Shown here: one piece after another, positions 1-64,000 of the stretch | Numbering within the stretch: position 1 is the stretch's first letter | Layout: each line of letters begins with the position of its first letter | NCBI GenBank assembly: GCA_964572175.1 | Contig: CAZNEH010000002.1 | Location: forward strand, 1,406-65,405 | DNA length: 64,000 nucleotides | Source of the DNA: an uncultured Gammaproteobacteria bacterium | GTDB lineage: Bacteria > Patescibacteriota > Patescibacteriia > UBA9570 > CAZNEH01 | Reading direction: 5' to 3' | The notes under the pieces: generated by a model | What the model was told of the DNA's origin: nothing | Databases searched by the model: none | Seen by the model: the letters and a program-made list of their open reading frames with translations, nothing else | Position numbers and translations under genes: made by a program

Positions 1-1
1 A

Positions 2-580
2 TTTGATAACCCTGTTCTTCAGCCTTATTTTAAAAACTTTAAAATAGACAGCTTGCCTCAGCTTGATATTTTAGCAGAAATAGAAAAAGAAATAGGTTTT
101 AGAATTAAATTAGATAGCGTTGGTCAATCTACTCTTGGTTTTGGTAAATCTGGCTCAGGCTTAGACGCTATTAATTATTATCGCACCAAGCAATTTGAAA
201 AACTAGCTAATTATTGTATAGACGATGTTAAGGTCACTCGCTATGTTTACGAGTACGGCCTTAATCAAGGTCACCTCTGGTATTCTACTGGGGGAAACCT
301 CACTCCTATTCCTTCTTCTTGGAAACAAGAGTCTACTGTTGGAGAAATCATAGACCAGGCCTTTAAAAAACATCACCGCATTAAAATAAGATATTATACT
401 GTTGACGATAACGGCAGTCGACAAATTACAGACCAAGAAGTCGACATTTTAGAAAAAGACGCTAAACGTCTCAAGGCTTTTTGCCATAAAACTTCCAATA
501 AAAAAGATTTTATTATAAAAAATATATTAACCGCGGAAAACACTCAACAAGTTTACGCCCACCAAAGCTCCCTCATATAA
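2..580 (+). CDS. DnaQ-like (DEDDy) 3'-5' exonuclease domain protein, C-terminal part; ORF is open to the window edge, so it is 5'-truncated
   Basis: Frame is open from nt 2. YCIDDVKVT matches the Exo III motif (Y-x3-D) of PolA/RNase D-type exonucleases. AT-rich host-like codon usage. Confidence 0.35.
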   Translation, partial: FDNPVLQPYFKNFKIDSLPQLDILAEIEKEIGFRIKLDSVGQSTLGFGKSGSGLDAINYYRTKQFEKLANYCIDDVKVTRYVYEYGLNQGHLWYSTGGNLTPIPSSWKQESTVGEIIDQAFKKHHRIKIRYYTVDDNGSRQITDQEVDILEKDAKRLKAFCHKTSNKKDFIIKNILTAENTQQVYAHQSSLI

Positions 581-609
581 ATCCTGCGAAGCTAGCGTAG
601 CAGACTAGG

Positions 610-638
610 TTGCAAAATTAGTTAATATCAGCTAAGAT
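610..638 (+). promoter_or_regulatory. sigma70-like promoter TTGCAA-N17-TAAGAT upstream of the island A gene
   Basis: TTGCAA at 610-615, 17-nt spacer, TAAGAT at 633-638. AAGGAGG SD at 683-689 is 8 nt before the GTG at 698. Confidence 0.35.
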
Positions 639-697
639 ATACCCCTGTTTCACTCGTTCCTTCCCCCCCCAAAAAAGTCCTCAAGGAGGTCTTTATC

Positions 698-1723
698 GTG
701 CCCGACTACGAAATTCGTATGATGGATCGTCCGCTCAACGGGCCGGTCGTCGCTCTGGCTACTGGTACCACTGGTCCCAACGACCCTCTCTCTCCAGAGA
801 ACATCGCCGACATCATGGGAGACTACGACATCGGCCCCAAGATCACGGTCTGGCGCATTCCGCCTGGTCAGATCAATCTTCCCAAGCTGGCTGGCCATCG
901 CGCTCCCTGGGACTTCATCGTCATCGAGGGTGAGCATGGCTCCGTGGTCCTGGTCAACTGGCATGGTCCGGGTCATCTGTGGTCGCCCACCGGTGTGCCC
1001 TGGAAGCAGCTGGTCGCCAGCCTCATCTTCTTCGGCGTCACCCACCTGATCAACTCCAGCGCCGTCGGTACCTACGTCGGTGACAAGCTCTACAACGAGG
1101 GTATGTACGTCGGCGACCTGGCCATCCTCGAGCAGCTTCACTGCAACGAGCAGGACTTTGCCTTCTTCGAGAAGCCGCCTCTCCATCTTCCCTTCGCTCA
1201 GCCCTTCTGCTCCATGCTCAACAACATGGTCGCCACCGTGGCTAGCGAAAATCAGGATTTGGGCATGGTTCATCGAGGGGCCTGGTACTACACGATCAAG
1301 GGGCCTCGCTTCGCCACCGCGGCCGAGTCTATGACTCGCAAGAACATGGGCTTCCACCTTTCGGGCATGACCTACGGTCGAGTTGCCGTCCTCCTGCGCG
1401 AGGCCGGTATTCACACTACCACCATCTGCAAGATCGTAGACCAAGATGCCTGGCATGTGCTCATGGCTCAGCGCTCTGGTCAGGAGGTTAGCGTCGAGCA
1501 GGTCGAGCATGCTCTTGGTGAAGCTGGTCCCAAGTGTGCTCGCCTTCAGGTCAGGACTGCTGGCTACCTTCTGGCTCAATTGTCCCATGGTCGAGGAGAG
1601 CCTTCTCGTCGAGAGCTGGCGTGCTCCAACTGCACTCCTGGTCTGCGCAAGAACTTCCATGGCGACTTGAACAACCTCAACTCGGACCAGCGCCAGCTCT
1701 TGGACTTCCTCGAGCGTCGCTAG
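698..1723 (+). CDS. purine nucleoside phosphorylase / 5'-methylthioadenosine phosphorylase family protein (PNP_UDP_1 fold); GC-rich island A
   Basis: HGPGHLWSP, GVTHLINSSAVGTY, HLPFAQPFC and TIKGPRFATAAESMTRKNMGFHLSGMTYGRVAVLLREAGIHTTTICKIVDQDAW align block-by-block with MTAP/PNP. GTG start with strong SD. About 60% GC versus about 35% in the flanks. Confidence 0.75.
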   Translation: MPDYEIRMMDRPLNGPVVALATGTTGPNDPLSPENIADIMGDYDIGPKITVWRIPPGQINLPKLAGHRAPWDFIVIEGEHGSVVLVNWHGPGHLWSPTGVPWKQLVASLIFFGVTHLINSSAVGTYVGDKLYNEGMYVGDLAILEQLHCNEQDFAFFEKPPLHLPFAQPFCSMLNNMVATVASENQDLGMVHRGAWYYTIKGPRFATAAESMTRKNMGFHLSGMTYGRVAVLLREAGIHTTTICKIVDQDAWHVLMAQRSGQEVSVEQVEHALGEAGPKCARLQVRTAGYLLAQLSHGRGEPSRRELACSNCTPGLRKNFHGDLNNLNSDQRQLLDFLERR

Positions 1724-1757
1724 CTCACCCTGGGCCCACGCAGTCTAACATCAAAAC

Positions 1758-1795
1758 GGGCGCTCCTCCCTCGAGGACCGCCCATCTTTTTTTTT
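1758..1795 (+). terminator. intrinsic terminator of the island A gene
   Basis: GGGCGCTCC / GGACCGCCC stem with an 8-nt loop, followed by ATCTTTTTTTTT. Confidence 0.6.
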
Positions 1796-1806
1796 GCTTT
1801 AAACCC

Positions 1807-2082
1807 CTAAAGCATTGAAATAAATTGTGATGCTAACTGAACTTTCTGAAACCAGTTTTTATTTTTCTGAACGGTCTTTATTTTTTTTCTCTTAATTTGC
1901 TTAACCGGTTGAGCGTAGGCTCTCTTAATACTAGGTCCGAATAACTCGACTAATACTTTTTCCGGGGTATTAAGGAACTGTCCGATTGTTCTTATCTCCA
2001 AAGCTTTTAGAACCCTAGCGGTACGTTTTCCAATACCCGGAAGGTATTCTACTGGTAAATTAGATTTTTTGGAGTAAGACAT
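1807..2082 (-). CDS. helix-hairpin-helix DNA-binding protein (ComEA-like HhH)
   Basis: LPGIGKRTARVL is an HhH GIG motif. Small basic protein. Confidence 0.5.
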   Translation of the reverse strand: MSYSKKSNLPVEYLPGIGKRTARVLKALEIRTIGQFLNTPEKVLVELFGPSIKRAYAQPVKQIKRKKIKTVQKNKNWFQKVQLASQFISML

Positions 2083-2170
2083 ATTTTTATATTTTTAATT
2101 TTATTATGAAACCTTGAGTGATTTTAGCCCTCGACTTTAGTCGGGGAGATAAAATCGTACCGAAAGGTTT

Positions 2171-2800
2171 TTAGGCGTTAAATTTTCTAATGATTCCAAC
2201 CACCTTACCCTGAATAATTACATTCTTAACTTTAAGCGGCTCATAGTTTTTATTTCTAGGTTGTAATCTAATATAATTTTTCTCTTTATGAAATTCTTTT
2301 AACGTTGCTGACCCATCTTCTAATAAGGCGACAACAATATCTCCGTTGCTTGCATAGTCTTTTTTCTCTACTACTACATAGTCTCCATCAGCAATTAAAC
2401 TTTCTACCATAGAGTCTCCCTTAACTCTTAACAAATATGTATTAGGATTTTTCACTAACTCTGGAGGTACGGCCATAGTCTCTGTCTTATCTTCTACAGC
2501 TTCGATTGGTTCACCTGCCGTAATTAATCCGGCTACTGGTAATCGATAAGCGGCGTCTTCATCAGTGTGTGTTTCTTCCATATCTGGGCTAGTGATCATG
2601 ATGTCTCTAGCCTTATTTTCACCCCTACTTAGATATCCACTTTCTTCTAATTCTTTTAAATGTTGATGAACCGTAGACTTAGAAGATACTTTTAGTTTTT
2701 TAGCTATTTCCTCTAAAGTGGGGGAATAACCGTTCTTTTGGATGTATTTAACTATAAAATCAATGATTTTCTTCTTCTTTGGGGTTAGTTGTGGAGACAT
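2171..2800 (-). CDS. lexA: LexA repressor (S24 peptidase)
   Basis: N-terminal winged-HTH. C-terminal S24 domain has the GDSM Ser nucleophile and a downstream Lys. Typical length of 209 aa. Confidence 0.9.
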   Translation of the reverse strand: MSPQLTPKKKKIIDFIVKYIQKNGYSPTLEEIAKKLKVSSKSTVHQHLKELEESGYLSRGENKARDIMITSPDMEETHTDEDAAYRLPVAGLITAGEPIEAVEDKTETMAVPPELVKNPNTYLLRVKGDSMVESLIADGDYVVVEKKDYASNGDIVVALLEDGSATLKEFHKEKNYIRLQPRNKNYEPLKVKNVIIQGKVVGIIRKFNA

Positions 2801-2822
2801 ATTTGTTTTTTTAATATTCTTA

Positions 2823-2851
2823 TGTTATCTTAAGAATACCCGAACAGAAAC
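2823..2851 (-). promoter_or_regulatory. lexA promoter (minus strand TTGACG-N17-TATTCT) with an embedded candidate SOS box GTTCGGTTTCTGTTCGG (GTTC-N7-GTTC)
   Basis: The reverse complement of 2823-2851 reads TTGACG TTCGGTTTCTGTTCGGG TATTCT. recA at 40394-40422 has the same architecture. Confidence 0.5.
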
Positions 2852-2898
2852 CGAACGTCAATAGCCACCTGTGGATAAAATGTTTATTAACTAATTAT

Positions 2899-2941
2899 AG
2901 CTACCCTCTCCACAAGAGGTGGAGAGGGGCTGGGGGAGAGG
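2899..2941 (+). repeat. GC-rich palindromic intergenic element, copy 1 (CCCTCTCCAC-loop-GGTGGAGAGGG + GCTGGGGGAGAGG tail)
   Basis: Nearly identical 45 nt to 15250-15292. Family of 6 copies. Confidence 0.7.
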
Positions 2942-2942
2942 C

Positions 2943-3977
2943 ATGAATATTAAACAAAAACTAAAAATATTAGGCCAAGCTGCGGCTCACGACACTTGTG
3001 ATCCTGGTTGTAAATTATTAAAAGTATTAATGAGTAATGCTTGTGTTAATAATTGTAAATATTGTGCTTCTCGCCGCGAAAACAATATCGAAAGAGCAAC
3101 ATTCGAACCTGAAGAATTAGCCAGACTTTTTATGCAGCTCGTTAGAAAAAAATGGGTCTATGGAATTTTTCTAAGCTCAGCCGTCATCGGTACGACAAAC
3201 TACACCATGAAGCAAATGATCCAATGTGTATATCTAATTCGTAGTTGGGGATTTGGCGGATACATTCATCTAAAAGTTTTACCTGGCGCCGGCGAAGATA
3301 TTTTAGAGTATGCTTCTAAGTTAGTTGATCGCATGAGCGTAAACCTCGAAGCGCCTGGATCTAAATTTTTAAAACAAACCTGCCCAGACAAAAATTATTA
3401 CTCTGACCTACTCAAGCCCATGCAGTTTAATAAGACTTTAAATTTAAATCATGGCCAAACCACTCAAATGGTCGTGGGTGCCACTGACGAGCGTGATCAA
3501 GATATTTTAGATGTTTCCGACAATCTTTATTCTGACATGAAACTTAAGCGAGTTTACTATTCTGCTTTTCAACCTATTAACCAAGAGGGTCAAGGCGGGG
3601 TTCTTCCGCCATCTAGAGCCAAACGAGAATGGCGTCTTTATCAGGCCGATGCTTTATTACGATTTTATGGGTTCAACAAACAAGACTTTGTTTATAATGA
3701 TAAAAAGAATCTATACCTTACCATGGACCCCAAACAAGCCTGGGCTAAACAAAATTTATCCAAACCCATAGAAATTAACCAAGCTGATCGCGACTTATTA
3801 ATGAAAATACCCGGAATCGGCCCTAAAACGGCTGACAACATCTTAGATTTTCGTAAATCCAAGTGCATTACCCAAGATTATGAGCTAAAAAAGCTTAAAT
3901 TAAATATTCCCAAAGCTAGAGATTACCTTTTATTACAAGGGAAGATGTTGCCACAGCAGTTGACCTTTTTGTCATAA
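2943..3977 (+). CDS. radical SAM protein with C-terminal HhH motif, putative DNA repair/modification rSAM; divergent from lexA
   Basis: CVNNCKYC is the CxxxCxxC radical-SAM motif. IPGIGPKTADNIL is an HhH motif. Start is taken at MNIKQ (2943), because the ORF-track N-terminus MERGWGRG is translation of the palindromic repeat. Confidence 0.7.
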   Translation: MNIKQKLKILGQAAAHDTCDPGCKLLKVLMSNACVNNCKYCASRRENNIERATFEPEELARLFMQLVRKKWVYGIFLSSAVIGTTNYTMKQMIQCVYLIRSWGFGGYIHLKVLPGAGEDILEYASKLVDRMSVNLEAPGSKFLKQTCPDKNYYSDLLKPMQFNKTLNLNHGQTTQMVVGATDERDQDILDVSDNLYSDMKLKRVYYSAFQPINQEGQGGVLPPSRAKREWRLYQADALLRFYGFNKQDFVYNDKKNLYLTMDPKQAWAKQNLSKPIEINQADRDLLMKIPGIGPKTADNILDFRKSKCITQDYELKKLKLNIPKARDYLLLQGKMLPQQLTFLS

Positions 3978-4019
3978 AATAGTAAAACTAAAAGGCACCT
4001 TCCAACATCGGAGTCCTCC

Positions 4020-4943
4020 ATGGACAAGTTTCTTCACTTCGCCTTCGGCCGATACTCCCGCATCCGTCGAGGCATCTTCTTCTGCATCATGTTCATCCTC
4101 TTCCTCTTCACCATCTCCTACCCTTTCCTCCTGGCTGCCGCGTACTTCCTCATCCTCCTGCTCATCGACTTCAAGATCTGCCACCACTACATGTCCAAGA
4201 TGCCGTCCGATGGTCAGTGGAGTCTGAGGCGGACTGGTGCGCAGATGATCTTCGCCGAAGAAGGTCTCTCCTTCTATCGTGACGCATTCCTGCGCTATCA
4301 AAAGACAGAGCAGCATCGCATCCGTGAAGAAGGGGAGCAGCGCCAGCGTGAGGCCCGGGCTCTTCGTCTCCAGCGCCAGCAGAAGCACGAGCGTCGCATC
4401 CTCGATCTCATCGTCTTAGCCCAGGAAGTGGTCTCCAAGAAGGTCATGGTTCTTCTCCCTCCGGAGATGCAGTGGCTGTGTTCTATCGACGAGCTCACCA
4501 GCTTCCTGCAGGCTGGAGACAACGCTCGCCTGACCAGCTTCCAGACCGCTGCTCAGCGAGCTATCGAACTTTCTATTTGGCTTCAACGGGCTAGGATCGT
4601 CAAGGTCGAGGTCAAGTTCATCAAACTGGTCCGCAAGAATCACGTCCAGGAAGCTAGGGCACTGGTAGTAGAAGCTGAGAGCTACGCCGTTGCCTTGGAG
4701 CAAGCCAAGGAACTGGGTATCCGGCACACCCCAAACATCCCCATCGGCGACCTTAGAGCCTTGATCCAACACTTCGAGAAGATCAAGGGCCGCAATCGGC
4801 AGATCCTGGTCTGGCAGCAACAGATCGATCAAGGCGATCCCAGGCAGCGCAAACTTCTGACCGCGGTCCAAGCCGCAGTCAAGGGCACTGACCGTCAGTG
4901 GCGCAAGGCCGTCTACGACTTGGAGCAAGCGCTCGAAGCGTGA
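4020..4943 (+). CDS. hypothetical membrane-anchored coiled-coil protein; GC-rich island B
   Basis: Two N-terminal TM helices, then a long Arg/Glu/Gln-rich helical region. About 55% GC. GGAG SD 6 nt upstream. No terminator separates it from the upstream rSAM gene. Confidence 0.55.
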   Translation: MDKFLHFAFGRYSRIRRGIFFCIMFILFLFTISYPFLLAAAYFLILLLIDFKICHHYMSKMPSDGQWSLRRTGAQMIFAEEGLSFYRDAFLRYQKTEQHRIREEGEQRQREARALRLQRQQKHERRILDLIVLAQEVVSKKVMVLLPPEMQWLCSIDELTSFLQAGDNARLTSFQTAAQRAIELSIWLQRARIVKVEVKFIKLVRKNHVQEARALVVEAESYAVALEQAKELGIRHTPNIPIGDLRALIQHFEKIKGRNRQILVWQQQIDQGDPRQRKLLTAVQAAVKGTDRQWRKAVYDLEQALEA

Positions 4944-4950
4944 GACAAAG

Positions 4951-4988
4951 GGAGCTACCTCCTCGTGAGCTAGCTCCTGTTTTTTTTA
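4951..4988 (+). terminator. intrinsic terminator of the island B gene
   Basis: GGAGCTA...TAGCTCC stem followed by TGTTTTTTTT. Confidence 0.6.
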
Positions 4989-5204
4989 TTCTATCTTTAG
5001 ATTTTTGCATAAACGATCCACCTTCTTATTTAGCCTTTCAAACTTATCTTCAGGTATTTTTTTCTCATGTTTAATTATCTGACAAACTGGCTTTCCATAT
5101 TTTTCAATCACTAATATTATATCTTTATAATAAACTTCATTAATCAAAGACCCAATATTAGCCCTTAAATCCATTAAGCTAACTGTTTTTACTTGTTTTT
5201 TCAT
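4986..5204 (-). CDS. Phd/YefM-family antitoxin-like protein; no cognate toxin adjacent
   Basis: N-terminal KTVSLMDLRANIGSLINEV and the IIVIEKYGKPVCQII beta-strand pattern are typical of Phd/YefM. 72 aa. Confidence 0.55.
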   Translation of the reverse strand: MKKQVKTVSLMDLRANIGSLINEVYYKDIILVIEKYGKPVCQIIKHEKKIPEDKFERLNKKVDRLCKNLKIE

Positions 5205-5271
5205 ATAAAATGTATTAATTATTATAATATTATATATTAATTATATCAATTCTATTTAAATTATCAATACA

Positions 5272-5300
5272 TTGACGAAAGGCCCATTTTTTGCTATAAT
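5272..5300 (+). promoter_or_regulatory. promoter TTGACG-N17-TATAAT (extended -10 TGCTATAAT) for the 5307 gene
   Basis: Consensus spacing. ATG lies 6 nt after the -10, so the mRNA may be leaderless. Confidence 0.5.
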
Positions 5301-5306
5301 TAGCAT

Positions 5307-7628
5307 ATGGAAAGAAGATTTAGTCGACAATTAGAAGATAAAAAGAAAAAAGCTAAGGACAGATTATTATATGCTGGGTTAATTTCTTTGTTTGTTCATG
5401 GAGCCGCTCCAGTAGCCATGGAAAGTGATAAAATAATGGATAGAGTTCGCATAGAGCTACGTACAGACGACGTAGCTGTTTTAGTTAAGGATATTAACGC
5501 TCAATTAGAACAAGGCCAAGGCATTGAAGACATGGATGGTTTTTTATTACAATCTGAATATTTAGAACAAGGTTTTTCTCAAGAAGAATTAGAATTAGCC
5601 ACTAGAGAATTAAATAGAATTATTACTCAGGCCCAAGAATTAAAAGATCAAGGAAAAAGTAAACAAGAAATTGCTGATTATTTATTATCTGAACAAGGAG
5701 AGTATAATAAACATCAAAATTCTTTAATAGAATTATTAATCAAGTCTAAAGCTTCCCCCGAAGAAATAGATTCTGAGGACACTGGTCTAGAAAGAGATTA
5801 TCGATCTGGAGATTGCCAAGCTCGGTGGAAGCTATTAACTGCTGCTTGGTCAGAAATCTTTCCTGAAGATACTGAACAGATTAAAACCCAAGTTTTTAAT
5901 GGAGCGGACAACGATGGCGATGGTCGGCCAGATAATCCTGGTCATGTTCGAGTAGCCATTACCCTAGACGATGGCCAAGAGCTAGTTGTTGAAGGAAGAA
6001 ATAGTTTTATTGAACCATCAAGTGAATTATCTTTAGACACTTCTGAAATGTTAGCTACTGGCTATTTAGCCCAACATGGTCTTTACGAACATGGTCAAGG
6101 AAACATGCAAGGAGTATCAACAAAAAAATTACACGATTCTTTATTTACCTTTCCATCATCTCCAGTCACTTATTCGGCTTGGGAAAATCCAGACGACCAG
6201 CCAAGTCCTTTTTATTCTAATCCTGATCGTAATGAATATGTAGTTGAGTATATTCCTACTAATACTTTAACTTTAGATAATATTAAAGAAAAGAAGTTGT
6301 ATCATGGAGATGTAGCAAAATTTACAGACATAGACACAGAGGTTCTTAAGGCCTTGGTCAATAATGACTCAATGGATCCTGACACAAGACAAGCTATAAT
6401 TTATAGATTTAATAGCCTTCCTGGGTTTGAGTCTGTTAATTCCTTAAGATCAGAAGAGGTGGCTAATTTATTAGTTCAAATAGATAGTTTAAACAACGTA
6501 TCTTTAACTGAAGTCGGGTCTGAATCAATTCTTAAAATAATAACAGATAAAGCATTTTATTTACGCTTTGGGTATGAGATTAGTCCCTCAGAAGCAATTA
6601 TTATTAATCAAGGAAACAGCTACCATGTAAATTTATCTGGCCCCCAAAATCCACAGGCCATCAAAGAATTAGACAAAAAAGACCTTTCTTTATTAGGTGT
6701 TATTTCTGATAGTGTATATAGCGTACCATCCCAAGAATGGCCAGAATTTACTGAAGAAATGGCCCAGGCTTTTTTAGATAAACCAAGAGAGCATGTTAGT
6801 ATCAGAGGTTATAAAATAGATTCGTCAGTTATTGATATTTTAGTTCAAGCTGATATAAAAAGTTTATCAATTTATGAATACTACGCCTCTGACAACACTG
6901 TTATTGAAAAATTGCACCAAGGTAAATTCAATCATCTAACTATTAATGCTCCCATTGATGATTTTCAAGCAAGTCTTTTTGTTAATAGCGCTATCCCATC
7001 ATTTCGCTTTCAAGAAATAACAAGAGGAGGATATGACTTACTAGTTGAAGCCGGGAAAAAAGTTGAAGTTAAAAAAATTACAGAAGAAAAAGAAAGTGGC
7101 TGGGGAGAGCAAAATGACCAAAAATATTTTACTGGCATCGAAGAATATTTATCTAAGGGCCAAGGGTATGTCCTAAGCATTAGCTCTGATCAGAATAGCC
7201 CCAATATGCCGAATCTTGTTAGCTCTGGACAACAAGAAATAGAAAATACAATTAAGAATTTTCCAATTTATCTGGTTAATATATCAGATGTCACTCTAAC
7301 TCCTGAAAGAATGAGAACAATTCTTCAAGACCCAAAAACAGACACATTAACCCTAATTAAGACAAAAGTTAAAAAGGAAGCTTGGAAAGAAATAGCTCAG
7401 AGCAATATTGTTGTACTAGTCTTAGAGAATGTTTATAACATTGATTATTCTCAATTAGCCAAAAGTAATATAGAGAAGCTCCATTTACATCATTGTGGCA
7501 TAACTTTTGAAGCCGCCAAAAAATTAATAGGTAGTCAAATTAAAGAAGTTCATATTAATATAAATAGTCCTGAGGCTGGGGGGCTTAAAGAAATTTTAGA
7601 AGCCGAAGGAATAAAGGTGGTAATGTAA
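5307..7628 (+). CDS. hypothetical protein (773 aa)
   Basis: Long AT-rich ORF. DNDGDGRPDNPGH looks like a Ca-binding segment. No confident family assignment. Confidence 0.6.
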   Translation: MERRFSRQLEDKKKKAKDRLLYAGLISLFVHGAAPVAMESDKIMDRVRIELRTDDVAVLVKDINAQLEQGQGIEDMDGFLLQSEYLEQGFSQEELELATRELNRIITQAQELKDQGKSKQEIADYLLSEQGEYNKHQNSLIELLIKSKASPEEIDSEDTGLERDYRSGDCQARWKLLTAAWSEIFPEDTEQIKTQVFNGADNDGDGRPDNPGHVRVAITLDDGQELVVEGRNSFIEPSSELSLDTSEMLATGYLAQHGLYEHGQGNMQGVSTKKLHDSLFTFPSSPVTYSAWENPDDQPSPFYSNPDRNEYVVEYIPTNTLTLDNIKEKKLYHGDVAKFTDIDTEVLKALVNNDSMDPDTRQAIIYRFNSLPGFESVNSLRSEEVANLLVQIDSLNNVSLTEVGSESILKIITDKAFYLRFGYEISPSEAIIINQGNSYHVNLSGPQNPQAIKELDKKDLSLLGVISDSVYSVPSQEWPEFTEEMAQAFLDKPREHVSIRGYKIDSSVIDILVQADIKSLSIYEYYASDNTVIEKLHQGKFNHLTINAPIDDFQASLFVNSAIPSFRFQEITRGGYDLLVEAGKKVEVKKITEEKESGWGEQNDQKYFTGIEEYLSKGQGYVLSISSDQNSPNMPNLVSSGQQEIENTIKNFPIYLVNISDVTLTPERMRTILQDPKTDTLTLIKTKVKKEAWKEIAQSNIVVLVLENVYNIDYSQLAKSNIEKLHLHHCGITFEAAKKLIGSQIKEVHININSPEAGGLKEILEAEGIKVVM

Positions 7629-7640
7629 TAGAATATATGT

Positions 7641-7669
7641 TTGACTAAAAGTCAAAAATTTGCTATAAT
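7641..7669 (+). promoter_or_regulatory. promoter TTGACT-N17-TATAAT (TGCTATAAT) for the S8 protease gene
   Basis: The palindrome TTTGACTAAAAGTCAAA overlaps the -35. Confidence 0.5.
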
Positions 7670-7704
7670 ACATATGTAGTCAAAAAACAAAAATAAAATT
7701 AAAA

Positions 7705-9600
7705 ATGAAATTTAAGGTAGGGACCATATTTATAGCCATTATTGCGGCTTTTTTTATTTTTCAAAATCCTGTTTTAGCCACAGAAGTGGGCCAACCTATA
7801 TATAAAGAAGGAGAAATCCTAGTAAAATACAAAGAACCAGTCCTTGGAAACAGTCTGCAAACCATTCAAATAAGCCCTGAAAACGACTTAAACGCTGAAA
7901 TAGAGGGCCTAAAAAGAGATGATAACATCGAATATGCCGAGCCTGTTTTAATGCGGAAAATGACTAAAACTCCGGATGATCCTTATTATTCTTATCAATG
8001 GCACCATACTCAAACTAATGACGCTGACATAAATTCCCCTAAGGCTTGGGAAAAAACCACTGGTAAGACTGGAACAGTAATTGCCGTCATTGATTCTGGC
8101 GTAGACCTAGATCACCCCGATTTAAGTGCTAATATTTGGACAAATTCTGGAGAAACCCCTAATAATGGGATAGATGATGATGCTAATGGCTATGTTGACG
8201 ATTATTATGGATGGGACTTTGTAGATGATGATAATGATCCTAACCCAGACCCAGATGGAATCGACAATGATGGTGACGGTTATGCTGATTATGGTGTTAC
8301 TCACGGTACTCATGTCGCTGGTTTAGCCGCTGGTAAAGGAAATAACTCTACTGGCATTACCGGAGTTTGTTGGAAATGTAAAATCATGACCATTCAAGTT
8401 TTATCAGACGAAGGCTGGGGAGATTCTGCCGGCATTGCCGAGGGAATTAACTATGCCGTGGCCAATGGCGCTGACGTTATTAATATGAGCCTAGGAAGCT
8501 ATGGATATTCAACTGCTGAATATAATGCCGTGACCAATGCTATTGATCAAGGAGTAGTCGTTGTTGCCGCAGTCGGAAACGACACTATAGACTTAGACTG
8601 GTATCCTAATTATCCTTCTTGTTATACTGGCGTGCTCGGAGTTTCTTCAACTGATAGCTCTGACTACGCTTCATATTTTTCTAATTATGGTTCTTGTGCT
8701 GATGTAGCTGCTCCTGGTAGCTACGATTATTCTACTTTATTTTATAATTCTACTTACGGCTTTTATTATTACTACGGTTATATGAGTGGCACTTCCATGG
8801 CTTCTCCGGTTACCGCTGGCTTAGCTGGTTTAATGAAATCTTACGACTCTACTGCTAGTGTTAAAAAAATTCGCAACACAATTATAGATACTGCTGATTC
8901 TTTATCAACTCTTTCTACAGAATATGGCTCTGGCCGTTTAAATGCTAACAAGGCTTTAAACGAACTTAAAGATGAAGAGCGCCCAACCAAGCCTAAGACT
9001 ATTAATGCTTATAAAAAGCCTAATAAAAAGAAAAAGATTGCTAAAAATACTCGCACCACTGAAAAAAGCCCTTATTTTAAATGGTCTAAAGGTACTGACA
9101 ATAAGTCCGTAGCTGGTTATTATGTTTATTGGGGAACAAATAAAAAAGCTGGGCCTAAGGCCAAGGGAGATTATCAAACCGGTAAGACTTTAAAGAAATA
9201 TAAAATCCGTGGCAACGAAAAAGCTTATTATTTAAGAATAAAAACTAAAGACAGCTCTGGAAATATTTCCAAAGGAACAGCTCAATTCAAATATTTAGTC
9301 GATAACAAAGCTAAAAAACCAAAGTCAGTAAATGTTACTGATAAATCTAGCGGAGTTAAAGTAACTTGGAAGTGCGGAGAAAGCCATGTTAAGAGATTTA
9401 ATATTTTTAGACGAGTAGTTAAAGATGGCGGCAAAACCGGAGACTGGAAAAAAGTTAATACTACAGCCGTGACAGTTAAAAATTTCTTAGACACTTCTGC
9501 TGTTCAATGGAAAAAATATCAATATCGTATCCAAGTTAAGGATACTTTAAATAATACGGCTTATTCTAAAGCTAGTGATAATATTAAACATCGATTATAA
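7705..9600 (+). CDS. S8 family subtilisin-like serine protease, secreted, with Lys-rich C-terminal domains
   Basis: Asp (AVIDSGVD), His (HGTHVAG) and Ser (GTSMASP) catalytic motifs. N-terminal signal peptide. Confidence 0.9.
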   Translation: MKFKVGTIFIAIIAAFFIFQNPVLATEVGQPIYKEGEILVKYKEPVLGNSLQTIQISPENDLNAEIEGLKRDDNIEYAEPVLMRKMTKTPDDPYYSYQWHHTQTNDADINSPKAWEKTTGKTGTVIAVIDSGVDLDHPDLSANIWTNSGETPNNGIDDDANGYVDDYYGWDFVDDDNDPNPDPDGIDNDGDGYADYGVTHGTHVAGLAAGKGNNSTGITGVCWKCKIMTIQVLSDEGWGDSAGIAEGINYAVANGADVINMSLGSYGYSTAEYNAVTNAIDQGVVVVAAVGNDTIDLDWYPNYPSCYTGVLGVSSTDSSDYASYFSNYGSCADVAAPGSYDYSTLFYNSTYGFYYYYGYMSGTSMASPVTAGLAGLMKSYDSTASVKKIRNTIIDTADSLSTLSTEYGSGRLNANKALNELKDEERPTKPKTINAYKKPNKKKKIAKNTRTTEKSPYFKWSKGTDNKSVAGYYVYWGTNKKAGPKAKGDYQTGKTLKKYKIRGNEKAYYLRIKTKDSSGNISKGTAQFKYLVDNKAKKPKSVNVTDKSSGVKVTWKCGESHVKRFNIFRRVVKDGGKTGDWKKVNTTAVTVKNFLDTSAVQWKKYQYRIQVKDTLNNTAYSKASDNIKHRL

Positions 9601-9604
9601 AATT

Positions 9605-10030
9605 ATGTTATTAATTTATTTAGGACAATTATTACTTAGCGCTTTATTAGGCGCCTTAATTGGTATTGAACGCGAAACCGTTAACAAAGCCGCGGGTATG
9701 CGGACCTGCGCCATGGTTACCATGGGCGCAACTTTATTTACTATTATTTCTACCTCTGGAATCATAGGAGCCGGAGTTGATCCCTCTCGAATCGCTTCTC
9801 AAATTATTACTGGTATTGGATTTCTTGGGGCTGGTTTAATTATCTTTCACAAAGAAAAAATTACGGGTCTAACTACCGCCGCTGCTTTATGGGTCGCCGC
9901 CGCTATTGGTATGGCTGTGGGCTCTGAATTATACTGGATCGCTTGCTTTGTTACTGCTTTATCTTTAGTTATTTTACACTTCTTACCACAAATAGATGGA
10001 GATCCAAAATCTGTTAGGAAAAAGAAATAA
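9605..10030 (+). CDS. MgtC/SapB family membrane protein
   Basis: The LIGIERE...AGMRT motif is characteristic of MgtC. Start moved to the ATG at 9605 to avoid overlap with the protease gene. Confidence 0.75.
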   Translation: MLLIYLGQLLLSALLGALIGIERETVNKAAGMRTCAMVTMGATLFTIISTSGIIGAGVDPSRIASQIITGIGFLGAGLIIFHKEKITGLTTAAALWVAAAIGMAVGSELYWIACFVTALSLVILHFLPQIDGDPKSVRKKK

Positions 10031-10057
10031 TTTGTGTTATAATATAGGCACAAATTA
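10029..10057 (+). promoter_or_regulatory. extended -10 promoter TGTTATAAT flanked by the inverted repeat AATTTGTG/CACAAATT, upstream of the giant surface protein gene
   Basis: TGTTATAAT at 10035-10043. The palindrome arms bracket the -10, which is operator-like. Confidence 0.35.
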
Positions 10058-10072
10058 AAAAAAATTTTTATT

Positions 10073-13000
10073 ATGGCCCAGAAAACAAAAAAGAACGCAT
10101 TTTACTTATCTAGCGCTGTTTTTATTATATTGCTCAGCGTTTTTTTATTTAATTATCCTCCTCAAGAAACAAAAGCATTAACTACTATTAGCTGTGTTAC
10201 TGATACTGCTGTGAGCTCAGCTAGTTATAACACAAGTCATGACCTAGCTTTTAGTGCCGGAGGAGGAAATAATACCTGTGTTTTAACTGGTGATTTTAGT
10301 GTTAATTCTGTTACAGTGAACCCTAATGTTATTTTAACTCATACCGCTGAAAACGCAGATGGAGTTAGTATTACCACGGTTGATTATTTTACTTTAGATG
10401 TTAATGCATCTATCAATGTAGATGAAAAAGGCTGTAACGGTGAGTCTGATGCTGGTGGTTGGGGTCCTAATGCTTCTAATGTTTGCGCTGAATATGATGC
10501 TGGTTGGGGAGATGGCTCTATAAATGGATGGAATGGTACTCAAGGAGCTGGTCATGGTGGAGCCGGAGGACTAGGAACAGACGCTGCTTATGATGATGGT
10601 GGTCTTACCTATGGGTCTCCTACTGCTCCAATTTTATTTGGTTCTTCTGGTGGTCCAGCCTTTGATGACGGTGGAACCTCTGGTGATGGCGGTGGGTTAA
10701 TTATATTAAATATTGGCGGAACTTTTACTCATGACGGGTCTATCTCAGCTAATGCTGGAAACGGTAGTGGAGCTGAGGGTCCAGATTCTAAAGCTTCTGG
10801 TGGTGGATCTGGTGGATCCATTAATATTACCGCTAACTCCATAACTGGTTCTGGAGACTTTGCTGCAGATGGTGGAAATGGTGGAAATGGTACTGATGAT
10901 GACGCCGGTGGTGGAGGTGGGGGCGTATCGCGGTTAAATATGCTGGTGGTGATTATAGTTTTGATTCTACGGATTTTAGCGTAGCTGGCGGAACTATTAC
11001 TGATGGAGCAACCGCTGGAGACAAGGGAACAGTTTATGTAGAAAATACAACCTCTAATGCTGTTAATATTTATCATGGCTTTACCTATGCTTCAGATTAT
11101 AGTGAAGCATCTTGGACTGTAGATTCTTCCGCAACTAACCAATATTGTAACTATGGTGACCCTGATGAAACTGATGAGGCCACTCCTTCAATTACTGTTA
11201 CCGGAGCTCTTACTTTAACCGGGACTTTTGATTGCTCAGATAGCAATGTTACTAGTTTTGATACCGCCGTTGGTACAAGCATGAGCTTAACCGCTCTTAC
11301 TTTTACTTTAGCGGCCGAAGATGTTTGGACTATGAACGATGCTGTTCCTGCTACTGTAACTTCTTCTTCTGCTATTAACTCTAATGTTGAATGGACAAAT
11401 TTAACCAGTCTTAGTATAGATAGCACTTCTAGTATTAATGCTAATGAAAAAGGATGTGCTAGCGAAGGTGCTTCTTATGGTTACTTCCCAGATACTGATC
11501 CTGGAAATTATAATGTTTGTATAAATGCAGAGCCTGCTGGTAATGGCGGTGGACAAGGTAGTGACGGAGGGTGGATTGGCTCCCAAGGGGCTGGTTTTGG
11601 TGGGGCTGGAGGACTAGGTTCTGACGCAGGTTATAGTAATGGTGGCGTGGTCTATGGCTCTAATACTGCGCCTGATTTATTTGGTTCTGCTGGCGGTCCA
11701 GCTTGGGCTGATGATCCTGGTTCTGGTGATGGCGGTGGATTAATTCGCTTAGATGTTGATGGAACTTTTACTCATAATGGTGCCCTTTCTGTAGATGGTG
11801 GATCTGGTGGAGCAGCTACTAATGCTTCTGGTGGTGGATCTGGTGGGTCAATTTATATTACGGCTAGTGAAATATCAAATGGTGCTGGCTCAGACGGTAC
11901 ATTTTCTGCTGATGGTGGCCCTGGTGGAGATGGTAGTGGAGACGATGGTGGTGGTGGAGGCGGAGGACGAATCTCTGTTAGCGCTGTAGACAGTTTTGAC
12001 AATCTAGGCACTTTAACTGCGGCTGGCGTAGCCACTGGCGGAACTGCCACTGGAACTGCGGCTGCTGGTTCTAACGGTACTCTTTATACTCTTTTTTACA
12101 CTGCTCCAGACCAACCAACTCTTAGTCCTTCAGACTCTGCTCGTAACATGGCCCTAACTAGCTCAGCTTATTCTTCAAATGGTGCTTCCCATACTTCTAC
12201 CGATTGGTATGTTTGTACAGATGGCGCTTGCGATGCTAACAGTCTAGTTTGGTATTCAGAAGACGATGCTTCTAACCTAGAATCAATAACTGTAAATACT
12301 ACTAACGGAACTTTTTCAGGAGACTTAGCTGGTAAAACAAAACTTGCTCCAGCAACTAATCATCAAATAAAAGTTCGCCATACTAATGCCGCTGGTGATT
12401 CTACTTGGAGTGTATTTACTGGTCAAAATACCATTGCTAACAATGTTCCTTCCACTCCTACTAACTCTTCGCCAACAGACGCTGCTACAGATCAATCTAA
12501 AACTCCAACAATTTCTGCCTCTTCATACTCAGACTCAGATTCAGATACTCATACTTACAGCACTTGGAATACTTATGAATCTTCAGACTGTTCAGGAAGT
12601 GAAATTTGGTCTTCTGGATCAGTTGCCGCTAATGAATCTACCACTATTAATGAAGCAAGTGGAGCTTTTTCAGACAGTCACTTAGGTGAGGCAGACTTAA
12701 AAGGACATACCCAATATTCTTGGCAAGTAAGATATGACGATGAATACGATGGTCAATCAAGTTATTCAGCTTGTACCACTTTTACTACTTTAAACACTAC
12801 TCCAGTCGCTAGTGCTGGCTCAGACCAAACAGTTATTGAAGGAACTGACGCTACCTTAACGGCTACTTCTACAGATGATGACTGGAATGACACACCAACT
12901 AACACTTGGATAGAGTCTTTAGACTCTTCAGATGGGTGTACTCTTTCTGGAACAACTGCCACTACCTCAAATAAAGAAACTTCTTACACTTGCCAATTCC

Positions 13001-13878
13001 AAGTTACAGCTGACGATGGATCAAGTGGAGAGGATACAGACACCATGACTTTAACTGTCACCGCAGACAATGATGCTCCTGCTCTAGGTTCCATGGAAAC
13101 AAGTGTTACTATCGATGAAGAAGATACTCTTCTTGCCACCTACACTGCCACAGACGCAGACACTGCTTCTCTAAGTTTTACTGCTTCAAGTTTACCAACA
13201 GGCTCAACTTTAACAGATAACTCTAATAATACTGCTACTTTAACTTGGACCCCAGACTCAACTCAATCAGGAACATACACTTTAACTCTTCAAGTCTCAG
13301 ACGGCACAACTGCAGTCACTCAAAATATTACCATCACTGTAAACGACACAGTCCAAGACGAAGAGGAAGAAGAACCAGTAAACACCATCGAAGACATTGG
13401 TCTAGTCTCTGGCACAGAATCAGGCCCAGGTATTGTCACTTTATACGACAACGACAATGAAGAATTATGTTCAGTTAGAGCTTGGAACGAGGGTGGGTCA
13501 GTTCCATTCGCAGTTCGTTTCCTAGACACTACTTACGTGGCAGTTGTAAAAAATAAAGTAGGCACTACTATTCACCTTTATGATCTAAATTGTAATATTA
13601 TTGAGAAAAAGAGATTATCACCTAAACTACATCCTCGTAACATTGTCACTAGAAACTTCTTAGGTAAAACTACTTCTCAAGAAATAGGTTTAACCTCACG
13701 AAGAGGAAGCACAGTATATGGTAAGATCTTCAGATATAATCCAAACAAAGACAAATGGTACTTACTAAGACAAAAAACATTTAGACCAGTTCCAACTGGA
13801 TATAACCTAAAGAAAACCAAAAAAGGAAATATTCTCATCAAGAAAAACAATAAAACTCTCCACAAGTGGGAGATATAA
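10073..13878 (+). CDS. giant Gly-rich cell-surface protein (paralog of 33699-37490), interrupted by a single-nucleotide frameshift in a G5 tract near 10919-10923; pseudogene, phase-variable gene or sequencing error
   Basis: ORF-track pieces 10073-10984 and 11281-13878 are one gene. Frame B is open from 10921, and its translation GRIAVKYAGGDYSF parallels GRAAIYYNDASGFT in the intact paralog. Total length is 3806 nt, which is 3n-1. Confidence 0.7.
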
Positions 13879-13881
13879 TAT
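13296..13881 (+). repeat. large near-identical DNA repeat (copy a) encoding the shared C-terminal module of the giant surface proteins
   Basis: More than 90% identical over about 580 nt to 36907-37493. The last 230 nt are essentially identical. Copy b is 29650-30166. Confidence 0.85.
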
Positions 13882-13892
13882 CAATATAAAAT

Positions 13893-13922
13893 AAGCCCCG
13901 ACTGAAGTCGGGGCCTTTTATT
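13893..13922 (+). terminator. intrinsic terminator after the giant gene
   Basis: GCCCCGACT-GA-AGTCGGGGC stem followed by CTTTTATTAT. Confidence 0.7.
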
Positions 13923-13970
13923 ATCTGCTTTTTTATGTTAGCCTTATAATATAAATAATAATCTTCTATT

Positions 13971-14011
13971 CCCCCTCTCCACGAAGGTGGAGAGGGGGCT
14001 AGGGGGTGAGG
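13971..14011 (+). repeat. GC-rich palindromic intergenic element, copy 2
   Basis: CCCCCTCTCCACGAAGGTGGAGAGGGGG + CTAGGGGGTGAGG. Confidence 0.7.
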
Positions 14012-14022
14012 AAAGAAGAAAT

Positions 14023-15249
14023 ATGAAACAAATAGTTAAAAAGTTAATTCCTAAATCAGGATTATCCTTATATCATAAAAGCCTAGCTTATTTAGCTGAT
14101 TCTTGTTATAAGCATCCTTCTCGCCAGTTAAAGGTTATCGGAATTACCGGTACTAAAGGAAAATCTACGGTAGCTAATTTAGTTTGGCATATTCTAACTC
14201 TTTCTAATCACAAGGTTGGCCTTACTTCTACTGCTAATATAAAAATAGGCGACAAAGAAAGAATGAATCCTTATAAGATGACTATGCCTGGACGGTTTGA
14301 AATGCAAAGATTGTTAAAAGAAATGGTCGACGCTGGTTGCGACTATGCAATTATTGAAACCACTTCTCAAGGAATCCTTCAATGGCGTCATGCTTGTATA
14401 GATTATAATGTTGTTGTCTTCACCAATCTTTACCCAGAGCACATAGAGGCTCATGGCGGGTTTGAAAATTATAAAAAAACTAAACTAGAATTATTTAAAA
14501 TAAACCCCAAAGTAAGTGTTATCAATATTGACGATGAGAATCATAAAGAATTTTTAGACCAGCCTGCTGAACAAAAATATACTTTCTCTCAGTCAGAAGT
14601 TAGCGACCTAGAAGTAGATAAAACAGGAATAAATTTTACATATAAAAACATTCGCTTCGAAGTTCCTCTTTTAGGAGAAGTTAATTTATTAAATATTTTA
14701 GCCGCTATTAAGATTGCTGAGTCTCAAGAAATTAAGATTGATCAAATCGCTCGAGCTTTATATACTTTTCCTGGAGTCCCTGGTCGTATGGAACTAATCA
14801 ACGAAGGTCAAGATTTTACCGTTATTGTCGACTATGCCCACGAACCTCGAGGCGTAGAACTTTTATATAAATTTTTAACTAAAATAAAAACTAATAAAAT
14901 AATCACTGTCACTGGATCTTGCGGTGGAGGTAGAGACGAGTGGGTTCGAAAGATTAAAGGGGAGCTAGCTGATAAATATTGTGATTATGTAATAGTAACC
15001 AACGAAGATCCCTATGACGAAGATCCGCAAGTTATTATAGACCAAGTTAGCCAAAGTATTCCCCCAGAAAAATTATTTAAGATTTTAGACCGTAAAGAAG
15101 CCATTAAAAAGGCTTTTGAGCTGGCTGAGTCCGGAGATATCGTCGTTTTAACTGCTAAAGGCTCAGAACAAGCTATTGTTGGTAAAAATATGAAGAAAAT
15201 CCCCTGGGACGAAAGAGAAGTAGCTAGAAAACTGCTTAAAAACAGCTAA
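14023..15249 (+). CDS. Mur ligase family protein (MurT/MurE/FolC-like central and C-terminal domains)
   Basis: GITGTKGKST P-loop of Mur ligases, and a TNLYPEHIEAHGG motif. Start at MKQIVKK, because MERGLGG comes from the repeat. Confidence 0.7.
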   Translation: MKQIVKKLIPKSGLSLYHKSLAYLADSCYKHPSRQLKVIGITGTKGKSTVANLVWHILTLSNHKVGLTSTANIKIGDKERMNPYKMTMPGRFEMQRLLKEMVDAGCDYAIIETTSQGILQWRHACIDYNVVVFTNLYPEHIEAHGGFENYKKTKLELFKINPKVSVINIDDENHKEFLDQPAEQKYTFSQSEVSDLEVDKTGINFTYKNIRFEVPLLGEVNLLNILAAIKIAESQEIKIDQIARALYTFPGVPGRMELINEGQDFTVIVDYAHEPRGVELLYKFLTKIKTNKIITVTGSCGGGRDEWVRKIKGELADKYCDYVIVTNEDPYDEDPQVIIDQVSQSIPPEKLFKILDRKEAIKKAFELAESGDIVVLTAKGSEQAIVGKNMKKIPWDEREVARKLLKNS

Positions 15250-15292
15250 TAGCTACCCTCTCCACGAAGGTGGAGAGGGGCTGGGGGAGAGG
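15250..15292 (+). repeat. GC-rich palindromic intergenic element, copy 3
   Basis: Near-identical to copy 1. Confidence 0.7.
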
Positions 15293-15326
15293 CAAGAGAG
15301 GAATCTGCATAACCTGTGGATAAAAA

Positions 15327-15366
15327 AGCTCCCTCTCCACGAAGGTGGAGAGGGCGGGGGGAGAGG
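15327..15366 (+). repeat. GC-rich palindromic intergenic element, copy 4 (tandem to copy 3, separated by a CCTGTGGATAAAA motif)
   Basis: Near-identical to copy 6 at 53235-53274. Confidence 0.7.
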
Positions 15367-15438
15367 AATTCCTAACTTTAGCCATTTTTTCTTCATGTGG
15401 ACAAAAAACTTGACAATTTTTTAGCTGGGCTTGACAAA

Positions 15439-15467
15439 AGTTGACAAATCTATTATCATCATAGGTG
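15439..15467 (+). promoter_or_regulatory. rpoB promoter TTGACA-N17-TATCAT; three tandem TTGACA hexamers at 15418-15454
   Basis: The second TTGACA has exact 17-nt spacing to TATCAT. Confidence 0.5.
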
Positions 15468-15514
15468 AAATATTAATAGCCATTAAGTGGTAATTATCAA
15501 TAAAAGGGCCTACA

Positions 15515-15596
15515 ACCTGCCTGCCGGCAGGCAGGTAAAAATAACTAATTAATTAACTCTCTGTGAAAACAAATCACGCAGAGAGGTTTTATTTTT
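15515..15596 (+). promoter_or_regulatory. structured rpoB leader: 22-nt perfect palindrome ACCTGCCTGCCGGCAGGCAGGT, plus a terminator-like hairpin (CTCTCTG...CAGAGAG + GTTTTATTTTT) whose 3' arm contains the GAGAGG SD
   Basis: Hairpin at 15557-15585, U-tract 15586-15596, ATG at 15597. Confidence 0.45.
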
Positions 15597-18500
15597 ATGC
15601 CTACAAAAAAAACACTATCCCAGCGTCGTTATTTCTCATCATCACAAGACGCTATCCCATTGCCAAATCTAATTGAAGTTCAAAAAGCTTCCTACGATTG
15701 GTTCTTACAAGAAGGGCTTAAAGAATTATTAGACGAGATTTCTCCGATCGAAGACTTTACTGGTCGCGATTTAGAAATCAGCTTCACCGATTATTATCTA
15801 GATGAACCTCGTTTCGACGAAAAAGTTGCTAAAGACAAGAACATTACCTTTGAAGCTGCTCTAAGAGTTAACGCTGTTTTAACCAACAAAAGAAGTAAGA
15901 CTAAAAAAGAGCAAGAAGTTTATTTAGGAGATTTTCCTTTAATGACTGATCGCGGTACTTTTATTATTAATGGTATTGAAAGAGTAGTAGTTAACCAGCT
16001 GATTCGTTCCGCTGGTGTATTTTTTACCTCAGAAATTATCAAAGGACGCCGACACTATGGAGCTAAGATTATTCCTAATCGTGGTGCTTGGTTAGAATTT
16101 GAAACTGATGCTAAAGGATTTATCTGGGTTAAAGTTGATCGTAAAAGAAAAGTTGCCGCTACTTCCTTATTAAGAGCTTTTGGTTTAAGTACTGATGAAG
16201 AAATTATTAAAGCTTTTGCTAAAGTAGACACTGGTGACCATAAATTTATTACTGAAACTATTACTAAAGACTTAGCCAAGTCTGAGGGTGAAGGACTAAA
16301 AGAAGTTTACAAAAGAATCCGTCCAGGTGATCTAGCTACTGTAGATAATGCTCGTGGTTTAATCCACTCTATGTTCTTCAACTTCTCTCGTTACGATTTC
16401 GGTAGAGTAGGTCGTTATAAAATCAACAAGCGTTTTGGTTTTGATCTTCCTATTACTAAAGAAAACCGTGTTTTACGCTTAGATGATTTAATTTCTGTTT
16501 TATCAGAAATTATTCGCTTAAATAATACTCAAGACGAAGCTGACGATATTGATCATTTAGGAAACAGACGTGTTCGAGCCGTGGGTGAATTAGTTCAAAA
16601 CAAATTCCGTATTGGTTTAGCTCGAATGGAACGTATTGTTAAAGACAGAATGTCTACGACTGATGTTGATGCCTTAACTCCTGGGCAACTTATTAATGCT
16701 CGTCCAGTGATTGGGTCTGTTAAAGAATTTTTCATGTCTTCTCAGTTGTCTCAATTCATGGACCAAATTAATCCTTTATCAGAGTTAGAGCATAAACGAA
16801 GATTATCTGCTATGGGTCCTGGTGGTCTTTCTAGAGAGCGTGCTGGATTTGAAGTTCGTGATGTACATAGAACTCACTACGGCCGTATCTGTCCAATTGC
16901 TACTCCTGAAGGTCCAAACATTGGTCTAGTTGGTCACTTAGCTTGTTATGCTAGAATTAATGAATTTGGTTTTGTTGAAACTCCTTTCTTAAAAGTAAAA
17001 GATGGAAAAGTTTCTACCGAAGTAGCTTGGCTAGATGCTTTTGAAGAAGAAAAAACCACTACTGTTGCTGCCACTACAGAAGTAGATGACAACGGCAAGA
17101 TTGTTAAAGAAATGGTAGAAGCTCGAAAAAACATGCATCCTAAAATTGTAAACGTTTCCGAAGTAGAATACATGGATGTTTCTCCAAAACAAATTATTTC
17201 TATTGCTACTTCCTTAATTCCTTTTGTAGAACATGATGATGCGGTTCGTGCCCTAATGGGAACAAACATGCAACGTCAGGCTGTTTCTTGTATTAAGCCT
17301 GATTCTCCAATTATTGGAACTGGTGTAGAGGCTCGTTCTGCGATCGATTCTGGCCACGTAGTTTTAGCTAAAGAAGCTGGAGAAGTGACCAGTCTTTCTT
17401 CTCATGAAATTAAAGTTACTACTAAAAAAGGAGATGTTTATACTCACGGTTTAGGAAAATTTGTTAGATCAAATGCTTCCACTTGTATGAATCAACGTCC
17501 TACTGTTAATATTGGCGACAAAGTTAAAAAAGGCGACGTTATGGCCGATGGACCTTCTACCGATAAAGGTGAATTAGCCTTAGGTCAAAACGTATTAGTA
17601 GCTTACATGCCTTGGGAGGGCGGTAACTACGAAGACGCTATCTTAATTTCTGAGCGCTTAGTTGGTCAAGACAAATATACTTCTATTCATATTGAAGACT
17701 ACACTGTAGATATTCGTGATACTAAACTTGGGCCAGAAGTAATTACTCGAGACATCCCGAATGTTTCTGAAGAAAAATTAAAAGACTTAGATGAAAATGG
17801 AGTTATTCGTATCGGAGCTAAAGTAGCCTCTGGAGACATCTTAGTTGGTAAAATTACTCCTAAGGGTGAAACTGAATTATCTGCTGAAGAAAAATTATTA
17901 CGCGCTATTTTTGGTGAAAAAGCCAAAGACGTTAAAGACTCTTCTTTATACTTAGAACATGGTGAGCATGGAAAAGTAGTTGATATCAAAGTTTTTTCTA
18001 AAGAAGAAGGCGATAAGCTTCCTTCTGGAGTTATTAAAACCATTCAAGTTTCTGTGGCTCAGCTAAGAAAGATCCAAGTAGGTGATAAAATGGCTGGTCG
18101 TCATGGTAACAAAGGTGTTATTTCTAGAATCGTTCCTTTGGCTGACATGCCATTTAGAGAAGACGGTACTCCAGTAGATATTATTTTAAATCCTCTAGGT
18201 ATTGTTTCTCGTATGAACTTAGGCCAAGTTTTAGAAACTCACTTAGGATTAGCTGCCGAAGCTCTAGGATATAAGGCTGCAATTCCTGCTTTCTCTAGAG
18301 TAAAAGAATCTGTTATTTCAGAAGAGCTTAAAAAAGCTGGCTATCCTGAATCTGGAAAAATTACTCTTTACGACGGTCGTAGCGGAGACAAATTCTACGA
18401 ACCAGTTACTTGTGGATATTCTTATATGCTTAAACTAAACCATTTAGTTGAAGATAAGATTCACCAACGTTCAATTGGTCCTTACTCTCTGGTTACTCAA

Positions 18501-18821
18501 CAACCTCTAGGTGGTAAAGCACAATTTGGTGGACAACGTTTCGGAGAAATGGAAGTTTGGGCCTTAGAAGGATACGGTGCGGCCCATACTTTACAAGAAA
18601 TTTTGACCATTAAATCAGATGATGTTCCTGGTCGAAGTAAAGCTTACGAATCAGTTATTAAAGGTGAGCCAATCAAAAACTTAAATATTCCTGAATCCTT
18701 TAACGTATTAGTCCGCGAATTAAAAGGACTATGTCTTGAAGTTGAACTTATTGAACCAGAAAAGAAAGAAGAGCCTGAGTCTCCTGACGAGGGCGGAGAG
18801 TCTAAACAAGATAACGAATAA
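15597..18821 (+). CDS. rpoB: DNA-directed RNA polymerase subunit beta
   Basis: Full-length rpoB homology. Confidence 0.97.
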
Positions 18822-18825
18822 ATAT

Positions 18826-21800
18826 ATGGCATACAATCAAAACGAACAACCAACCCAAGAGTTCGAAGCTATTCGTTTAAAACTAGCTTCTCCAGATGAA
18901 ATTCATGAATGGTCTTTTGGCGAAATTACTCGTCCTGAAACCATTAATTATCGAACTCAAAAACCAGAAAAAGACGGTTTATTCTGTGAAAAGATTTTTG
19001 GTCCCTCAAAAGATTGGGAATGTTATTGTGGAAAGTATAAAAGAATCCGTTACAAAGGAATTGTTTGTGATAAGTGTGGCGTAGAAGTTACTCGCTCTAT
19101 TGTTCGTCGTGAACGCATGGGTCATATCGAGCTAGCCGTTCCTGTCTCTCATATTTGGTTCTTACGCGGCGTTCCTTCTAAAGTTGGCTTAATGCTAGAT
19201 ATGTCTGTTCAAACTTTAGAAAAAGTTGTTTACTTTGCTAATTTTGTAATCACTGAAGTAAATGATGAATTAAAAGAACAAACTTTGAAACAAATTGACG
19301 ACGAAGCTGGACAAAAGAAAAACATGATTAAGGGAGAATTCTCTAACCAAGTTTCTAACTTAAAGCAGAAAAAACAACAAGCTTTACAAGCAGCTAAAAA
19401 TGATAAAAGTAAAGTAAAGGCTGAGTCTGAAGCAGAGCAAGAAATGATTAACTTAGCAGTAATGCGTGATGAACGTATTAAAGACTTAGAAGAAGCTGTT
19501 GATTTAGCTAAAAAAGAACTTAAAGACTTAAAGCCTTTACAAGTGATCTCTGAAAGCAAGTACCAAGACTTAGCTATTAAATATGGCCATGTTTTTGAAG
19601 CTTCTATTGGAGCTGAAGCAATTAAAGAGTTGTTAACTGCTATTGACCTTGAGGCTAAAATTAAAGAATTAGAAGAAGATATTACCACTGCTAGTAAGAA
19701 TCAAAAGAGTCGTTTAATTCGTCGTTTAAAATTATTCAAAAACTTAAAGAAAAACGATATTAAACCAGATTCAATGATCTTAACTGTTCTTCCTGTTATT
19801 CCTCCAGATCTTCGTCCTATGGTTCAGCTTGATGGTGGTCGTTTTGCTGCTTCTGACTTAAATGATTTATATCGTCGAGTAATTAATCGTAATAATCGTT
19901 TAAAACGCCTTAAAGACTTAAATGCTCCAGAAGTAATTCAACGTAACGAAAAAAGAATGCTTCAAGAAGCTGTTGATGCTTTAATCGACAATTCTGCTCG
20001 CCATGGTAAAACAGTTACTGCTTCTACTGGTCAAAAAAGAATGCTTAAATCTTTGGCCGACATGCTTAAGGGTAAACAAGGTCGTTTCCGACAAAACTTA
20101 CTTGGTAAACGTGTAGATTATTCTGGCCGTTCTGTAATTGTGGTTGGTCCTCATTTAAAGCTTCATCAATGTGGTCTGCCAAAGAAAATGGCCTTAGAGT
20201 TATTCAAACCGTTTGTTATTTCCAAGTTAATTGAACGCGAATATGTTTACAATGTTCGCTCTGCTAATAGATTTATCGAAAGTGGACGTCCTGAAATTTG
20301 GGACATTTTAGAAGAAATTATTGCCAAAGCGCATGTTCTTCTAAATCGTGCTCCTACCCTTCATCGTCTTGGTATCCAAGCTTTCCAACCTATCTTAATT
20401 GAAGGTAAGGCGATTCAAGTTCATCCTCTAGTTTGTCCAGCTTTTAACGCTGACTTTGATGGTGACCAAATGGCCGTTCATGTTCCTTTAACTGAGGCGG
20501 CTAAAAAAGAGGCAGCTGAGCTAATGCTTTCTTCAAAGAACTTATTGAAACCCGCTACTGGTGAGCCTGTGGTAACTCCTTCTCAAGATATTGTTTTAGG
20601 ATCTTACTACATGACTCAATTTGAAGAAGATAATAAAAAAGATAAGGAATTACAAGCTTTCTCTTCCACAGAAGAAGCTTTAATGAGTTATCGATTAGAG
20701 AATATCAGTCTTCGTCAAAGAATTAAGATCAGAATTAAGAAGAAGTTAATCATTTCTTCAGTTGGTCGAATTATTTTCAACCAAATTGTTCCAGAAGATC
20801 AATGGTTTGTTAATGATTTAGTTGGTAAAAAAGAATTAAAGAAAATTATTGCCATTTGTTTCTCTACTCAGGGACAAGACAGAACAGTTCAGCTTTTAGA
20901 TGACGTTAAAGATCTTTGTATTAAATACGTTACTAAATCTGGTCTAAGCTGGGGTATGAGCGATACTAGTGTTCCTGAATATAAAAACAAAGCTATTAAT
21001 AAAGCCAGTGCTAAAGTTGAAGATATTCAAGGTCAATACGAAATGGGTCTTTTAACAGATGAGGAGCGTCGAGCTCGAGCCATTGAAATTTGGACTCAAG
21101 TTAAAAATGATATCACTGAACATATTGAAGAAGGCCTAGACAAGAAAAGCTCTACTTTTCAAATGATCGACTCTGGAGCTCGTGGTTCCTGGGGTCAGTT
21201 AACCCAGGTTATGGGAATGAAGGGGTTAGTGATTAACCCGGCTGGTGACACCATGGAACTTCCAGTTAAAACTTGTTTTAGAGAAGGTCTTGATGTACTA
21301 GAATACTTTATTTCTACTCATGGTACTCGTAAAGGTTTATCAGATACAGCGCTTCGTACAGCTAGTGCTGGTTACTTAACTCGTCGTTTAGTAGACGTTG
21401 CTCAAGATGTGGTTGTAGCTGAAGAAGATTGTGGAACCAAAGAAGGATTAGTCTTAACCAAAAAAGAAAGTGAAGAAATGGGAGAAAATCTGGCTGAGAG
21501 AGTTTGGGGTAGAACATTATCAGAAGACGTTGTTAACCCTAAGACTAAAAAAGTAGTTCTTAAAACTGGAGAAGTAGTTGATCAAGAAAAAATGGAAGCT
21601 TTAAAAAAGCTTGATCTTGATGAAATTTCTATTCGTTCAGTAATGACTTGTCATACTAATCGTGGAACTTGTCAAAAGTGCTATGGCTTTGATCTTGGTT
21701 ATAATGAAATGGTTAAGATAGGAACCGCGGCTGGTATTATTGCTGCTCAAAGTATTGGTGAGCCTGGTACTCAGCTTACTATGAGAACTTTCCATACTGG

Positions 21801-22689
21801 TGGTGTGGCTGGAAAAGATATTACCCAAGGTTTACCTAGAGTTGAAGAGTTATTTGAAGCTCGAGGTATTAAGCGCTCCGCTGTTTTATCTGATTTAGAA
21901 GGTAAGGTAGACGAAATAGTTGAAAATAATAAGCAAAAAACAGTTCGCTTACGTCATGTTGCTGACATGGAGACAACTTATAAGATTAATAGTAAGTTTG
22001 AAGTAAAAGTTAAAGATACTTCTGCGGTTAAGCAAGGCGACATCCTCTTTACTGATAAAGACGGACAAGATATGCCTGCTAACTGCGATGGGATTATTAC
22101 TTTAACCAAAAAAGAAGTTGTTCTTAAAGGACAAAAAGAGCAAATCGAGGAATATTTAATTCCAGTTGGTTTCTCTTTATGGGTTAAAGAGGGTGATGCC
22201 ATTAAAAAAGGTGATCAGCTTTGTGAAGGAAGTATTAATCTAGCTGAATTATATGAACACAAAGGTAAAGACGCTGTTCAAAAATATATTCTTAAAGAAA
22301 TTCAATACATCTACTCTTCTCAAGGTCAAAAACTTAACGATAAACACGTTGAGGTTATTATCCGCCAAATGTTTTCTCGTCATTTAATTACCGAGTCTGG
22401 AGATACAGAATTCTCTGATGGTGAGTTAATTACTTCTGATCAACTTAGAGAGGCTAATACCGGTGTTAAAACAAAGGCTGAGACTGATAATGTCCTCTTG
22501 GGAATTACTAAAGCATCTCTTTCTACTGATAGTTTCTTATCTGCCGCTTCTTTCCAAGAAACAGCTCGCGTCTTAATCGACGCTGCGGTTACTGGAAAGG
22601 TCGATAAGCTTAGAGGCTTAAAAGAAAACGTAATTATTGGTAAAATGATTCCAGTTGGTAAAGGCTTTGATCCTGAAGATCGAAAATAA
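18826..22689 (+). CDS. rpoC: DNA-directed RNA polymerase subunit beta' (with a lineage-specific Lys/Glu-rich insertion)
   Basis: Zn-binding CxC...CxxC region, the NADFDGD catalytic motif and trigger-loop regions. Start is the ATG at 18826, directly after the rpoB stop. Confidence 0.97.
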
Positions 22690-22694
22690 ATCAA

Positions 22695-22723
22695 GGGCGC
22701 GGTTATCAAACCGCGCCTTTTTT
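22695..22723 (+). terminator. rpoC intrinsic terminator
   Basis: GGGCGCGG-TTATCAAA-CCGCGCC stem followed by TTTTTT. Confidence 0.75.
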
Positions 22724-22731
22724 GATATAAT
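22723..22731 (+). promoter_or_regulatory. extended -10 promoter TGATATAAT for the amidohydrolase gene
   Basis: TGnTATAAT lies 7 nt before the ATG at 22738. Confidence 0.4.
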
Positions 22732-22737
22732 AATTCT

Positions 22738-24162
22738 ATGAAAAATATTATCCAAAATTTAACCTTAGAACAAGTTGATAAAATCAGCTATGGTCCTAAG
22801 CGTAAAAACCGCAGTCGGTATACAGAGTTAACCGACCAAGCCAAGACTATTTTAATTTACCAAGCTCCTTATGTCATTACTATGGACGAGCAAGATAAAT
22901 TAAAAATTTTACGCCATCATTCTATCTTTATAAAAAATAACAAGATAGAAAAGATAGTTAAGCTAAAAAATAAACCATCTAACGTCGATTTAATATACGA
23001 CGCTTCAGACAGGGGCGGAATAGTAGTTACCCCCGGCTTTGTTAATGCCCACGCCCATCCTCCTATGTATCTTCTTCGTTCCTCTACTATGTTAGAACGG
23101 GAAAGTGCTACTATCGAAGAATCTTTAGAGCGCGCTCAAGAGATAGAGCGAGCCATGAATACTGAAGACTTGTTTATTTCTGCTTTAGGTGACTTTACTG
23201 AGCAACAAAAAATGGGGACCACTACTATCTTAAGCCATTACCACACTCCCGCCGCTACTTCCAAGGCTGCCGAAACTTCTCATCTACGCTTAGTCGATGC
23301 TTTGAGTTGCGCTAGCTCTACAGATCCTAAGGCTAATCTTTCTCAAGCCATAAAACATTTAAAAAATAATAAAAATCCGCTAGTAAAAGTAGGGCTGACC
23401 ATGCATGGTGTTCATCGAGCTACCTGGCCGCTATTAAAGAGAGTAAAAGCAGCCATGGATAAACACCCGGAATTAATTCTAACTATCCATTGCGGAGAAA
23501 CTGAACAAGAAATAGAAAGCTGTAAACAAAAATTAGGCGTCCGCCCAGTTGAAGCTTTGCACCAGGCCGGGTTACTAAGTAAAAAATTAATTCTCTCTCA
23601 TGCCGTACACTTTACCGCTCAAGAAATTAAACTTCTAGGTAAGCATAGCGTTGGCTTAGTTCATTTGCCCACTTCTAACCGCATTCACAAGTCTGGAAAG
23701 TTTAAATATTATTTATATAACGCCTTTGACGCTGAAAAAAATATTGCCTTAGGCACTGATAGTGTTATTTCTAAGAACCGCTTAGATCTTTTAACTGAGG
23801 CTCTTCAAGCCAAGATCATGCACCAAGATTCAGAGTGCCCCCTTACTTACGCTCAGCTTTTTAAGATGATAACATCTCAAGGAGCTAAAGTTTTAGGGCT
23901 AAACAAAGTCGGCCGTATTTTACCAGGCTACCAAGCCGACATAGCTCTTTGGAAACTAAAAGACAGGGGATTTATTCCTTTTGATGAAAACAATCCTTCT
24001 ACTTTAATCGGAAATCTTATCACTCACGGTGGTAGAAACGTTAGAGATTTAATGATAAACGGTAAATTCGTAATCTCTAACCGGGTTCACAACTTAGTTA
24101 ATGAAAGTCAATTACTTATAGAACTAGAAAAAAGACATACAGAACTTAGAAAGAGAATTTAG
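22738..24162 (+). CDS. amidohydrolase family protein (MtaD / guanine-deaminase-like metal-dependent deaminase)
   Basis: GFVNAHAHPP HxH metal motif, HCGE, and Asp in LGTDS. Confidence 0.75.
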   Translation: MKNIIQNLTLEQVDKISYGPKRKNRSRYTELTDQAKTILIYQAPYVITMDEQDKLKILRHHSIFIKNNKIEKIVKLKNKPSNVDLIYDASDRGGIVVTPGFVNAHAHPPMYLLRSSTMLERESATIEESLERAQEIERAMNTEDLFISALGDFTEQQKMGTTTILSHYHTPAATSKAAETSHLRLVDALSCASSTDPKANLSQAIKHLKNNKNPLVKVGLTMHGVHRATWPLLKRVKAAMDKHPELILTIHCGETEQEIESCKQKLGVRPVEALHQAGLLSKKLILSHAVHFTAQEIKLLGKHSVGLVHLPTSNRIHKSGKFKYYLYNAFDAEKNIALGTDSVISKNRLDLLTEALQAKIMHQDSECPLTYAQLFKMITSQGAKVLGLNKVGRILPGYQADIALWKLKDRGFIPFDENNPSTLIGNLITHGGRNVRDLMINGKFVISNRVHNLVNESQLLIELEKRHTELRKRI

Positions 24163-24184
24163 CCTTGCCTAAACTTAAAATTTA

Positions 24185-24223
24185 TGCTATAATAAAGACA
24201 GAAATAAAAATTCTGTTTTTATT
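24185..24223 (+). promoter_or_regulatory. extended -10 promoter TGCTATAAT followed by a leader hairpin ACAGAA-N7-TTCTGT + TTTTATT
   Basis: Hairpin and U-tract sit between the -10 and the GTG start at 24224. Confidence 0.4.
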
Positions 24224-27200
24224 GTGAAACAAACAAAAAACAAAAAATTAGCCCATCTTCTTAGCATTATATCTATCGCTGTTATCAGTGTTTTTTTATT
24301 TAGTTCTAGCCCAGTTCAAGCCGCAGTAGTAACTTGGGAGGGAGATGAAAGCGCCTTATGGAGTGTTGGGGGTAATTGGAGTAATGGTAGTGGTGTAGGA
24401 GCCGGAGACATTGCTACTTTTGATGGTACTGGAAATACGGCTTGTACTATTGATGGCACAGCTAGTGTGGCTGGAATTGATATAAACTCAGGTTATACCA
24501 ATACTATTACTCAAGCTGCAGAATTAACGATTGGAAGTTCTCATTTCGACATTGCCTCCGGAACATTTACTGGTGCAACTCAAGATATTACTATAAGTGG
24601 GAACGTGGTTATTGCTGGGGGTATATTTAATAGTACCTCAGGAACAATTAGCTTTTCTGGAGACTGGACTCATACTGCTGGCGGAGAATGGAACGCGTTG
24701 ACAGGAACAGTAAAATTTACTGGTTACAGAGAAACTTTTAATTTTGATTATCCAACCATTGCCACCTCTGGGGTTTTTAATAATTTTACTTACGATAGTA
24801 CAAGTGACTCCGGTTCTTATGTGAGTTTATCAGGAGACACTTTATATATTAATGGTAATGCTCTTTTTTACGATGGCAGATGTTATAATGGTGCAGGCAT
24901 TCAAGTTCAAGGAGATGTTACTATAGGACCCTGGGATGGCTATGATACTACGGACGCTTCTTTAACTTTTTCTGGAACAGGAACTCAAACTTTTGATTTA
25001 ACTGGGTACACAGGTTCTTGGGATGCTCATACAATTATTGGAACTGGTTCAAATTCTCCAACAGTAAACTTAGCTTCAGATTTTATAATAAATAAAAGTA
25101 CCCAAGATTTAACCATTACTAATGGAAGTTTAAATATCGGAGCCTATGAATTAGAAGTGGTAGACGATACAAATATAGCCGGAGGAACCTTAAATGGTGA
25201 CACCGGGACCTTGGATTTGTATGATGTGATCATTACAGATGGAACCCTTAATGGAACGACCGGAGATTTTAATTTTTCCGGAGATTGGACTCATACTGCC
25301 GGCGGAATCTGGAATCACAATAATGGGTTAGTGACATTTGATGGTTATAGAGAGACTTTTAATTCCAATTATCCTACTATTTCTTCTTCTGGAGTTTTTT
25401 ATAATTTGACTATTAATAACTCAGGCGAAACTGGTGGTTATTTTTCTATCTCCACAGGAGATAGTATTTATGTTAATAATGACCTAAATTTTACTAATGG
25501 TAGATTTAATGTTGGTACATCAGTGGTTGTTCAGGGAGACGTTACAGTTGCCTCTACTTGGGATGGTTTTAACAATACAGATGCCGAATTAATTTTTGCT
25601 GGCTCTGATCCTCAAACTTTTGATCTTACTGGCGGTACCGGAACAATAAATTCAAACATTACTATTGGTACAGGATCTTCAACTCCAACTGTTAATTTAG
25701 TCTCAGACTTAATCATGAATTATGGCTCACAAGACTTAACCGTTCTTGCTGGCACTCTAAATGCATCAACTTACGAAATTGAAGTCATCGATGACTTAAC
25801 AGTCTCTGGTGGAGTTCTTAATGCTGCCTCTGCTAATTTAGACTTAGAAGATTTAATTATTACAGATGGAACTTTTAATGCACCCACTGGAACCATGTAT
25901 ATTTCTGGTAACTGGACCCACACTGCTGGTGGAGTGTTTAATAATAATAGTGGGACCGTTATGTGGGACGGTGCTGGTGCTCACACTTGGAATTTTGACA
26001 AAGCTTCATATGCTACTTCTGGTGTATTTAATAATGTTACATTTGATTGTAATGGCACGGGAACCGTATGTGGCGGAGGTTCTAATTATGTGAGCGTGTC
26101 AGCAGGAGACACTATATATCTAGATGGGGATTTAGAAATTCCTGATGGAAGAATACTTGGCTCAACATCAACTATTGAGGTTTCAGGAGATGTTACTATT
26201 GGAGCGAATTGTTATAGTTATGACACTAATGATGCTGATTTAGTTTTTGCAGGTTCATCACCACAAACATTTGATCTGACTGGTGCTGAGGCTTTATTTA
26301 ATTCTGATATATCAATAGGTACTGCAACTTCGACTCCTACAGTTAATTTGGTCTCTAATTTAACCATGGATCTTTGGGATCAAGATTTAGATATTATCGA
26401 AGGAACTTTAAATTTGAACGGATACGATATTGATTTAGATAATCAATCTGCTAATCATATTACCGTTGAAGATGGCGGAGTCTTTGCTTGGAAGGGAACA
26501 GAGACTCTAGCTCTTAATTCTGGAGACCCAATTTTAAATTCAGGAAGTACTGTCCAATATAACCCAACCACTGGAACAGTTAGTACTCAAGATTGGGGCT
26601 ATCATCATTTAGCAGTAGCCTCTACCGGAGGAGCAATTGTTCAACTTGGAACCACTGAAGCACTAGCCGGAGATTTAAGTATTGACTCTGGAACATTTTC
26701 TCTTAATGGCCAGTCCTTATCAGTGACTGGTACATTTAGTAACGATGGAGCCTTACGTTTAATTGGAACAGAAAGTCCATCCTTAACCAATGATACCGAC
26801 AGTGGAGCAATAGAATATATTGGAGACAATGATTCTGGAATAGATAGCTACACCTTAGGTTTTAGCTCTTATTATGGTCTAATTATTAATAGTAGCGATG
26901 GAGCTGATGATACTTTTCAACTAGCCAGTGACACAGATATTGATGGAAGCCTAACTAACACTGCTGGCACCTTGGATGTGACCACCAATAATTATCAAAT
27001 CAATGTCGCTGGTAATTGGGCTAATGGCGGAGGAACATTTAATCCTCGTTCCGGAGCTGTTGTTTTAGACGGTACCAGCCAAGCTATTTCTGGAACTAAT
27101 ACTTTTTATAAATTAACTAAACAAGTTGGCTCTGCAGATACTCTTACTTTACCAGCTAGTACCACTACTACTGTTTCCAATCTTTTAACTTTACAAGGAA

Positions 27201-30163
27201 ATTCTACAGATCAACGCTTATCTTTAGCTAGTTCTACTCCAGACACTCAATTTAATATTGATCCCCAAGGAGTTAGAATATTACACTATTTAAATGTTCA
27301 AGACAGTAACAACGCCAATGCCACTGAGGCAGATTGTAACAAAGGATGTTTAAGCTCAGATAATAATACCAACTGGAGCTTTTACGATATTTCTACTTAC
27401 ACCACTTCTTCTCAGGCTTGGCATTTTACAAGCTCTAGTGATTATACTTATAACTCTTCTTATATAGACATTGCCCTGGATGCTGGGGCTACTTATTCTC
27501 GTTTAAAGGATTTAGGCGGAGCAACTTATCAAGCTGCTAGCCTACCAGGGCTTAGTCATCGCAAACCAATTACTATTACTAATTCCGGATCGTCTTTAAC
27601 TGATCATCAAATTGAACTTTCAATAACTTACGATTTAGACATGCAGGCTGATTTTGATGATCTAAGATTTACCACTTCAGACGGACAAACAGAAATAGAC
27701 TATTGGATTCAAGATTATACCGCTTCTACATCAGCTACTATCTGGGTTGAAGTTCCAACTATCGCCGCCACCCCAACTGATACTACTATTTACATGCATT
27801 ATGGAAACGCAAGTACTTCCACAACTTCAAATATTGATAATACTTTTCTATTTGGAGACGATTTCGATGATGCCTCAGTAGATACAAATAAATGGACCAC
27901 TACCGGAATCTTAGAAGAAACCGGCGGGTCATTATTAATGAATGCTACCGAAGGTGTTTGGGCTACTAATTATATTGTTGAAGACGACTCTATTACTACT
28001 TTTCAAGCTTATATTGATGTTACTGGGACAAAGTCTAATCTAGGATATGTGGAAGAATCTCATCAATTCGAGGATGATTTAGATTCTGGTGAAAAAGGAT
28101 TTGACTTTGGATTCTGGACTTCCACAAGTTTATATTTTGAAAGAGGGGGAAGTACCTATGAAGAGAGCTCAGTAACTTATGGGACTGGCTGGAATGAATA
28201 TACTGCCACTTACCAAGAAGGAACTTCAATTAAATTTGAATACCCTAGTAGTTCTTTTACTGAAGACACCGCTACCTCTGTGGTCGCAGTTTCAGATGCT
28301 CCTCATTTACAAATTTATTCTTTTGATCGAGTTGATTTTAGAGCAGACTATGTATTTGTTAGAAAATATACCTCTAATACTGTGGGCGCATCTTTGGGTT
28401 CAGAAGAAGAAGTTAGTTACGATAATGTACAAATTATTCCTGTTTCAGTTCCAGCCTACGCCAATATAATTTCTTTTACAGAAACTCTAGGAGCCGCTAA
28501 TGCTGGTAGCGTGGCCTATCAACTATCTAAGAATGGAACTAATTGGTACTATCATAATGATTCCTCTTGGACTGCGGTGTCTGTTGATTCTGTGCACAAT
28601 AATACAGCTACAGAAGTAGATAATTTAATCACAAACTTCACCACAGATGTAGGTACAGGAGATTTATATTTTAAAGCTTTCTTAATCTCAAGTGGATCAC
28701 AAAAAGTTGAACTAGATGCCATAACGTTAACTTATAACGCTGTTCCTCAGGAGCCAACTAGTCTATCTCCTTCAACCACTGACATAGCTTTATCAGGTAC
28801 AGCTTCGGCTACTATTAGCGACATGATGGGATCTCACCAGTCCACTTCTTGGAAAATGCAAACTGGTTCAGATTGTTCTGTAGACTCAGGTGTAGCCTTT
28901 TCCTCCTTGGTAGATTCTACTAACAAAACATCTATTACTTATTCAGGTTTAGACTTTAGCACTTCTTATTACTTATGTGTTGCCAATCATAACGAAGGCG
29001 GCCAAGGAGATTGGCAGTCACAGTCATTTACTACTGTAGCTAATCAAGCTCCAACTGCTAGCGCTGGTACAGATATTACTATCTCAGAAGATGATGAATC
29101 TACGGCCCTAGATGGAACTAGCTCTTCAGACCCAGAAAGCCAGGCCTTAACTTATACTTGGTTAGAAACAGTTGACGCCTCAGATGGATGTTCTTTATCT
29201 AGTCCTAGTAGCTCTACTCCAACTGTTACTGTTTTAAATAAAGACACCAGTTTTAATTGTACCTTTTCTTTAGAAGTAGAAGACACTCAAGGTGCTACTT
29301 CTACGGATACAGTTAATCTTTATATCACTGCCGACAACGACGCTCCAGCTTTTGGATCAATTGCCTCTACTCAAAATATAGATGAAGAATCAGTTTTACT
29401 TATTTCCTTTACCTCTTCAGATCCAGATACTTCCTCTTTGACTCTTTCAGCCTCTAATCTTCCAACAGGTTCCACTTTTACAGACAACCTAAATAACACA
29501 GGAACATTTAATTGGTCTCCAGATGGAACGCAGTCTGGAATTTATACTGTTACCTTCCAATTAACTGATGGTGAAAATACTACCACTCAAACCGTAACCA
29601 TCACAGTTAATGATACTGTTCAAGAAGAGGGGGAGGGTGACGAAGAAGAGGAGGAAGAACCAGTTAACACTATCGAAGACATTGGTCTAGTCTCAGGTAC
29701 AGACTCAGGCCCAGGCATTGTCACTCTTTATGGTAATGACAACGAAGAACTATGTTCAGTCCAAGCTTGGAATGAAGGTGGAGCAGTTCCATTTAGAGTC
29801 CGCTTCTTAGACACTAACTATATTGCTGTAGTAAAAAATAAAACAGGTACCACTATCCATCTTTACGATCTAAATTGTAATATTATTGAGAAAAAAAGAT
29901 TATCCCCTAAACTACATCCTCGTAACATTGTCACTAGAAACTTCTTAGGTAAAACTACTTCTCAAGAAATAGGTTTAACCTCACGAAGAGGAAGCACAGT
30001 ATATGGTAAGATCTTCAGATATAATCCAAACAAAGACAAGTGGTACTTACTAAGACAAAAAACATTTAGACCAGTTCCAACTGGATACAACCTAAAGAAA
30101 ACTAAAAAGGGAAATATTCTTCTTAAGAAAAACAACAAAACTCTCCACAAGTGGGAAATCTAG
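24224..30163 (+). CDS. giant secreted surface protein (1979 aa): beta-helix-like tandem repeats, DUF2341/LamG-like region, cadherin-like (ADNDAP) domains, shared C-terminal module
   Basis: Signal peptide. Three tandem repeats of about 230 aa ([10 protein letters not shown]...GYRETFN). C-terminal 170 aa nearly identical to the other two giant proteins. Confidence 0.8.
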
Positions 30164-30166
30164 TAG
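29650..30166 (+). repeat. large DNA repeat (copy b) encoding the C-terminal module
   Basis: About 90-97% identical to copies a and c. Confidence 0.85.
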
Positions 30167-31227
30167 TTCGGGGCAGCCTGAATATCTACTAAATCATGCG
30201 GATGGCTTTCACGAAGCCCAGCATTTGTTATGCGAACAAACTCTGATTTTTTCCAGAGCTCGCTAATATTTTTTGCACCACAATATCCCATTCCAGATCG
30301 AAGCCCACCTACTAACTGATACACCACTTCATCCACTGATCCCTTATAAGGGACCTTGCCAACAATGCCCTCAGGAACAAGTTTTTTATCTTCTTTAATA
30401 CTTCCTTGTAAATATCGATCTTTACTACCAGCTTTCATGGCCTCTAAAGACCCCATTCCTCGATAAACTTTAAATTTTTTCTTTTTCTTATCAAGTACTA
30501 CTTCACCCGGTGCTTCCCATGTTCCAGCTAAGATTCCACCCATCATTACTAGGCTGGCTCCGGCGGCCAAAGCTTTGACAATATCACCAGAGTGCTTAAT
30601 CCCTCCATCAGCAATGATCGGAGTTTTTGTTTTCAGAGCCGCCTTAGCACATTCTTCAATCGCCGTAATCTGAGGCACGCCCACCCCAGCAATCACCCTA
30701 GTTGTACAAATAGATCCAGGTCCGATCCCTACCTTCACTGCGTCGGCTCCAGCCTTGATTAAATCTCTAGTGGCCGCAGCCGTGGCTACGTTGCCAGCAA
30801 TAACTGGAATACCTTTAAATTCTTTTTTAATCATTTTAACTGTGCTCATTACTCCTTCTGAATGTCCATGGGCTGAATCCACTACTAAAATATCTACCCT
30901 GGCCTTAACTAATTCCTCTACTCTCTTTAAGGTGTCAGTTCCTACTCCAACCGCGGCTCCGACTAAAGCTTTCTGTTGTTTAGCTTTTTTTACTTCCTTA
31001 GCTTGGTCTTTAATAGATAAATTTTTATGAATAATTCCCAGTCCGCCTTCTCTATCCATGGCAATGGCCATCTTGCCTTCAGTAACCGTGTCCATGGGCG
31101 CAGAAATCATTGGTATCTCTAACTCGATTTTTTTTGTTAATTTAAATCTAGTGTTTACTTGCCGCGGCAACACATTAGATTTTTGCGGAACCAATAAAAC
31201 GTCATCAAATGTTAAAGCTTCTTTCAT
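30160..31227 (-). CDS. guaB: IMP dehydrogenase family protein lacking CBS domains (IMPDH/GMP reductase fold)
   Basis: [11 protein letters not shown] catalytic Cys loop. Adjacent to guaA. 355 aa with no CBS pair. Confidence 0.8.
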
Positions 31228-31283
31228 ATATTTGGTAAATAGTTAATGGTTTATGGTTTGTAGTTTATCACATTAAAATAAAT

Positions 31284-31317
31284 AAAAAAAGAGGGAACTC
31301 GGGTAAGTGATTCCCTC
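31284..31317 (-). terminator. intrinsic terminator of the island C gene (minus strand)
   Basis: Minus strand reads AGAGGGAA-loop-TTCCCTC then TTTTTTT. The loop is the 14-nt inverted-repeat sequence. Confidence 0.6.
31297..31310. repeat. left arm of a perfect 14-bp inverted repeat (ACTCGGGTAAGTGA) flanking island C
   Basis: Exact reverse complement of 31858-31871. Confidence 0.8.
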
Positions 31318-31838
31318 TAGGTGTTGATGAGGTGGTCCAGAAAGGCTTCGAATGCCGCCGGGTCTCGGTCCGCGTAGAGCGTCTGCTCTCCGTGGACAAA
31401 GGACAGGTGCGGAATTTCCAGTAGCTTCTGGGCCAGGTTCTCGCGGGTCAGGACTTGGGCTTCTCCCCAGACCCCTTCCGCCAGGTAGTTCTCGTGGGTG
31501 ACATTCGGAGCCGCTGCTTGAACTTCCATCCCTCCGAGGTCTTGCTTCAGGCGGGCCAGTTCAGCGTTGTACTCCATCTCGAAGGCCACGCCAGGGTTGC
31601 GTCCTTGCAGAAGGACTTGGTCTCCGTTGAACGTCACCTTGTACTTGGGTACGACCATCAGAGCGCACTGCAGACCCATGCCCTTGGCCAGGTCTTGGCA
31701 GTCCTTAGGGTCTCGTCGGCACTCGGAAGAGCACCGGTTGTTGCAGCCAGGGTCAGGATCCTTGAACACGCCAGTCATCTCGTTTCCGATCCGACCGGCT
31801 TGGTTGAGGAAGTAGACCGTGCAGATAAAAAGTTGCAT
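31317..31838 (-). CDS. hypothetical protein, Cys-rich N-terminus (CNNRCSSECRRDPKDC); GC-rich island C
   Basis: About 60% GC. GGGGGA SD before the ATG. No recognisable family. Confidence 0.5.
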   Translation of the reverse strand: MQLFICTVYFLNQAGRIGNEMTGVFKDPDPGCNNRCSSECRRDPKDCQDLAKGMGLQCALMVVPKYKVTFNGDQVLLQGRNPGVAFEMEYNAELARLKQDLGGMEVQAAAPNVTHENYLAEGVWGEAQVLTRENLAQKLLEIPHLSFVHGEQTLYADRDPAAFEAFLDHLINT

Positions 31839-31857
31839 GTTTCCCCCTTCGGGGGAG

Positions 31858-31871
31858 TCACTTACCCGAGT
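31858..31871. repeat. right arm of the 14-bp inverted repeat (TCACTTACCCGAGT) flanking island C
   Basis: Lies immediately 5' of the island C gene, beside the TCCCCCTTCGGGGGAG hairpin. Confidence 0.8.
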
Positions 31872-31901
31872 CTTAAGAAAGGTTAGTTTATTTTTGCTAA
31901 T

Positions 31902-31930
31902 TTGTCAATACATAGAAAATATAATACAAT
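31902..31930 (+). promoter_or_regulatory. guaA promoter TTGTCA-N17-TACAAT
   Basis: Exact spacing, 6 nt upstream of the ATG at 31937. The -35 overlaps a possible divergent promoter for island C. Confidence 0.45.
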
Positions 31931-31936
31931 GGTTGT

Positions 31937-33631
31937 ATGAAAAAAGATCAAATCGCCATTTTAGACTTTGGCTCTCAATACACCCACCTCATTTGCCGTC
32001 GCTTGCGTCAACTTGGGGTGCAAGCAAAAATTTACCCGCCTACTATCGATACTAAAACTCTCCAGCGTGCCTGGGGAATTATTTTATCTGGTGGTCCCGC
32101 CAGTGTTAATAACAAGGCTATTCCCTTTAATGCCGCAGTTTTTAAGCAAAAAGTCCCTGTTTTAGGCCTCTGTTATGGTCATCAATTAATTACAGACTAT
32201 TTTGGTGGCAAAGTAGAACACGGCACTAACAAAGAATACGGACAGGCAAAAGTAAGTTTCAAAGAAGATATTTTATTAAAAGGTCTTCAGAAGAGCGAGC
32301 AGGTCTGGATGAGTCATTGGGACGTAGTCACTAAACTTCCGCCTAATTTTAAATCCCTTTCTAAAGACAATTCCGCGATCGTTAACTTAGAAGACAAGAT
32401 TTGGGGTTTACAATTTCATCCTGAAGTTCATCACACTCCAAACGGTCTAAGAATTTTTGCTAATTTTATCAAGATCTGTGGAGCAAAGAAAACCTGGAAC
32501 ATAAAATCTCTAAAAAATAAAATAATTAAAGAAATTCGTGCTACGGCTGGCAAGAAAAAAGTCTTTTTATTAGTTTCCGGAGGAGTAGATTCTACGGTAG
32601 CCTTTGCTTTACTAGAAAAAGCCTTAGGCAAAGACAGAGTTTATGGTTTTCATGTCGACAATGGCTTTATGCGCTTAGATGAAAGTAGTAAAGTAAAAAA
32701 GTTTTTAGCCAAAGCTGGATTTGACGACTTGAAGGTTTATAATGGAGAGCAAAGATTCCTAAAGGCAGTTAAGGGAGCAATAGATCCAGAAGAAAAAAGA
32801 AAAATAATAGGAGAGTTATTTGTCGAAATTGCTAACGAAGAAATGGCTAAGCTAGATATTGATAATTACTTGTTAGGTCAGGGGACTATTTACCCAGACA
32901 CTATCGAGTCTGGAGGCACCGAGCATGCCGACAAAATTAAAACTCATCATAATCGGGTCGACTTGATCCAAGAAATGATTGACCAAGGTAAAATCATCGA
33001 ACCTTTAAAAGATTTATATAAAGACGAAGTTAGAGAACTGGGTAAAGAATTAGGAATTAGTAAAGCCCTGCTAGAGCGTCATCCTTTTCCTGGTCCAGGC
33101 TTAGCAATTAGGGCATTATGTTCAAATGGCAAAGATCCTATTAAGAGCGTGGGAGTTCAAGGAGATGAACGTTCTTATAAAGAACCAGCTATTATTACAA
33201 AACTAGCTAGTTTTAAGCAACTTAACAAAAAATCAATAGCCATCACTAATAACAGTGATAAAGTAAATAGAGTATTATATTTAACTTATCCACAAAAATT
33301 AAGAAAATTAAAAACACATCCCAAGACTTTAACTAAAGATAGACTAGATTTATTGCGTCAAGCAGACGACATTGTAATGAAATTCATTAAGAGAGAAAAG
33401 ATTTCTAAAGAAATATGGCAATTTCCTACTGTTTTGCTACCTTTAGGCCAGAAAGGAGAGTCTTTAGTTCTTCGGCCAATAGAGTCTAAAGAAGCCATGA
33501 CTGTGAATTTCTACTCCATGAAAAAGGCTTTATTAAACAAATTAGTCAAAGAATTAGCTAAATTAAGCGAAATTGACTATATTTTCTACGATATCACCAA
33601 TAAACCTCCCGGCACTATTGAATGGGAGTGA
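31937..33631 (+). CDS. guaA: GMP synthase (glutamine-hydrolysing)
   Basis: GATase (GLCYGHQL), ATP-PPase SGGVDS P-loop, and the C-terminal PPGTIEWE. Confidence 0.92.
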   Translation: MKKDQIAILDFGSQYTHLICRRLRQLGVQAKIYPPTIDTKTLQRAWGIILSGGPASVNNKAIPFNAAVFKQKVPVLGLCYGHQLITDYFGGKVEHGTNKEYGQAKVSFKEDILLKGLQKSEQVWMSHWDVVTKLPPNFKSLSKDNSAIVNLEDKIWGLQFHPEVHHTPNGLRIFANFIKICGAKKTWNIKSLKNKIIKEIRATAGKKKVFLLVSGGVDSTVAFALLEKALGKDRVYGFHVDNGFMRLDESSKVKKFLAKAGFDDLKVYNGEQRFLKAVKGAIDPEEKRKIIGELFVEIANEEMAKLDIDNYLLGQGTIYPDTIESGGTEHADKIKTHHNRVDLIQEMIDQGKIIEPLKDLYKDEVRELGKELGISKALLERHPFPGPGLAIRALCSNGKDPIKSVGVQGDERSYKEPAIITKLASFKQLNKKSIAITNNSDKVNRVLYLTYPQKLRKLKTHPKTLTKDRLDLLRQADDIVMKFIKREKISKEIWQFPTVLLPLGQKGESLVLRPIESKEAMTVNFYSMKKALLNKLVKELAKLSEIDYIFYDITNKPPGTIEWE

Positions 33632-33637
33632 AAAATG

Positions 33638-33686
33638 TGCTATAATATAAGTATGAAACAAATTAAGGACAACCCTAGGGTTGTCC
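33638..33686 (+). promoter_or_regulatory. extended -10 promoter TGCTATAAT plus a 20-nt perfect palindrome GGACAACCCTAGGGTTGTCC in the leader of the giant protein gene
   Basis: Palindrome at 33667-33686, which is 12 nt before the ATG at 33699. Confidence 0.4.
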
Positions 33687-33698
33687 ATACATATTATT

Positions 33699-36600
33699 AT
33701 GGCTCAAAAAACAAAAAAGAAGGCATTTTACTTATCTAGCGCGGTTATTATTGCAATAATCAGCATTTTTTTATTTAATTACCCCCCTCAATCAGTAAAT
33801 GCAGCCGATGAATCAGTTTCTTGTAATTCTACCACCCTAGATCAAACCGCTTTAGATGCTTTAGCTGGAGATGCTGTTACTTTTACTGACGGTGGAGACG
33901 GTATTTGTATTTTTACTGGAACTTTAGGCGCTGCTTCTGTTACTGTTAACGCTGATGTTACTTTAACTCACAATGCTGAGGATGAAGATGGATTAAGTAT
34001 TACCACTGCAGATTATTTTCTCTTAAATGGAAACATAGACGTTGAGGGAAAAGGTTGTTCTGGCGGAGAAAATGGAAGCACTGATGGTCATGGTCCAGAC
34101 ACATCTACCGGGGTTTGTGCTCAAACTACTAGTGGTTATGGTAAGAGTGGTGATAGTGGAGGGGCACATGCTGGCTCTGGTGGCGAAGGACATTATGGTG
34201 GGGCAGTTCAATTAACAACTTATGGAGACTCCAACAATTCCTCTTTACTCGGATCTGGAGGTGGAGCTACCAGTAATCCAAATACTTATGGTGGAAATGG
34301 CGGCGGATTAATTGCTTTAACAATAGGAGGAACTTTAACTGTAAACGGTAGTATAAATGCTGATGGGCAAGATGGTTATGGAACAGCGAATCGTGGTGGC
34401 GGAGGATCTGGGGGTTCAATTAAAGTGACAACTACTACCTTAGCTGGGTCTGGGGCAATTTCTGTTGATGGAGGTAATGGTAATACAAATTACTCTGGTG
34501 GCGGTGGTGCAGGCAGGGCTGCAATTTATTATAATGATGCTAGCGGCTTTACTTTAACTAATATTACTGCTGCTAAAGGTTTAAAATCTTCTGGAACTAC
34601 TGGTAATGCCGAAGATGGAACCGTTGGTTCAATTTTTATCTTAGATCAAGATTCTGACATCTTAACTACTACTACTGGCTTAGAGCTGCAAGACGGGGAT
34701 GATTACACTAAATCCGAAATTACTTTTTTAGATGGTGCTCAAATCTGGTGTGATAGCTTTGCCACTCTTAATATCGGAGCCACTGGTACCTTAGCAATGG
34801 ATGATAATACCTGGACTTGTGACAGTGTTGATACTATAAATATGTCTGCTGGCACTTGGACCACATCTGGAACCAGTACCATGAGCTTTAATAAAGCAGG
34901 TAGTCAGGTAGATTGGGATATTTCTAATAATCTTACTTTAAATAACCTAACTTATAATGGAGGATATGCCGGAATCACTAGTGCTAGTGGCGGGCTTTTA
35001 ACTTTAGATAACCCCATTGATATTAATTTAGTAAATACAGATATTATTTCTAGTGTAGACTTGGACGCTACTAATCTAACTCTAGATGCTAGCTCATCTG
35101 TTAGCGCCAAAGGAACAGGTTGTGCCGGTGGAATAACTAGCAGTACCAATGGTTATGGACCCAATACCTCCACAGGAATTTGTACTCAAGGAGAAAGTGG
35201 TTATGGTAAAGGAAATGATGGAGGAGGGGCGCATGCTGGTGCTGGCGGTCGAGGAAATTATGGTGACGCTACCCAGTTAACAACCTATGGCAGTGCTGAT
35301 AATCCATCTTTATTTGGTTCAGGTGGAGGATCTAATGCTAATCCAAATAATTATGGCGGATATGGAGGAGGAAAAGTTTTTATTGATGTTACTGATACTT
35401 TGTCTGTAGCTGGAGATATAAATGCTGACGGACAAGATGGTTATGGTTCTGGTAGTCGTAGTGGCGGAGGCTCTGGAGGGGCTTTAAAAATTACTACTGG
35501 AACTTTATCTGGAGCTGGAACAATTTCTGTTGATGGTGGCAATGGTAATACAGATTACTCTGGTGGAGCCGGTGGCGGCCGAGCTTATGTTGGCTATGCT
35601 GTTAATGATTCATTTAATCTTTCTAATATTACTTCCACCAAAGGTTTAAAATCTTCTGGAACTCCTGGTAGTGCAGTTGATGGAGGCGATGGCTCTGTTT
35701 CTACCCTTGCTTACACCGCTCCAACACAACCAACTCTTAGTCCTTCAGACACATCTCGTAACATGGCCCTAACCAGCTCAGCTTATTCTTCAAATGGTGC
35801 TTCTCATACTTCTACTGATTGGTATGTTTGTACTGATGCTGCTTGTGATGCTAGTAGCCTAGTCTGGTACTCTGAAGATGATGCTTCTAACTTAGAAGCA
35901 GTAACTGTAAATACAACTAATGGAACTTTTGCCGGCACCTTGGCTGGTGAAACAAAGCTTGCTCCAGCAACTAGTCATCAAATAAAAGTTCGCCATACCA
36001 ACGCTGCTGGTGATTCTACTTGGAGTAGCTTTACCGGTCAAAGCACTCAAGCTAATAATGTTCCAAGTGCTCCTACTAATGTAGCTCCTGCAGATGCTAC
36101 CACTGACCAATCTAAAACTCCAACCCTAACTTCTTCTATATACTCAGATTCAGACTCAGATGATCATGGAGATTCTACTTGGGAAATATATGAATCTTCA
36201 GATTGTACTGGAGATAAAGCCTGGAGATCATTAGATGACTCTTCTAATTTAGAATCAATTGATACTTCTGCCGCTGGAACCTTTCTTGATGACTATGCTA
36301 CTCCAGGAGAATTAAAAGGGCACACTGAATATTCTTGGAAAGCTAGGCACGACGATGAATATTCTGGTCAATCTTCAGACTCATCTTGTACAAAATTTAC
36401 TACCTTAAACACCACTCCAACTGCCAATGCAGGCGCAGATCAAACCGCTACTGAAGGAGACGACGTAACCCTAAGCGGGTCATCTACAGATTTAGACTGG
36501 AACGACACAGTTACTGAAACTTGGATTGAATCACTTGATTCTTCAGATGCTTGTACTCTTTCTGGAACAACGGCCACTACTTCAGATAAAGAAACATCTT

Positions 36601-37490
36601 ACACTTGCCAATTCCAAGTTACAGCTGACGACGGTCAAGGTACTACAGATACCGACACTATGACTTTAACTGTCACTGCCGATAACGACGCTCCAACTAT
36701 GGGCACTCTGGCAGACGTTGTTGTAGATGAAGAACAAGCTCTTCTTATTGCCATTTCTTCTGCCGACACAGACTCATCTTCTTTAACTCTTTCAGCATCA
36801 ACCTTACCAACTGGCGCAGTCTTTACCGATAACGAAGACACCACTGGAAACATGCAATGGACTCCAACCTCAGATCAATCAGGAGCCTATGCTGTTACCT
36901 TCAGTGTTTCAGACGGCACAACTGCAGTCACTCAAAATATTACCATCACTGTAAACGACACAGTCCAAGACGAAGAGGAAGAAGAACCAGTTAACACTAT
37001 TGAAGACATTGGCTTAGTTTCTGGAACAGAATCAGGTCCTGGTATTGTCACTCTTTACGACAATGACAACGTAGAGCTATGCTCAGTTAGAGCTTGGAAC
37101 GAAGGTGGGTCAGTTCCATTCGCAGTTCGCTTCTTAGACACTACTTATGTGGCAGTTGTAAAAAATAAAGTAGGCACCACTATTCACCTTTACGATCTAA
37201 ATTGTAATATTATCGAGAAAAAAAGATTATCCCCCAAACTACATCCTCGTAACATTGTCACTAGAAACTTCTTAGGTAAAACTACTTCTCAAGAAATAGG
37301 TTTAACCTCACGAAGAGGAAGCACAGTATATGGTAAGATCTTCAGATATAATCCAAACAAAGACAAATGGTACTTACTAAGACAAAAAACATTTAGACCA
37401 GTTCCAACTGGATATAACCTAAAGAAAACCAAAAAAGGAAATATTCTCATCAAGAAAAACAATAAAACTCTCCACAAGTGGGAGATATAG
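33699..37490 (+). CDS. giant Gly-rich cell-surface protein (1263 aa), intact paralog of 10073-13878
   Basis: MAQKTKKK signal anchor, Gly-rich repeats, cadherin-like domains, shared C-terminal module. The ORF-track start at 33681 is TTG inside the leader palindrome. Confidence 0.8.
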   Translation: MAQKTKKKAFYLSSAVIIAIISIFLFNYPPQSVNAADESVSCNSTTLDQTALDALAGDAVTFTDGGDGICIFTGTLGAASVTVNADVTLTHNAEDEDGLSITTADYFLLNGNIDVEGKGCSGGENGSTDGHGPDTSTGVCAQTTSGYGKSGDSGGAHAGSGGEGHYGGAVQLTTYGDSNNSSLLGSGGGATSNPNTYGGNGGGLIALTIGGTLTVNGSINADGQDGYGTANRGGGGSGGSIKVTTTTLAGSGAISVDGGNGNTNYSGGGGAGRAAIYYNDASGFTLTNITAAKGLKSSGTTGNAEDGTVGSIFILDQDSDILTTTTGLELQDGDDYTKSEITFLDGAQIWCDSFATLNIGATGTLAMDDNTWTCDSVDTINMSAGTWTTSGTSTMSFNKAGSQVDWDISNNLTLNNLTYNGGYAGITSASGGLLTLDNPIDINLVNTDIISSVDLDATNLTLDASSSVSAKGTGCAGGITSSTNGYGPNTSTGICTQGESGYGKGNDGGGAHAGAGGRGNYGDATQLTTYGSADNPSLFGSGGGSNANPNNYGGYGGGKVFIDVTDTLSVAGDINADGQDGYGSGSRSGGGSGGALKITTGTLSGAGTISVDGGNGNTDYSGGAGGGRAYVGYAVNDSFNLSNITSTKGLKSSGTPGSAVDGGDGSVSTLAYTAPTQPTLSPSDTSRNMALTSSAYSSNGASHTSTDWYVCTDAACDASSLVWYSEDDASNLEAVTVNTTNGTFAGTLAGETKLAPATSHQIKVRHTNAAGDSTWSSFTGQSTQANNVPSAPTNVAPADATTDQSKTPTLTSSIYSDSDSDDHGDSTWEIYESSDCTGDKAWRSLDDSSNLESIDTSAAGTFLDDYATPGELKGHTEYSWKARHDDEYSGQSSDSSCTKFTTLNTTPTANAGADQTATEGDDVTLSGSSTDLDWNDTVTETWIESLDSSDACTLSGTTATTSDKETSYTCQFQVTADDGQGTTDTDTMTLTVTADNDAPTMGTLADVVVDEEQALLIAISSADTDSSSLTLSASTLPTGAVFTDNEDTTGNMQWTPTSDQSGAYAVTFSVSDGTTAVTQNITITVNDTVQDEEEEEPVNTIEDIGLVSGTESGPGIVTLYDNDNVELCSVRAWNEGGSVPFAVRFLDTTYVAVVKNKVGTTIHLYDLNCNIIEKKRLSPKLHPRNIVTRNFLGKTTSQEIGLTSRRGSTVYGKIFRYNPNKDKWYLLRQKTFRPVPTGYNLKKTKKGNILIKKNNKTLHKWEI

Positions 37491-37493
37491 AAT
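36907..37493 (+). repeat. large DNA repeat (copy c) encoding the C-terminal module
   Basis: See copy a. Confidence 0.85.
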
Positions 37494-37500
37494 AAAAAGG

Positions 37501-37539
37501 CCCCCTCTCCAGACGTGGAGAGGGGGTTTGGGGGTGAGG
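37501..37539 (+). repeat. GC-rich palindromic intergenic element, copy 5
   Basis: CCCCCTCTCCAGACGTGGAGAGGGGG + TTTGGGGGTGAGG. Followed by TGCTATAAT at 37548-37556. Confidence 0.7.
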
Positions 37540-37586
37540 CAAAAATATGCTATAATATTATTGTAAAAATTTACTATTTTTTATTT

Positions 37587-39740
37587 ATGGCTCGAAAAAA
37601 AACAGAAGACAAAAGAAAAAGGAGAAAGCGCGAAGAGGAGGAAGAAGACGATAAATTAATTAGTCCAGAAACTCAAAAAGGCATTGCTATTGTAGTTCTT
37701 TTTGCTGCGGCTTTAATCAGTATTTTATCTATGGCTGGCATGGCTGGAACTGGTGGAGAGTGGCTATCAAAAAGTTTTAAAGCCTTTTTTGGCTGGGGTG
37801 GATTTTTATTTCCCCTAGTTTTATTAATTTTAGGCTATTGTCTAATTTACCCAGATCGATACCGGATAAAAATTACTAACTGGATTGGCTTAGTTTTATT
37901 TTTTCTCAGTGCTTATGGATTCTTAAATATAGTCGGTGATGCTGGCGGATATTTAGGCGTAGTTTTAAGTTATCCTTTACAGCAATTACTAGGTTTTTGG
38001 GGTGCTTTAATTTTGATTATTGCTTTAGTAGTTGTTTCTTTATTATTATTATTTAATCTATCTATTCAAAGATTATTTTCTGGTCGAGATATCGCCTCAG
38101 ATTGGTTTTGGAAAATTAAAATGCTTTGGCTAAAATTATTTTCTAAGAACGACGAAGAGCCCGAGTCTCCTGACGAGGGTGAAGATGAAGAAGATATAGA
38201 ATTCAATGACCGTGAAATTAAAGAAGGAGATGAAGACGAAGATCCAGAACAGTTAGAGCTTATTGAAAAACCAAAAAAACGACCTTCTCGAAAAATTAAA
38301 TTACCAACTAATTTATTAGACAATAAAAAAGACAAGCCTCATGGCGGTAATATTGATTTAAATAAAGAAAAGATTCAGCATACTTTAGATAATTTTGGCA
38401 TTGATGTAGAAATGGGAGACGTTGAAGTTGGCCCAACTGTTACTCAGTACACCCTTAAGCCAGCTGAAGGCATTAAGCTATCTAAAATTATTACCTTAAA
38501 TAACGATCTCTCTTTAGCTTTAGCTGCTCATCCACTTAGAATAGAAGCTCCTATTCCAGGTAAGTCTTTAGTGGGCATTGAAGTTCCAAATAAAACCAAA
38601 GCTGTTATTGGCTTACGAGAGATCTTAGAGTCAAATGATTTTAAATCTTCTGATGCAGACCTAAAACTAGGCATGGGCGTAGATGTAACTGGCACCAGTT
38701 ATTTAGTTGATTTAGCCAAGATGCCTCATATGCTTATTGCTGGAGCCACTGGTTCTGGTAAATCTGTATGCATTAACTCTATTATTGTTAACTTGCTTTA
38801 TCAGTATGGACCAGATGATTTAAAAATAATTTTAGTAGATCCTAAACGTGTAGAATTCTCTCTATACAACGATATTCCTCATTTATTAACCCCAGTTATT
38901 ACCCAAGTAGACAAAACCATTAATGCTTTAAAATGGGTAGTTGCCGAAATGGATCGTCGTTACGAGCTTTTATCTCAAGCTGGAAAACGTGATATTAAAA
39001 GTTACAACAACTCTAATCCAGACCAGAATATGCCTTACTTAGTTCTCGTAATCGATGAATTAGCCGACCTTATGTCTACTGCTGCCCGCGATGTAGAAGC
39101 CGCTATTGTTCGCTTAGCTCAAATGGCTCGCGCCGTGGGTATTCATTTAATCTTAGCTACTCAGCGTCCTTCTGTAGATGTGATCACTGGTTTAATTAAG
39201 GCTAATATTACTTCTAGAGTTGCCTTCAACGTAGCCTCTATTACTGACTCTCGAACAATTTTAGATGGCGCTGGAGCCGAGAAGCTTCTAGGAAAAGGTG
39301 ACATGCTTTATGTTTCTGCCGAGCTTTCCAAGCCTAAACGCTTACAAGGCGCTTTACTGCACGAAAAAGAAATTCAACGCATTGTTAAATATCTTAAAGA
39401 CCAAGCTAAGCCAGAATACGACGAAGAAGTTACTGAAAGACAAGCTTCTCACTCTTCTCATGGCGGAAATTCCGCTGGCACTTCAGACGAGGAAGAAGAT
39501 GAATTACTTAGTGAAGCTAAAGAAGTTATTTTAAATGCTGGTAAAGCCTCAGCTTCTTTATTGCAGCGACGCTTACGCATAGGATATGCTAGAGCTGCTC
39601 GTATCTTAGATATTTTAGAAGAACATGGTTTTATTGGTCCGGCTGACGGAGCTAAACCAAGAGAGCTTTTGGCTCAATCCGAGGGAGTAGAGACAGAGGA
39701 GGGCTTTGAAGAAGATGAAGAAGAACATGACCAAGTTTAA
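37587..39740 (+). CDS. ftsK: DNA translocase FtsK/SpoIIIE
   Basis: N-terminal TM helices, Walker A GATGSGKS, Walker B VLVIDELAD, C-terminal gamma winged-helix. Start at MARKK (37587). Confidence 0.9.
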   Translation: MARKKTEDKRKRRKREEEEEDDKLISPETQKGIAIVVLFAAALISILSMAGMAGTGGEWLSKSFKAFFGWGGFLFPLVLLILGYCLIYPDRYRIKITNWIGLVLFFLSAYGFLNIVGDAGGYLGVVLSYPLQQLLGFWGALILIIALVVVSLLLLFNLSIQRLFSGRDIASDWFWKIKMLWLKLFSKNDEEPESPDEGEDEEDIEFNDREIKEGDEDEDPEQLELIEKPKKRPSRKIKLPTNLLDNKKDKPHGGNIDLNKEKIQHTLDNFGIDVEMGDVEVGPTVTQYTLKPAEGIKLSKIITLNNDLSLALAAHPLRIEAPIPGKSLVGIEVPNKTKAVIGLREILESNDFKSSDADLKLGMGVDVTGTSYLVDLAKMPHMLIAGATGSGKSVCINSIIVNLLYQYGPDDLKIILVDPKRVEFSLYNDIPHLLTPVITQVDKTINALKWVVAEMDRRYELLSQAGKRDIKSYNNSNPDQNMPYLVLVIDELADLMSTAARDVEAAIVRLAQMARAVGIHLILATQRPSVDVITGLIKANITSRVAFNVASITDSRTILDGAGAEKLLGKGDMLYVSAELSKPKRLQGALLHEKEIQRIVKYLKDQAKPEYDEEVTERQASHSSHGGNSAGTSDEEEDELLSEAKEVILNAGKASASLLQRRLRIGYARAARILDILEEHGFIGPADGAKPRELLAQSEGVETEEGFEEDEEEHDQV

Positions 39741-40392
39741 TCAAAAAAATATCAGCGCCCCTACTTTAGGGGAAAAATTATATCAGGTTCGCCAAGCTCA
39801 AGAGCTATCTCTCGAAGAAATTAGCTCTAAGGTTAAAGTTAAAAAAGAATACTTAGAATATCTAGAAAAAGGTCAGTATGATTTATTGCCCAGCGCTGTT
39901 TTTGTTGAAAATTATTTAAAAGTTTATTCTCAATTTCTACATTTACCATGGGATAAAGTTAAACAAGTTTATCAAGAAGAACAACTTGCTTTTAAACAAT
40001 CTCCAGAGCCCCCTAAACAATCTGCTAAGCATCACGGCCGCCCAGCCTTACTTCTTCCTAAGTTTATAACCCTAGCCTTAGTCTTTATAATTTTACTAGT
40101 TTTCTTTATTTATTTAGGCTTGCAGATTAATAATTTTTTACAACCCCCTTCTTTAGAATTAAGCAGTCCTACAGACAATATCACTATAGATGAGCGTTTT
40201 ATCGAGGTTACTGGTAAAACCGCTCCAGAGGCCCAAATTTTGATAAATAACCAGGAAATAGCTGTCGACAAAGAGGGTCAGTTTAATGAATTAGTGTCTT
40301 TACAGCCAGGATTAAATACCCTGGAAATAACTGCTAAAACCAAACATAGTAGGGAACAGGTTGTTTATAAACAGATCGTTGTGGATAACTAA
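39727..40392 (+). CDS. RodZ-like protein (N-terminal HTH, TM segment, C-terminal DUF4115-like domain); start uncertain (39706/39715/39727)
   Basis: LGEKLYQVRQAQELSLEEIS...LEYLEKGQYDLLP matches the RodZ HTH. Confidence 0.55.
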   Translation: MTKFNQKNISAPTLGEKLYQVRQAQELSLEEISSKVKVKKEYLEYLEKGQYDLLPSAVFVENYLKVYSQFLHLPWDKVKQVYQEEQLAFKQSPEPPKQSAKHHGRPALLLPKFITLALVFIILLVFFIYLGLQINNFLQPPSLELSSPTDNITIDERFIEVTGKTAPEAQILINNQEIAVDKEGQFNELVSLQPGLNTLEITAKTKHSREQVVYKQIVVDN

Positions 40393-40393
40393 A

Positions 40394-40422
40394 TTGACGT
40401 TCGGCTTTTGTTCGGTTATGAT
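40394..40422 (+). promoter_or_regulatory. recA promoter TTGACG-N17-TATGAT with an embedded candidate SOS box GTTCGGCTTTTGTTCGG (GTTC-N7-GTTC)
   Basis: 15 of 17 positions identical to the lexA box, in the same position between -35 and -10. Confidence 0.55.
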
Positions 40423-40457
40423 GTACACAGAGTTAGTTCCCTCTTAATAATTAGTAA

Positions 40458-40477
40458 AGACGCGATTAATCGCGTCT
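40458..40477 (+). promoter_or_regulatory. 20-nt perfect palindrome AGACGCGATTAATCGCGTCT in the recA 5' UTR
   Basis: Same core as the recA terminator. Lies 9 nt upstream of the ATG, with no SD between. Confidence 0.5.
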
Positions 40478-40486
40478 CAACAAAAA

Positions 40487-41494
40487 ATGAGTAAAACAAA
40501 ACAAGACTCCCGCGGTAAGGCCGCTCAAGAGGCTATCGACCAAATTAAAGAAAAATTTGGCGAAGGTTCTATTATGAAGCTGGGCGAGGCTAAGCAAATG
40601 AAAGTAGAATCAGTTCCTACTGGTTGCCTATCCTTAGACTTAGCCCTAGGAATAGGTGGCGTCCCTCGAGGTAGGATTATTGAAATCTATGGGCCAGAAT
40701 CTTCTGGTAAAACTACCTTGTCTCAACACATTGTCGCCGAGGTTCAAAAACTAGGTGGCACCGCTGCCTTCATAGATGCTGAGCATGCCCTAGATCCAGA
40801 CTACGCAGCTAACATTGGAGTGGACACTAAAAACTTACTTATTTCTCAGCCAGATACTGGGGAACAAGCTTTAGAAATTTTAGAAACTTTAGTTCGTTCT
40901 AACGGGGTAGACGTAATCGTTGTTGATTCCGTGGCTGCTCTTACTCCTAGAGCTGAAATAGAAGGGGACATGGGTGCTTCACACATGGGTCTACAAGCTC
41001 GTTTAATGAGTCAAGCATTAAGAAAATTAGCTGGGATAGTGTCTAAAACAAATACCTCTATCATTTTTATTAATCAGATTAGAATGAAGATTGGAGTCAT
41101 GTTTGGTAATCCGGAAACAACTACTGGTGGAAATGCTTTAAAGTTTTATTCCTCAGTACGTATCGAAGTTCGCAGAGCCGCTCAAATTAAAAAAGGAGAC
41201 CAAATCATTGGTAACCGAACCAAGGCTAAAGTAGTAAAAAATAAAGTTGCTGCTCCTTTTAGAACTACTGAGTTCGACATCATGTATAACGAAGGAATTT
41301 CTATTGCTGGCGACATGCTAGACACAGGCGTCCAATTTGGAGTTATTAATAAATCAGGTAATACCTACACCTATAAAGATAAAAAATTAGGAGTAGGTCG
41401 AGAAAATTCTAAAACTACTTTAAAAGCAGATAAAAAACTATTAGAAGCAGTTCGTAAAGAAGTTATAGAAGTAGTTGAAAAAGCAGAAGAATAG
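40487..41494 (+). CDS. recA: recombinase RecA
   Basis: GPESSGKTT Walker A, L1/L2 loops, full length. Confidence 0.97.
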
Positions 41495-41507
41495 AATCTT
41501 ACAAAAT

Positions 41508-41547
41508 AAAAAGTAGAGACGCGATTAATCGCGTCTCTACTTTTTTT
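41508..41547. terminator. bidirectional intrinsic terminator (long perfect palindrome AAAAGTAGAGACGCGATT|AATCGCGTCTCTACTTTT)
   Basis: A-run, a 14-bp stem, then a T-run. Serves recA (+) and the convergent minus-strand gene. Confidence 0.8.
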
Positions 41548-41561
41548 ATATTACAAGAAAA

Positions 41562-41870
41562 CTAGAAATTTAATTTCTTTGATAAATCATCTAATACTGG
41601 AATTGACCAATATTTTCCGTCCAAAGTATTAATAATGCTAATAATAGCCACTACTACTATGCCTAGTAATAAGATTTGTCCTAAAAATGGGATCCAGCCT
41701 AAAACAATGGCAGTAATAAATAATACCATCCCTTGTTTGGCGTGAGCCTGGCAAAACTTACTATCTTTTTTAGTTAACATAGGAATTAAAAATAAAATTC
41801 CAATATAACTTAGCATCGCTATTACTTTATTGTCATCAATATCTTTTTTTTCAAATTGCATTCTCTCCAC
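41562..41870 (-). CDS. small membrane protein (DUF4870-like)
   Basis: Two TM helices, AKQG motif. Confidence 0.5.
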   Translation of the reverse strand: MERMQFEKKDIDDNKVIAMLSYIGILFLIPMLTKKDSKFCQAHAKQGMVLFITAIVLGWIPFLGQILLLGIVVVAIISIINTLDGKYWSIPVLDDLSKKLNF

Positions 41871-42246
41871 CTCCTTTCGATTTTATTAATTTATTATAAA
41901 CTAAATAAAATAAACTTATTACCAAAGCTCCGATAACTGCATCAATAATTGGCTGAGTAATTAAAGAAAAAATATACCAAAATCTAAAATTCATCAATAA
42001 TTCTATAAAAGCAGTAGTAAAACTTAGTAAGAAAGTACTAATTACTCCAATCCAAGCTATGTTGCCAATTTTTTCTTTTGATAAACGATAAACCACAAAA
42101 ATATAAAAGGCTACTTGTACCGTCCAAAATAAAATCCAAGAATAATCTAAAAACAAAGCACAAATTTCAAAGATTAAAACAACTAAAAAAGCCCATTGCA
42201 AAGCTTTTATATATTTTTCTACATTTAAATCTTTCTTTTCTTCCAT
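41851..42246 (-). CDS. hypothetical integral membrane protein
   Basis: Four predicted TM helices. Start taken at MEEKKD. Confidence 0.5.
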   Translation of the reverse strand: MEEKKDLNVEKYIKALQWAFLVVLIFEICALFLDYSWILFWTVQVAFYIFVVYRLSKEKIGNIAWIGVISTFLLSFTTAFIELLMNFRFWYIFSLITQPIIDAVIGALVISLFYLVYNKLIKSKGGGENAI

Positions 42247-42269
42247 AAATATATTATAACATATTTTAA

Positions 42270-42304
42270 AGAAAATTAAAACGCCCCGCAGGTTAGTGCG
42301 GGGC
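42270..42304 (-). terminator. groEL intrinsic terminator
   Basis: Minus strand reads GCCCCGCA-loop-TGCGGGGC then GTTTTAATTTT. Confidence 0.7.
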
Positions 42305-42344
42305 ATATCTGTGAAATCAATTTTAATCAGTGAAATCTGTGATT

Positions 42345-44271
<1,927 letters not shown>

Positions 44272-44305
44272 AAGTAAATAAAAATTAATTATTTTTTGTT
44301 AACTA

Positions 44306-44349
44306 ATTTTAACAAAAAATAGGCTACCTGTCAAGCTCTTAAAAGAGCT
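44306..44349 (-). promoter_or_regulatory. groES promoter (minus strand TTGACA-N17-TAAAAT) abutted by the 16-nt palindrome AGCTCTTAAAAGAGCT; not a canonical CIRCE
   Basis: On plus coordinates the -35 is 44329-44334, the -10 is 44306-44311, and the palindrome is 44334-44349. Confidence 0.45.
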
Positions 44350-44365
44350 AATTTTAGCCAATTAT

Positions 44366-44394
44366 TTGACATATTAACCTGGTCTTAGTAAGAT
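44366..44394 (+). promoter_or_regulatory. near-consensus promoter TTGACA-N17-TAAGAT for the island D gene
   Basis: Back-to-back with the groES promoter. Same TAAGAT -10 as island A. Confidence 0.5.
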
Positions 44395-44422
44395 AAAAAT
44401 GACTTCTACCAAGGAGAAAGTC

Positions 44423-45199
44423 ATGTCGACTCAAGCTCTCTTCGATCACACTGGTCGCCTCATCCCTCCTCCCAACCCTCGGTCCGGGTACGGGGTCTGT
44501 GATCCCGATCCCGAGTTCCACCTGATCCAGCCAGATATCGACTACTCAGTTCGATTAGCCCGAGCCATGGGGCTCTTGCCCGATGGCCTCGTCTGGCCTT
44601 CCGCAGCACAGTTCGCAGATGCCTGTCAGGCCCAGCTGGAGAGGCTGGGCCAAGATGAGCAGGCTCGCAACGCTCTCCACGGCGTGCACCTTCCGTTCTG
44701 CCTGCCGCAGATAGATGTTCACAACATGGGAGGCGTTCTGGACGAGGTCTTCCTGCCAGCTCTGGAGCAGGCCCTGGTGCCCCACCGCCGCTTTCGCAAT
44801 TCTCGCCAGGGCGATCTGGCCAAGATGGTTTCTACCTTCAGGGGTAGCCGCCATATTGACCTGGTCAAGAGACTGGCTCAAGAACCGATCATCGGGACCT
44901 GCTTCCCTGTCGCCCTGCAGGGGTTCTCGTCCAACGCCGCCAGAAGGCAGATCAAGGAAGTGCCTTCCAGCTGGATCCTCAGCGGGTTCGATCTGATCAT
45001 GGCCATGATTATGTACCCCGAGGTCTTTGGCAAGGGCATCAAGGTTCCGGCCATGTGGCCCCTGGCGTTCCTCGGAAAAGAAAGGGGGTACTCCTTCGAA
45101 GTCTGCACCTTCGATCCCCGCTACATCAGCTTCGGGATCATGGCCACTCACTTCTACGCCGGAAAGGCATGTTCCTCCGGACTGTCCTTCCTCGGGTAG
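44423..45199 (+). CDS. hypothetical protein (258 aa); GC-rich island D
   Basis: About 60% GC. AAGGAG SD 6 nt before the ATG at 44423. The ORF-track start at 44399 abuts the -10. No recognisable domain. Confidence 0.5.
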   Translation: MSTQALFDHTGRLIPPPNPRSGYGVCDPDPEFHLIQPDIDYSVRLARAMGLLPDGLVWPSAAQFADACQAQLERLGQDEQARNALHGVHLPFCLPQIDVHNMGGVLDEVFLPALEQALVPHRRFRNSRQGDLAKMVSTFRGSRHIDLVKRLAQEPIIGTCFPVALQGFSSNAARRQIKEVPSSWILSGFDLIMAMIMYPEVFGKGIKVPAMWPLAFLGKERGYSFEVCTFDPRYISFGIMATHFYAGKACSSGLSFLG

Positions 45200-45202
45200 G
45201 AC

Positions 45203-45245
45203 GCAGGTGCTTTAGCTCACGGGCTATCGCACCTCGCTTTTTTTT
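45203..45245 (+). terminator. intrinsic terminator of the island D gene
   Basis: GCAGGTGC...GCACCTCGC stem followed by TTTTTTTT. It contains the stop codon of the convergent gene. Confidence 0.6.
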
Positions 45246-46450
45246 ACTAAAGTTGCCAGTAGCAACCAAAATATTAAGATAAAAGGGAAAGTTGTCCATA
45301 AGTAATGGTCAAATAATCCCATAAATAATAGCATTAACAGTAATATGCCCAGAGTAATAGTCCTTAGCTCTAACCTAGTATGCAATTTTTTTATCCAGTA
45401 ATAAATAGCATATCCCGCAATCATTAAAAAAGACAACAAACCAAATATTCCCAGTTCTGCTAAAATTAAAACATAAATATTATGAACTGGCTCACTAAAG
45501 TGCTCACTATAAGTACCTAGACCAATTCCAATCGGCCAGTACTTAGCTATAATACCTCCAGCCTCAACTTGTTGCTCCATTCTTTGTTCTACAGAGTAAA
45601 GTTCTAAACTTTGATCCATGTCAAATCGCGTCATCATTATCTGTGGGTAGATTAAAGAAAGAATAATAATCTTAATAAAAATTGCTCCAATTAATTTAGT
45701 TACTATTTTTCTGGGTCGATACAAAACCAAAAGTAACAACAATCCAAAACATAGTCCCAGCCAAGCTTGCCTAGAGAAAGTTAAGAAAAATCCAGTGGTT
45801 AAAAATATTAAGCTAGCTAAAGGAGCGTAGCGTTCTCTAATGTGATGCTTAATTCGACGCTCTTCAACTAAGTATAAATAAATTGCTAAAAACATTGCTA
45901 CCAATAAAAACATTCCTAAAATATTTGGATGGGGAAATGTTCCATAAGCCCTTAAGACTCTACCAAAATCTCCAGCTACTACTTGAGTACCTAAAACTTC
46001 TGGCAAATGCTCAGTCATACCCAGCCATTTACAAGCCCAAGTTTTTTGGAACCAAAATTGGACTATTCCTAAAATAGATTGAAGGACTCCAGCTACCACC
46101 CAAATCCAAGCCATTTTTTTAAAATCTAATTTAGTTCTTAAAATAATATAAGCAAGTAACAATCCTTCAGTTAAATGCAATAAATTATAACCAGACAACT
46201 CTTTATTGCTAGACCAGTATAAATTAAAAAAATTAACTACCCAGAAAAAACCCAACAGAGTTAAAAGAGCAGTATTTTTTGTTTCTTGTTTTTTGTTTAT
46301 TAAAAAGAAAATTAATAAAACAATAAAAATAATATCTAATCCATACAAAGAATAGATGCTATCTTCAAAGATATACCTCGTAGAAAAGGGGAGTAAAAAA
46401 ACCAGTAAATAAATTAGGTATTCAGGAGCTTTCTTAATGTGTTTTTTCAT
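45224..46450 (-). CDS. O-antigen ligase / Wzy_C family polytopic membrane protein; last 6 codons and stop are encoded by the island D terminator
   Basis: More than 10 TM helices and a Wzy_C-like loop. Start at MKKHIKK (46450). Confidence 0.6.
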   Translation of the reverse strand: MKKHIKKAPEYLIYLLVFLLPFSTRYIFEDSIYSLYGLDIIFIVLLIFFLINKKQETKNTALLTLLGFFWVVNFFNLYWSSNKELSGYNLLHLTEGLLLAYIILRTKLDFKKMAWIWVVAGVLQSILGIVQFWFQKTWACKWLGMTEHLPEVLGTQVVAGDFGRVLRAYGTFPHPNILGMFLLVAMFLAIYLYLVEERRIKHHIRERYAPLASLIFLTTGFFLTFSRQAWLGLCFGLLLLLVLYRPRKIVTKLIGAIFIKIIILSLIYPQIMMTRFDMDQSLELYSVEQRMEQQVEAGGIIAKYWPIGIGLGTYSEHFSEPVHNIYVLILAELGIFGLLSFLMIAGYAIYYWIKKLHTRLELRTITLGILLLMLLFMGLFDHYLWTTFPFILIFWLLLATLVKKSEVR

Positions 46451-46475
46451 GTTATTATTATAGCATAAAAAGTAA

Positions 46476-46495
46476 AGACGAGGCATGCCTCGTCT
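46476..46495 (+). promoter_or_regulatory. 20-nt perfect palindrome AGACGAGGCATGCCTCGTCT in the 5' leader, same family as the recA-flanking palindromes
   Basis: Shared context AGTAAAGACG-N10-CGTCTCAAAAAAT-ATG. Confidence 0.5.
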
Positions 46496-46503
46496 CAAAA
46501 AAT

Positions 46504-47739
46504 ATGGACCAAAAAAAATCAAATCTAGCCAATATTTGGCTAATTAGCGTTGTCGTTATCATTGTCTTATTATTAGTCATTTGCACTGGCTATTATTTAT
46601 GGGCTAATGAAAAAAACCAAACCATTGCCCCCATTAACATTAACACTGAAGAAGATTTATCCGCCGCAGCTTCAGCGGAGGCGGAGGTTATTTCCGAAGA
46701 CTTTTTAGCTTATTTTAAGGTCAGAAACGAAGATGATGTAGAAATTTATCGAGTGGACAAAGATGGAGAAACTAATTTAATTAAAACTTATAACGAAGAC
46801 TTGGGAGATAGAGTGGCCTTAACTTATCTATTAAATAACCCAGACATCTATATTTCTGGTTTGGGAGAAAACGAATATACTGTGATCGACTCTTCTGGCT
46901 CAGATATTAGTTCAGAGTATCCTTATTTTAAAAAGAAAAACTTTGACGTTACTAACTATGTTAAAGTTCCAGGCTATGAAAGACTAGTTTATTCTTTAGG
47001 TCCTGGTCAAGATCAATTAGAAGGCAAGCCTTTAATTGTGTCTGCCTATGATCACAGCACCATCGACTATATTGAAACAGAGGAAATCCCAAATACTATT
47101 ATTAGTAACCGTCCTTTTGCCTGGTCTAACGACGAACAAGATTTATATGTTACCAAAGTTGGCTGGGAATGCTTTGATCACGCTGATCTATGGAAGGTTC
47201 GCTTTGACTCCAAAGAAGTGACCCACTTAGACCAAGCTGATCAACTAGCTTTAGGAGAGCTAAGTGTTAATCCTGATCAAGATTTGGCCGTGGGTATAGA
47301 AATGGCCGAAGTTCCTTGCACTGAATGCATGTGCGGCACTAGAGGCGGCGCTCCTTCTGCTATTTATTCCTTTAATTTAGCAGACAATACCTATCAAGAA
47401 GTATTAGTGAGCGAAGATCGTCTCTTATACAACATTGCCTTATCTCCAGATGGTCAAAAAATATTTTACTTAGAAAGTATTTCTGAATTTGGAGCCTCTG
47501 GAGACCTTTACATGGCTAATATCGATGGTTCAGATGAGCAAAAAATTGCCGAAGACACTCTTTTACAAGCCATGTCTGAAGATGGAAGCATTATCATCAT
47601 TGGTACTAATAATTACACTTTAATGAATTTATCTGATGACACCGAAGTCTCCTTAACTGCTGACAGCTTAACTGATGATTCCGTAACCAGCTTTATTAAT
47701 TGTAACTATCCTCTAGGATTTAGTTGTTTATACGAATAA
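46504..47739 (+). CDS. hypothetical secreted/anchored protein with TolB-like beta-propeller repeats
   Basis: N-terminal TM/signal. Repeated SPDGQKIFY/DGSDEQ blades. Confidence 0.6.
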   Translation: MDQKKSNLANIWLISVVVIIVLLLVICTGYYLWANEKNQTIAPININTEEDLSAAASAEAEVISEDFLAYFKVRNEDDVEIYRVDKDGETNLIKTYNEDLGDRVALTYLLNNPDIYISGLGENEYTVIDSSGSDISSEYPYFKKKNFDVTNYVKVPGYERLVYSLGPGQDQLEGKPLIVSAYDHSTIDYIETEEIPNTIISNRPFAWSNDEQDLYVTKVGWECFDHADLWKVRFDSKEVTHLDQADQLALGELSVNPDQDLAVGIEMAEVPCTECMCGTRGGAPSAIYSFNLADNTYQEVLVSEDRLLYNIALSPDGQKIFYLESISEFGASGDLYMANIDGSDEQKIAEDTLLQAMSEDGSIIIIGTNNYTLMNLSDDTEVSLTADSLTDDSVTSFINCNYPLGFSCLYE

Positions 47740-47741
47740 CC

Positions 47742-48227
47742 ATGAAACTACTTAAAGAACTTCATCAGCACAATCCAGATATAAATTACAAAGTCCGCAA
47801 AGCTGGTCGGGCCGTGCTCTTTGCTGAAGACAAAGTCGCCCTACTTTATGTAGGTAAAAAAAATTACCACAAGCTTCCTGGCGGGGGAGTTAAGCCAGAA
47901 GAAGATATTAAACAAGGCTTAGCTCGAGAATTAATGGAGGAAACTGGCTGCGAGGCTAAAGTAAATGGTGAGATAGGCATGACTATCGAGTATCGAGACG
48001 AGTTTGAACAAATTCAATTTTCTTATTGTTATCTAGCTAAAGTTACTAAAGATTGCCAGACTCTATCTTTCACAGATAAAGAAAAAGCCGATGGATTTGA
48101 ACTTAAATGGGTCAGCCTAGACGAAGCTATTAAATTATTAGAATTAGACCAACCAGATAACTATGCTGGTAAGTTTATAGTGGCCCGAGATTTAACATTT
48201 TTAAAAGAAGTTAAAAATATAATATGA
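47742..48227 (+). CDS. NUDIX hydrolase
   Basis: Nudix box GGGVKPEEDIKQGLARELMEETG. Confidence 0.8.
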   Translation: MKLLKELHQHNPDINYKVRKAGRAVLFAEDKVALLYVGKKNYHKLPGGGVKPEEDIKQGLARELMEETGCEAKVNGEIGMTIEYRDEFEQIQFSYCYLAKVTKDCQTLSFTDKEKADGFELKWVSLDEAIKLLELDQPDNYAGKFIVARDLTFLKEVKNII

Positions 48228-48475
48228 ACATCGAACAAGAAATTACTCAAATCAAAAAGCGCAATAAAAAAGTTGAGGCCGACAAAGCCTGGGAAACCAG
48301 CTGGATCCGTCGTATTACCATTGCCATTCTCACTTATTTTGTTATCGTCATCTTCTTCTTTGTCGCCGATCTACCACGTCCTTTTATTAATGCCATTGTT
48401 CCGACCTTAGGATTTATCCTTTCCACTTTAACAGTTTCATTATTAAAGAGCATCTGGATAAAAAAGTATGATTAA
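48224..48475 (+). CDS. small two-TM membrane protein
   Basis: Hydrophobic core. Overlapping start and stop codons suggest an operon. Confidence 0.45.
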   Translation: MNIEQEITQIKKRNKKVEADKAWETSWIRRITIAILTYFVIVIFFFVADLPRPFINAIVPTLGFILSTLTVSLLKSIWIKKYD

Positions 48476-49118
48476 AGCCATAATTTTCGACATGGACGGA
48501 GTTCTGGCCGATACTGACATGGCTAGATTTAGATTACTTAAAGTTATTTTAGCCAAACGAGGGATTGTCTTGACTGATGAGGATACTAAAAAGGGAACTG
48601 GTAAAAGAACTAAGGTTTTTCTTAAAGAACTTTTTGGCGACCAGCTTAATGATGAGGAAATCCAAGAAATTTACGATCAAAGAATAAGCGAATACAGAGC
48701 TAATCATGATCAGTATATTATTCCTCAGCCTGGAGCTGTTGCTTGCGTCCGTAGTTTATGTAAAGAGTTTCCTATGGCCATTGCCTCAGCCTCTGATCTT
48801 AGAGACATTAAAATGGTTTTAAAAAAATTAGATCTTACCGATTGTTTTAAAGAAATAGTGGGAGACGAAATGGTTTCTCAACGAAAACCTCATCCAGAAA
48901 CTTATTTAAAAGCTGCTGAAGCTATCGGCTTTGACCCTAGTGAGTGTGTGGCTATTGAAGACTCTCCAACCGGAGTCGCTTCTGCCAAAGCTGCCGGCCT
49001 TACTTGTGTCGCCGTTACCTATGTTCATCCTAAAGAAGATCTTCAAGAAGCAGATCTGATTGTTGATTCTTTAGAGGAGGTCACGCCTGAATATATTAAG
49101 CAGATCCAAAATGACTAA
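48468..49118 (+). CDS. HAD-IA family hydrolase (beta-phosphoglucomutase-like)
   Basis: DMDGVLADT motif I, and the ED motif IV. Confidence 0.8.
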   Translation: MIKAIIFDMDGVLADTDMARFRLLKVILAKRGIVLTDEDTKKGTGKRTKVFLKELFGDQLNDEEIQEIYDQRISEYRANHDQYIIPQPGAVACVRSLCKEFPMAIASASDLRDIKMVLKKLDLTDCFKEIVGDEMVSQRKPHPETYLKAAEAIGFDPSECVAIEDSPTGVASAKAAGLTCVAVTYVHPKEDLQEADLIVDSLEEVTPEYIKQIQND

Positions 49119-49680
49119 ATACATTCTTTACGGAGGAAATAATCAACAAAATCCTGACGCCAGCGATCTTAGTTATTTTTCAGAGTTAACCAAGGACTTA
49201 AGCGGTCCAGTAAAAATTCTTTTGGTGTACTTTGCTAGAGAAAAACAAGATTGGATTAAAATGGGTCAAGAAGATAGTAGTCTATTTTCCACGCACTCTT
49301 CCGGAAAAGAATTCAGGTTCTTACTTGCCGAAGAAGATAAGGATATTTTAGAAGATCAAATTAAACAAGCAGACATTATTTATATCCGCGGAGGAAAAAC
49401 TCCTCAATTAAAATCAGTTTTAGAAAAAGTAGATAACTTAAAAGAATTATTTAGAAATAAAGTTATTTTTGGTTCTTCTGCCGGAGTCTATGTTTTAGCA
49501 AAGTATTATTATACTAATAGCCTCGACACTATTTTAGGAGGATTAAACATTTTACCTACTAAAGCTTTTTGTCATTACGATGACAGTAAAAAAGAAAAGC
49601 TAGAAAAATTAAAAAACCACCAAGAAGAGTTAGAAGTAGTAATTCTTCCCGAAGGTAAATATATTATTAAAAATGACTGA
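49111..49680 (+). CDS. peptidase S51 family protein (dipeptidase E / cyanophycinase-like)
   Basis: IRGGKT and FGSSAGV (Ser nucleophile context) resemble S51. Confidence 0.5.
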   Translation: MTKYILYGGNNQQNPDASDLSYFSELTKDLSGPVKILLVYFAREKQDWIKMGQEDSSLFSTHSSGKEFRFLLAEEDKDILEDQIKQADIIYIRGGKTPQLKSVLEKVDNLKELFRNKVIFGSSAGVYVLAKYYYTNSLDTILGGLNILPTKAFCHYDDSKKEKLEKLKNHQEELEVVILPEGKYIIKND

Positions 49681-50428
49681 ACAAAAAGTTTTTATTACCA
49701 ACAAAGAGGGAGAAAAACTAGTTGGCCTTAAAGCTACTCCTGATTTAGAGCAAGAAGAATATCCTACTGCTATCTTGGTTCACGGTTTTGGAGTTACCAA
49801 AGAAGAGTACGGACTTTTTGACGGCTTAACTAAAAACTTAACTGACGCTGGAATTATGGTTTTTCGTTTTGACTTTTCTGGGTGTGGAGAAAGCGAAGGA
49901 GATTACAGTCAAACTTCTTTAACTAAATTAGGAGAAGAGCTAAAAGAAATTATTAATTACGTTAAAGCAGACGATCAAGTTGATCTAAATAAAATTGGCT
50001 TAGTAGGACAATCTTTAGGAACCTCAACTATAATTTCTATCAAACCTCAAGTCCAGGTCATTGCTTTAACCGGGTCTATTAATTCACCTAAACCAGGATT
50101 TATTAAAAAATTTGGCGCAGGCTATAATCCAGAGGGGATGTCTCAGGTCGAACGCTCTGACGGACGAATTACTAAAATGGGAGCTCAATTTTTTTCTGAT
50201 TTTGATAATTATAATTTACTAGAATCTATTACTAAGATTAATTGCCCGATATTATTTATTCATGGCGCTAAAGACAATAAAGTTTCTCCAGATCAAACCG
50301 AAGAGTATTATAAAAATTATTCAGGAGTAAAAGAAAAAATAATTTTAGATGAGGCAGACCATGATTTAGAACCGCAAAGAGAAGAGGTTTATAAGTTGAT
50401 TGCTAATTGGTTTAAGAAGTATTTATAA
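49673..50428 (+). CDS. alpha/beta hydrolase
   Basis: GQSLG nucleophile elbow, and an HGFG oxyanion region. Confidence 0.75.
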   Translation: MTEQKVFITNKEGEKLVGLKATPDLEQEEYPTAILVHGFGVTKEEYGLFDGLTKNLTDAGIMVFRFDFSGCGESEGDYSQTSLTKLGEELKEIINYVKADDQVDLNKIGLVGQSLGTSTIISIKPQVQVIALTGSINSPKPGFIKKFGAGYNPEGMSQVERSDGRITKMGAQFFSDFDNYNLLESITKINCPILFIHGAKDNKVSPDQTEEYYKNYSGVKEKIILDEADHDLEPQREEVYKLIANWFKKYL

Positions 50429-50431
50429 AAT

Positions 50432-51658
50432 ATGAAAGATAAATTTATTGTAGCTATTAGCAGAGATCCGGCTTTAATAAGTTATTGCCAGCCAGACTTG
50501 ATTATTACTACTAATAAAGTTAATTCATACGGTAGCATCCCAACTATTTGTTTACAAGATTTTTTACCAGAAGATTCGTTTCTTAGCTTATATGACACAC
50601 AGTTGATGGCTATTATCAACCATGAGAATAAAGATTTTCAAAAATTAGTTTTAAAAGAAATAAAAACCAGGGCTCAGAACAAAGAAATATTTGTTAATCC
50701 ATACTATAATGCTCACACTGAAACATTAAGAAAAAATGATTTTAATATTATTGGTCCGTCAGATGATTTAGCTTATAAATTTTCTAGTAAAACAGAAGCC
50801 TATAAAATTGCCTTAAAAGAAAAAGTTCCAGTTGCTCCAGGGGAAATAAATGTCAACCCAGAAGAGATAAAAAATCTTTTTGAAAAAAATCCCTTAGGCT
50901 TGTTTGTGGCTGAAGATTATAATCACTATTATCCTAATAATTTTTATATTTCTAAGTCTGACGATTTATCTAAATTGAATCCAAAGTCTAAATATTTAGT
51001 TACTATTTGGCAGAAAAATATTATTAATAGTCCAAACACCCAGGTTATCATTGGTCCGAAAAAAATACTTTACCTAGGAATCACTGATCAAATTATTAAA
51101 AAAGGAGTAAAATATTATGGAAATAATTATCCTTGCACTTCCTCTGCACAAAACCAGGACAGAATAAAAGAATATAGCTTAGCTATAGCTAAGGCAATGC
51201 AAAAAGAGGGGTATAGAGGCTTTGCCGGCTTTGACTGGATAGAGGTAGAATCAGGAGAAATATTCATGGTGGAAATAAACCCTCGCAAAAATAGATCTTC
51301 AGCTATTTTAGCTGGCATGCTAGACTATTACCGCCCTTCTTCTGCTCCTTCTATTTTTGAATTAGAAATTATGGCTACCGAAAACCAGGACTGGGAAGCA
51401 GAGGAGTGGAAAGTTCCAGACAATATTAAATGGACTATGGAAGTTTATAAAATTTATAAAGAAAAAAAAGTTAAAGAAAATATTTTACCCTCTTATTCTG
51501 AACAAAATATTTTTAACACAGAAAATCAATATAGTATTTTAAATTTCCCAAAAAAAGATCAAGTCCTAACCCCTGATTGCCCAGATATAGCTAGAATTAT
51601 TACCATTGGTTCCAATGATACCGATGAAGCAAAAGATAAAATAAAAAAATATCTATGA
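50432..51658 (+). CDS. ATP-grasp domain protein
   Basis: GYRGFAGFDWIEVESGEIFMVEINPR resembles an ATP-grasp C-domain. Confidence 0.5.
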   Translation: MKDKFIVAISRDPALISYCQPDLIITTNKVNSYGSIPTICLQDFLPEDSFLSLYDTQLMAIINHENKDFQKLVLKEIKTRAQNKEIFVNPYYNAHTETLRKNDFNIIGPSDDLAYKFSSKTEAYKIALKEKVPVAPGEINVNPEEIKNLFEKNPLGLFVAEDYNHYYPNNFYISKSDDLSKLNPKSKYLVTIWQKNIINSPNTQVIIGPKKILYLGITDQIIKKGVKYYGNNYPCTSSAQNQDRIKEYSLAIAKAMQKEGYRGFAGFDWIEVESGEIFMVEINPRKNRSSAILAGMLDYYRPSSAPSIFELEIMATENQDWEAEEWKVPDNIKWTMEVYKIYKEKKVKENILPSYSEQNIFNTENQYSILNFPKKDQVLTPDCPDIARIITIGSNDTDEAKDKIKKYL

Positions 51659-52086
51659 AAGCAATAATTTTCGACTACAACGGAGTCCTTAACACTGGCG
51701 CCGACATCAAAGAGACTATTTCAAAGTTAAGTAAAGACTATAAATTATTTATTGCTTCTAGCTCTAGCTTAAGTAACATTAAGGGATTATTAGAAGAGCA
51801 AAATTTATTAAAACACTTTACTGAAATTTTAGGTTATGATTCTAGTTTAAGTAAACTAGATAAATTTAAAAGCCTTATTAAAGATCACTCCTTAGAGCCT
51901 AATGATGTAATTTTTATCACTGACACCAGCGGAGACATTTTACAAGCCAGAGAAGCCAAAATTGGCCATATTATAGGCATCTTAGGCGGCTGGCAAGACA
52001 AAAAAACCCTAGCCAGGGCAAATCCTGAAATAATAGTTGATAACTTTCAAGAACTACCCAAAGAAATAAAAACATTATATAAATAA
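51655..52086 (+). CDS. HAD-like hydrolase
   Basis: N-terminal IIFDYNGVL motif I variant. Confidence 0.55.
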   Translation: MKAIIFDYNGVLNTGADIKETISKLSKDYKLFIASSSSLSNIKGLLEEQNLLKHFTEILGYDSSLSKLDKFKSLIKDHSLEPNDVIFITDTSGDILQAREAKIGHIIGILGGWQDKKTLARANPEIIVDNFQELPKEIKTLYK

Positions 52087-52124
52087 CCGCGTGGTCCCAC
52101 ACCCGCGGTTTAAAATAAAAAAAA

Positions 52125-52270
52125 GGATGGGAGGGGGTAAGGTTAGAGGACGTCTCTGCAGACCAGCATCCGGTTTCCCGCCGGACAACCGCTTAAAACA
52201 GCGGATAGTCCCGGATTTACACGGTCGAGATTCGAATCTCCTCCTTATACCCCCTGTTACAAACTTCAGT
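52125..52270. ncRNA. GC-rich structured non-coding RNA candidate of unknown class (not a protein gene); strand undetermined
   Basis: About 150 nt at about 55% GC between AT-rich genes. GGGGGTAAGG...CCTTATACCCCC closing helix, several internal hairpins, a TTCGAAT loop. No cloverleaf could be built. Confidence 0.2.
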
Positions 52271-52310
52271 GACCGCTCTGCTGGCGATGTTAAAGTTTGT
52301 CCCAGTTATT

Positions 52311-53222
52311 TTAAATACTATCTATCTTTTTAATTCTTGTCAACCATTCAGCTTGATACTTTTCTCGATTATCAGTTCCATGAAATTTCAACATTTTATC
52401 AGTAACCACTACTCTAGAGTCTTTATTTTTTAATTCTTTTAATTTTTCAGGCAATATTTTAAGTTGAATTTGTTTATATAAATTTTCTCCAGGTATTTTT
52501 TCTAAAGTTTTTTTAATCCATCTACGACCAGGAGTCTTGATTACTCGCGGCGCAAAAGCCAGTTTATAGCCATAGCTGTTTGGCAAGTATTTTTTAATCC
52601 AAGTATTGGCTCGACGTAGTTTATAATAAGCTTGCTTAGTGGTATAAAGGGGGAGTAGTTGATCCACCCAATAAGTTAAATAAATATCTCGTTGCGGGTG
52701 GACTTTTAATTTTTCTAAGTTCAATCTTCCCTCAACCGCAAAAAAACTTAAACAAATAGTGTCCTCGGTTCTTCTTTCAGATGGTCGAAGTCCTAAAATT
52801 TTCACTAAGGCAGTTGTAAAAAGCCTGGCTGTCCAAATTTTTCCTGGAACTGTGGTAATAAACAAATCAATATCACTTTCTTTACGAGAATTATGAAAAG
52901 CTAAATTATTACACAAAAAAATACCGCGTACCTGGGGCATGAGTGAAAGCAAGGTAATATATTTTTTAGCTCGTTTAATTTTTTGTTCAGCTAATCTATA
53001 TCTATATAGCCTAGTTTCTATATTTTTTTCTCTTCCCTTCAAGCAATAAAATCCTTTTACTTGATTTATTTCTGTAATTTCATCTAAGGCTAGTTTTATT
53101 TTATTAATATCTTCTTCTTTATATCTCCACAGCCATTTTTTAATTTCCAGCAAAGTTAAAGGATACTCAAAAATATCAAAATAAGATAGAGTCTGGTAAA
53201 TTGCTTTATTCAAATTATTCAT
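52311..53222 (-). CDS. hypothetical protein with a possible nucleotidyltransferase-fold motif (RKESDIDLFITT)
   Basis: hG[GS]...DhD-like pattern. Otherwise unassigned. Confidence 0.5.
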   Translation of the reverse strand: MNNLNKAIYQTLSYFDIFEYPLTLLEIKKWLWRYKEEDINKIKLALDEITEINQVKGFYCLKGREKNIETRLYRYRLAEQKIKRAKKYITLLSLMPQVRGIFLCNNLAFHNSRKESDIDLFITTVPGKIWTARLFTTALVKILGLRPSERRTEDTICLSFFAVEGRLNLEKLKVHPQRDIYLTYWVDQLLPLYTTKQAYYKLRRANTWIKKYLPNSYGYKLAFAPRVIKTPGRRWIKKTLEKIPGENLYKQIQLKILPEKLKELKNKDSRVVVTDKMLKFHGTDNREKYQAEWLTRIKKIDSI

Positions 53223-53234
53223 AATATATTTCTT

Positions 53235-53274
53235 AGCTCCCTCTCCACGAAGGTGGAGAGGGCGGGGGGAGAGG
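53235..53274 (+). repeat. GC-rich palindromic intergenic element, copy 6
   Basis: CCCTCTCCACGAAGGTGGAGAGGG + CGGGGGGAGAGG. Confidence 0.7.
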
Positions 53275-53284
53275 AAAGAGGAGA

Positions 53285-56119
53285 CTATTTTAAAAGCTTT
53301 TTCAAATATTGCCCAGTATAAGATTCTTTTACTTTAGATACTTCTTTAGGTGTTCCTTGAGCCACGATGTACCCACCCTTGTCTCCACCATCAGGCCCCA
53401 TATCAATAACATGGTCCGCACATTTAACTACTTCTAAGTTATGCTCTACGATTAAGACGCTATTTCCTTTATCTACAAGTCTATTTAATACATCTAATAA
53501 TTTTTTAACATCAAAGAAGTGCAGGCCAGTAGTTGGCTCATCCAAAATATATAGAGTTTTACCAGTGGCTCGTCTAGAAAGCTCAGTCGCCAGCTTAACT
53601 CTTTGTGCTTCACCGCCAGAAAGTGTAGTCGCGCTTTGGCCTAAGCAAATATATTCTAAGCCAACCTCTCGCAAAGTTTTAAGTTTTTCTTTAATTGGTG
53701 TTTGATCAGCAAAAAAGTAAAAAGCTTCTTCCACAGTCATATCTAAAACATCAGCAATAGTTTTTCCTTTATAATGAATTTCTAAAACCTCTTGGTTAAA
53801 GCGTTTTCCATGGCATTGATCACATTTTACATAAACATCAGGCAAAAAGTGCATCGCAATTTTCTTAGCCCCATCACCTTGGCAAGCTTCACAGCGCCCG
53901 CCCTTAACATTAAAGGAAAAGTGACCAGCTTTGTATCCACGCATCTTTGCTTCTGGAACTTGGGTAAATAAATCACGAATATAAGTAAATACTCCAGTAT
54001 AAGTCGCGGCATTAGATCGAGGAGTTCGACCAATCGGGCTTTGATCAATATGAATAATTTTATCTAAATTCTCCAGCCCCTTCATCTCCTTATGCTTTCC
54101 TGGTAAATCCTTAGCTCCGTGGAAGTGGGCCGCCAAAGCCTTAGCTAAAATGTCGGTAATCAAGGTAGATTTTCCAGATCCAGAAACACCAGTTACACAA
54201 ACCAGGCAGCCTAATGGAATTTCCGCATTAACTTTTTTCAAGTTAAATTGCTCCGCCTGTTTAATAGTAATTTTCTTCTTATTACCCTTGCGATATTCCT
54301 TAGGACATTTAATTTTTTCTTTTCCAGATAAGTAAGCCGCAGTTAAAGATTTTTTATCTTTTAATATTTGCGGTAAAGTTCCTTTAGCCACTATTTTCCC
54401 TCCATATTTACCAGCTCCTGGGCCAACATCAATTACGTAATCAGCAATTCTAATGGTATCTTCGTCATGCTCTACCACAATTACAGTGTTTCCTAGGTCA
54501 CGAAGCTTTTCTAAAGTTTTTAATAGCCTTTGATTGTCTCGTTGGTGAAGGCCAATAGACGGTTCATCTAAAACATAAATTACTCCAGTTAGGGCTGCTC
54601 CCATTTGAGTGGCTAAACGAATTCTTTGAGACTCTCCACCAGCCAAAGTATTAGCTGAGCGGTTTAAACTTAAATAAGTCAAGCCCACATCTTGTAAAAA
54701 ACTTAATCTTTTTTTAACTTCCTCCATTAGTTGGCTAGCAATTTTTTGTTCCCTAACTCCTAGCTTTAATTTTTTGAAAAATTCTACGGTTTCATCAATA
54801 GAGATGCTAGTAATTTCAGAAATATTTCTCTCTCCTACAGTTACCGCTAAATATTCATCCTTTAAACGACATCCTTTGCAAACCGGACAAGTGTAAGTCC
54901 GCATGTATCGTTCAATTTCAGATTTTAAATACTCAGAATCAGTTTCCTTGTAGCGTTTTTCTAAATTAGGGACCACTCCTTCGTATTTAGCCCAAGTTTG
55001 TTTTCCTTTATTTACCTCACCAATCTTATTTAGATCATAAAGTTGTTCTCCAGTGCCATATAAAACTTTTTCTAAGTCTTTTTTCTTTAAATCTTTTACT
55101 GGAGTGCGAGTAGAAAAACCATTTTCTTGAGCCATGGCTTCTAAAGAACGCATTAAATATGTTTGTTGCGCAGAGTTTCTAGACCAAGGTCGAATTGCTC
55201 CCTCAGCTAAGCCTAATTTTTTATTAGGCATAATTAAGCCCTCATCTAATTTTAATTTTGTTCCTAATCCAGCGCATTCTCCGCAGGCCCCATGAGGACT
55301 ATTAAAGGAGAAATTTCTAGGCTCTATTTCTGGTAAACTGATTTGGCAATGTGGGCAAACCCAGTGTTCAGAATAAACTTTATCTAGTTCTTCATCAGAG
55401 TTATGAATTACTACAGAGCCGTTAGCTAGGTCTAAGGCAGTTTTTATAGATTCCTCTAAACGAGGTTTAGATAACTTTTTACCAGTTACCATCTTGTCGA
55501 CTACTAATTCTATGGTGTGAGGCTTATGTTTATCTAAATTTAAGTCTTCTGCTTCATTAATAGTATAAAAAAGACCATCGATCCGCACATGGGTGTAACC
55601 AGCTTTACGTGCTTCATCGATAGTTTTTTTATGCTGCCCCTTTTGTTCTTTAATTAATGGAGAGATTACTAAAAATTGAGTGTCTGCTTTAATCTTTAAA
55701 ATTTTATCCACCATTTGCTTGGGAGTTTGCCGAGAAATTTTTTCTCCGCATTCTGGACAATGGGGGACACCTACTCGAGCATATAAAATTCTAAATAAGT
55801 CATAAATCTCAGTCATAGTTCCTACAGTAGAGCGAGGATTGTTGGTAGTAGTTTTTTGATCAATGGCAATCGCTGGTGATAAACCAGTGATGTGATCTAC
55901 GTCTGGTTTATCCATTACACCTAAAAACTGCCTAGCATAGGCAGATAAACTTTCCACATATCTACGTTGACCTTCAGCATAGACAGTATCAAACGCTAAA
56001 GATGATTTTCCTGATCCAGAGATTCCAGTAACAACTACCAGTTTGTCACGGGGAATTTCTACATCAATATTTTTTAAATTGTGAACACGAGCGCCCTTGA
56101 TTGAGATTTTATTAGACAT
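53285..56119 (-). CDS. uvrA: excinuclease ABC subunit A
   Basis: Two ABC ATPase modules, zinc fingers, 944 aa. Confidence 0.97.
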
Positions 56120-56165
56120 GATTTTATTGAATTATATATACTAGGTTCCCAGCATACCACAAAAC

Positions 56166-56194
56166 TAAAAAGGGGTCAAGCTTTGACCCCTTTG
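56166..56194. terminator. bidirectional intrinsic terminator AAAAAGGGGTCAAGCTTTGACCCCTTT
   Basis: 8-bp GC stem flanked by an A-run and a T-run, between divergent gene ends and starts. Confidence 0.7.
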
Positions 56195-56214
56195 AAATTA
56201 TTTGAGTGTTAAAT

Positions 56215-58650
56215 TTAAGCTGTTTGCGCTACGGGTTGCCCAGGTGTTTTGACTAGAATATGAAGGTCTACAATAGAAATATCATCTTTAGGTGAAGTTC
56301 TTTTTATTGCTCCAGAAACCCCCTCAGCAACTAATTTTGATCCAGCAGTGGCTAAATCCTCTCCAGCACTTTCTTCATAACCATCAGATCCAAGTAGTAA
56401 TCTTAATTCTCCTTGCTCGTCAGTATATTCATCTAGATCAATTAAATATACATAAGGACTCCTTTCTTCCTCCGTTCTTTCATCAGTAATTCTAGCCTTA
56501 TCCCACCCTTTGTTTTTTAATATTTTAATAGGCTCTCCCTTGCCCTCTTTAGTAGCTTGGGTTTTTAAGGGTACAAATTTACCTCCGTGTTTAGCAGCTA
56601 ACTGGCAATTTCCAATATCAACTACTAATAATTGATTAGTTTCTGGTAAATAAAGAGTTCCCAAAAGCATCGTTCCAGCGCTAGCCTTTCCTTCAATTAA
56701 TGAATCGATTAATCCATCTAGGTTTTTCTCTATTAAAGATTTTTTTTCTTCTGGGTTGCTTAATCTCTGAGCCTCTTGAAACAATTTAGCCAAGCCTAAG
56801 GTTCCTATTCTGGCCATTTGTCTAGAAGGATTTTCTTGTCCCTCTGGCACATATGAAGAGGCTGTGGTTCCATCGGCAATAATCCCAATTCCTAAGTTAG
56901 GGTCAAAAGAATAAACATCGTCTCCATTAATATACATAGTTACCCCCTCCTCTTCTATTACTTCAGTTGTCTTAGCTGCTTCTTTTTTAGCTCTTCTTTC
57001 CAGTAATTTAGTCTTTTGTCTAGGAATTCCTCCGTGCTGAACTTCGTAAACCCGTCCTCTTTCAGCTCTTATTTCTCGAGAGCTAACAATTTCTAATTCT
57101 TTTTCTGCAACCTTAGGTCCACTAGCTTTTTTTGTAGTTTCTTGCCATAGCTTTAATTGATTTCTCAATTCATTATAAAGACTAGCTACTTGAGTAAATT
57201 CTTCTGTACTTAGCTGAGTACTTAGCTTTAAAATCTCTTCTCTAATATTGTAAGATTCTGGAATTATTTTTTTTAGCGCATTATCTCCTACATGATTTAT
57301 AATTTCCCCAAGCATTTTTTTTACAGTATCATCAAATTGTAGTTGTTGTAATTTATTAACCACCTCTACAATTTTAGATTTAAATTTAGCTTCCTGCTCT
57401 CCTTTTACTATTTTCTCTCCCCATGCTTCTTTGTTTGGCTCAGTAATAAATTTATTTCTTGGTTCCTTGTTCATTAATAAATCAATATAATTTTCCCAAG
57501 AACCAAGAACTTCTCTGAAAGCCTGCTTCTTTGAAGAATTATAAGTCTCTTTTATTTTTATAGATACCATCTTTTCAAAAGCATCTACCTCCCTATCTAA
57601 GTATTCGTTAAGCATATTTGGGTCTAAACCAGCTATTTCTAACCATGTTTCTAATCTTTTTCTTTCCACCTTCATTTCTTCTGATTCTGGTATTGGTCCC
57701 TCTTCCGCCCTTACAATCTCTTCTCTAGCTGGTTCTAATACTTCTTCTGGAATAGTATAGGTTTTTACTTCTTGCTTAGGCGCAAAAGCTACTTCTGGGT
57801 CTTCCATGTCTCGCATCGCCATCTCTTTTCTAATAGCTGTTATTTGACTTTCAATTTTATCTTGCTCCGTTTCATCTTCAGTTTGTCCTTTTTCTCTAAC
57901 TAATCTTAAATAATTTTGTTTATAATCATATTCTGTATATCTCGGAGTCTCTACCTTAGGCTCTAGTTCAGGCTCGGGCTGTTCTATTTTTTTTGTTCTA
58001 TACATCGGGTGCTGAAGTCTATTTTCTATTTCTTGTAATTCCTTAGCCTTGTCTTTTCCCGCCCTTAATAAACGACGCATCCAAGAAGAGTTTATCTCTC
58101 CTAATTCTTTTTTTAATTGATCTCTGCGATCCATCATTTCTCTTACTGTTTCTTCTTTATCTTCCGGAGCTGCTTGCTCGGCTTGCATTTTTTCATAAAT
58201 TGCCGCTGCATTTTTATATCTAGTATGTCCCAACTTACTTTTAGCATCCGCTAATTTTTGTCGAGCCTTCTTTAAGCGTTTATCAAAAAATTTAGTCACC
58301 ATGCTTAGCTGCTCTTCAAGTGTTTGTACCTCTAATTCATGGTTTTGATGTTGTTCATGATATTCCTGTACTTTTGTTCTAGTTATTTCATCTAATTGCT
58401 CCCATTTTTCTGTAGCCGTCAGTTCAGTCTTTTCTTCTTCTAGGGGCTGAACAGCGCTATCTGGTAATTCTTTTGGTTCCGGCATAGTAGGGGGTTGTTT
58501 ACCCCAGGCAGCAGCCTCAGTTGGTTTTATTCTCTCATCAACTTTTTTTGGTTTACCAGTTTCTGTGTCAAATTCAAATTTAGAAACCTTATAATTTTTT
58601 GGTTTCGCATTTGGCTGGGCATTTACTTTGCCTGTGTACTCAAAGGCCAT
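56215..58650 (-). CDS. hypothetical protein: Glu/Lys-rich coiled-coil N-terminal two thirds with a C-terminal PP2C-like phosphatase domain
   Basis: C-terminal motifs VVDIGNCQLAAKHGG, LLLGSDGYEE and DDISIVDL resemble PP2C/SpoIIE. Confidence 0.45.
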   Translation of the reverse strand: MAFEYTGKVNAQPNAKPKNYKVSKFEFDTETGKPKKVDERIKPTEAAAWGKQPPTMPEPKELPDSAVQPLEEEKTELTATEKWEQLDEITRTKVQEYHEQHQNHELEVQTLEEQLSMVTKFFDKRLKKARQKLADAKSKLGHTRYKNAAAIYEKMQAEQAAPEDKEETVREMMDRRDQLKKELGEINSSWMRRLLRAGKDKAKELQEIENRLQHPMYRTKKIEQPEPELEPKVETPRYTEYDYKQNYLRLVREKGQTEDETEQDKIESQITAIRKEMAMRDMEDPEVAFAPKQEVKTYTIPEEVLEPAREEIVRAEEGPIPESEEMKVERKRLETWLEIAGLDPNMLNEYLDREVDAFEKMVSIKIKETYNSSKKQAFREVLGSWENYIDLLMNKEPRNKFITEPNKEAWGEKIVKGEQEAKFKSKIVEVVNKLQQLQFDDTVKKMLGEIINHVGDNALKKIIPESYNIREEILKLSTQLSTEEFTQVASLYNELRNQLKLWQETTKKASGPKVAEKELEIVSSREIRAERGRVYEVQHGGIPRQKTKLLERRAKKEAAKTTEVIEEEGVTMYINGDDVYSFDPNLGIGIIADGTTASSYVPEGQENPSRQMARIGTLGLAKLFQEAQRLSNPEEKKSLIEKNLDGLIDSLIEGKASAGTMLLGTLYLPETNQLLVVDIGNCQLAAKHGGKFVPLKTQATKEGKGEPIKILKNKGWDKARITDERTEEERSPYVYLIDLDEYTDEQGELRLLLGSDGYEESAGEDLATAGSKLVAEGVSGAIKRTSPKDDISIVDLHILVKTPGQPVAQTA

Positions 58651-58727
58651 ATTTTTAATGAAAATATTTAATAGTACTTATATTTTATCATAATTTAGCA
58701 CAAAAGTCAAGTTTTCCACACCCATTC

Positions 58728-58742
58728 TTGACGTGTTATAAT
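58728..58742 (+). promoter_or_regulatory. extended -10 promoter TGTTATAAT upstream of the island E gene
   Basis: Same TGnTATAAT type as the host promoters. Confidence 0.35.
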
Positions 58743-58786
58743 AAAAAGGGTAAGGTAATTCATCGGTCAAATCACAGCATTGAGAG

Positions 58787-59107
58787 GTGAAATTGCAGAA
58801 ACCATTCCATCAAGGTCAACAACCGCCCACTCGTCAAGCCTTTGATCGCGATCGTCTCCTGGAGGTCCGTCGATATCCAGGACGCATCATCGTAGACGTT
58901 GCCTTCCTCACTGACATCGAATCACTCGGCGAGGTCAGGGTCACGTTCAATGGCTGTCAGTGCCAAGCCTGGCTCGAACAGTCCAGAGACTGGAAAGGAC
59001 AAAGCACTCTCTCTGTCCATCTTCTGGTCATCTCCACTCCCGGAGAACACAACATCACCATCGAGCCGGAGAACTACCACGGCATCGAGGTCATCACGCG
59101 GGGATAG
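58787..59107 (+). CDS. hypothetical protein (106 aa); GC-rich island E. Start is GTG at 58787 or TTG at 58793
   Basis: About 58% GC. GAGAGG SD overlaps the GTG, so TTG has better spacing. No recognisable domain. Confidence 0.4.
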   Translation: MKLQKPFHQGQQPPTRQAFDRDRLLEVRRYPGRIIVDVAFLTDIESLGEVRVTFNGCQCQAWLEQSRDWKGQSTLSVHLLVISTPGEHNITIEPENYHGIEVITRG

Positions 59108-59156
59108 TAGCTACGTGCCGCTTCCTCGCCCCCTTTTACCGCAATTCCATTTCAAT

Positions 59157-59189
59157 AAAAAAGATCCCGCTAATCGGGATCTTTTTGTT
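59157..59189. terminator. bidirectional intrinsic terminator AAAAAAGATCCCG-CTAAT-CGGGATCTTTTTGTT
   Basis: 7-bp stem. Serves the island E gene and the convergent 59206-60183 gene. Confidence 0.7.
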
Positions 59190-59205
59190 ATATTGGAAAG
59201 AACAA

Positions 59206-60183
59206 CTATCTTAGGGCTATTTTTTTATCTACTTTTTTAGATAAAATGTTTTTCAGTTTTAACTCTGAAATATAAATCCGTCCATCAATAATGTATAATA
59301 AACTTTCTCCGTCTTCAGACCATCGAGGTTGTAAGTAAGAACGAACATAAGTTGTTAACTGTCTATTGCGTTCGCCATCTGCGCGGACCAACCAAAGCTG
59401 CTTACCGTAATTATAAATTAGGTACTCAGAGTCAGGGGACCAGGTCACTTCCATTTGCTCTTCATTGTTTACAGTTAGAATCTCAGTAGAGGTTTCCTCT
59501 TCTAAATCTCGGACCATCAAAGTAGTCACAGTTTTATCGTCTTCAGTAATTCGAGTAATCAAGGCCACTTTATTTTTGTCTGGAGAATATAATTTAGTTT
59601 GAGTTTGATTTTCTGGTAACTCTTCTTCGTCTTCTTCAACTACTTCTACTTCTGGGATCTCTTGTTCTGCGCTCTCTTCAGTGGCTACATTATATAAGTA
59701 ACTTTTTTCTACGCCATCAACTTCTTGGCGATAGTAAAAGTTACCATCTTCAGTCCAAGCATTTTCAGGTAAGTTTTTAACTCCTTCTACAGCTAGCTCA
59801 CCCTCAGTAAATTGAGCAGTATAATACTTAGTATCAGATAAACGCTTTTTTAGCTGGGTAGTTAAACTTTCTTGCTGTCTAAACTCATCTAAAGTAGATT
59901 GTTGGAAAGTGAACAAAGTTAAAGCTGCAAAAAAGGCAACTAAAACAAGAATTAAAATTCCACTAAAAAAACCAAATCCTTTTTCTACTGCTTTTACCTT
60001 ATTAATATCAGGTAATTCTGGTAGATGTGGCTTGGTTACGCTTTTCTTCTTAGTTGTTTTCTTTTTTGTTGCGGTTGTTTTTGTTACCGCTTTTTCAGCA
60101 AATTCTTTATGCTTTTTGCCGATCTTGCTTGTTACTAGGTGATTTTTTTTACACTTAGAACAAGAATATTGTTTTTTTGCCAT
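59206..60183 (-). CDS. hypothetical protein: N-terminal CxxC, TM helix, C-terminal TolB-like beta-propeller repeats
   Basis: WSPDSEYLIY and WSEDGESLLY blades. Confidence 0.55.
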   Translation of the reverse strand: MAKKQYSCSKCKKNHLVTSKIGKKHKEFAEKAVTKTTATKKKTTKKKSVTKPHLPELPDINKVKAVEKGFGFFSGILILVLVAFFAALTLFTFQQSTLDEFRQQESLTTQLKKRLSDTKYYTAQFTEGELAVEGVKNLPENAWTEDGNFYYRQEVDGVEKSYLYNVATEESAEQEIPEVEVVEEDEEELPENQTQTKLYSPDKNKVALITRITEDDKTVTTLMVRDLEEETSTEILTVNNEEQMEVTWSPDSEYLIYNYGKQLWLVRADGERNRQLTTYVRSYLQPRWSEDGESLLYIIDGRIYISELKLKNILSKKVDKKIALR

Positions 60184-60234
60184 GTCCTCCGAATTTTATT
60201 TATATTTTAATAATAATATTATAACACATTTATT

Positions 60235-62280
60235 TTATTCCACCAAGTTTTGAGGCAACTCGTCTATAAATCTAGATGGAGCATTCACTTGAGTCTGTCC
60301 ATAAATAGTTCTTTCACTCGCAAAGCTAATATATAATTTCTTTTTAGCTCTAGTCATGGCTACATAACAAAGTCTTCTTTCTTCTTCCATTTCTTTTGGA
60401 TCAAACAAGCATCGACTATGAGGAAATAGTCCTTCTTCCATGCCTATTAAAAAGACATTTGAAAATTCTAAACCTTTAGCAGCATGAATGGTCATCATTT
60501 GAACAGCTGGTAAATCTTCTTTAACCTCATCTTGATCATGAATTAAAGCAATCTCTTCTAAGAATAATTCTAAAGCTTGAGCGCCCTTATAATTACTAAA
60601 TTTTAAACAAGCAGTTTTTAATTCCTGGATATTTTCCCATCTTCTTTCTCCTTCTTCAGTCCCGTCCTGAATAAAATTTTTATACCCTGATTCTTCAGCT
60701 ACTATGTCAACAATTTCTTCTGCTTTTTTTTCTTTAATATCTTCCGCTAGATTTTTCATTGTTGTTTGAAAAGTTAAAAAAGCTAACTTTCCTTTAGGTT
60801 TCATATCTCCTAAGTCTGCTTCTTCTATTTCTAAGAAATTCTTTTTATTTTGGATTCCAGCTTGTTCAATTTTTTGCCAGGTCACCGGACCAATTCCTTT
60901 TGGCGGAGCATTTACAATTCTTTCCAAGCCTACCCAGTCATCCGGATTAACTAGCATCTTTAAATAAGAAATCATATCTTTAATTTCTCGTCTTTCATAA
61001 AAGCGAATCCCGCCAATTAACTTGTAGGGGACACCATACTTTAAAAATGCTTCTTCAATGGCTCTAGACTGAGCATTAGTTCGATACAAGACTACATACT
61101 TAGACAAATCTACCCTTTTAATTTTTTCGCGAATTGCATCAGTAACTTTATTTTCCCGCTTTCTTTTATTAAAGGTAGAACTTTTCATTATTTTATCAAT
61201 AATGCTTTCTTCGTCTTCATATTCATAAACAAGCTCATCAGGGTCTTTCTCTGGTTCTTTTTCTTTTAAGCCTAAAATACTATCAACAATGAATTGTCCC
61301 TCCCCAGCCTCATCACGTACCTCTTCTATAGTGATTTTTTCTCCAGCGTCATTATCTGTCCATAATTTCTTATCTTTTTGCCCTTTATTTTGGCCAATAA
61401 TAGTTTGGGCTGCATCTAAAATAGTTTGAGTTGAGCGATAGTTTTGTTCTAGCATTACTACCTTAGTATTTGGATAATCATCTTCAAAATTTAAAATATT
61501 TTGATAATTAGCCCCTCGAAAGCCATAAATTGCTTGATAATCATCGCCAACTACGCATAAATTAGGCTTCTCTCCACCTAAAAGTCTGATTAGTTGGTAT
61601 TGAGCTTCGTTAGTATCTTGATACTCATCAATTAAAATATATTGCCACAATTTTTGATATTTTTGTAAAATCTTTTCTTCTTGCTTAAACAAAACTACGG
61701 TTTTCATGATTAAATCATCAAAGTCCATGGCTTGGTTACGCTCTAAATTCTTTTGGTAGTCCTTATAAATCTTTTCTACTTGTTGAGTAAAGAAATCTGA
61801 GCCAGCATAACTATCTGAATCTAATAATTCGTTCTTAGCATTAGAAATATGAACTTGAACTGCTTTAGGATTAATTTTTTTAGGATCCTGGTTCAACTCT
61901 TTCATTACTTTTTTTATCAAATTCAAAGAATCATTAGAATCATAAATCACAAAACTGTTTTTCATTCCTAAGGGCTCTATTTCTCTACGAAGTAGACGAA
62001 CACAAATAGAGTGAAAAGTTCCCATAGCTGGCCAGTGCTCAACTTTTCCAGACATTAATTCTTTTACTCGGCTTTGCATTTCCTTAGACGCCTTATTAGT
62101 AAAGGTCACCGCCAAGATATTCCAAGGTTTAATTTTTTCTTCAGCAATAAGATAGGCGATCCGATGGGTTAAAGCCCTGGTCTTACCACTGCCTGCCCCA
62201 GCTAAAACTAAAACCGGACCCTTGGTTGTGGTCACGGCCTCTTGTTGTGGCTTATTTAATCCTGTTAGAAGTTTTGACAT
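60235..62280 (-). CDS. UvrD/PcrA/Rep family ATP-dependent DNA helicase
   Basis: AGAGSGKT Walker A, DEYQDTN motif II, helicase motifs III-VI. Confidence 0.9.
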   Translation of the reverse strand: MSKLLTGLNKPQQEAVTTTKGPVLVLAGAGSGKTRALTHRIAYLIAEEKIKPWNILAVTFTNKASKEMQSRVKELMSGKVEHWPAMGTFHSICVRLLRREIEPLGMKNSFVIYDSNDSLNLIKKVMKELNQDPKKINPKAVQVHISNAKNELLDSDSYAGSDFFTQQVEKIYKDYQKNLERNQAMDFDDLIMKTVVLFKQEEKILQKYQKLWQYILIDEYQDTNEAQYQLIRLLGGEKPNLCVVGDDYQAIYGFRGANYQNILNFEDDYPNTKVVMLEQNYRSTQTILDAAQTIIGQNKGQKDKKLWTDNDAGEKITIEEVRDEAGEGQFIVDSILGLKEKEPEKDPDELVYEYEDEESIIDKIMKSSTFNKRKRENKVTDAIREKIKRVDLSKYVVLYRTNAQSRAIEEAFLKYGVPYKLIGGIRFYERREIKDMISYLKMLVNPDDWVGLERIVNAPPKGIGPVTWQKIEQAGIQNKKNFLEIEEADLGDMKPKGKLAFLTFQTTMKNLAEDIKEKKAEEIVDIVAEESGYKNFIQDGTEEGERRWENIQELKTACLKFSNYKGAQALELFLEEIALIHDQDEVKEDLPAVQMMTIHAAKGLEFSNVFLIGMEEGLFPHSRCLFDPKEMEEERRLCYVAMTRAKKKLYISFASERTIYGQTQVNAPSRFIDELPQNLVE

Positions 62281-62295
62281 AAAAAAATTATAACA

Positions 62296-62360
62296 TAAAA
62301 AAAATCACAGGTCCACGGATCACTCCACAGAGCCTGTGCTTCGTGACTTCTAGTAGTCAC
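62296..62360 (-). terminator. terminator region of the island F cluster (two hairpins then a U-run on the minus strand)
   Basis: Minus strand reads GTGACT-ACTAGA-AGTCAC and CACAGG...CCTGTG, followed by ATTTTTTTT. Confidence 0.5.
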
Positions 62361-62376
62361 GGACGTTGTCCTCTTC

Positions 62377-62826
62377 CTACTGCTCTTCAGCCGCATCTGG
62401 ATAGAGCATGGCGTCGACTTCTTCCTGAGAGGGGTCACCGAGCTCTTCTTCCCATCGAAGCAGGGTGAGGTGCTGTTGCAGATCTCGCTGCTCCTCAGGC
62501 GAGAGCTCAGGCAGGATGTTCTCTCCTTCCTCTAGGATGCTCTCTCGACACACGGGGCAGAGTTGGCAGTGCAGGAGCACGGCCATGGGGACCAGAGTTC
62601 CTTCCGGAGGAACTTCTAGGAATTCTTCCATCATTGCTCCCAGCATCTCCTCCTCGACCAGGTCGCAGCTCGCAGGGTTGCCCAGGTTCATGATCTGCAT
62701 GGCCCTGGCCGCTCCTTCTTCAGCCGCTTCTGCCTCTTCGATCAGGGCGACCAGCTTGTCTTCTTCCATCTTGCCGTCGAAGGCAGTGCGCAGGAACTCA
62801 GACAGGGACTGACGGTTGTCAGACAT
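62377..62826 (-). CDS. acidic ACP-like protein Z (149 aa) with an H-x3-C-x2-C motif; GC-rich island F
   Basis: NLGNPASCDLVEEEMLGAMMEEFLEVP parallels ACP helix II ([22 protein letters not shown]). AGGAGG SD 5 nt before the ATG at 62826. The ORF-track GTG at 62844 lies inside the leader. Confidence 0.4.
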   Translation of the reverse strand: MSDNRQSLSEFLRTAFDGKMEEDKLVALIEEAEAAEEGAARAMQIMNLGNPASCDLVEEEMLGAMMEEFLEVPPEGTLVPMAVLLHCQLCPVCRESILEEGENILPELSPEEQRDLQQHLTLLRWEEELGDPSQEEVDAMLYPDAAEEQ

Positions 62827-62929
62827 GGGTACCTCCTGTACCACTTGAGATTCATTTTTAGCCTATCATGGCCAAAAAAAAGAGGCAAGGCCGCGAAAGT
62901 CCACTAGGGTCTCTCGCAAAACCTTGCTC
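62827..62929 (-). promoter_or_regulatory. leader/promoter repeat R1 (about 100 nt) upstream of gene Z; near-identical to R2
   Basis: Shares about 90% identity with 63457-63560, including the SD and nested hairpins (GCAAGG...CCTTGC). Confidence 0.6.
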
Positions 62930-62949
62930 GCTGGCGACCTCGTAGGTCG

Positions 62950-63456
62950 CTACTCCTTGTTGGGAGCCAGGGCTACGACCCAGGCGATGAACTCTCCGAC
63001 CGTAGTGACTTGTCTCAGGGCGTTCGCCGCTGCCTCGTTGATCTCGAAGCCCAGCTCGGTGCGGCAGGCTACGCCTGCTTTGGCCAGCCCCTTAGGACAG
63101 ACATCCAGATCATCTCCTTCTCCCTCTCCTGTCAGGAGTCGATCGTCGTCTGTCAGGGCAGCGGAGTTGACGTCCCAGACCCGGCACATGATCCCCTTGA
63201 TGTGGTCTTTCAGGATCAGGGGCATGATCCAGTCGAGCCACTCTCCAGGTGTGGCCGGGTCATCCTCTCGGCCCTCATCCAGCTCGAGCTCCAGTTCGCT
63301 CTCGACGTCGTAGGAGATGTCGTCGAAGTCTCCTTCGAAGTCATCGAGCAGGGAATCGAGATTCGTGTCCTCAGTGAACTCGTCGCTGTCGTCGATCAGG
63401 CTGTGGGCGATTGCGTGCTGACGCAGGATCTCCAGACACTCTTCGCGGCTCTTCAT
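62950..63456 (-). CDS. acidic ACP-like protein Y (168 aa): ACP helices I-II (DTNLDSL) and III-IV (ELGFEINEAAANALRQVTTVGEFIAWV) split by an insertion of about 90 aa
   Basis: DSL Ser motif. The C-terminus matches the ACP helix III-IV consensus. GGAGG SD 6 nt before the ATG. Confidence 0.4.
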   Translation of the reverse strand: MKSREECLEILRQHAIAHSLIDDSDEFTEDTNLDSLLDDFEGDFDDISYDVESELELELDEGREDDPATPGEWLDWIMPLILKDHIKGIMCRVWDVNSAALTDDDRLLTGEGEGDDLDVCPKGLAKAGVACRTELGFEINEAAANALRQVTTVGEFIAWVVALAPNKE

Positions 63457-63560
63457 GGGGTACCTCCGTACCGTTTGGAATTCATTTTTACCCTATCATG
63501 GCCAAAAAAAAGAGGCAAGGCCGCGAAAGTCCACTTGGGGTCTCTCGCAAAACCTTGCTC
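63457..63560 (-). promoter_or_regulatory. leader/promoter repeat R2 upstream of gene Y
   Basis: Duplicate of R1. Confidence 0.6.
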
Positions 63561-63578
63561 AGGGAGGGAGGTTGCTCC

Positions 63579-63989
63579 TTAGGGGAGTCGTTTCCCAGTA
63601 GTTCTTATGGGTCCGTTGCCGCAGCGACAGCTTTTTCCTTGTTCGGCTCTCTCGCCGCAGCTGCACTTCCAGGTTCTGGGAGGTAGGGGAGTGCCGAAGC
63701 TCATCTCTTTGGCGGGACGTCCGGTGAACTTGTTCTTGACCCACTGGACCAGGGCGCCGACGGTCTCCACGCCGACCAGGTCGAACTGGCCGATCTGGAT
63801 CAGGAGCTCCTTCTCCAGCGCCGCGATCAGGTCCACAGTCCGGATGCTGTCCAGTCCTAGATCGATGAACTCAGTCTCCGGACTGAGTGCGTCCCGATCT
63901 ACCTGGAAGACCTTGGACACGGCCAGGCAGACCTTGTTTTCCAGCGTCTGGTCAAGGTTGTCCGCACACGTCGTTCGAGTTGGTTGCAT
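63579..63989 (-). CDS. acyl carrier protein-like protein X with a C-terminal CxC-x9-CxC tail
   Basis: FIDLGLDSIRTVDLIAALEKEL is the canonical PP-binding DSL/DSI motif in a four-helix context. GGAG SD before the ATG at 63989. Upstream region lies beyond the window. Confidence 0.55.
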   Translation of the reverse strand: MQPTRTTCADNLDQTLENKVCLAVSKVFQVDRDALSPETEFIDLGLDSIRTVDLIAALEKELLIQIGQFDLVGVETVGALVQWVKNKFTGRPAKEMSFGTPLPPRTWKCSCGERAEQGKSCRCGNGPIRTTGKRLP

Positions 63990-64000
63990 GATGTCTCCGT

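Follow-up and report, generated by a model that had tools for sequence, protein, structure and literature searches.

The stretch of DNA analysed here (the window; 64,000 nt) carries close to its left end a GC-rich island, island A, which is built around a single gene for a diverged protein of the 5'-methylthioadenosine phosphorylase (MTAP) family. The unit sits between two convergent host genes, and its neighbours encode an RNase-H-like exonuclease, an HhH protein, LexA and a radical SAM protein (Table 1). A different gene caller chose the ATG at 719 as an alternative start. The antisense ORF most likely reflects high GC content rather than a gene, because all homology sits in the plus-strand frame. 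At the left edge of the island, 5' of the putative promoter, 16 of the 29 bases are G or C (GC 0.55 against 0.33 in host intergenic DNA; binomial p = 0.011).

Table 1. Features of island A, in window coordinates.
Feature	Position	Strand	Basis
GC-rich left edge of island A	581–609		GC content; directly follows the stop of the RNase-H-like gene upstream
Putative sigma-70-type promoter, TTGCAA-N17-TAAGAT	610–638 (610–615, 633–638)	+	read from sequence
Antisense ORF, 336 aa	650–1660	-	ORF list
Homopolymer pair C8 A6, 5' untranslated region	663–676	+	read from sequence
Shine–Dalgarno sequence AAGGAGG, 8 nt 5' of GTG 698	683–689	+	read from sequence
CDS, diverged MTAP-family protein, 341 aa	698–1723	+	GTG start, intact frame, Pfam and structure matches
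Imperfect 33-nt (11-aa) tandem duplication, GTYVGDKLYNE / GMYVGDLAILE	1067–1117	+	repeat search
Intrinsic-terminator-like hairpin (1758–1783), then AUC and U9 (1787–1795)	1758–1795	+	folding

The initial annotation had credited this gene with its own promoter, Shine–Dalgarno (SD) sequence and terminator. The SD-led GTG start is where it was said to be, and the terminator is convincing: its 10-bp stem, with one internal mismatch, folds at -22.6 kcal/mol (z = -2.2), a signal that a rigid pattern scan nevertheless missed. The promoter fared less well. The sequence is present, but it matches 8 of 12 consensus positions, which is under the scan threshold, and consensus sites were no more numerous in our scan than in shuffled sequence. 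Judging from the letters, the gene possibly has a promoter of its own, and we treat this as a possibility and not as a finding. In locus L050 of a related genome, where a homologue occupies the same slot, only 47 nt lie upstream, too short to house a promoter. Island C of the window has a promoter-like TTGACA-N17-TAAGAT at 44366–44394.

Apart from the compositional jump, nothing favours an assembly chimera in which foreign GC-rich DNA was spliced into an AT-rich contig, and we give that explanation negligible weight. A Logan contig of SRR8146440 is 100% identical to the window over positions 1–5259 and so runs across the two edges of island A and those of island B; other Logan contigs bridge islands C and D. 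We reject a chimera because the junctions recur in these independent contigs. In addition, all islands are gene-sized, intergenic and terminator-ended, and the same arrangement is present in L050–L055, which come from other runs.

By its sequence and predicted structure, the encoded protein is an intact, strongly diverged MTAP homologue with the trimeric PNP/MTAP fold. This agrees with the family placement first proposed from the motifs TGTTGP, FHLSGMTYGRV and VDQDAW, all of which are present. The protein matches Pfam PNP_UDP_1 (PF01048) with 42.3 bits (cut-off 25.1), and its best sequence matches in the PDB are MTAPs (4glf, E 3.5e-18; human 1cb0, E 7e-13). The AF2 monomer model has a pLDDT of 86.8 and a pTM of 0.89, and the top 50 Foldseek matches to it are all MTAPs (E about 1e-21; TMq 0.71 and TMt 0.83 for 4glf). 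The divergence is equally clear. Every NCBIfam MTAP cut-off (275–437; TIGR01694 / PRK08931 equivalogs) lies far above the protein's score (94.0 against 274.85 for the equivalog TIGR01694, 94.7 against 437 for NF006492), and the protein forms the longest branch of the set, with a mean Kimura distance of 2.0 versus 1.16 among ordinary MTAPs.

We mapped the residues onto human MTAP (1CB0) and took active-site roles from SmMTAP (PMC5147791). T24, H89, H93, S121/A122, F205, M224/T225, D248/D250 and H163 are kept, and R88W, E229V and S206A are changed. The adenine-binding Asp220/Asp222 correspond to D248 and D250 of the VDQDAW motif (codons 1439–1441 and 1445–1447), which are invariant across the alignment, and H163 is equivalent to human His137, the His of the neighbouring subunit. 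The phosphate site (human T18, R60, H61, T93, A94 and T197) is incomplete: T24, H89, S121, A122 and T225 are present, but the position of human Arg60 is occupied by W88 (codon 959–961). Arg stands there in all 58 ordinary MTAPs compared and in all but one of the five other members of the insert-bearing clade described below. This mapping, which the initial annotation had proposed as a check, shows a preserved base-binding pair and a lost phosphate-binding Arg. Beyond these sites, the Glu of the 'PE' motif has become Val (E229V), N105L and P138V have arisen, one conserved Asp is deleted, and the tandem duplication has produced a 6-residue insertion past the SAVG motif that is absent from all homologues.

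The protein may bind and cleave a purine nucleoside (MTA, 5'-deoxyadenosine or adenosine) for salvage. Given the Arg to Trp change in the phosphate site, phosphorolysis may be weaker or the chemistry altered. It is plausible, as originally suggested, that the gene complements a reduced purine or MTA salvage pathway, but such a role becomes less likely with the phosphate-binding Arg gone from the window protein. The companion gene invoked for that pathway, at 22738–24162, encodes an amidohydrolase of the TRZ/ATZ/MtaD/DadD/guanine-deaminase type and reaches no equivalog cut-off. Loss of the invariant Arg together with other near-invariant residues could also mean loss of function. The protein might then be a decaying or repurposed enzyme that has kept its fold and given up phosphorolysis, acting as a hydrolase or as a nucleoside- or base-binding protein, or drifting towards a pseudogene. 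The substitutions at W88, V229, A206, L105 and V138, the Asp deletion, the 11-aa duplication and the long branch all point that way, as does P0048, a clade member that likewise lacks the phosphate-binding Arg (Pro in its place) and has Gln in place of Met196. We consider this somewhat unlikely, since the frame runs unbroken through 341 codons, the fold is predicted with confidence and the signals for expression are in place. The protein also retains the two base-binding Asp, the Met/Thr of the ribose site, the pair of His and the His of the neighbouring subunit.

The gene was first singled out as about 60% GC and alien to its surroundings, and the measured composition bears this out. Its GC content is 0.595 (GC1/2/3 of 0.63/0.42/0.73), and its GC3 of 0.73 stands against 0.16–0.42 in host genes, a gap without intermediates and far beyond chance. 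The non-coding parts of island A are likewise GC-rich. Codon usage is also unlike that of the host, with an RSCU correlation of 0.75 with the other islands and -0.24 with host genes; NCG codons are scarce, and GC3 reaches only 0.73. This is how a gene native to a genome of some 61% GC would be expected to look, and by the Lawrence–Ochman regressions the fit extends to all three codon positions.

The gene has company. At least eight genes of the same GC-rich class lie in the window in at least six island units, and this compositional class makes up about 8% of the window. Each island is gene-sized, is placed in an intergenic gap and has a terminator at its end. SD cores precede 6 of 7 island genes versus 4 of 29 host genes (Fisher p = 0.0007); TAG stops end 5 of 7 island genes versus 12 of 39 host genes, which is suggestive only. 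The MTAP-like gene is a member of a GC-rich (GC3 about 0.73), SD-led class scattered in an AT-rich chromosome that is mostly SD-less or leaderless. The host is probably a Patescibacterium. One subgroup of Parcubacteria is reported to be without the anti-SD motif (PMC9297842). With at least five further units of its kind in the window, island A is no single event, a context that goes beyond the initial annotation. Our literature search found no account of such a gene class. We know of no mechanism that holds one gene at GC3 0.73 within a GC3 0.27 genome, and the raised GC1 and GC2 together with the GC-rich non-coding parts argue against simple selection on synonymous codons.

The window protein groups with P0002, P0011, P0048, P0014 and P0029 in a clade that has in common an N-terminal insert of about 20 residues after the phosphate loop and a C-terminal C-x(1-3)-C ... 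LLxFL/VL tail. Monophyly is weakly supported, with a four-member core recovered in 32 of 100 bootstraps of the NJ tree. All five members of readable context (P0029 left out) are GC-rich, SD-led single genes with AT-richer flanks. In L002, L003, L004 and L050, the clade gene has a GC content of 0.61–0.63 and a GC3 of 0.71–0.76, against a flanking GC3 of 0.21–0.58; clade genes have SDs, and flanking genes are essentially without them. Some members lie in contexts unrelated to that of the window. Ordinary MTAPs match their surrounding DNA in composition. The protein of L038 looks full-length but is without the clade insert, and is an ordinary MTAP.

The most informative of these loci is L050, which has the same gene order as the window (PDDEXK, RNase-H-like, MTAP-like, HhH, LexA, radical SAM). 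The flanking proteins of the two are 54.5–75.7% identical (Kimura 0.30–0.53), whereas the MTAP-like pair is 29.7% identical (Kimura 1.5–1.8), further apart than ordinary MTAPs are between phyla, and yet the L050 gene again has a GC3 of 0.73. Four-fold sites of the flanking orthologues are 18–42% identical, where 26–31% is expected at saturation; the silent sites of the flanks are about saturated. Island B is present in the window and missing at the corresponding place in L050. Position alone suggests that the two MTAP-like genes are orthologous; the NJ tree leaves the window protein and P0014 unpaired. The contigs of L050–L055 are 99.9–100% identical, which makes an SNP-rate comparison among them uninformative.

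Searches for a donor returned nothing closer. HMMER, run exhaustively against 1.84 billion sequences that represent about 15 billion proteins, gave a best non-self match that is 33–34% identical, a word-index search of 5.8 billion clusters returned solely the gene itself, and a profile search added ordinary MTAPs only (P0151 and P0152). A scan of GTDB genomes with a single peptide pattern yielded ordinary, mostly Actinobacterial MTAPs of 23–34% identity (25–32% for the Actinobacterial ones), which the pattern itself had selected. A metagenome scan found ordinary MTAPs in composition-matched contigs and no closer relative, and viral contigs, phage records and plasmids gave no relevant match. 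Searches of the window for an integrase, a transposase, a reverse transcriptase, a tRNA or any Rfam family came back empty, and island A has no flanking direct or inverted repeats. PHROGs gave no match save an ACP for an island E gene. No PADLOC model matched, and the neighbourhood is not one of defence genes; a defence or phage function was rejected.

How the unit came to lie in its slot can be read in several ways. The reading we prefer, held at about even confidence, is that this is an intact, divergent MTAP-like single-gene unit and a long-term occupant of the slot, of lasting GC richness. The gene, its fold, residue map, composition, SD contrast and synteny are observed; its substrate, activity and residence time and the cause of its GC richness are things we infer. 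Because a related genome carries a clade member at the same position, the gene would be a long-term resident rather than a recent import. Its GC richness would then have persisted over a divergence that about saturated the flanking silent sites, and the protein would have evolved 3–6 times faster than its neighbours, unless the cassette was replaced. The import from a high-GC clade such as Actinobacteria that the initial annotation envisaged is not supported by these comparisons: the HMMER search found nothing more than 34% identical, and the closest relatives are themselves GC-rich single genes set in AT-richer, SD-poor genomes. In its full form, that idea has a whole transcription unit arriving recently and once from a high-GC bacterium, unameliorated, and filling a salvage gap. 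The strong compositional contrast with its sharp edges would fit, as would the unit's own SD and terminator and the Actinobacterial matches of the pattern-based scan, but those matches are ordinary MTAPs, and the best non-self match is only 33–34% identical. L050 makes recent transfer poorly supported, because a gene 30% identical and still at GC3 0.73 sits there between flanks with near-saturated silent sites. NCG-poor codon usage and a GC3 of only 0.73 are, moreover, unlike typical Actinobacteria, and eight window genes are of the same composition. We regard a single recent transfer as very improbable.

What remains is either maintained composition in a fast-evolving resident gene or repeated replacement of a cassette. 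In the latter case, GC-rich moron-like cassettes from an unsampled reservoir (a mobile element of unknown kind, a virus or the bacteria's physical host) would be repeatedly inserted or swapped, twice at this same slot, and the GC richness would not have decayed because it is always recent. The fit of all three codon positions to a genome of about 61% GC, the GC-rich non-coding parts and the SDs inside a genome that scarcely uses them are what such cassettes would bring with them, and the non-syntenic contexts of clade members, the absence of island B from L050 and the extreme divergence of the window and L050 proteins also suit it. On the other hand, the protein, viral, phage and plasmid searches turned up no donor or closer relative, the window has no mobility genes, no repeats flank the island, and the same rare family landing twice independently at one intergenic site would be an unlikely coincidence. 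On balance we think recurrent replacement unlikely. If the composition is instead maintained in a long-term resident, the AT-rich, SD-poor lineage may keep a second gene class, one that is GC-rich (a GC3 near 0.73 at any host GC3 from 0.25 to 0.5), SD-led, terminator-bounded, several times faster in evolution than its neighbours and non-ameliorating over spans that saturate silent sites, a proposal that we advance tentatively and below even confidence. Such a class would need a gene-local process that raises GC and speeds divergence. Candidates would be a bias of mutation or repair confined to these genes, biased gene conversion at hotspots of exchange, or selection on whole transcripts, be it for mRNA stability or for a translation regime of their own.

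As an enzyme, the protein represents a rare branch, marked by its insert, of a familiar salvage family, and its interest for the nucleoside metabolism of reduced-genome bacteria is modest. The locus matters more for its composition. Compositional atypicality is routinely taken as recent horizontal transfer that fades over time, and here two genomes that parted long ago have, in one and the same slot, SD-led genes that match in GC richness but whose products are only 30% identical. If the composition is maintained, the amelioration clock used for dating transfers is challenged, and an unknown gene-local mutational or selective regime would be at work, perhaps linked to whether or not translation depends on an SD. 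If cassettes are replaced, an unsampled reservoir of GC-rich genes feeds these genomes. Should the second gene class be real, the MTAP-like gene would be its first member of recognisable ancestry.

Among known systems, islets ameliorating under the Lawrence–Ochman model resemble the gene in codon usage that departs from the host's and in a GC content that does so at each of the three codon positions. They differ in that the window gene shows no amelioration despite the near-saturated silent sites of its flanks, with no GC3 intermediates, no donor and no mobility genes found. Phage morons, single genes with a promoter and terminator of their own and a composition at odds with their neighbours, have the architecture of the window gene (one gene with a terminator and possibly a promoter, set in sharp contrast between unrelated genes), but the window gene lies by housekeeping genes in a bacterial chromosome and not in a prophage, has no phage-family matches, and has its slot occupied in a diverged relative too. 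The PNP-domain ATP nucleosidases that act as immune effectors (Cap17 and Detocs DtcC type) belong to the same PF01048 superfamily and are also stand-alone accessory genes; the best sequence and structure matches of the window protein are, in contrast, MTAPs and not nucleosidase-type enzymes. Methylthioinosine phosphorylase (PA3004, 3OZB) and the trimeric PNPs of PunA/DeoD type have superfamily and fold in common with it, but match more weakly (NF006599 54 bits, PNP models 17–28 bits, 3ozb E 0.009), and the window protein has Asp at the equivalent of MTAP Asp220. MTAP itself (EC 2.4.2.28; 1CB0, SmMTAP 4L5C and the metagenomic RsfP 4GLF) is the closest likeness. The window protein departs from it in being only 21–34% identical and scoring 94 bits against NCBIfam cut-offs of 275–437, in the exchange of Arg60 for Trp, the 'PE' Glu for Val and Ser178 for Ala, and in its inserts of about 20 residues at the phosphate loop and 6 residues at SAVG. 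The fold nevertheless matches at TMt 0.72–0.84, and the protein keeps the Asp pair of VDQDAW, the phosphate-loop Thr, the His pair, SAVG, GPRF, GMT, the neighbouring-subunit His and a Cys-containing C-terminal tail like that of long bacterial MTAPs such as the L038 protein.

The window protein, encoded by the MTAP-like gene of GC-rich island A (gene A), is a diverged member of the MTAP/PNP family, as the initial annotation had proposed. It matches Pfam PNP_UDP_1 above the cut-off, its closest PDB sequence matches are MTAPs, and its AlphaFold2 model, confident with a 62-sequence alignment as input (pLDDT 86.8, pTM 0.89), retrieves MTAPs exclusively in Foldseek. The NCBIfam MTAP equivalogs score it at ~94 bits against cut-offs of 275–437, so the equivalog level is not reached, and the PNP models score far below the MTAP models. 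A word-index search over 5.8 billion clusters returned only the window gene itself, and HMMER run exhaustively against 1.84 billion representatives found 913 relatives, none above 34% identity. Three of them (P0002, P0011, and P0048) align end to end with the window protein and have two features in common with it, an insert of ~20 residues that follows the phosphate loop and a C-terminal tail containing Cys and His; P0014 and P0029 also bear the insert. Because the tail is found in ordinary long bacterial MTAPs too, we take the insert as the mark of the clade, and refer to homologues outside it as ordinary MTAPs. A neighbour-joining tree recovers the group with weak support (32/100 bootstraps for a four-member core). 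Its longest branch is that of the window protein, whose mean Kimura distance to ordinary MTAPs is 2.0 versus 1.16 among the ordinary MTAPs themselves.

Mapping the active site onto an MTAP structure, as had been suggested, gave a divided picture. The reference was human MTAP, its sequence checked identical to 1CB0, and site roles were taken from a study of Schistosoma MTAP (PMC5147791). The base-binding pair D220/D222 is kept (D248/D250 in the window protein), but the phosphate-binding R60 is lost to W88. Also kept are T18 of the phosphate loop (T24), H61 and H65 (H89 and H93), T93/A94 (S121/A122), F177 (F205), M196/T197 (M224/T225), and H137 of the neighbouring subunit (H163), and S178 is changed to A206. 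All 58 ordinary MTAPs in the alignment have the phosphate Arg; they are equally invariant for the 'PE' Glu, which is Val in the window protein. The W88 codon, TGG, is two changes from the Arg codons in use in gene A and is the same in an independent assembly.

Judged from these residues, it is the phosphate site that has changed, and the nucleoside site seems intact. Conservation at the base and ribose sites speaks for a protein that would bind and cleave a purine nucleoside; given what the MTAP family acts on, MTA, 5'-deoxyadenosine, and adenosine are its natural candidate substrates. Since the phosphate Arg and several near-invariant residues are lost and the branch is long, there is a real chance, though we think it the less probable case, that the window copy has impaired phosphorolysis or a changed chemistry. 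The canonical residues are kept in P0014, which marks the derived state as particular to the window lineage; P0048 has lost the phosphate Arg too, independently. A radical SAM gene adjoins the MTAP-like locus, IMPDH and GuaA are also encoded in the window, and 21 kb away lies the gene previously described as an MtaD-like deaminase, which is indeed an amidohydrolase of TRZ/ATZ/MtaD/DadD type but falls below every equivalog cut-off. Given this gene content, a role in salvage or by-product disposal would be reasonable.

The GTG-started reading frame, its Shine–Dalgarno (SD) sequence, the ~60% GC content (59.5%; GC1/2/3 = 0.63/0.42/0.73), and the terminator described for gene A were all borne out. 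The promoter claimed for it fared less well: the two hexamers are present but match the consensus no better than chance, and a consensus promoter scan did not call the pair, its site count being no higher than in shuffled sequence. The exact start is uncertain, as another gene caller chose ATG 719 and residues 1–7 are disordered in the AlphaFold2 model. The 5' leader carries a C8 and an A6 run; homopolymer tracts of this kind can vary in length through slippage.

Coordinates of features in the window
Feature	Position (nt)	Strand	Description
MTAP-like ORF (gene A)	698–1723	+	341 aa, GTG start
SD	683–689	+	AAGGAGG, 8 nt 5' of GTG start
Putative promoter	610–615 / 633–638	+	TTGCAA-17 nt-TAAGAT; 8/12 consensus positions matched
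C8 then A6 run	663–676		5' leader of gene A
Imperfect 11-residue tandem duplication	1067–1084 + 1100–1117		+6 residues after SAVG motif
Terminator-like hairpin	1758–1783, then AUC + nine U (1787–1795)	+	−22.6 kcal/mol, z = −2.2
Island A	about 581–1797		GC-rich, gene-sized
Island B	about 3978–4990; gene 4020–4943	+	GC3 0.73, 307-aa orphan
Island C	about 44272–45223; gene 44399 or 44423 to 45199	+	258–266-aa orphan
Island D	31228–31936; gene 31317–31838	−	GC-rich 173-aa orphan
Island E	62285 to beyond 64000; genes 62377–62826, 62950–63456, 63579–63989	−	at least 3 GC-rich genes
Island E module, ~86 nt	62824–62909, 63454–63539		86% identical
Island F	58787–59190	+	small gene, 104–106 aa, GC3 0.62–0.67
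Island F terminator	59163–59186		hairpin-T
HhH protein gene	1807–2082	−	91 aa
GC-rich palindrome	2902–2943, 13969–14010, 15252–15293, 15327–15368, 53235–53276		five intergenic copies, two identical
Repeat blocks of surface-type genes	12050–13656, 29531–29941, 35665–37268		63–87% nucleotide identity, near 3' ends

Island A is one of at least six in a window of 38.6% mean GC, and islands A–F together hold at least eight genes. Their GC3 values (0.62–0.75) are separated from those of 39 host genes (0.16–0.42) with no intermediate values; third-position C stands at 43% versus 14%, third-position A at 11% versus 35%, and the RSCU correlation with gene A is 0.75 for the other islands versus −0.24 for host genes. 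An SD core precedes the start in 6/7 island genes versus 4/29 host genes (Fisher p = 0.0007), and a hairpin with a T-run closes every island gene. Apart from the MTAP-like and acyl-carrier-like proteins, no island protein has a Pfam, PHROG, or PADLOC family match. An assembly artefact can effectively be ruled out for islands A–D: a Logan contig, assembled independently from run SRR8146440, is 100% identical to window 1–5259 and covers both edges of A and B, and other Logan contigs span D and C.

The islands also differ individually. The island B gene begins 42 nt past the radical SAM gene with no obvious promoter, terminates at a hairpin plus T8, and encodes a protein with hydrophobic segments at its N-terminus and a region rich in Gln, Arg, and Glu. 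Island C lies between groES and a Wzy_C-type gene, with a promoter-like TTGACA-N17-TAAGAT at 44366–44394, whose −10 hexamer is the same as island A's, and AAGGAG before ATG 44423; the sole database match of its protein is itself, on an NCBI contig of 68,711 bp. Island D is inserted between IMPDH and GuaA, and the leader at its 5' end (CTCGGGTAAGTGA) is the complement of sequence just past the stop codon (TCACTTACCCGAG); the two ends of the transcript could therefore pair, or else the unit is bounded by short inverted sequences. Island E encodes an acyl-carrier-like protein, which has a PP-binding domain, besides two acidic proteins. Its genes are separated by a repeated intergenic module that includes a T-run and, as start context, GGAGG. 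The island F gene has its own terminator and is without family match.

The same contrast is seen at clade loci in three other samples (contigs L002, L003, and L004), where the clade gene has GC 0.61–0.63 and GC3 0.71–0.76 and its neighbours GC3 0.37–0.52. These clade genes carry SDs (AAGGAGG, GCAGGAG, or GAAGGAGG), nearly all their neighbours are without one, some appearing leaderless, and the codon usage of the clade genes correlates with the window islands (r = 0.41–0.74) but not with their own flanks. Ordinary MTAPs retrieved from genomes and metagenomes match the surrounding DNA in composition. Further GC-richer genes occur near clade genes on L004 (4207–4521, − strand, GC3 0.79) and on L050, the contig encoding P0014 (811–1179, − strand, GC3 0.58), and the multi-island pattern is thus not peculiar to the window.

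L050 (ENA ERZ24794666, with near-identical contigs from other runs) shares the window's gene order: PDDEXK/Cas4, RNase-H-like, MTAP-like, small HhH (−), LexA (−), and radical SAM. Protein identities (Kimura distances) are 75.7% (0.30), 62.2% (0.52), 54.5% (0.52), 74.4% (0.32), and 62.0% (0.53) for the five flanking genes in that order, and 29.7% (1.5–1.8) for the MTAP-like gene. The flanking DNA is 67–70% identical where aligned, and the two MTAP-like genes have no DNA-level alignment. The L050 copy has GC 0.615 (GC1/2/3 = 0.66/0.45/0.73) between flanks of GC3 0.21–0.38; its SD is CAGGAGG, it stops at TAG, and a hairpin-T terminator follows. Where the flanking orthologues have the same amino acid at a four-fold site, they agree in the third base in 18–42% of cases, against 26–31% predicted for saturation, and silent positions have thus been almost wholly replaced since the genomes split. 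By then, the GC3 excess of a foreign gene under host mutation bias should be gone; GC3 is 0.73 in both MTAP-like copies. In L050, the radical SAM gene is not followed by a counterpart of island B. Individual islands do come and go.

The initial interpretation is borne out in part. The simple reading, a recent import from a high-GC donor, fails on three counts: no donor turned up in the protein searches, L050 carries a syntenic homologue, and GC3 values cluster tightly with none in between. We slightly favour the reading that the MTAP-like gene would be an old resident, evolving 3–6 times faster than its neighbours, whose composition is held by a gene-local process. The slot is common to the window and L050, none of the five clade contexts read is a GC-rich genome, and mobility signatures were not found in the window. 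Slightly less favoured is the repeated insertion or exchange of GC-rich cassettes from an unsampled reservoir, which would have happened twice at the MTAP-like slot. Island content does differ between genomes, and island A resembles DNA of a ~61% GC genome at all three codon positions, by the Lawrence–Ochman regressions, and in its non-coding parts.

The rest of the window is ordinary bacterial chromosome (RpoB, RpoC, FtsK, RecA, LexA, UvrA, UvrD, GroES, IMPDH, GuaA, and a Mur ligase), and a search of the 64 kb found no mobility genes, tRNAs, or Rfam matches. It includes a palindrome (CCCTCTCCACGAAGGTGGAGAGGG then a G-rich tail) that resembles a REP element or terminator, and genes for three surface-type proteins of very large size (865, 1979, and 1269 aa; Big_9/He_PIG domains), which have long blocks near their 3' ends in common and form a paralogous family in which recombination is possible. 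Directly downstream of lexA, and conserved in L050, is the stand-alone HhH protein, which carries nothing but the 'thumb' motif (helix-hairpin-helix) known from Y-family polymerases.

Many host genes lack an SD and show a TATAAT-like box 4–9 nt ahead of their start codon (starts 5307, 22738, 31937, 56119 (−), and 62280 (−)), which suggests that leaderless or SD-independent translation is widespread in this genome. A published survey describes a subgroup of Parcubacteria without the anti-SD motif (PMC9297842); if the host, whose 16S gene lies outside the window, belongs to it, the island SDs may not work as SDs. More interesting than the enzyme is the setting, an AT-rich genome poor in SDs with GC-rich, SD-led genes that diverge fast and do not seem to ameliorate; this can be tested with existing data.

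Follow-up and report, generated by a model that had tools for sequence, protein, structure and literature searches.

A question raised by this locus is which protein reads the direct repeat found in the promoters of its lexA and recA genes, and in which code. The window, by which we mean the whole stretch of 64,000 nucleotides that was analysed, comes from an uncultured bacterium that GTDB places in the Patescibacteriota. Among the motifs known to be bound by LexA are GAAC-N4-GTTC, in Firmicutes and Actinobacteria, and the GTTC-N7-GTTC of Alphaproteobacteria (PMC8565304, PMC4951493). The initial annotation of this DNA assigned the repeat to the alphaproteobacterial type, and proposed that a CPR-like lineage uses a direct-repeat operator instead of a palindromic one. 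The analysis reported here favours another reading of the letters, where the repeat at lexA and recA is very probably the LexA operator of this patescibacterial (Kerfeldbacteria-like) lineage, with TTCGG-N6-TTCGG as the recognised unit.

The two genes, together with their promoters and candidate operators, occupy the following positions in the window:

2171-2800, minus strand: lexA, 209 aa, a winged helix-turn-helix (wHTH) domain followed by an S24 autopeptidase (Pfam LexA_DNA_bind and Peptidase_S24)
2833-2861, minus strand: lexA promoter, with the -35 TTGACG at 2856-2861, a 17-nt spacer formed by the operator and the -10 TATTCT at 2833-2838 (from the sequence and a promoter scan), reading TTGACG-TTCGGTTTCTGTTCGGG-TATTCT
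2840-2855, minus strand: candidate lexA operator, TTCGGTTTCTGTTCGG, an exact match to the TTCGG-N6-TTCGG direct repeat with its 11-bp period
40394-40422, plus strand: recA promoter, with the -35 TTGACG, a 17-nt spacer formed by the operator and the -10 TATGAT, reading TTGACG-TTCGGCTTTTGTTCGGT-TATGAT
40400-40415, plus strand: candidate recA operator, TTCGGCTTTTGTTCGG, again an exact match
40487-41494, plus strand: recA, 335 aa (Pfam RecA, 2.7e-138)

Both promoter sequences exist as they were quoted in the initial annotation, which also located the recA promoter correctly; its lexA coordinates (2823-2851) are displaced by 10 bases from the promoter that the scan places at 2861 to 2833 on the minus strand. 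The claimed identity of 15 out of 17 positions holds for the 17-mer GTTCGG-N5-GTTCGG, and 24 positions out of 29 are the same when the whole promoters are compared. The placement of a direct repeat between the -35 and the -10 at both genes is equally confirmed in the sequence, and the same layout recurs in the lexA profile built from other species.

How far these two sites stand out from chance depends on the pattern that is counted. The bare GTTC-N7-GTTC is not above chance level within the 64-kb window (3 matches against 1.34 expected, a number reached by 15 of 100 shuffles), and its third match, at 24303, sits within a coding ORF. A search for the 17-mer with up to two mismatches was as uninformative as this bare count. 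A 26-nt degenerate pattern combining promoter and repeat is found at lexA and recA only, with 0.00 matches expected and no shuffle reproducing it, and the exact TTCGG-N6-TTCGG likewise occurs nowhere else in the window. When a position weight matrix derived from the lexA promoters of other species was run over the same DNA, recA (29.2 bits) and lexA (24.0 bits) came out as the top two positions, far ahead of the rest. Two further matches of 15 bits, at 13803 and 37415, were discarded as operators: they are identical 19-mers that lie antisense at the 3′ ends of two large paralogous ORFs. These ORFs, both on the plus strand (11281-13878, 865 aa, and 33681-37490, 1269 aa), have near-identical ends over at least 150 nt, and the false match appears twice because they have this paralogous C-terminal module in common.

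The regulator encoded next to the first site has all the features of a LexA protein. It scores 198.9 bits against the NCBIfam model TIGR00498, whose equivalog cutoff is 110.95, and combines an N-terminal winged-HTH (PF01726, 1e-17, residues 4-65) with a C-terminal S24 peptidase domain (PF00717, 2.4e-32). The protein aligns over its full length with the solved LexA structures 3K2Z and 1JHH, the Thermotoga LexA (3K2Z) being the nearest. Both the Ala95-Gly96 cleavage site and the Ser130/Lys168 dyad are invariant across 33 LexA homologs; judging from these residues, this LexA is intact and competent for autocleavage. The recognition-helix region, SSKSTVHQHL, resembles what we take to be its Bacillus counterpart, SSSTVHGHL. 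Among the best 120 homologs, judged by their names, every named one belongs to the Patescibacteria or to an unclassified “bacterium”, with Candidatus Kerfeldbacteria as a recurrent name.

What this family of repressors has in front of its own genes was addressed with the lexA loci of 80 species-representative genomes (51-72% LexA identity), from which 79 upstream regions could be analysed. The 200 nt upstream of each lexA were scanned for enriched dyads with no motif assumed, and segments from the same loci served as controls. Of the regions upstream of lexA, 62% contained TTCGG-N6-TTCGG, compared with 2.6% of the control segments, and the top dyads all describe this repeat, which bears out the proposal that the lineage uses a direct repeat and not a palindrome. 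An exact copy occurs in 50 of the 79 regions, in 49 of them in the sense of lexA, so that the direct-repeat site is conserved upstream of this gene across the Patescibacteria sampled. The cross-species consensus reads TTGAC-N-TTCGGTTTTTNTTCGG-(T)TA, and the profile, TTGAC-N-operator-(T)TAnnnT, has the repeat filling the 17-nt spacer between -35 and -10 as it does in the window. The presence of the site tracks LexA similarity: it was found in 16 of 17 species at 60% identity or more, in 16 of 25 at 56-59% and in 18 of 37 at 51-55%. In many of the 29 regions that do not carry it, the upstream DNA is coding and lexA seems to sit inside an operon. The substitutions in the closest relative (L210, 94% LexA identity) adjoin the -35, the TTCGG units and the -10 but leave all of these intact.

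The same alignments correct the motif. Across 47 aligned lexA operators the two TTCGG units are invariant while their neighbours vary: a G precedes the first repeat in 4 operators, the second in 7 and both in a single one. GTTC-N7-GTTC is absent from the enriched dyads of the unbiased scan over the 79 upstream regions. In the window, the G before the first TTCGG is simply the closing base of the -35 hexamer TTGACG. The match to the alphaproteobacterial box is thus coincidental and particular to this genome; on the evidence of the aligned sites, GTTC-N7-GTTC is not this lineage's LexA code.

Nine RecA relatives with 76-83% identity all keep the gene order ftsK, rodZ-like, recA. The promoter-operator stands before recA in only two of them (L205 and L207), whose intergenic gaps are the long ones; in the other seven, where the gaps measure 8-37 nt, no site was found. 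The identical architecture claimed for recA consequently holds in the window but is not general among relatives. The two site-bearing recA loci come from the same genomes as two of the lexA loci (L016 and L012), their modules at recA being very similar to the ones at lexA there. Read from this distribution, close relatives have gained and lost the control of recA. The likeness of the two promoters in the window most likely arose when one promoter-operator cassette was copied inside the genome, since recA carries the module in only some relatives and there resembles the lexA promoter of its own genome; such copying would also account for the G, otherwise rare, in front of each TTCGG at the two window sites.

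To see which genes stand behind the operator beyond these relatives, metagenome sequences were scanned with the pattern TTGAC-N0-2-TTCGGNTTTNNTTCGG. The scan matched at least 120 loci, which were classed by their first downstream ORF; because it required the site, the counts given below, taken from the matches listed, show which genes lie behind sites and not the regulated fraction of each gene family.

LexA: first downstream in 33 of the at least 120 loci matched, with 43 of the listed loci holding lexA
Protein of about 85 aa followed by a Y-family polymerase: 23 loci; 7 of 7 polymerase partners tested carry IMS and IMS_C
NrdR: first downstream in 5 loci (L089, L098, L105, L110, L149)
DUF3276/PurA-like protein of about 80 aa, putatively single-strand-binding: 5 loci (L109, L152, L171, L186, L194)
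Zn-ribbon/HNH-repeat gene: 3 loci, followed by recA in L081 and L173
Stand-alone Y-family polymerase: 2 loci
Radical SAM protein (best match TIGR03916): 2 loci
PHP (DnaE2-like) protein: 1 locus
ComM-like protein: 1 locus

These genes make up a predicted SOS-type set centred on translesion synthesis. The commonest target other than lexA among the matches listed is the uncharacterised protein of about 85 aa (for example in L083, L084, L101, L117, L119-L123 and L133), whose gene overlaps or directly precedes that of the Y-family polymerase and whose sequence has invariant P, G and W residues. DUF6504 was reached weakly by 3 of its 23 members (best 4.3e-5), and no solved homolog was found for the family; the protein may be an accessory subunit of the translesion polymerase. 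Unusual as SOS targets are nrdR and the DUF3276/PurA-like gene. In the matches listed, nrdR, which encodes the regulator of ribonucleotide reductase, lies 200-300 nt downstream of the operator-promoter. The regulon described for Patescibacteria in 2017 is reportedly small and includes nucleotide-reductase control, with which the presence of nrdR here is consistent.

In other lineages (L081, L125 and L173, and also L108, where about 1.5 kb separates the site from the recA downstream of it), an operon begins with the operator-bearing Zn-ribbon/HNH-repeat gene and has recA in second place. This arrangement is a predicted route to SOS control of recA that differs from the one in the window.

Could the repeat nevertheless be the alphaproteobacterial box, either because the same recognition code is used or because an alpha-type LexA was acquired laterally, as reported for Acidobacterium? 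Both window sites do read GTTC-N7-GTTC, and the alphaproteobacterial box, known also from Acidobacterium capsulatum, shares with them the direct repeat, the 11-bp period, the TTC core and the placement at the lexA and recA promoters (PMC8565304, PMC4951493). Here, however, the G before TTC is unconserved (before both units in 1 of 47 operators, and missing with its dyad from the enriched set), whereas the GG that follows TTC, which is no part of the alphaproteobacterial box, is invariant. Besides, the nearest relatives of this LexA are patescibacterial, and no alphaproteobacterial names appear among its best 120 homologs. Taken together, these observations make an alphaproteobacterial-type box very unlikely.

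It seems just as improbable that the site serves a regulator other than LexA, such as some other DNA-damage or replication-stress factor that controls lexA. At least one more factor does probably act on these promoters, as indicated by a second conserved element, TTATCCACA, to which we return below. Yet the site is found most consistently at lexA itself, autoregulation is a hallmark of LexA, and the remaining targets (translesion polymerases, recA, radical-SAM repair genes) belong to the classic SOS repertoire. The literature also assigns the direct-repeat motif of Patescibacteria to LexA, according to a statement in a citing paper (PMC7739468). Still less credit can be given to the idea that the repeat has no regulatory meaning, one promoter having been copied from the other with the repeat as a spacer feature or a product of chance. 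Copying within the genome is indeed likely, and the window shows no excess of the bare 4+4 motif; but copying in one genome cannot yield an invariant TTCGG with variable neighbours across 50 species, nor can it explain the repeat before unrelated SOS-type genes in the metagenome matches listed. We therefore regard the lexA/recA repeat as a LexA operator, although LexA as the protein that binds TTCGG-N6-TTCGG is inferred from the conservation and placement of the site.

The mechanism that this LexA operator suggests is a simple one. The recognised unit, TTCGG, is repeated directly with an 11-bp period (TTCGG-TTTTTN-TTCGG), which is about one helical turn, so that the two units lie on one face of the double helix. 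LexA has a flexible linker that should permit its DNA-binding domains to lie head-to-tail, and the two domains of a dimer would take up this arrangement on the direct repeat. Seated on the spacer, the dimer would exclude the RNA polymerase and thereby repress both lexA, as autoregulation, and recA. Upon DNA damage, RecA filaments would trigger the self-cleavage of LexA at Ala95-Gly96 by the Ser130/Lys168 dyad, after which both promoters would open.

How many genes would this switch govern within the window? Two other candidates that the initial annotation had suggested checking, uvrA and uvrD, have no site in the 64 kb analysed:

53285-56119, minus strand: uvrA, with an ordinary-looking promoter and no TTCGG repeats
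60235-62280, minus strand: uvrD-type helicase gene, with an ordinary-looking promoter and no TTCGG repeats

Since both go without the site, either the regulon is small or our view of it is incomplete. As for the core of an SOS system, the operator is present at lexA and, in the window, at recA, where its occurrence elsewhere is patchy; before error-prone polymerase genes it is found in the lineage but not in the window, which has only a short ORF reminiscent of a polymerase thumb. Two more genes near lexA deserve attention in this context:

1807-2082, minus strand: ORF of 91 aa directly after lexA, with a weak IMS_HHH_1 match (E 2.4e-4, below the cutoff)
2943-3977, plus strand, divergent from lexA: radical-SAM/HhH gene, with NCBIfam TIGR03916 as its best match (E 2.9e-94, 316.6 bits, under the cutoff of 343.5)

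The model TIGR03916 bears the name “putative DNA modification/repair radical SAM protein”. The divergent layout of lexA and this gene is kept in the closest relative, and no radical-SAM homolog was found within 3 kb of lexA in any of the 80 species loci. A promoter scan of the control region found no consensus promoter on the plus strand for the radical-SAM gene; TGTGGATAAAAT contains TAAAAT, a possible -10, but without a -35. In two metagenome loci (L169 and L176) the radical-SAM homologs have an operator-promoter of their own. We consider the radical-SAM gene a probable SOS target, and it is plausible that it shares the control region of lexA. Within the 64 kb, the predicted regulon would consist of lexA and recA, possibly joined by the radical-SAM gene.

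The 91-aa ORF is also called as a gene in another locus (L211), and its match is confined to the thumb (HhH) of Y-family polymerases. The ORF may be what is left of a translesion polymerase gene that was linked to lexA and truncated beside a GC-rich island. A 337-aa gene that follows lexA in L210 was rejected as its counterpart, with zero similarity between the two, and is probably the GC-rich phosphorylase island read in antisense.

Two islands of about 58% GC (600-1800 and 3950-4950) flank the lexA/radical-SAM block, which has about 36% GC. A phosphorylase (PNP_UDP_1) is encoded in the first, at 698-1723, and a protein of 307 aa without any Pfam match in the second, at 4020-4943; both have long ORFs on the two strands. 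The first island is seemingly present in the closest relative too.

The second conserved element of these promoters is a 9-mer that matches a perfect DnaA box, and that accompanies both sites in the window:

2870-2878, minus strand: DnaA-box-like 9-mer at lexA, TTATCCACA (TGTGGATAA on the plus strand), 14 bp upstream of the operator and 8 bp upstream of the -35
40380-40388, plus strand: DnaA-box-like 9-mer at recA, inverted (TGTGGATAA), 11 bp before the operator and sharing bases with the stop codon of the rodZ-like gene upstream

The window holds four copies of this 9-mer against 0.43 expected, the other two being at 15315-15323 and 33286-33294. In the same unbiased scan that revealed the operator, TTATCCACA turned up before about half of the lexA genes and in about 1% of the controls. 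It accompanies 40 of the 50 upstream regions that bear the operator and none of the 29 others, matching the consensus at a conserved position: in the species loci (L001-L080) it lies about 20-30 nt upstream of the lexA operator, mostly ending 13-14 bp before it, with its centre near -48. Perfect copies number 124 in the 1.3 Mb of collected loci, where about 10 would be expected, and are concentrated just upstream of lexA. Among the metagenome matches listed, the box goes, in either orientation, with 17 of 33 lexA promoters against about 2 of 74 other targets. At the equivalent place of the recA promoters, L205 has TTATTCACA and L207 has TTATCCACA; in the recA promoter of L207, as in six lexA promoters, the 9-mer is located between two tandem operators. 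The closest relative, L210, spares it while its flanks change.

Outside the window, the 9-mer is probably no mere element of divergent promoters: no radical-SAM homolog lies within 3 kb of lexA in the 80 species loci, and the box-bearing recA promoters of L205 and L207 have an upstream gene on the same strand. A precedent for such a neighbourhood exists in E. coli, where DnaA and LexA both repress uvrB, recN and dinJ, and where the DnaA box adjoins or overlaps the LexA box of these SOS promoters (PMC6015884). The pairing in E. coli concerns downstream SOS genes, whereas here the putative box stands at a fixed distance before the -35 of lexA and sometimes of recA. No paper pairing “DnaA box” with Patescibacteria was found in the searchable literature, and no dnaA gene was found in the collected loci with an approximate B. 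subtilis DnaA query. The DnaA-box partner of the LexA operator may be a new element. We tentatively put forward, as a possibility that is rather doubtful at present, a composite module where a DnaA box in either orientation, some 7-8 bp upstream of the -35 of lexA or recA, adjoins the LexA operator and would let DnaA tune the master SOS genes.

The intergenic regions of the window have repeats of other kinds as well. Between genes and at their ends there are GC-rich hairpins of one family, CCTCTCCAC-GAAG-GTGGAGAGG, after which GGGGGAGAGG often comes (2905-2929, 13974-13995, 15257-15278, 15332-15353, about 37495-37530 and 53240-53261), with four perfect copies against 0.00 expected. These hairpins look like REP elements or terminators, and one of them is located between the DnaA-like box and the start codon of the radical-SAM gene. 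In the 350-nt region upstream of rpoB, a DnaA-like box is flanked by two of the hairpin repeats, and three TTGACA hexamers stand in a row at 15380-15470 (cTTGACAattttttagctgggcTTGACAaaagTTGACAaatc).

With regard to novelty, the direct-repeat SOS operator in a CPR-like lineage was overstated as a discovery. According to a statement in a citing paper (PMC7739468), Sanchez-Osuna, Barbe and Erill (Environ Microbiol 2017;19:3465) had already reported that LexA recognises a direct repeat in Patescibacteria, so that, as far as this statement goes, the core finding was known. Phylum, regulator, direct repeat and a lexA-centred SOS response are all the same in both cases, a likeness drawn from the citing statement. 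The palindromic box of Firmicutes and Actinobacteria, CGAAC-N4-GTTCG, differs in having its half-sites 9 bp apart, instead of a direct repeat with 11-bp spacing; its half-site GTTCG overlaps the TTCGG unit described here, which hints that a Gram-positive half-site could have been retained in a new arrangement. Another direct repeat that evolved independently is the Balneolaeota LexA site, TTACACATATTTTWTACATA, unrelated in sequence and from a different phylum (PMC7739468). The Balneolaeota regulon comprises lexA, recA, translesion polymerases and a radical SAM protein, and the SOS-type set found here matches those of other phyla down to this radical SAM protein (PMC7739468).

For the organism, these observations mean that the genome carries what looks like a working minimal SOS switch, made up within 64 kb of lexA and recA only. 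For the lineage, the corrected motif to be used in scans of Patescibacteria is TTCGG-N6-TTCGG, as the alphaproteobacterial GTTC-N7-GTTC would miss almost all of the relatives' sites. The picture of the regulon gains a main target other than lexA, the protein of about 85 aa with its Y-family polymerase, to which nrdR, the PurA-like gene and the radical-SAM gene are added. If the tentative pairing of DnaA box and LexA operator were true, the replication status of the cell would be coupled to the set-point of the damage response at lexA and recA themselves, going beyond the downstream genes concerned in E. coli; one promoter would then serve both the replication initiator and the SOS repressor in reduced genomes that have very few regulators.

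What the first reader, a model, noticed from the sequence alone, without database searches (positions are those of the whole stretch)
2899..2941. Novel six-copy GC-rich palindromic intergenic element, always in the same strand orientation
The element is CCCTCTCCAC-(GAA/AGA)-GGTGGAGAGGG followed by a G(C/T)(T/G)GGGGGAGAGG tail. Copies lie at 2899-2941, 13971-14011, 15250-15292, 15327-15366, 37501-37539 and 53235-53274. Copy pairs 1/3 and 4/6 are nearly identical over 40-45 nt. All six have the G-rich tail on the plus strand, whatever the direction of neighbouring genes. The tail GGGGGAGAGG is an alternative pairing partner for the left arm, so the RNA could adopt two mutually exclusive hairpins. 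A CCTGTGGATAAAA motif accompanies copies 1 and 4. The element causes spurious MERG(W/L/F)G N-terminal extensions in ORF calls. It could be a REP/MITE-like element, a protein-binding site or a strand-specific DNA signal (the strict orientation argues against simple terminators).
Basis: seen in the sequence. Interest (0 to 1): 0.65.

Follow-up and report, generated by a model that had tools for sequence, protein, structure and literature searches.

The report
Hairpin repeat linked to DUF559 nuclease
The six GC-rich hairpins are real, but they are orphan copies of a 42-base repeat found in many bacterial phyla, where inverted pairs of it flank a small nuclease gene (DUF559) and supply that gene's stop codon, so it looks like a selfish REP-like element with an unusual partner enzyme.

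Summary
All six copies sit at the stated coordinates, all with the tail on the + strand. No further copy exists in the window, and none is expected by chance.

The element is not specific to this Patescibacteria genome. The same unit, T-CCCCCTCTCC-loop-GGAGAGGGGG-2 to 4 nt-GGGG(T/A)GAGG-T, occurs in more than a dozen phyla and in viral contigs, in both orientations.

Close inverted pairs always have their tails pointing outward (18 versus 0). In 12 of 12 DUF559 genes examined, the element forms the 3' end of the gene. DUF559 is a Vsr/EDxHD-like PD-(D/E)XK nuclease. The reading frame runs through the hairpin (..SPSPxxGEGxRG*) and stops at the TGA in the tail. Eleven of the 12 genes also have an inverted copy upstream.

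The window copies are therefore best read as non-autonomous REP/MITE-like satellites of a DUF559-associated element. That DUF559 mobilises them is inferred, not shown, and no DUF559 gene lies in the window.

The two-hairpin switch is energetically disfavoured. The strand-signal idea fails at family level. CCTGTGGATAAAA is a separate promoter-associated motif. I found no Rfam family or paper describing the element.

The parts
2899..2941 (+). Copy 1, subtype A. AGCTA; 5' arm 2904-2913; loop AAGAG; 3' arm 2919-2928; linker GCT; tail GGGGGAGAGG 2932-2941. It lies between divergent lexA (2171-2800, -) and the radical-SAM repair gene. The tail ends 1 nt before that gene's ATG at 2943.
13971..14011 (+). 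Copy 2, subtype B, which equals the family consensus. CCCCCTCTCCAC-GAAG-GTGGAGAGGGGG-CTA-GGGGGTGAGG. It lies about 55 nt downstream of a classical terminator (13895-13914), and its tail ends 11 nt before the murE ATG (14023). The GTG at 13987 gives the spurious 420-aa MurE call.
15250..15292 (+). Copy 3, subtype A. TAGCTA then the hairpin at 15256-15279, linker GCT, tail 15283-15292. It starts directly after the murE stop codon (15247-15249).
15327..15366 (+). Copy 4, subtype A. It is a direct repeat 34 nt after copy 3 and 230 nt upstream of rpoB. On the minus strand the hairpin is followed by AGCTTTTTTA, which is terminator-like.
37501..37539 (+). Copy 5, subtype B. CCCCCTCTCCA-GACG-TGGAGAGGGGG-TTT-GGGGGTGAGG. 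It lies 10 nt after the stop of the 1269-aa surface protein gene and 47 nt before the ftsK ATG (37587). It occupies the position where the paralogous gene (11281-13878) has a classical terminator.
53235..53274 (+). Copy 6, subtype A, identical to copy 4 over 40 nt. It lies between two minus-strand genes. The tail side is 10 nt from the uvrA stop (53285). The hairpin side is 12 nt from the ATG of the 303-aa ORF (53222). Here the C-rich strand is the transcribed one.

Best explanation
The six copies are orphan, non-autonomous members of a widespread repeat family about 42 nt long. The family unit is a 10-12 bp hairpin, CCCCCTCTCC(A)/(T)GGAGAGGGGG, then a 2-4 nt linker, then the tail GGGG(T/A)GAGG, with sharp ends.

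In its complete form the unit is a small cassette. One copy with its tail pointing outward lies about 90-110 nt upstream of a 110-150 aa DUF559 gene. DUF559 is a Vsr/EDxHD-type PD-(D/E)XK endonuclease. A second, inverted copy forms the last 12 or so codons of that gene (SPSP-xx-GEG-x-RG), and the TGA in its tail is the stop codon. Short doublets without the gene, double-tailed single hairpins and solo copies are derivatives of this cassette.

By analogy with REP/REPIN elements and their RAYT transposase, I infer that the DUF559 nuclease recognises or cuts the hairpin-plus-tail and thereby keeps the repeats spreading or homogenised. This step is not shown.

In this compact Patescibacteria genome the copies sit in the only tolerated places: short spacers within 0-12 nt of start or stop codons. 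Their effects on neighbouring genes (stable 5'- or 3'-UTR hairpins, an SD-like purine tail before two start codons) are probably side effects.
For: **Family membership (shown).** Copies 2 and 5 match the consensus of 199 non-redundant instances essentially base for base. Conservation stops abruptly at the flanking T on each side. The subtype A tail GGGGAGAGG is the minority family variant, 19 of 199.

**Distribution (shown).**
- They come from Chloroflexota, Gemmatimonadota, Bacteroidota, Myxococcota, Desulfobacterota, Acidobacteriota, Zixibacteria, Spirochaetota, Cyanobacteria, Planctomycetota, Armatimonadota, Patescibacteria (L020, L092) and others.
- 113 of the core hairpins carry the unforced tail.
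- The element is also in 73 viral contigs.

**Unit architecture (shown).**
- Opposite-orientation neighbours within 700 bp are tails-outward 18 times and tails-inward 0 times.
- Spacers cluster at 17-31 bp and at 403-469 bp.
- There are 13 double-tailed hairpins.

**DUF559 link from the DNA side (shown).** tblastn of a DUF559 ORF against the roughly 197 loci held at that point plus the window hits only 6 places. Each lies between or beside elements. Pfam DUF559 scores are 1e-29 to 1e-35.

**DUF559 link from the protein side (shown).**
- 82 of the best 120 DUF559 homologues end exactly in ..PSPxxGEGxRG, and 7 more carry it near the end.
- A second, divergent clade shows it in 23 of 114.
- Six more DUF559 genes fetched by protein identity all have the element at the 3' end, and five of them have an inverted copy upstream.

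**Nuclease identity.** P0137 matches PDB 3HRL (5e-15) and 3R3P, the homing endonuclease I-Bth0305I (7e-5). The relation of the EDxHD family to Vsr is described in PMC3384342, and PMC9403480 places a DUF559 gene in the EDxHD family. D, E and H residues are invariant in alignment A1.

**Within-genome amplification.** Loops are shared within a genome but differ between genomes. In the window the loop is GAAG in 4 copies.

**Not conserved at an orthologous site.** The nearest relative found (MurE 67% identical, L198) has no element upstream of murE.
Against: - No DUF559 gene or remnant lies in the window or in the 1.25-kb extension L121. The rest of the genome could not be read.
- No insertion polymorphism and no target-site duplication was seen, so mobility is inferred from the distribution only.
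- A 120-aa nuclease cannot carry out strand transfer by itself, so the spreading mechanism is unknown.
- In Gemmatimonadota the DUF559 cassette is syntenic between species about 80-85% identical in the flanking DNA. That points to vertical inheritance there.
- Five of the six window copies abut a start or stop codon, which could also reflect selection for a host function.
- All six share one orientation, which this model does not explain except as chance (about 1/32).
- A DUF559 gene without the C-terminal signature still has a variant hairpin upstream (L206). DUF559 loci could therefore be preferred targets rather than sources.
Confidence: 0.68

Rival explanations
1. Host cis-regulatory RNA element. 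The hairpin would act as a transcription stop or 3'-end stabiliser for the upstream gene. The purine tail would be a Shine-Dalgarno module held single-stranded for the downstream gene.
For: - Five of six copies lie within 12 nt of a start or stop codon.
- Copy 5 sits where the paralogous gene has a classical terminator.
- The tails of copies 1 and 2 end 1 and 11 nt before ATG codons supported by homology.
- Family-wide, the C-rich strand follows an ORF stop within 40 nt in 69 of 199 cases, against 29 for the other side.
- The hairpins are very stable.
Against: - No T-run follows the hairpin on the + strand. Only copies 4 and 5 look like terminators, and only on the minus strand, opposite to the flanking genes.
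- Orientation relative to transcription is inconsistent: five copies have the G strand transcribed and one the C strand.
- The stem sequence, not merely the pairing, is near-invariant across phyla with very different transcription and translation signals, including Bacteroidota.
- The element is absent at the murE site in the nearest relative.
- This reading is compatible with exaptation of a selfish repeat rather than being an alternative origin.
Confidence: 0.15
2. The copies are relics of decayed DUF559 cassettes. Each would mark the 3' end (or 5' inverted repeat) of a former nuclease gene rather than an independently spreading unit.
For: - Copy 2 read in the TGA frame gives PPLHEGGEGARG*, the same peptide type as the intact L095 gene (SPPLHERGEGDRG*).
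- Solo copies keep the TGA in 179 of 199 cases.
Against: - No DUF559-like coding remnant lies next to any window copy.
- The DNA upstream of the copies is a functional gene end, a terminator or a promoter.
- Subtype A copies have lost both the frame and the stop codon, yet 4/6 are identical over 40 nt and 1/3 nearly so, which points to recent copying of the short unit itself.
- Short doublets with 17-31 bp spacers recur in many genomes.
Confidence: 0.08
3. Strand-specific DNA signal tied to replication or segregation, in the manner of KOPS, Chi or an architecture-imparting sequence.
For: - All six copies have the tail on the + strand.
- The tail is a G-rich purine octamer-like motif.
- ftsK lies next to copy 5.
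Against: - In other genomes both orientations occur within single 8-kb loci. The first count gave 22 opposite against 42 same-orientation neighbour pairs. The updated count over 215 instances gave 27 against 43, with 18 tails-outward doublets.
- Copy 6 lies where GC skew and gene direction have flipped relative to copies 1-5, yet it keeps the same orientation.
- The palindromic part contains the motif on both strands.
- Six copies give a chance probability of only about 1/32.
Confidence: 0.05
4. RNA switch with two mutually exclusive hairpins, in which the 5' arm pairs either with the 3' arm or with the tail.
For: In subtype A the tail GGAGAGG is perfectly complementary to CCTCTCC in the 5' arm.
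Against: - With the 3' arm blocked, the best fold is -10.7 kcal/mol (copy 3) or -8.5 (copy 2), against -24.0 and -27.0 for the main hairpin.
- The main hairpin also forms first during transcription.
- The consensus tail GGTGAGG gives a U-U mismatch.
- The conservation of the tail is explained by the Arg-Gly-stop codons and the unit end.
Confidence: 0.03

Closest known systems
REP / REPIN elements with their RAYT (TnpA-REP, Y1 HUH transposase)
   Same: - Short GC-rich extragenic palindromes present in many copies.
- They occur as singlets and as inverted doublets.
- The associated enzyme gene is flanked by two repeats in inverted orientation.
- The enzyme gene can be vertically inherited at a fixed locus.
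- Copies sit near gene ends.
   Different: - The partner here is a PD-(D/E)XK Vsr/EDxHD-like DUF559 nuclease, not a Y1 HUH transposase.
- There is no GTAG or CGTC tag.
- The 3' repeat is inside the enzyme's reading frame and supplies its stop codon.
- The same repeat sequence is shared across many phyla, whereas REPs are genus- or species-specific.
Bacterial MITEs (for example Correia/NEMIS, Nezha, ERIC)
   Same: - Non-autonomous short repeats with terminal inverted repeats.
- They insert close to genes and are co-transcribed.
- They can supply hairpins or regulatory signals.
   Different: - Window copies are single ends about 40 nt long, not full TIR-to-TIR units.
- No target-site duplication was seen.
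- No DDE transposase parent was found.
- The inverted repeat itself contains a perfect hairpin.
EDxHD homing endonucleases (I-Bth0305I) and Vsr
   Same: The DUF559 proteins flanked by the element match the I-Bth0305I catalytic domain (3R3P) and 3HRL, and keep invariant acidic and His residues. The family includes free-standing selfish nuclease genes.
   Different: - Homing endonucleases sit in introns, inteins or specific host genes and have one long target.
- Here the gene is bounded by a dispersed palindromic repeat.
- No N-terminal DNA-binding domain is present.
- No activity has been tested.
Intrinsic (Rho-independent) terminators
   Same: A stable GC-rich hairpin just downstream of stop codons. 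Copies 4 and 5 are followed by a T-run on the minus strand.
   Different: - There is no U-tract on the strand of the flanking genes.
- The stem sequence is invariant across phyla.
- A defined purine tail is present.
- Copies also sit directly upstream of start codons.

Membership tests
Hairpin-tail repeat family associated with DUF559 (defined here from 199 instances) | Stem CCCC(C)TCTCC(A) / (T)GGAGAGGGG(G) with a 3-6 nt variable loop | tested here: met
   All six window copies meet this. Family consensus.
Hairpin-tail repeat family associated with DUF559 (defined here from 199 instances) | A 2-4 nt linker followed by the tail GGGG(T/A)GAGG on one side of the hairpin, with conservation ending sharply after it | tested here: met
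   Linkers are GCT, CTA, GCT, CG, TTT and CG. Tails are GGGGGTGAGG (copies 2, 5) and GGGGGAGAGG (copies 1, 3, 4, 6). In the family the two tail types occur 179 and 19 times.
Hairpin-tail repeat family associated with DUF559 (defined here from 199 instances) | A DUF559 gene in the same genome, bounded by inverted copies with tails pointing outward | tested here: inconclusive
   None found in the 64-kb window plus L121. The feature is met in 12 of 12 DUF559 loci examined in other organisms.
Hairpin-tail repeat family associated with DUF559 (defined here from 199 instances) | Inverted doublets with tails outward | tested here: not met
   The window has only same-orientation copies. Copies 3/4 form a direct pair 34 nt apart. 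Family-wide the count is 18 outward against 0 inward.
REP elements (with RAYT) | Short (20-40 bp) imperfect palindrome, multi-copy and extragenic | tested here: met
REP elements (with RAYT) | Conserved GTAG or CGTC tetranucleotide at one end (Di Nocera 2013, PMC3733652) | tested here: not met
   The family consensus shows only a T at -1 and a T at +1. CTAC precedes the stem only in copies 1 and 3. The sequence is not mentioned in PMC3733652.
REP elements (with RAYT) | Association with a Y1 HUH transposase (RAYT) gene flanked by REPs | tested here: not met
   Clustering of 1370 ORFs from the 194 loci then held showed no recurrent transposase family. That clustering did not surface DUF559 either. 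The only protein found consistently bracketed by the repeats is DUF559. The genome-wide absence of RAYT in the window's organism is not testable.
MITE | Terminal inverted repeats bounding a 50-500 bp unit | tested here: not met
   Window copies are single ends. Doublets with terminal inverted repeats exist in other genomes.
MITE | Target-site duplication flanking the unit | tested here: inconclusive
   No repeated flank was seen beyond the single conserved T/A. No empty-site comparison was available.
Intrinsic terminator | GC-rich hairpin followed by a U-tract on the transcribed strand | tested here: not met
   None on the + strand. Only copies 4 and 5 qualify, and only on the minus strand, opposite to the flanking genes.
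Polar chromosomal signals (KOPS / Chi type) | Orientation follows replication direction, with no mixed orientation within a replichore | tested here: not met
   Mixed orientation occurs within 8-kb loci in many genomes. Window copy 6 keeps its orientation across the skew and gene-direction switch. Whole-genome data for this organism are not available.
Rfam RNA families | Match at gathering score to any of 4227 covariance models | tested here: not met
   No hit on the window and none on 20 element-rich loci apart from tRNA and tmRNA. Only sub-threshold chance hits appear at E up to 10.

The most novel reading that the evidence does not exclude
This would be a cross-phylum REP-like system whose dedicated enzyme is a roughly 120-aa Vsr/EDxHD-type DUF559 nuclease instead of a HUH transposase.

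The nuclease gene is bounded by inverted hairpin-tail repeats, and the downstream repeat encodes its own C-terminus and stop codon. The enzyme nicks or cuts the extruded hairpin. Through repair or replication-coupled copying, this spreads and homogenises solo copies and doublets throughout the genome, even in streamlined Patescibacteria. The same 42-nt sequence is kept nearly unchanged in more than a dozen phyla and in phages.
Probability: 0.35. Interest if true: 0.8.

Novelty: new variant of a known kind. Interest (0 to 1): 0.6.

Why it matters
If the link holds, it has four consequences.

- **A role for DUF559.** This is one of the commonest bacterial domains of unknown function. It would become the partner nuclease of a dispersed palindromic repeat.
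- **A second REP-like system.** It would be an independent solution, alongside REP/RAYT, to maintaining short hairpin repeats. It is unusual because the repeat sequence itself is conserved across phyla.
- **Better annotation.**
  - The 3' arm's GTG creates false N-terminal extensions (MERG..), as in the public MurE call.
  - Many DUF559 proteins carry an element-encoded ..SPSPxxGEGxRG tail.
  - DUF559 genes often sit on very short contigs.
- **Patescibacteria genomes.** A genome with very short intergenic spacers (uvrA-to-next-gene is 62 nt) carries about one copy per 10 kb, packed against start and stop codons.

Tried and rejected
- **Rfam.** No family matches, on the window at gathering score, on the copy 3/4 region at E up to 10, or on 20 element-rich loci.
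- **Literature by literal sequence (DNA and RNA spelling).** Only unrelated eukaryotic hits.
- **REP literature.** The Di Nocera 2013 and Quentin 2018 papers do not contain the sequence. Elhai 2008 is not held.
- **Literature on DUF559, EDxHD and 'very short patch repair' plus 'palindromic repeat'.** No paper describes flanking repeats.
- **DnaA-box idea for TGTGGATAA.** The count is at chance, 16 against 15.7. I reinterpreted it as a promoter-proximal motif.
- **Metagenome scan with the window's exact 24-mer.** Only three unrelated high-GC contigs, so no more loci from this lineage.
- **Plasmid BLAST.** One Pseudanabaena hit, unannotated.
- **Neighbour-gene clustering for a transposase.** Nothing recurrent except phage structural genes. 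It also missed DUF559, which was noticed only on reading the L095 doublet.
- **The search for related loci for DUF559 in viral contigs.** One attempt failed and one was empty.
- **Exact-protein look-ups.** The look-ups of MurE and of P0001 returned nothing.
- **Ideas considered but not testable or not needed.** Triplex or mirror-repeat and G-quadruplex readings of the arm-plus-tail, and an anti-SD mimicry reading. The coding and stop-codon explanation accounts for the tail.
- **Wobble-pair strand test.** Rejected. The common CCTCGCC variant is a mismatch on both strands.

Full report
**1.

They cannot be chance:
- The 24-nt core matches four copies exactly, with none in 100 shuffles.
- The 3' arm with up to 1 mismatch gives 14 matches against 0.5 expected.
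- The tail with up to 1 mismatch gives 12 against 1.8 expected.

A fuzzy search found no seventh copy and none with the tail on the minus strand. There are two subtypes:
- Subtype A (copies 1, 3, 4, 6): AGCT(A)-CCCTCTCCAC-loop-GTGGAGAGGG-GCT/CG-GGGGGAGAGG.
- Subtype B (copies 2, 5): CCCCCTCTCCA(C)-loop-(G)TGGAGAGGGGG-CTA/TTT-GGGGGTGAGG.

The hairpin is the minimum-energy fold on both strands, at -20 to -28 kcal/mol. The GTG in the 3' arm opens the spurious ORF extensions at 2919, 13987 and 37515. The public 420-aa MurE record contains one of them.

**2. Genomic setting.**

The window is low-GC DNA (about 38%) from a Patescibacteria genome. Its MurE is 100% identical to an NCBI protein on a 68.7-kb contig. 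The next relative is 67% identical. The rest are about 50% identical and are named Magasanikbacteria, Kerfeldbacteria, Buchananbacteria or Parcubacteria. A Logan contig from SRR8146440 is identical to window positions 1-5259.

The neighbouring genes are:

| Gene | Coordinates | Strand |
|---|---|---|
| lexA | 2171-2800 | - |
| TIGR03916 radical-SAM repair gene | 2943-3977 | + |
| murE | 14023-15249 | + |
| rpoB | 15597-18821 | + |
| 1269-aa surface protein | 33681-37490 | + |
| ftsK | 37587-39740 | + |
| recA | 40487-41494 | + |
| uvrA | 53285-56119 | - |

Five of the six copies lie within 12 nt of a start or stop codon.

**3. The element is not specific to this genome.**

The organisms span Chloroflexota, Gemmatimonadota, Bacteroidota, Myxococcota, Desulfobacterota, Acidobacteriota, Zixibacteria, Spirochaetota, Cyanobacteria, Planctomycetota, Armatimonadota, Proteobacteria and Patescibacteria (Amesbacteria L020, Saccharibacteria L092).

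A uniform-composition estimate allows a few tens of chance matches to the hairpin alone in 596 Gb. This figure is my own calculation. However, 113 of the core hairpins are followed or preceded by a tail that the search did not require, GGGG(T/A)GAGG. The same unit is in 73 IMG/VR contigs.

From 199 non-redundant instances the consensus is T-CCCCCTCTCC(A)-loop-(T)GGAGAGGGGG-linker of 2-4 nt-GGGGTGAGG-T. No conservation extends beyond the flanking T on either side. The window's GAGAGG tail is the minority variant, 19 of 199. Loops are shared within a genome and differ between genomes, which is the signature of amplification within each genome.

No Rfam family matches. I found no paper containing the sequence.

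**4. Architecture of the family.**

Elements occur in both orientations, and most are intergenic. The ends are not equivalent.
- Among neighbouring copies of opposite orientation within 700 bp, 18 have their tails pointing outward and none inward.
- Thirteen single hairpins carry a tail on both sides.
- Spacers between outward-facing pairs fall into a short class (17-31 bp), a few of 78-170 bp, and a long class (403-469 bp).

**5. The long class contains a gene.**

Reading the L095 pair showed an ORF with the DUF559 motif. tblastn of that ORF against every locus then held plus the window gave six hits. Every one lies between or beside elements. All six ORFs score 1e-29 to 1e-35 on Pfam DUF559.

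The reading frame runs through the downstream hairpin and stops at the TGA inside the tail. The sequence TCC CCC TCT CCA nnn nnT GGA GAG GGG nnn nGG GGG TGA reads S-P-S-P-x-x-G-E-G-x-R-G-stop. The upstream copy lies about 90-110 nt before the start codon, inverted, with its tail outward.

**6. Independent test from the protein side.**

A profile of the six ORFs retrieved 7879 proteins at E of 1e-10 or better among the 8000 candidates scored.
- Of the best 120, 82 end exactly in the element-encoded peptide and 7 more have it near the end. Many of these sit on contigs of 0.5-2 kb.
- A divergent clade reached with a Bacteroidota-like query shows the peptide at the C-terminus in 23 of 114 and N-terminal read-through in 7.
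- Six further DUF559 genes were fetched by exact protein identity (L199/L201, L205, L210, L212 and two in L213). All carry the element at their 3' end, and five of them have the inverted upstream copy.
- A DUF559 gene chosen because it lacks the signature (L206) still has a variant hairpin plus GGGGTGAGG just upstream of its ATG.
- Variant stems near DUF559 genes change both arms together, for example CCCCCTTCCC/GGGAAGGGGG in L081. Pairing is therefore preserved where the sequence drifts.

**7. What the protein is.**

P0137 matches PDB 3HRL ('endonuclease-like protein', 5e-15) and 3R3P, the catalytic domain of the homing endonuclease I-Bth0305I (7e-5). That enzyme founded the EDxHD family, which is related to Vsr (PMC3384342). 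PMC9403480 places a DUF559 gene in the same family. Alignment A1 keeps invariant Asp, Glu and His residues in the DFYC...(I/L)E(V/L)DG..H core.

In Gemmatimonadota the cassette sits at the same locus, between a ChlI/ComM-like gene and a tRNA-binding/ispG pair, in two species whose flanking DNA is 80-85% identical. There it is inherited vertically, as domesticated RAYTs are.

**8. Interpretation for the window.**

The six copies are orphan members of this family. There is no DUF559 gene or remnant in the window or its 1.25-kb extension. The rest of the genome could not be reached: the exact 24-mer found only three unrelated high-GC metagenome contigs.

The nearest relative found has a plain terminator and promoter, not the element, upstream of murE. 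Copy 5 lies exactly where the paralogous surface-protein gene has a classical terminator; the two genes have identical 3' ends. The near-identity of 1/3 and the identity of 4/6 over 40 nt argue for recent copying of the short unit.

I therefore read them as non-autonomous REP/MITE-like satellites. That DUF559 is the enzyme acting on them is an inference from architecture and from analogy with REP/RAYT. Nothing here shows cleavage or mobility.

**9.

- **Two exclusive hairpins.** The complementarity exists in subtype A, but the alternative fold is 13-18 kcal/mol weaker. The consensus tail also mismatches the 5' arm.
- **Strand-specific signal.** This fails at family level. In the window, copy 6 keeps its orientation although GC skew and gene direction have reversed by 53 kb. 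A 6/6 result is about a 1-in-32 event.
- **Terminator.** No T-run follows the hairpin on the + strand. Copies 4 and 5 look like terminators only on the minus strand.
- **Possible host use.** The tail ends 1 nt before the radical-SAM ATG and 11 nt before the murE ATG. Both starts are supported by homology. Family-wide, the C-rich strand follows a stop codon within 40 nt in 69 of 199 cases, against 29 for the other side. Exaptation as a UTR hairpin or RBS spacer therefore remains possible.
- **CCTGTGGATAAAA.** This is separate from the element. TGTGGA(T/C)AA lies about 5 nt upstream of -35-like TTGAC boxes at lexA, rpoB and recA, and DnaA-box counts are at chance.

**10. Novelty and limits.**

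As a kind of thing this is a REP-like repeat. The variant features are:
- the PD-(D/E)XK DUF559 partner;
- the repeat supplying the gene's C-terminus and stop codon;
- the cross-phylum constancy of the sequence.

I found no description of this in Rfam or in the searchable literature. That library omits most subscription journals, so prior description cannot be excluded.

The main gaps are the missing remainder of this genome, the absence of any filled-versus-empty site comparison, and the absence of biochemistry.

Noticed in passing
window 2840-2857 (-) and 40398-40415 (+): An 18-nt direct-repeat box, CGTTCGG-nTTnT-GTTCGG, overlaps a TTGACG -35 hexamer. It occurs exactly twice: in the lexA / radical-SAM divergent promoter and upstream of recA. 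This is probably the LexA operator of this Patescibacteria lineage, and it is a direct repeat rather than a palindrome.
   Followed up: partly
window 2870-2878, 15315-15323, 15396-15404, 40380-40388, 33286-33294: TGTGGA(T/C)AA has the sequence of a DnaA box. At lexA, rpoB and recA it lies about 5 nt upstream of -35-like TTGAC hexamers, in either orientation. The overall count is not above chance, so it may be an upstream promoter element or a regulator site.
   Followed up: partly
window 13800-13878 and 37412-37490: Two large Ig/cadherin-like surface protein genes (865 and 1269 aa) have identical last 78 nt up to the stop codon. One is followed by a classical terminator and the other by element copy 5.
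   Followed up: partly
window about 40000-46000: Cumulative GC skew peaks at about 40 kb. Gene orientation changes from mostly + strand (3-41 kb) to minus strand (52-64 kb). This may be a replication terminus region, next to ftsK and recA. No dif site was searched for.
   Followed up: no
L178 4339-4651 (IMG/VR contig) and L094 1430-2440 (Anaerolineae MAG): The element also forms head-to-tail arrays: six or more units at a 57-bp period in a viral contig, and a larger double-tailed version at a 209-bp period in an Anaerolineae MAG.
   Followed up: no
L199-L205 (Gemmatimonadota), gene at 3001-3396: The DUF559 cassette occupies the same position, between a ChlI/ComM-like gene and a tRNA_bind/ispG pair, in two species with 80-85% identical flanks. 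One species has two upstream inverted copies and the other has one.
   Followed up: partly
window 13987-15249; protein P0001: The public NCBI protein for MurE (420 aa) starts at the GTG inside the element's 3' arm. The homologous start in the nearest relative corresponds to the ATG at 14023 (408 aa). The same artefact affects the ORFs at 2919 and 37515.
   Followed up: yes
window 4020-4943 and 52311-53222: Two ORFs of 307 and 303 aa have no Pfam or NCBIfam match. The first follows the TIGR03916 radical-SAM gene, where a UDG-like partner gene is usually found. The second lies directly downstream of uvrA, separated from it only by copy 6.
   Followed up: no

Follow-up and report, generated by a model that had tools for sequence, protein, structure and literature searches.

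A lineage-specific C-terminal domain of putative Patescibacteria surface proteins with a possible role in envelope docking

The T9SS C-terminal domain of Bacteroidota (Por_Secre_tail, PF18962 / TIGR04183) is a small beta-sandwich found at the extreme C-terminus of numerous surface proteins and enzymes that are exported by Sec and are otherwise unrelated; a single genome contains many copies. The non-covalent wall-binding modules of Gram-positive bacteria, including GW of InlB and Ami, WxL, SLH, CWB2 and the basic regions of Lactobacillus S-layer proteins, place a basic module at the C-terminus of acidic secreted proteins that start with a signal peptide and contain an Ig-like stalk, a charge logic suited to anionic envelope polymers. 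Dockerins of cellulosomal enzymes are small Ca-binding helical modules that form a conserved C-terminal part on diverse cargo and dock to one common receptor, and paralogous copies in one species stay similar to each other. The Patescibacteria form a very large group, mostly uncultured, whose members live attached to other microbes; the cultivated ones are episymbionts. To our knowledge, they have neither an outer membrane nor a T9SS, and little has been learned of how their surface proteins are assembled and displayed. We analysed a stretch of 64,000 nucleotides (the window; G+C 38.6%) in which three large genes had been noted for their similar ends.

The original prediction was that these three genes terminate in a near-identical module. 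We searched the window with the end of g3 by tblastn and blastn, aligned the DNA and translated the genes. The results showed exactly three copies of a 166-aa module, one at the end of each of the large plus-strand genes g1, g2 and g3, as predicted. The copies and the adjacent hairpins were located as follows.

13378..13875, plus strand: module copy 1, end of g1, 166 aa (blastn/tblastn, alignment, HMMER hit P0002)
29663..30160, plus strand: module copy 2, end of g2, 166 aa (blastn/tblastn, alignment, HMMER hit P0003)
36990..37487, plus strand: module copy 3, end of g3, 166 aa (query of all searches and the sequence modelled)
13895..13914, plus strand: terminator-like hairpin downstream of g1, with no relation to the 3' flanks of the other two genes
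37501..37526, no strand assigned: GC-rich hairpin after g3, between g3 and ftsK (scored on the minus strand by the scan)

The module runs from VNTIEDIG to HKWEI, and all three translations finish KTLHKWEI. The g1 and g3 modules differ at 1 residue; g2 and g3 share 94% identity over the module. The DNA alignment showed that homology stops at the stop codon, with identity climbing toward it and collapsing directly after it. Each gene has a 3' flank of its own: the hairpins after g1 and g3 differ, and the g2 stop codon abuts a convergent IMPDH gene. By blastn, the DNA similarity among the copies reached ~765-785 nt upstream of the stop, rather than the 510-590 nt first proposed, because the upstream Ig-like domains are also common to the genes.

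We then examined the genes upstream of the module. Pfam searches identified Big_9, Cadherin_5, He_PIG and PKD domains before it, together with DUF2341 in g2. The features of the three genes were as follows.

24224..30163, plus strand: g2, 1979 aa; signal peptide, repeated N-terminal units, DUF2341, K319L-like PKD, Big_9, linker, module (ORF list, translation, Pfam)
24224..24322, plus strand: predicted Sec signal peptide of g2, 33 aa, ending SSSPVQA, with putative cleavage (translation, hydrophobicity)
29042..29611, plus strand: Ig-like stalk of g2, PKD and Big_9/Cadherin_5 (Pfam)
33699..37490, plus strand: g3, 1263 aa from the ATG, architecture as g1; the ORF as listed begins at TTG 33681 (ORF list, translation, Pfam)
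33699..33803, plus strand: predicted Sec signal peptide of g3, 35 aa, ending PPQSVNA, with putative cleavage (translation, hydrophobicity)
36408..36956, plus strand: Ig-like stalk of g3, PKD_4, then Big_9/He_PIG/Cadherin_5 (Pfam)
10073..10984, plus strand: 5' part of g1, signal peptide and Gly-rich repeat region, to the post-frameshift stop (ORF list, translation)
10073..10177, plus strand: predicted Sec signal peptide of g1, 35 aa, ending PPQETKA, with putative cleavage by the -3/-1 rule (translation; paralog hydrophobic window score 2.5)
10915..10925, plus strand: G-run GGTGGGGGC, site of the g1 frame change (translation)
10903..13878, plus strand: 3' part of g1 in the shifted frame, second Gly-rich unit, fn3-like region, PKD, Big_9, module and stop (translation, Pfam, stop-to-stop ORF with module match)
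12793..13344, plus strand: Ig-like stalk of g1, PKD_4, then Big_9/Cadherin_5/He_PIG (Pfam)
13357..13377, plus strand: acidic linker of g1, DEEEEEP (translation)

The genes had been described as otherwise different in architecture. This is correct for the N-terminal region of g2, but the paralogy of g1 and g3 extends from end to end, and g2 shares its last ~550 aa (fn3-like region, PKD, Big_9 and module) with g3. Both g1 and g3 also contain an internal duplication of ~1.05 kb of a Gly-rich (GGxGG...) N-terminal unit, with 70-76% nucleotide identity, and this unit has a weak NCBIfam match to the AgmC N-terminal domain.

10526-10774 and 11569-11817: Gly-rich unit duplication in g1
34047-34520 and 35112-35585: Gly-rich unit duplication in g3

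Gene g1 (10073-13878) had been read as one intact gene. Translation and tblastn showed instead that its ORF is broken by a frame shift in the G-run at about 10915-10925. The g3 protein matches frame 1 of g1 at 10067-10771; this frame reads ...DDDAGGGGGG, and the next frame goes on RIAVKYAGGDYSFDS, a continuation that parallels the internal repeat GDDGGGGGGGRISVSAVDSFDN / GDDGGGGGGGRISVSAV. As a result of the frame change, public gene calls hold just an 865-aa 3' fragment (P0002). The frame change may be a MAG assembly error, the mark of a pseudogene or a slippage-prone phase-variable site.

To place the module in a wider context, we searched 1.84 billion cluster representatives exhaustively with HMMER, which gave 63 matches at E<=1e-3 and 51 at E<=1e-10. 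Three of the 63 were the window's own proteins. One further match (P0061), a Big_6/DUF285 protein in which nine short stretches were matched, was spurious and was rejected as a family member. The remaining 59 cluster representatives contain the whole module at 24-52% identity. In every one of the 62 true matches, just 0-14 residues separate the end of the module from the C-terminus, and full-length members range from ~400 to 3100 aa. All named members come from Patescibacteria, one of them from Ca. Kerfeldbacteria; the RpoB of the window is likewise nearest Patescibacteria and Kerfeldbacteria sequences, with 78% identity to the best named matches. These results agree with the proposal that the module is lineage-specific, and they show that it is more than a recent local duplication. 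The cargo of the family includes Big_9/cadherin/PKD stalks, DUF2341, beta-helix/NosD, FG-GAP and M14 peptidase domains.

Several copies per genome were observed: three within 27 kb here, tandem pairs in L001 and L027, and at least 8 in MAG GCA_041660885.1 (P0007 and its upstream neighbour, P0012, P0014, P0024, L013, L016 and L018). In this MAG, near-identical module copies lie at contig ends (L016 1-365 and L018 3897-4199), which suggests that the repeated 3' ends break short-read assemblies, and MAG copy numbers are therefore probably underestimates. The contigs of the closest relatives by RpoB (L022 and L023) end short of any module gene.

The window module had no match in Pfam (2025) or NCBIfam (2026) at E<=0.1, comparison of 53 family members with Pfam gave no consistent family, and a PDB sequence profile search with the family alignment returned nothing significant. 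No description of the domain was found in the searchable literature. A word-index protein search matched neither the module nor the alignment, which reflects a limit of the index, as family proteins are present in the collection; a scan of genome and metagenome contigs with the module protein also gave no match. A degenerate DNA pattern for KKRLSPKLH identified one MAG in the genome contigs (4 loci) and one true metagenome match (L032), and none in viral contigs; all other pattern matches were due to chance. Judged from sequence, the module is a real, conserved, undescribed, lineage-specific C-terminal domain family.

Next, we compared the three copies over their last 172 codons to assess selection and gene conversion, either of which had been offered as the cause of the near-identity. 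The 27 nucleotide differences between g1 and g3 were all inside the first 88 codons, where 25 codon differences were synonymous and 1 was non-synonymous, a pattern that indicates purifying selection on the module protein. Over the final 252 nt, g1 and g3 were identical. Their nucleotide identity rose from 45-60% in the 5' half through 60-84% in the stalk to 85-100% in the module, and dropped to 47% beyond the stop. The low identity of the 5' halves shows that the duplication is old, and identity of the last 252 nt in spite of this indicates that the 3' half of the g1 and g3 modules was recently homogenised by gene conversion. Thus, both proposed causes apply, in different halves of the module. 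Gene g2 has identical runs of 131-134 nt in common with each of the other two genes, in the core. It differs from g1 and g3 at 50-54 positions, and synonymous differences return in its last ~27 codons. Runs as long as those observed occurred in 0 of 20,000 permutations that scattered an equal number of differences over third codon positions (P<5e-5). A second genome, MAG GCA_041660885.1, also showed concerted evolution, with ~94% nucleotide identity up to the stop among L013, L016 and L018.

13624..13875, plus strand: apparently homogenised tract, 252 nt, g1 identical to g3 37236-37487 (sliding-window profile)
29909..30040, plus strand: core of g2 identical to g1 and g3, with synonymous differences on both sides (coordinates approximate)

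Identity that extends even to synonymous sites could also stem from an element that acts at the DNA or RNA level, or from a recent duplication, with no functional protein domain involved. We consider this extremely improbable, and the data contradict it. The protein family is kept to ~25% identity in other genomes, the upstream half shows the 25:1 ratio, and the g1/g3 duplication is old. An RNA element in the identical core was rejected, as it folded no better than shuffles (z = 0.00) and had no Rfam match. The only overlapping ORF in the core was a 62-aa antisense ORF with a TTG start, which is not credible. A DGR target was also rejected: the differences are scattered and almost all synonymous, and the window ORFs scanned contained no RT domain.

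To characterise the domain itself, we aligned 53 family sequences and modelled the g3 copy with AlphaFold2. The alignment showed conserved glycines, K58, E102 and W164, a motif of 11 residues followed by ..A.GNLD....TEEIV..T.RG., and a terminal W[KR]P[F]. Within the subfamily of the window, each of the 11 aligned sequences contained both C31 and C72, and these columns were without Cys in the rest of the alignment as displayed. This co-occurrence suggests a probable C31-C72 disulfide and hence an extracytoplasmic location. From a single sequence the model was poor (pLDDT 47), while with the family alignment a confident single-domain all-beta model was obtained (pLDDT 88, pTM 0.80), containing 14 beta-strands between residues 9 and 164. 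The region had been divided into a linker, a beta-rich domain and a separate basic tail. This anatomy was inaccurate, as the beta-rich part and the tail form one folded domain in the model, with strands to residue 164 and a tail pLDDT of 87-93.

Foldseek searches of PDB and BFVD with this model returned beta-propellers only, including WD40, Kelch and NHL proteins, the designed four-blade Cake4 (6tjd) and the multi-chain fragments 6r60, 6r5z and 8pks. These small or fragmentary propellers are the sole structural likeness of the module, and they differ from it in several respects. The matches were weak (E>=1.5e-3 in PDB and 7e-4 in BFVD, 8-16% identity), with query-normalised TM-scores of 0.50-0.59 over ~160 columns, and none of the propeller repeats WD40, Kelch, NHL, FG-GAP, PD40 or hemopexin gave a consistent Pfam match among the 53 members at E<=1. 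Internal blade repeats were rejected, since hhalign of module segments showed no significant periodicity (best P = 0.007). The predicted fold therefore weakly resembles a small or partial beta-propeller of 14 strands.

Fourteen strands correspond to 3.5 four-stranded blades, and such an incomplete propeller could pair across chains to close, bundling the paralogs as homo- or hetero-oligomers. Among the top PDB matches are propeller fragments built from more than one chain (6r60, 6r5z and 8pks), and homogenised 3' halves would keep the interfaces of paralogs compatible. However, the monomer model is already compact and confident, blade repeats are statistically undetectable, and oligomerisation on its own leaves the extreme positive charge described below unexplained. 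We regard this reading as very unlikely.

We subsequently examined charge and export signals. The median pI of the module is ~10.1, and the window copies have a net charge of +15. The remainder of each protein has a pI of ~4.05, at or near the acidic floor of the calculation, and an acidic linker (EEEEE) precedes the module. Almost all full-length members begin with an N-terminal hydrophobic segment, and in the products of g1, g2 and g3 it belongs to a classical n-h-c signal peptide that ends in TKA, VQA and VNA, respectively. From these sequences we infer that the signal peptides are cleaved and that the module proteins are extracellular. About 20 of the 48 full-length members (~40%) contain a conserved membrane-anchor-like region, TM - F.SP..SF - GY..SY..H..W.R - TM, in their first ~100 aa; in detail, a long hydrophobic segment is followed by F.(S)P..SF, ~10 aa, (K)GY..SY..H..W.R+ and a second hydrophobic segment. 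These members are P0005, P0008, P0017, P0019, P0021, P0022, P0024, P0026, P0028, P0029, P0032, P0034, P0035, P0038, P0040, P0041, P0045, P0050, P0051 and P0060. The region resembles another module peculiar to the lineage, either an extended signal or a membrane anchor, found alongside the C-terminal domain. In its place, g1, g2 and g3 encode plain signal peptides.

Such an anchor would place the C-terminus at the distal end of the protein, where the module could act as a propeller-like lectin or adhesin that binds anionic surface polymers of the episymbiont's host cell. Small propellers are often lectins, all structural matches of the module are beta-propellers, and RpoB identifies the organism as a Patescibacteria bacterium. 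Several observations argue against host binding. The module is the most conserved part of these proteins and the N-terminal parts are variable, while host-recognition tips usually show the reverse. In addition, the plain signal peptides of the three window proteins would leave them to escape from the cell without another anchor, and the cargo includes enzymes such as the M14 peptidase. Taken together, a host-binding role appears unlikely.

We also searched the gene neighbourhoods for a partner of the module. The 64-kb window contained no sortase or secretion partner and no T9SS machinery genes (PorU/PorV etc.), and the contexts of eight relatives showed no recurrent neighbour. An LPXTG/sortase signal was rejected, as the last 40 residues have neither an LPXTG motif nor a hydrophobic stretch and the window has no sortase. 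The other genes of the window are housekeeping genes (rpoBC, ftsK, guaA/guaB, recA, groEL, uvrA, uvrD and a Mur ligase), along with ORFs that had no Pfam match at E<=0.001: 5307-7628 (773 aa), 56215-58650 (811 aa), 52311-53222 on the minus strand (303 aa) and 4020-4943 (307 aa). Two genes upstream of g1, with MgtC in between, lies an S8 subtilase (7705-9600) with a signal peptide and a very lysine-rich, basic C-terminal region of ~200 aa that has no Pfam match and no module. It was rejected as a processing partner because it does not recur next to relatives. In MAG GCA_041660885.1, P0012 is flanked by two YkuD (L,D-transpeptidase) genes (L028 7657-9072 and 14488-15903), one of them with FG-GAP repeats; this flanking was not seen in other contexts.

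In three related genomes, module genes have peptidoglycan-precursor genes beside them. The gene after g1 encodes a Mur ligase, another Mur ligase is present in L026, and glutamate racemase occurs with iPGM in L026 and L027. This adjacency is probably conserved synteny, and possibly hints at a connection with the wall.

Window 13987-15249: peptidoglycan-precursor gene, the Mur ligase after g1
L026 18293-19573 and 20492-21220: peptidoglycan-precursor genes
L027 6937-7668: peptidoglycan-precursor gene

These contexts bear on whether the module is a sorting or secretion signal like the T9SS C-terminal domain, recognised by dedicated machinery that passes on or attaches the cargo and possibly cleaves the domain. 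The strict C-terminal position in 62 of 62 proteins and the many cargo types per genome would fit such a signal, and a very conserved 11-residue loop, modelled less confidently than the rest (pLDDT 74-76), could be a recognition or processing site. However, neither Por_Secre_tail nor any sorting-signal model matched convincingly (PF18962 hit 2 of 53 members, at E>=0.011, and did not hit the window module), and no conserved partner gene was present in the window or around the eight relatives. Moreover, 165 folded residues are large for a signal, and the source organism is presumably monoderm, so that Sec export should suffice. A sorting signal is thus quite unlikely.

The C-terminal position, diverse cargo, many copies, signal peptide, Ig-like stalk, basic-on-acidic charge, and conservation with homogenisation together form the signature of a docking, retention or sorting domain. 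Our preferred reading, which is tentative and somewhat short of probable, is that the module is lineage-specific and serves to dock or retain surface proteins exported by Sec, through non-covalent binding to an envelope receptor that they have in common and that is probably anionic. Both this binding and what is bound are what we infer from the signature. The proteins would be exported by Sec via their N-terminal signal peptides. The basic C-terminal domain would then hold them non-covalently on the common receptor, for which a wall polymer, a membrane lipid or a common surface/S-layer protein are candidates, and the strongly acidic functional and stalk regions would point outward. As all paralogs would have to fit one receptor, the domain would be under strong purifying selection, with its 3' half additionally homogenised by gene conversion in this genome. 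Several points count against retention. The contexts of eight relatives showed no conserved neighbouring gene. A propeller-like fold would be more usual in a lectin or a protein-interaction domain than in the wall-binding modules described so far. The main caveat concerns the ~20 of 48 members with the conserved N-terminal anchor, in which C-terminal retention would be redundant and the C-terminus may be distal and host-facing.

Because the family is undescribed and has a clear signature, all carrier proteins in a genome can be found by it; the carriers span adhesin-like proteins and enzymes, with at least 8 in one MAG. As a compact, foldable reagent of 165 aa, the module could be used in pull-downs and localisation to find the attachment target of surface proteins. 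This is a rare family, with 59 representatives out of the 1.8 billion clusters searched and a distribution in Kerfeldbacteria-like lineages; its impact is therefore lineage-specific rather than general.

Compared with known systems, the module is best classed as a new domain family that fills a known kind of role. Like the T9SS C-terminal domain, it is a folded all-beta domain at the extreme C-terminus of many unrelated Sec-exported surface proteins and enzymes, in many copies per genome. It differs in being about twice as long and, by its model, weakly propeller-like, in having no sequence match with that domain and in showing no partner machinery. It has the overall plan and charge logic of the Gram-positive wall-binding modules in common, as a basic module that ends an acidic secreted protein with a signal peptide and an Ig-like stalk; its pI of ~10 would be consistent with binding to peptidoglycan, teichoic acid or a secondary wall polymer. 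The predicted fold differs, and the GW, WxL, SLH, CWB2, CW_binding and LysM Pfam models did not match the module. Like dockerins, it is a conserved C-terminal part on diverse cargo, but its predicted fold is unrelated and no cohesin-like partner was identified. We also considered the module as the recognition handle of a surface-display system specific to a Patescibacteria lineage, in which an envelope receptor or machinery would assemble many different adhesins and enzymes and gene conversion would keep the paralogs matched to the receptor. We hold this broader reading to be doubtful; if true, the system would be a functional parallel, evolutionarily unrelated, of T9SS C-terminal domains or dockerins.
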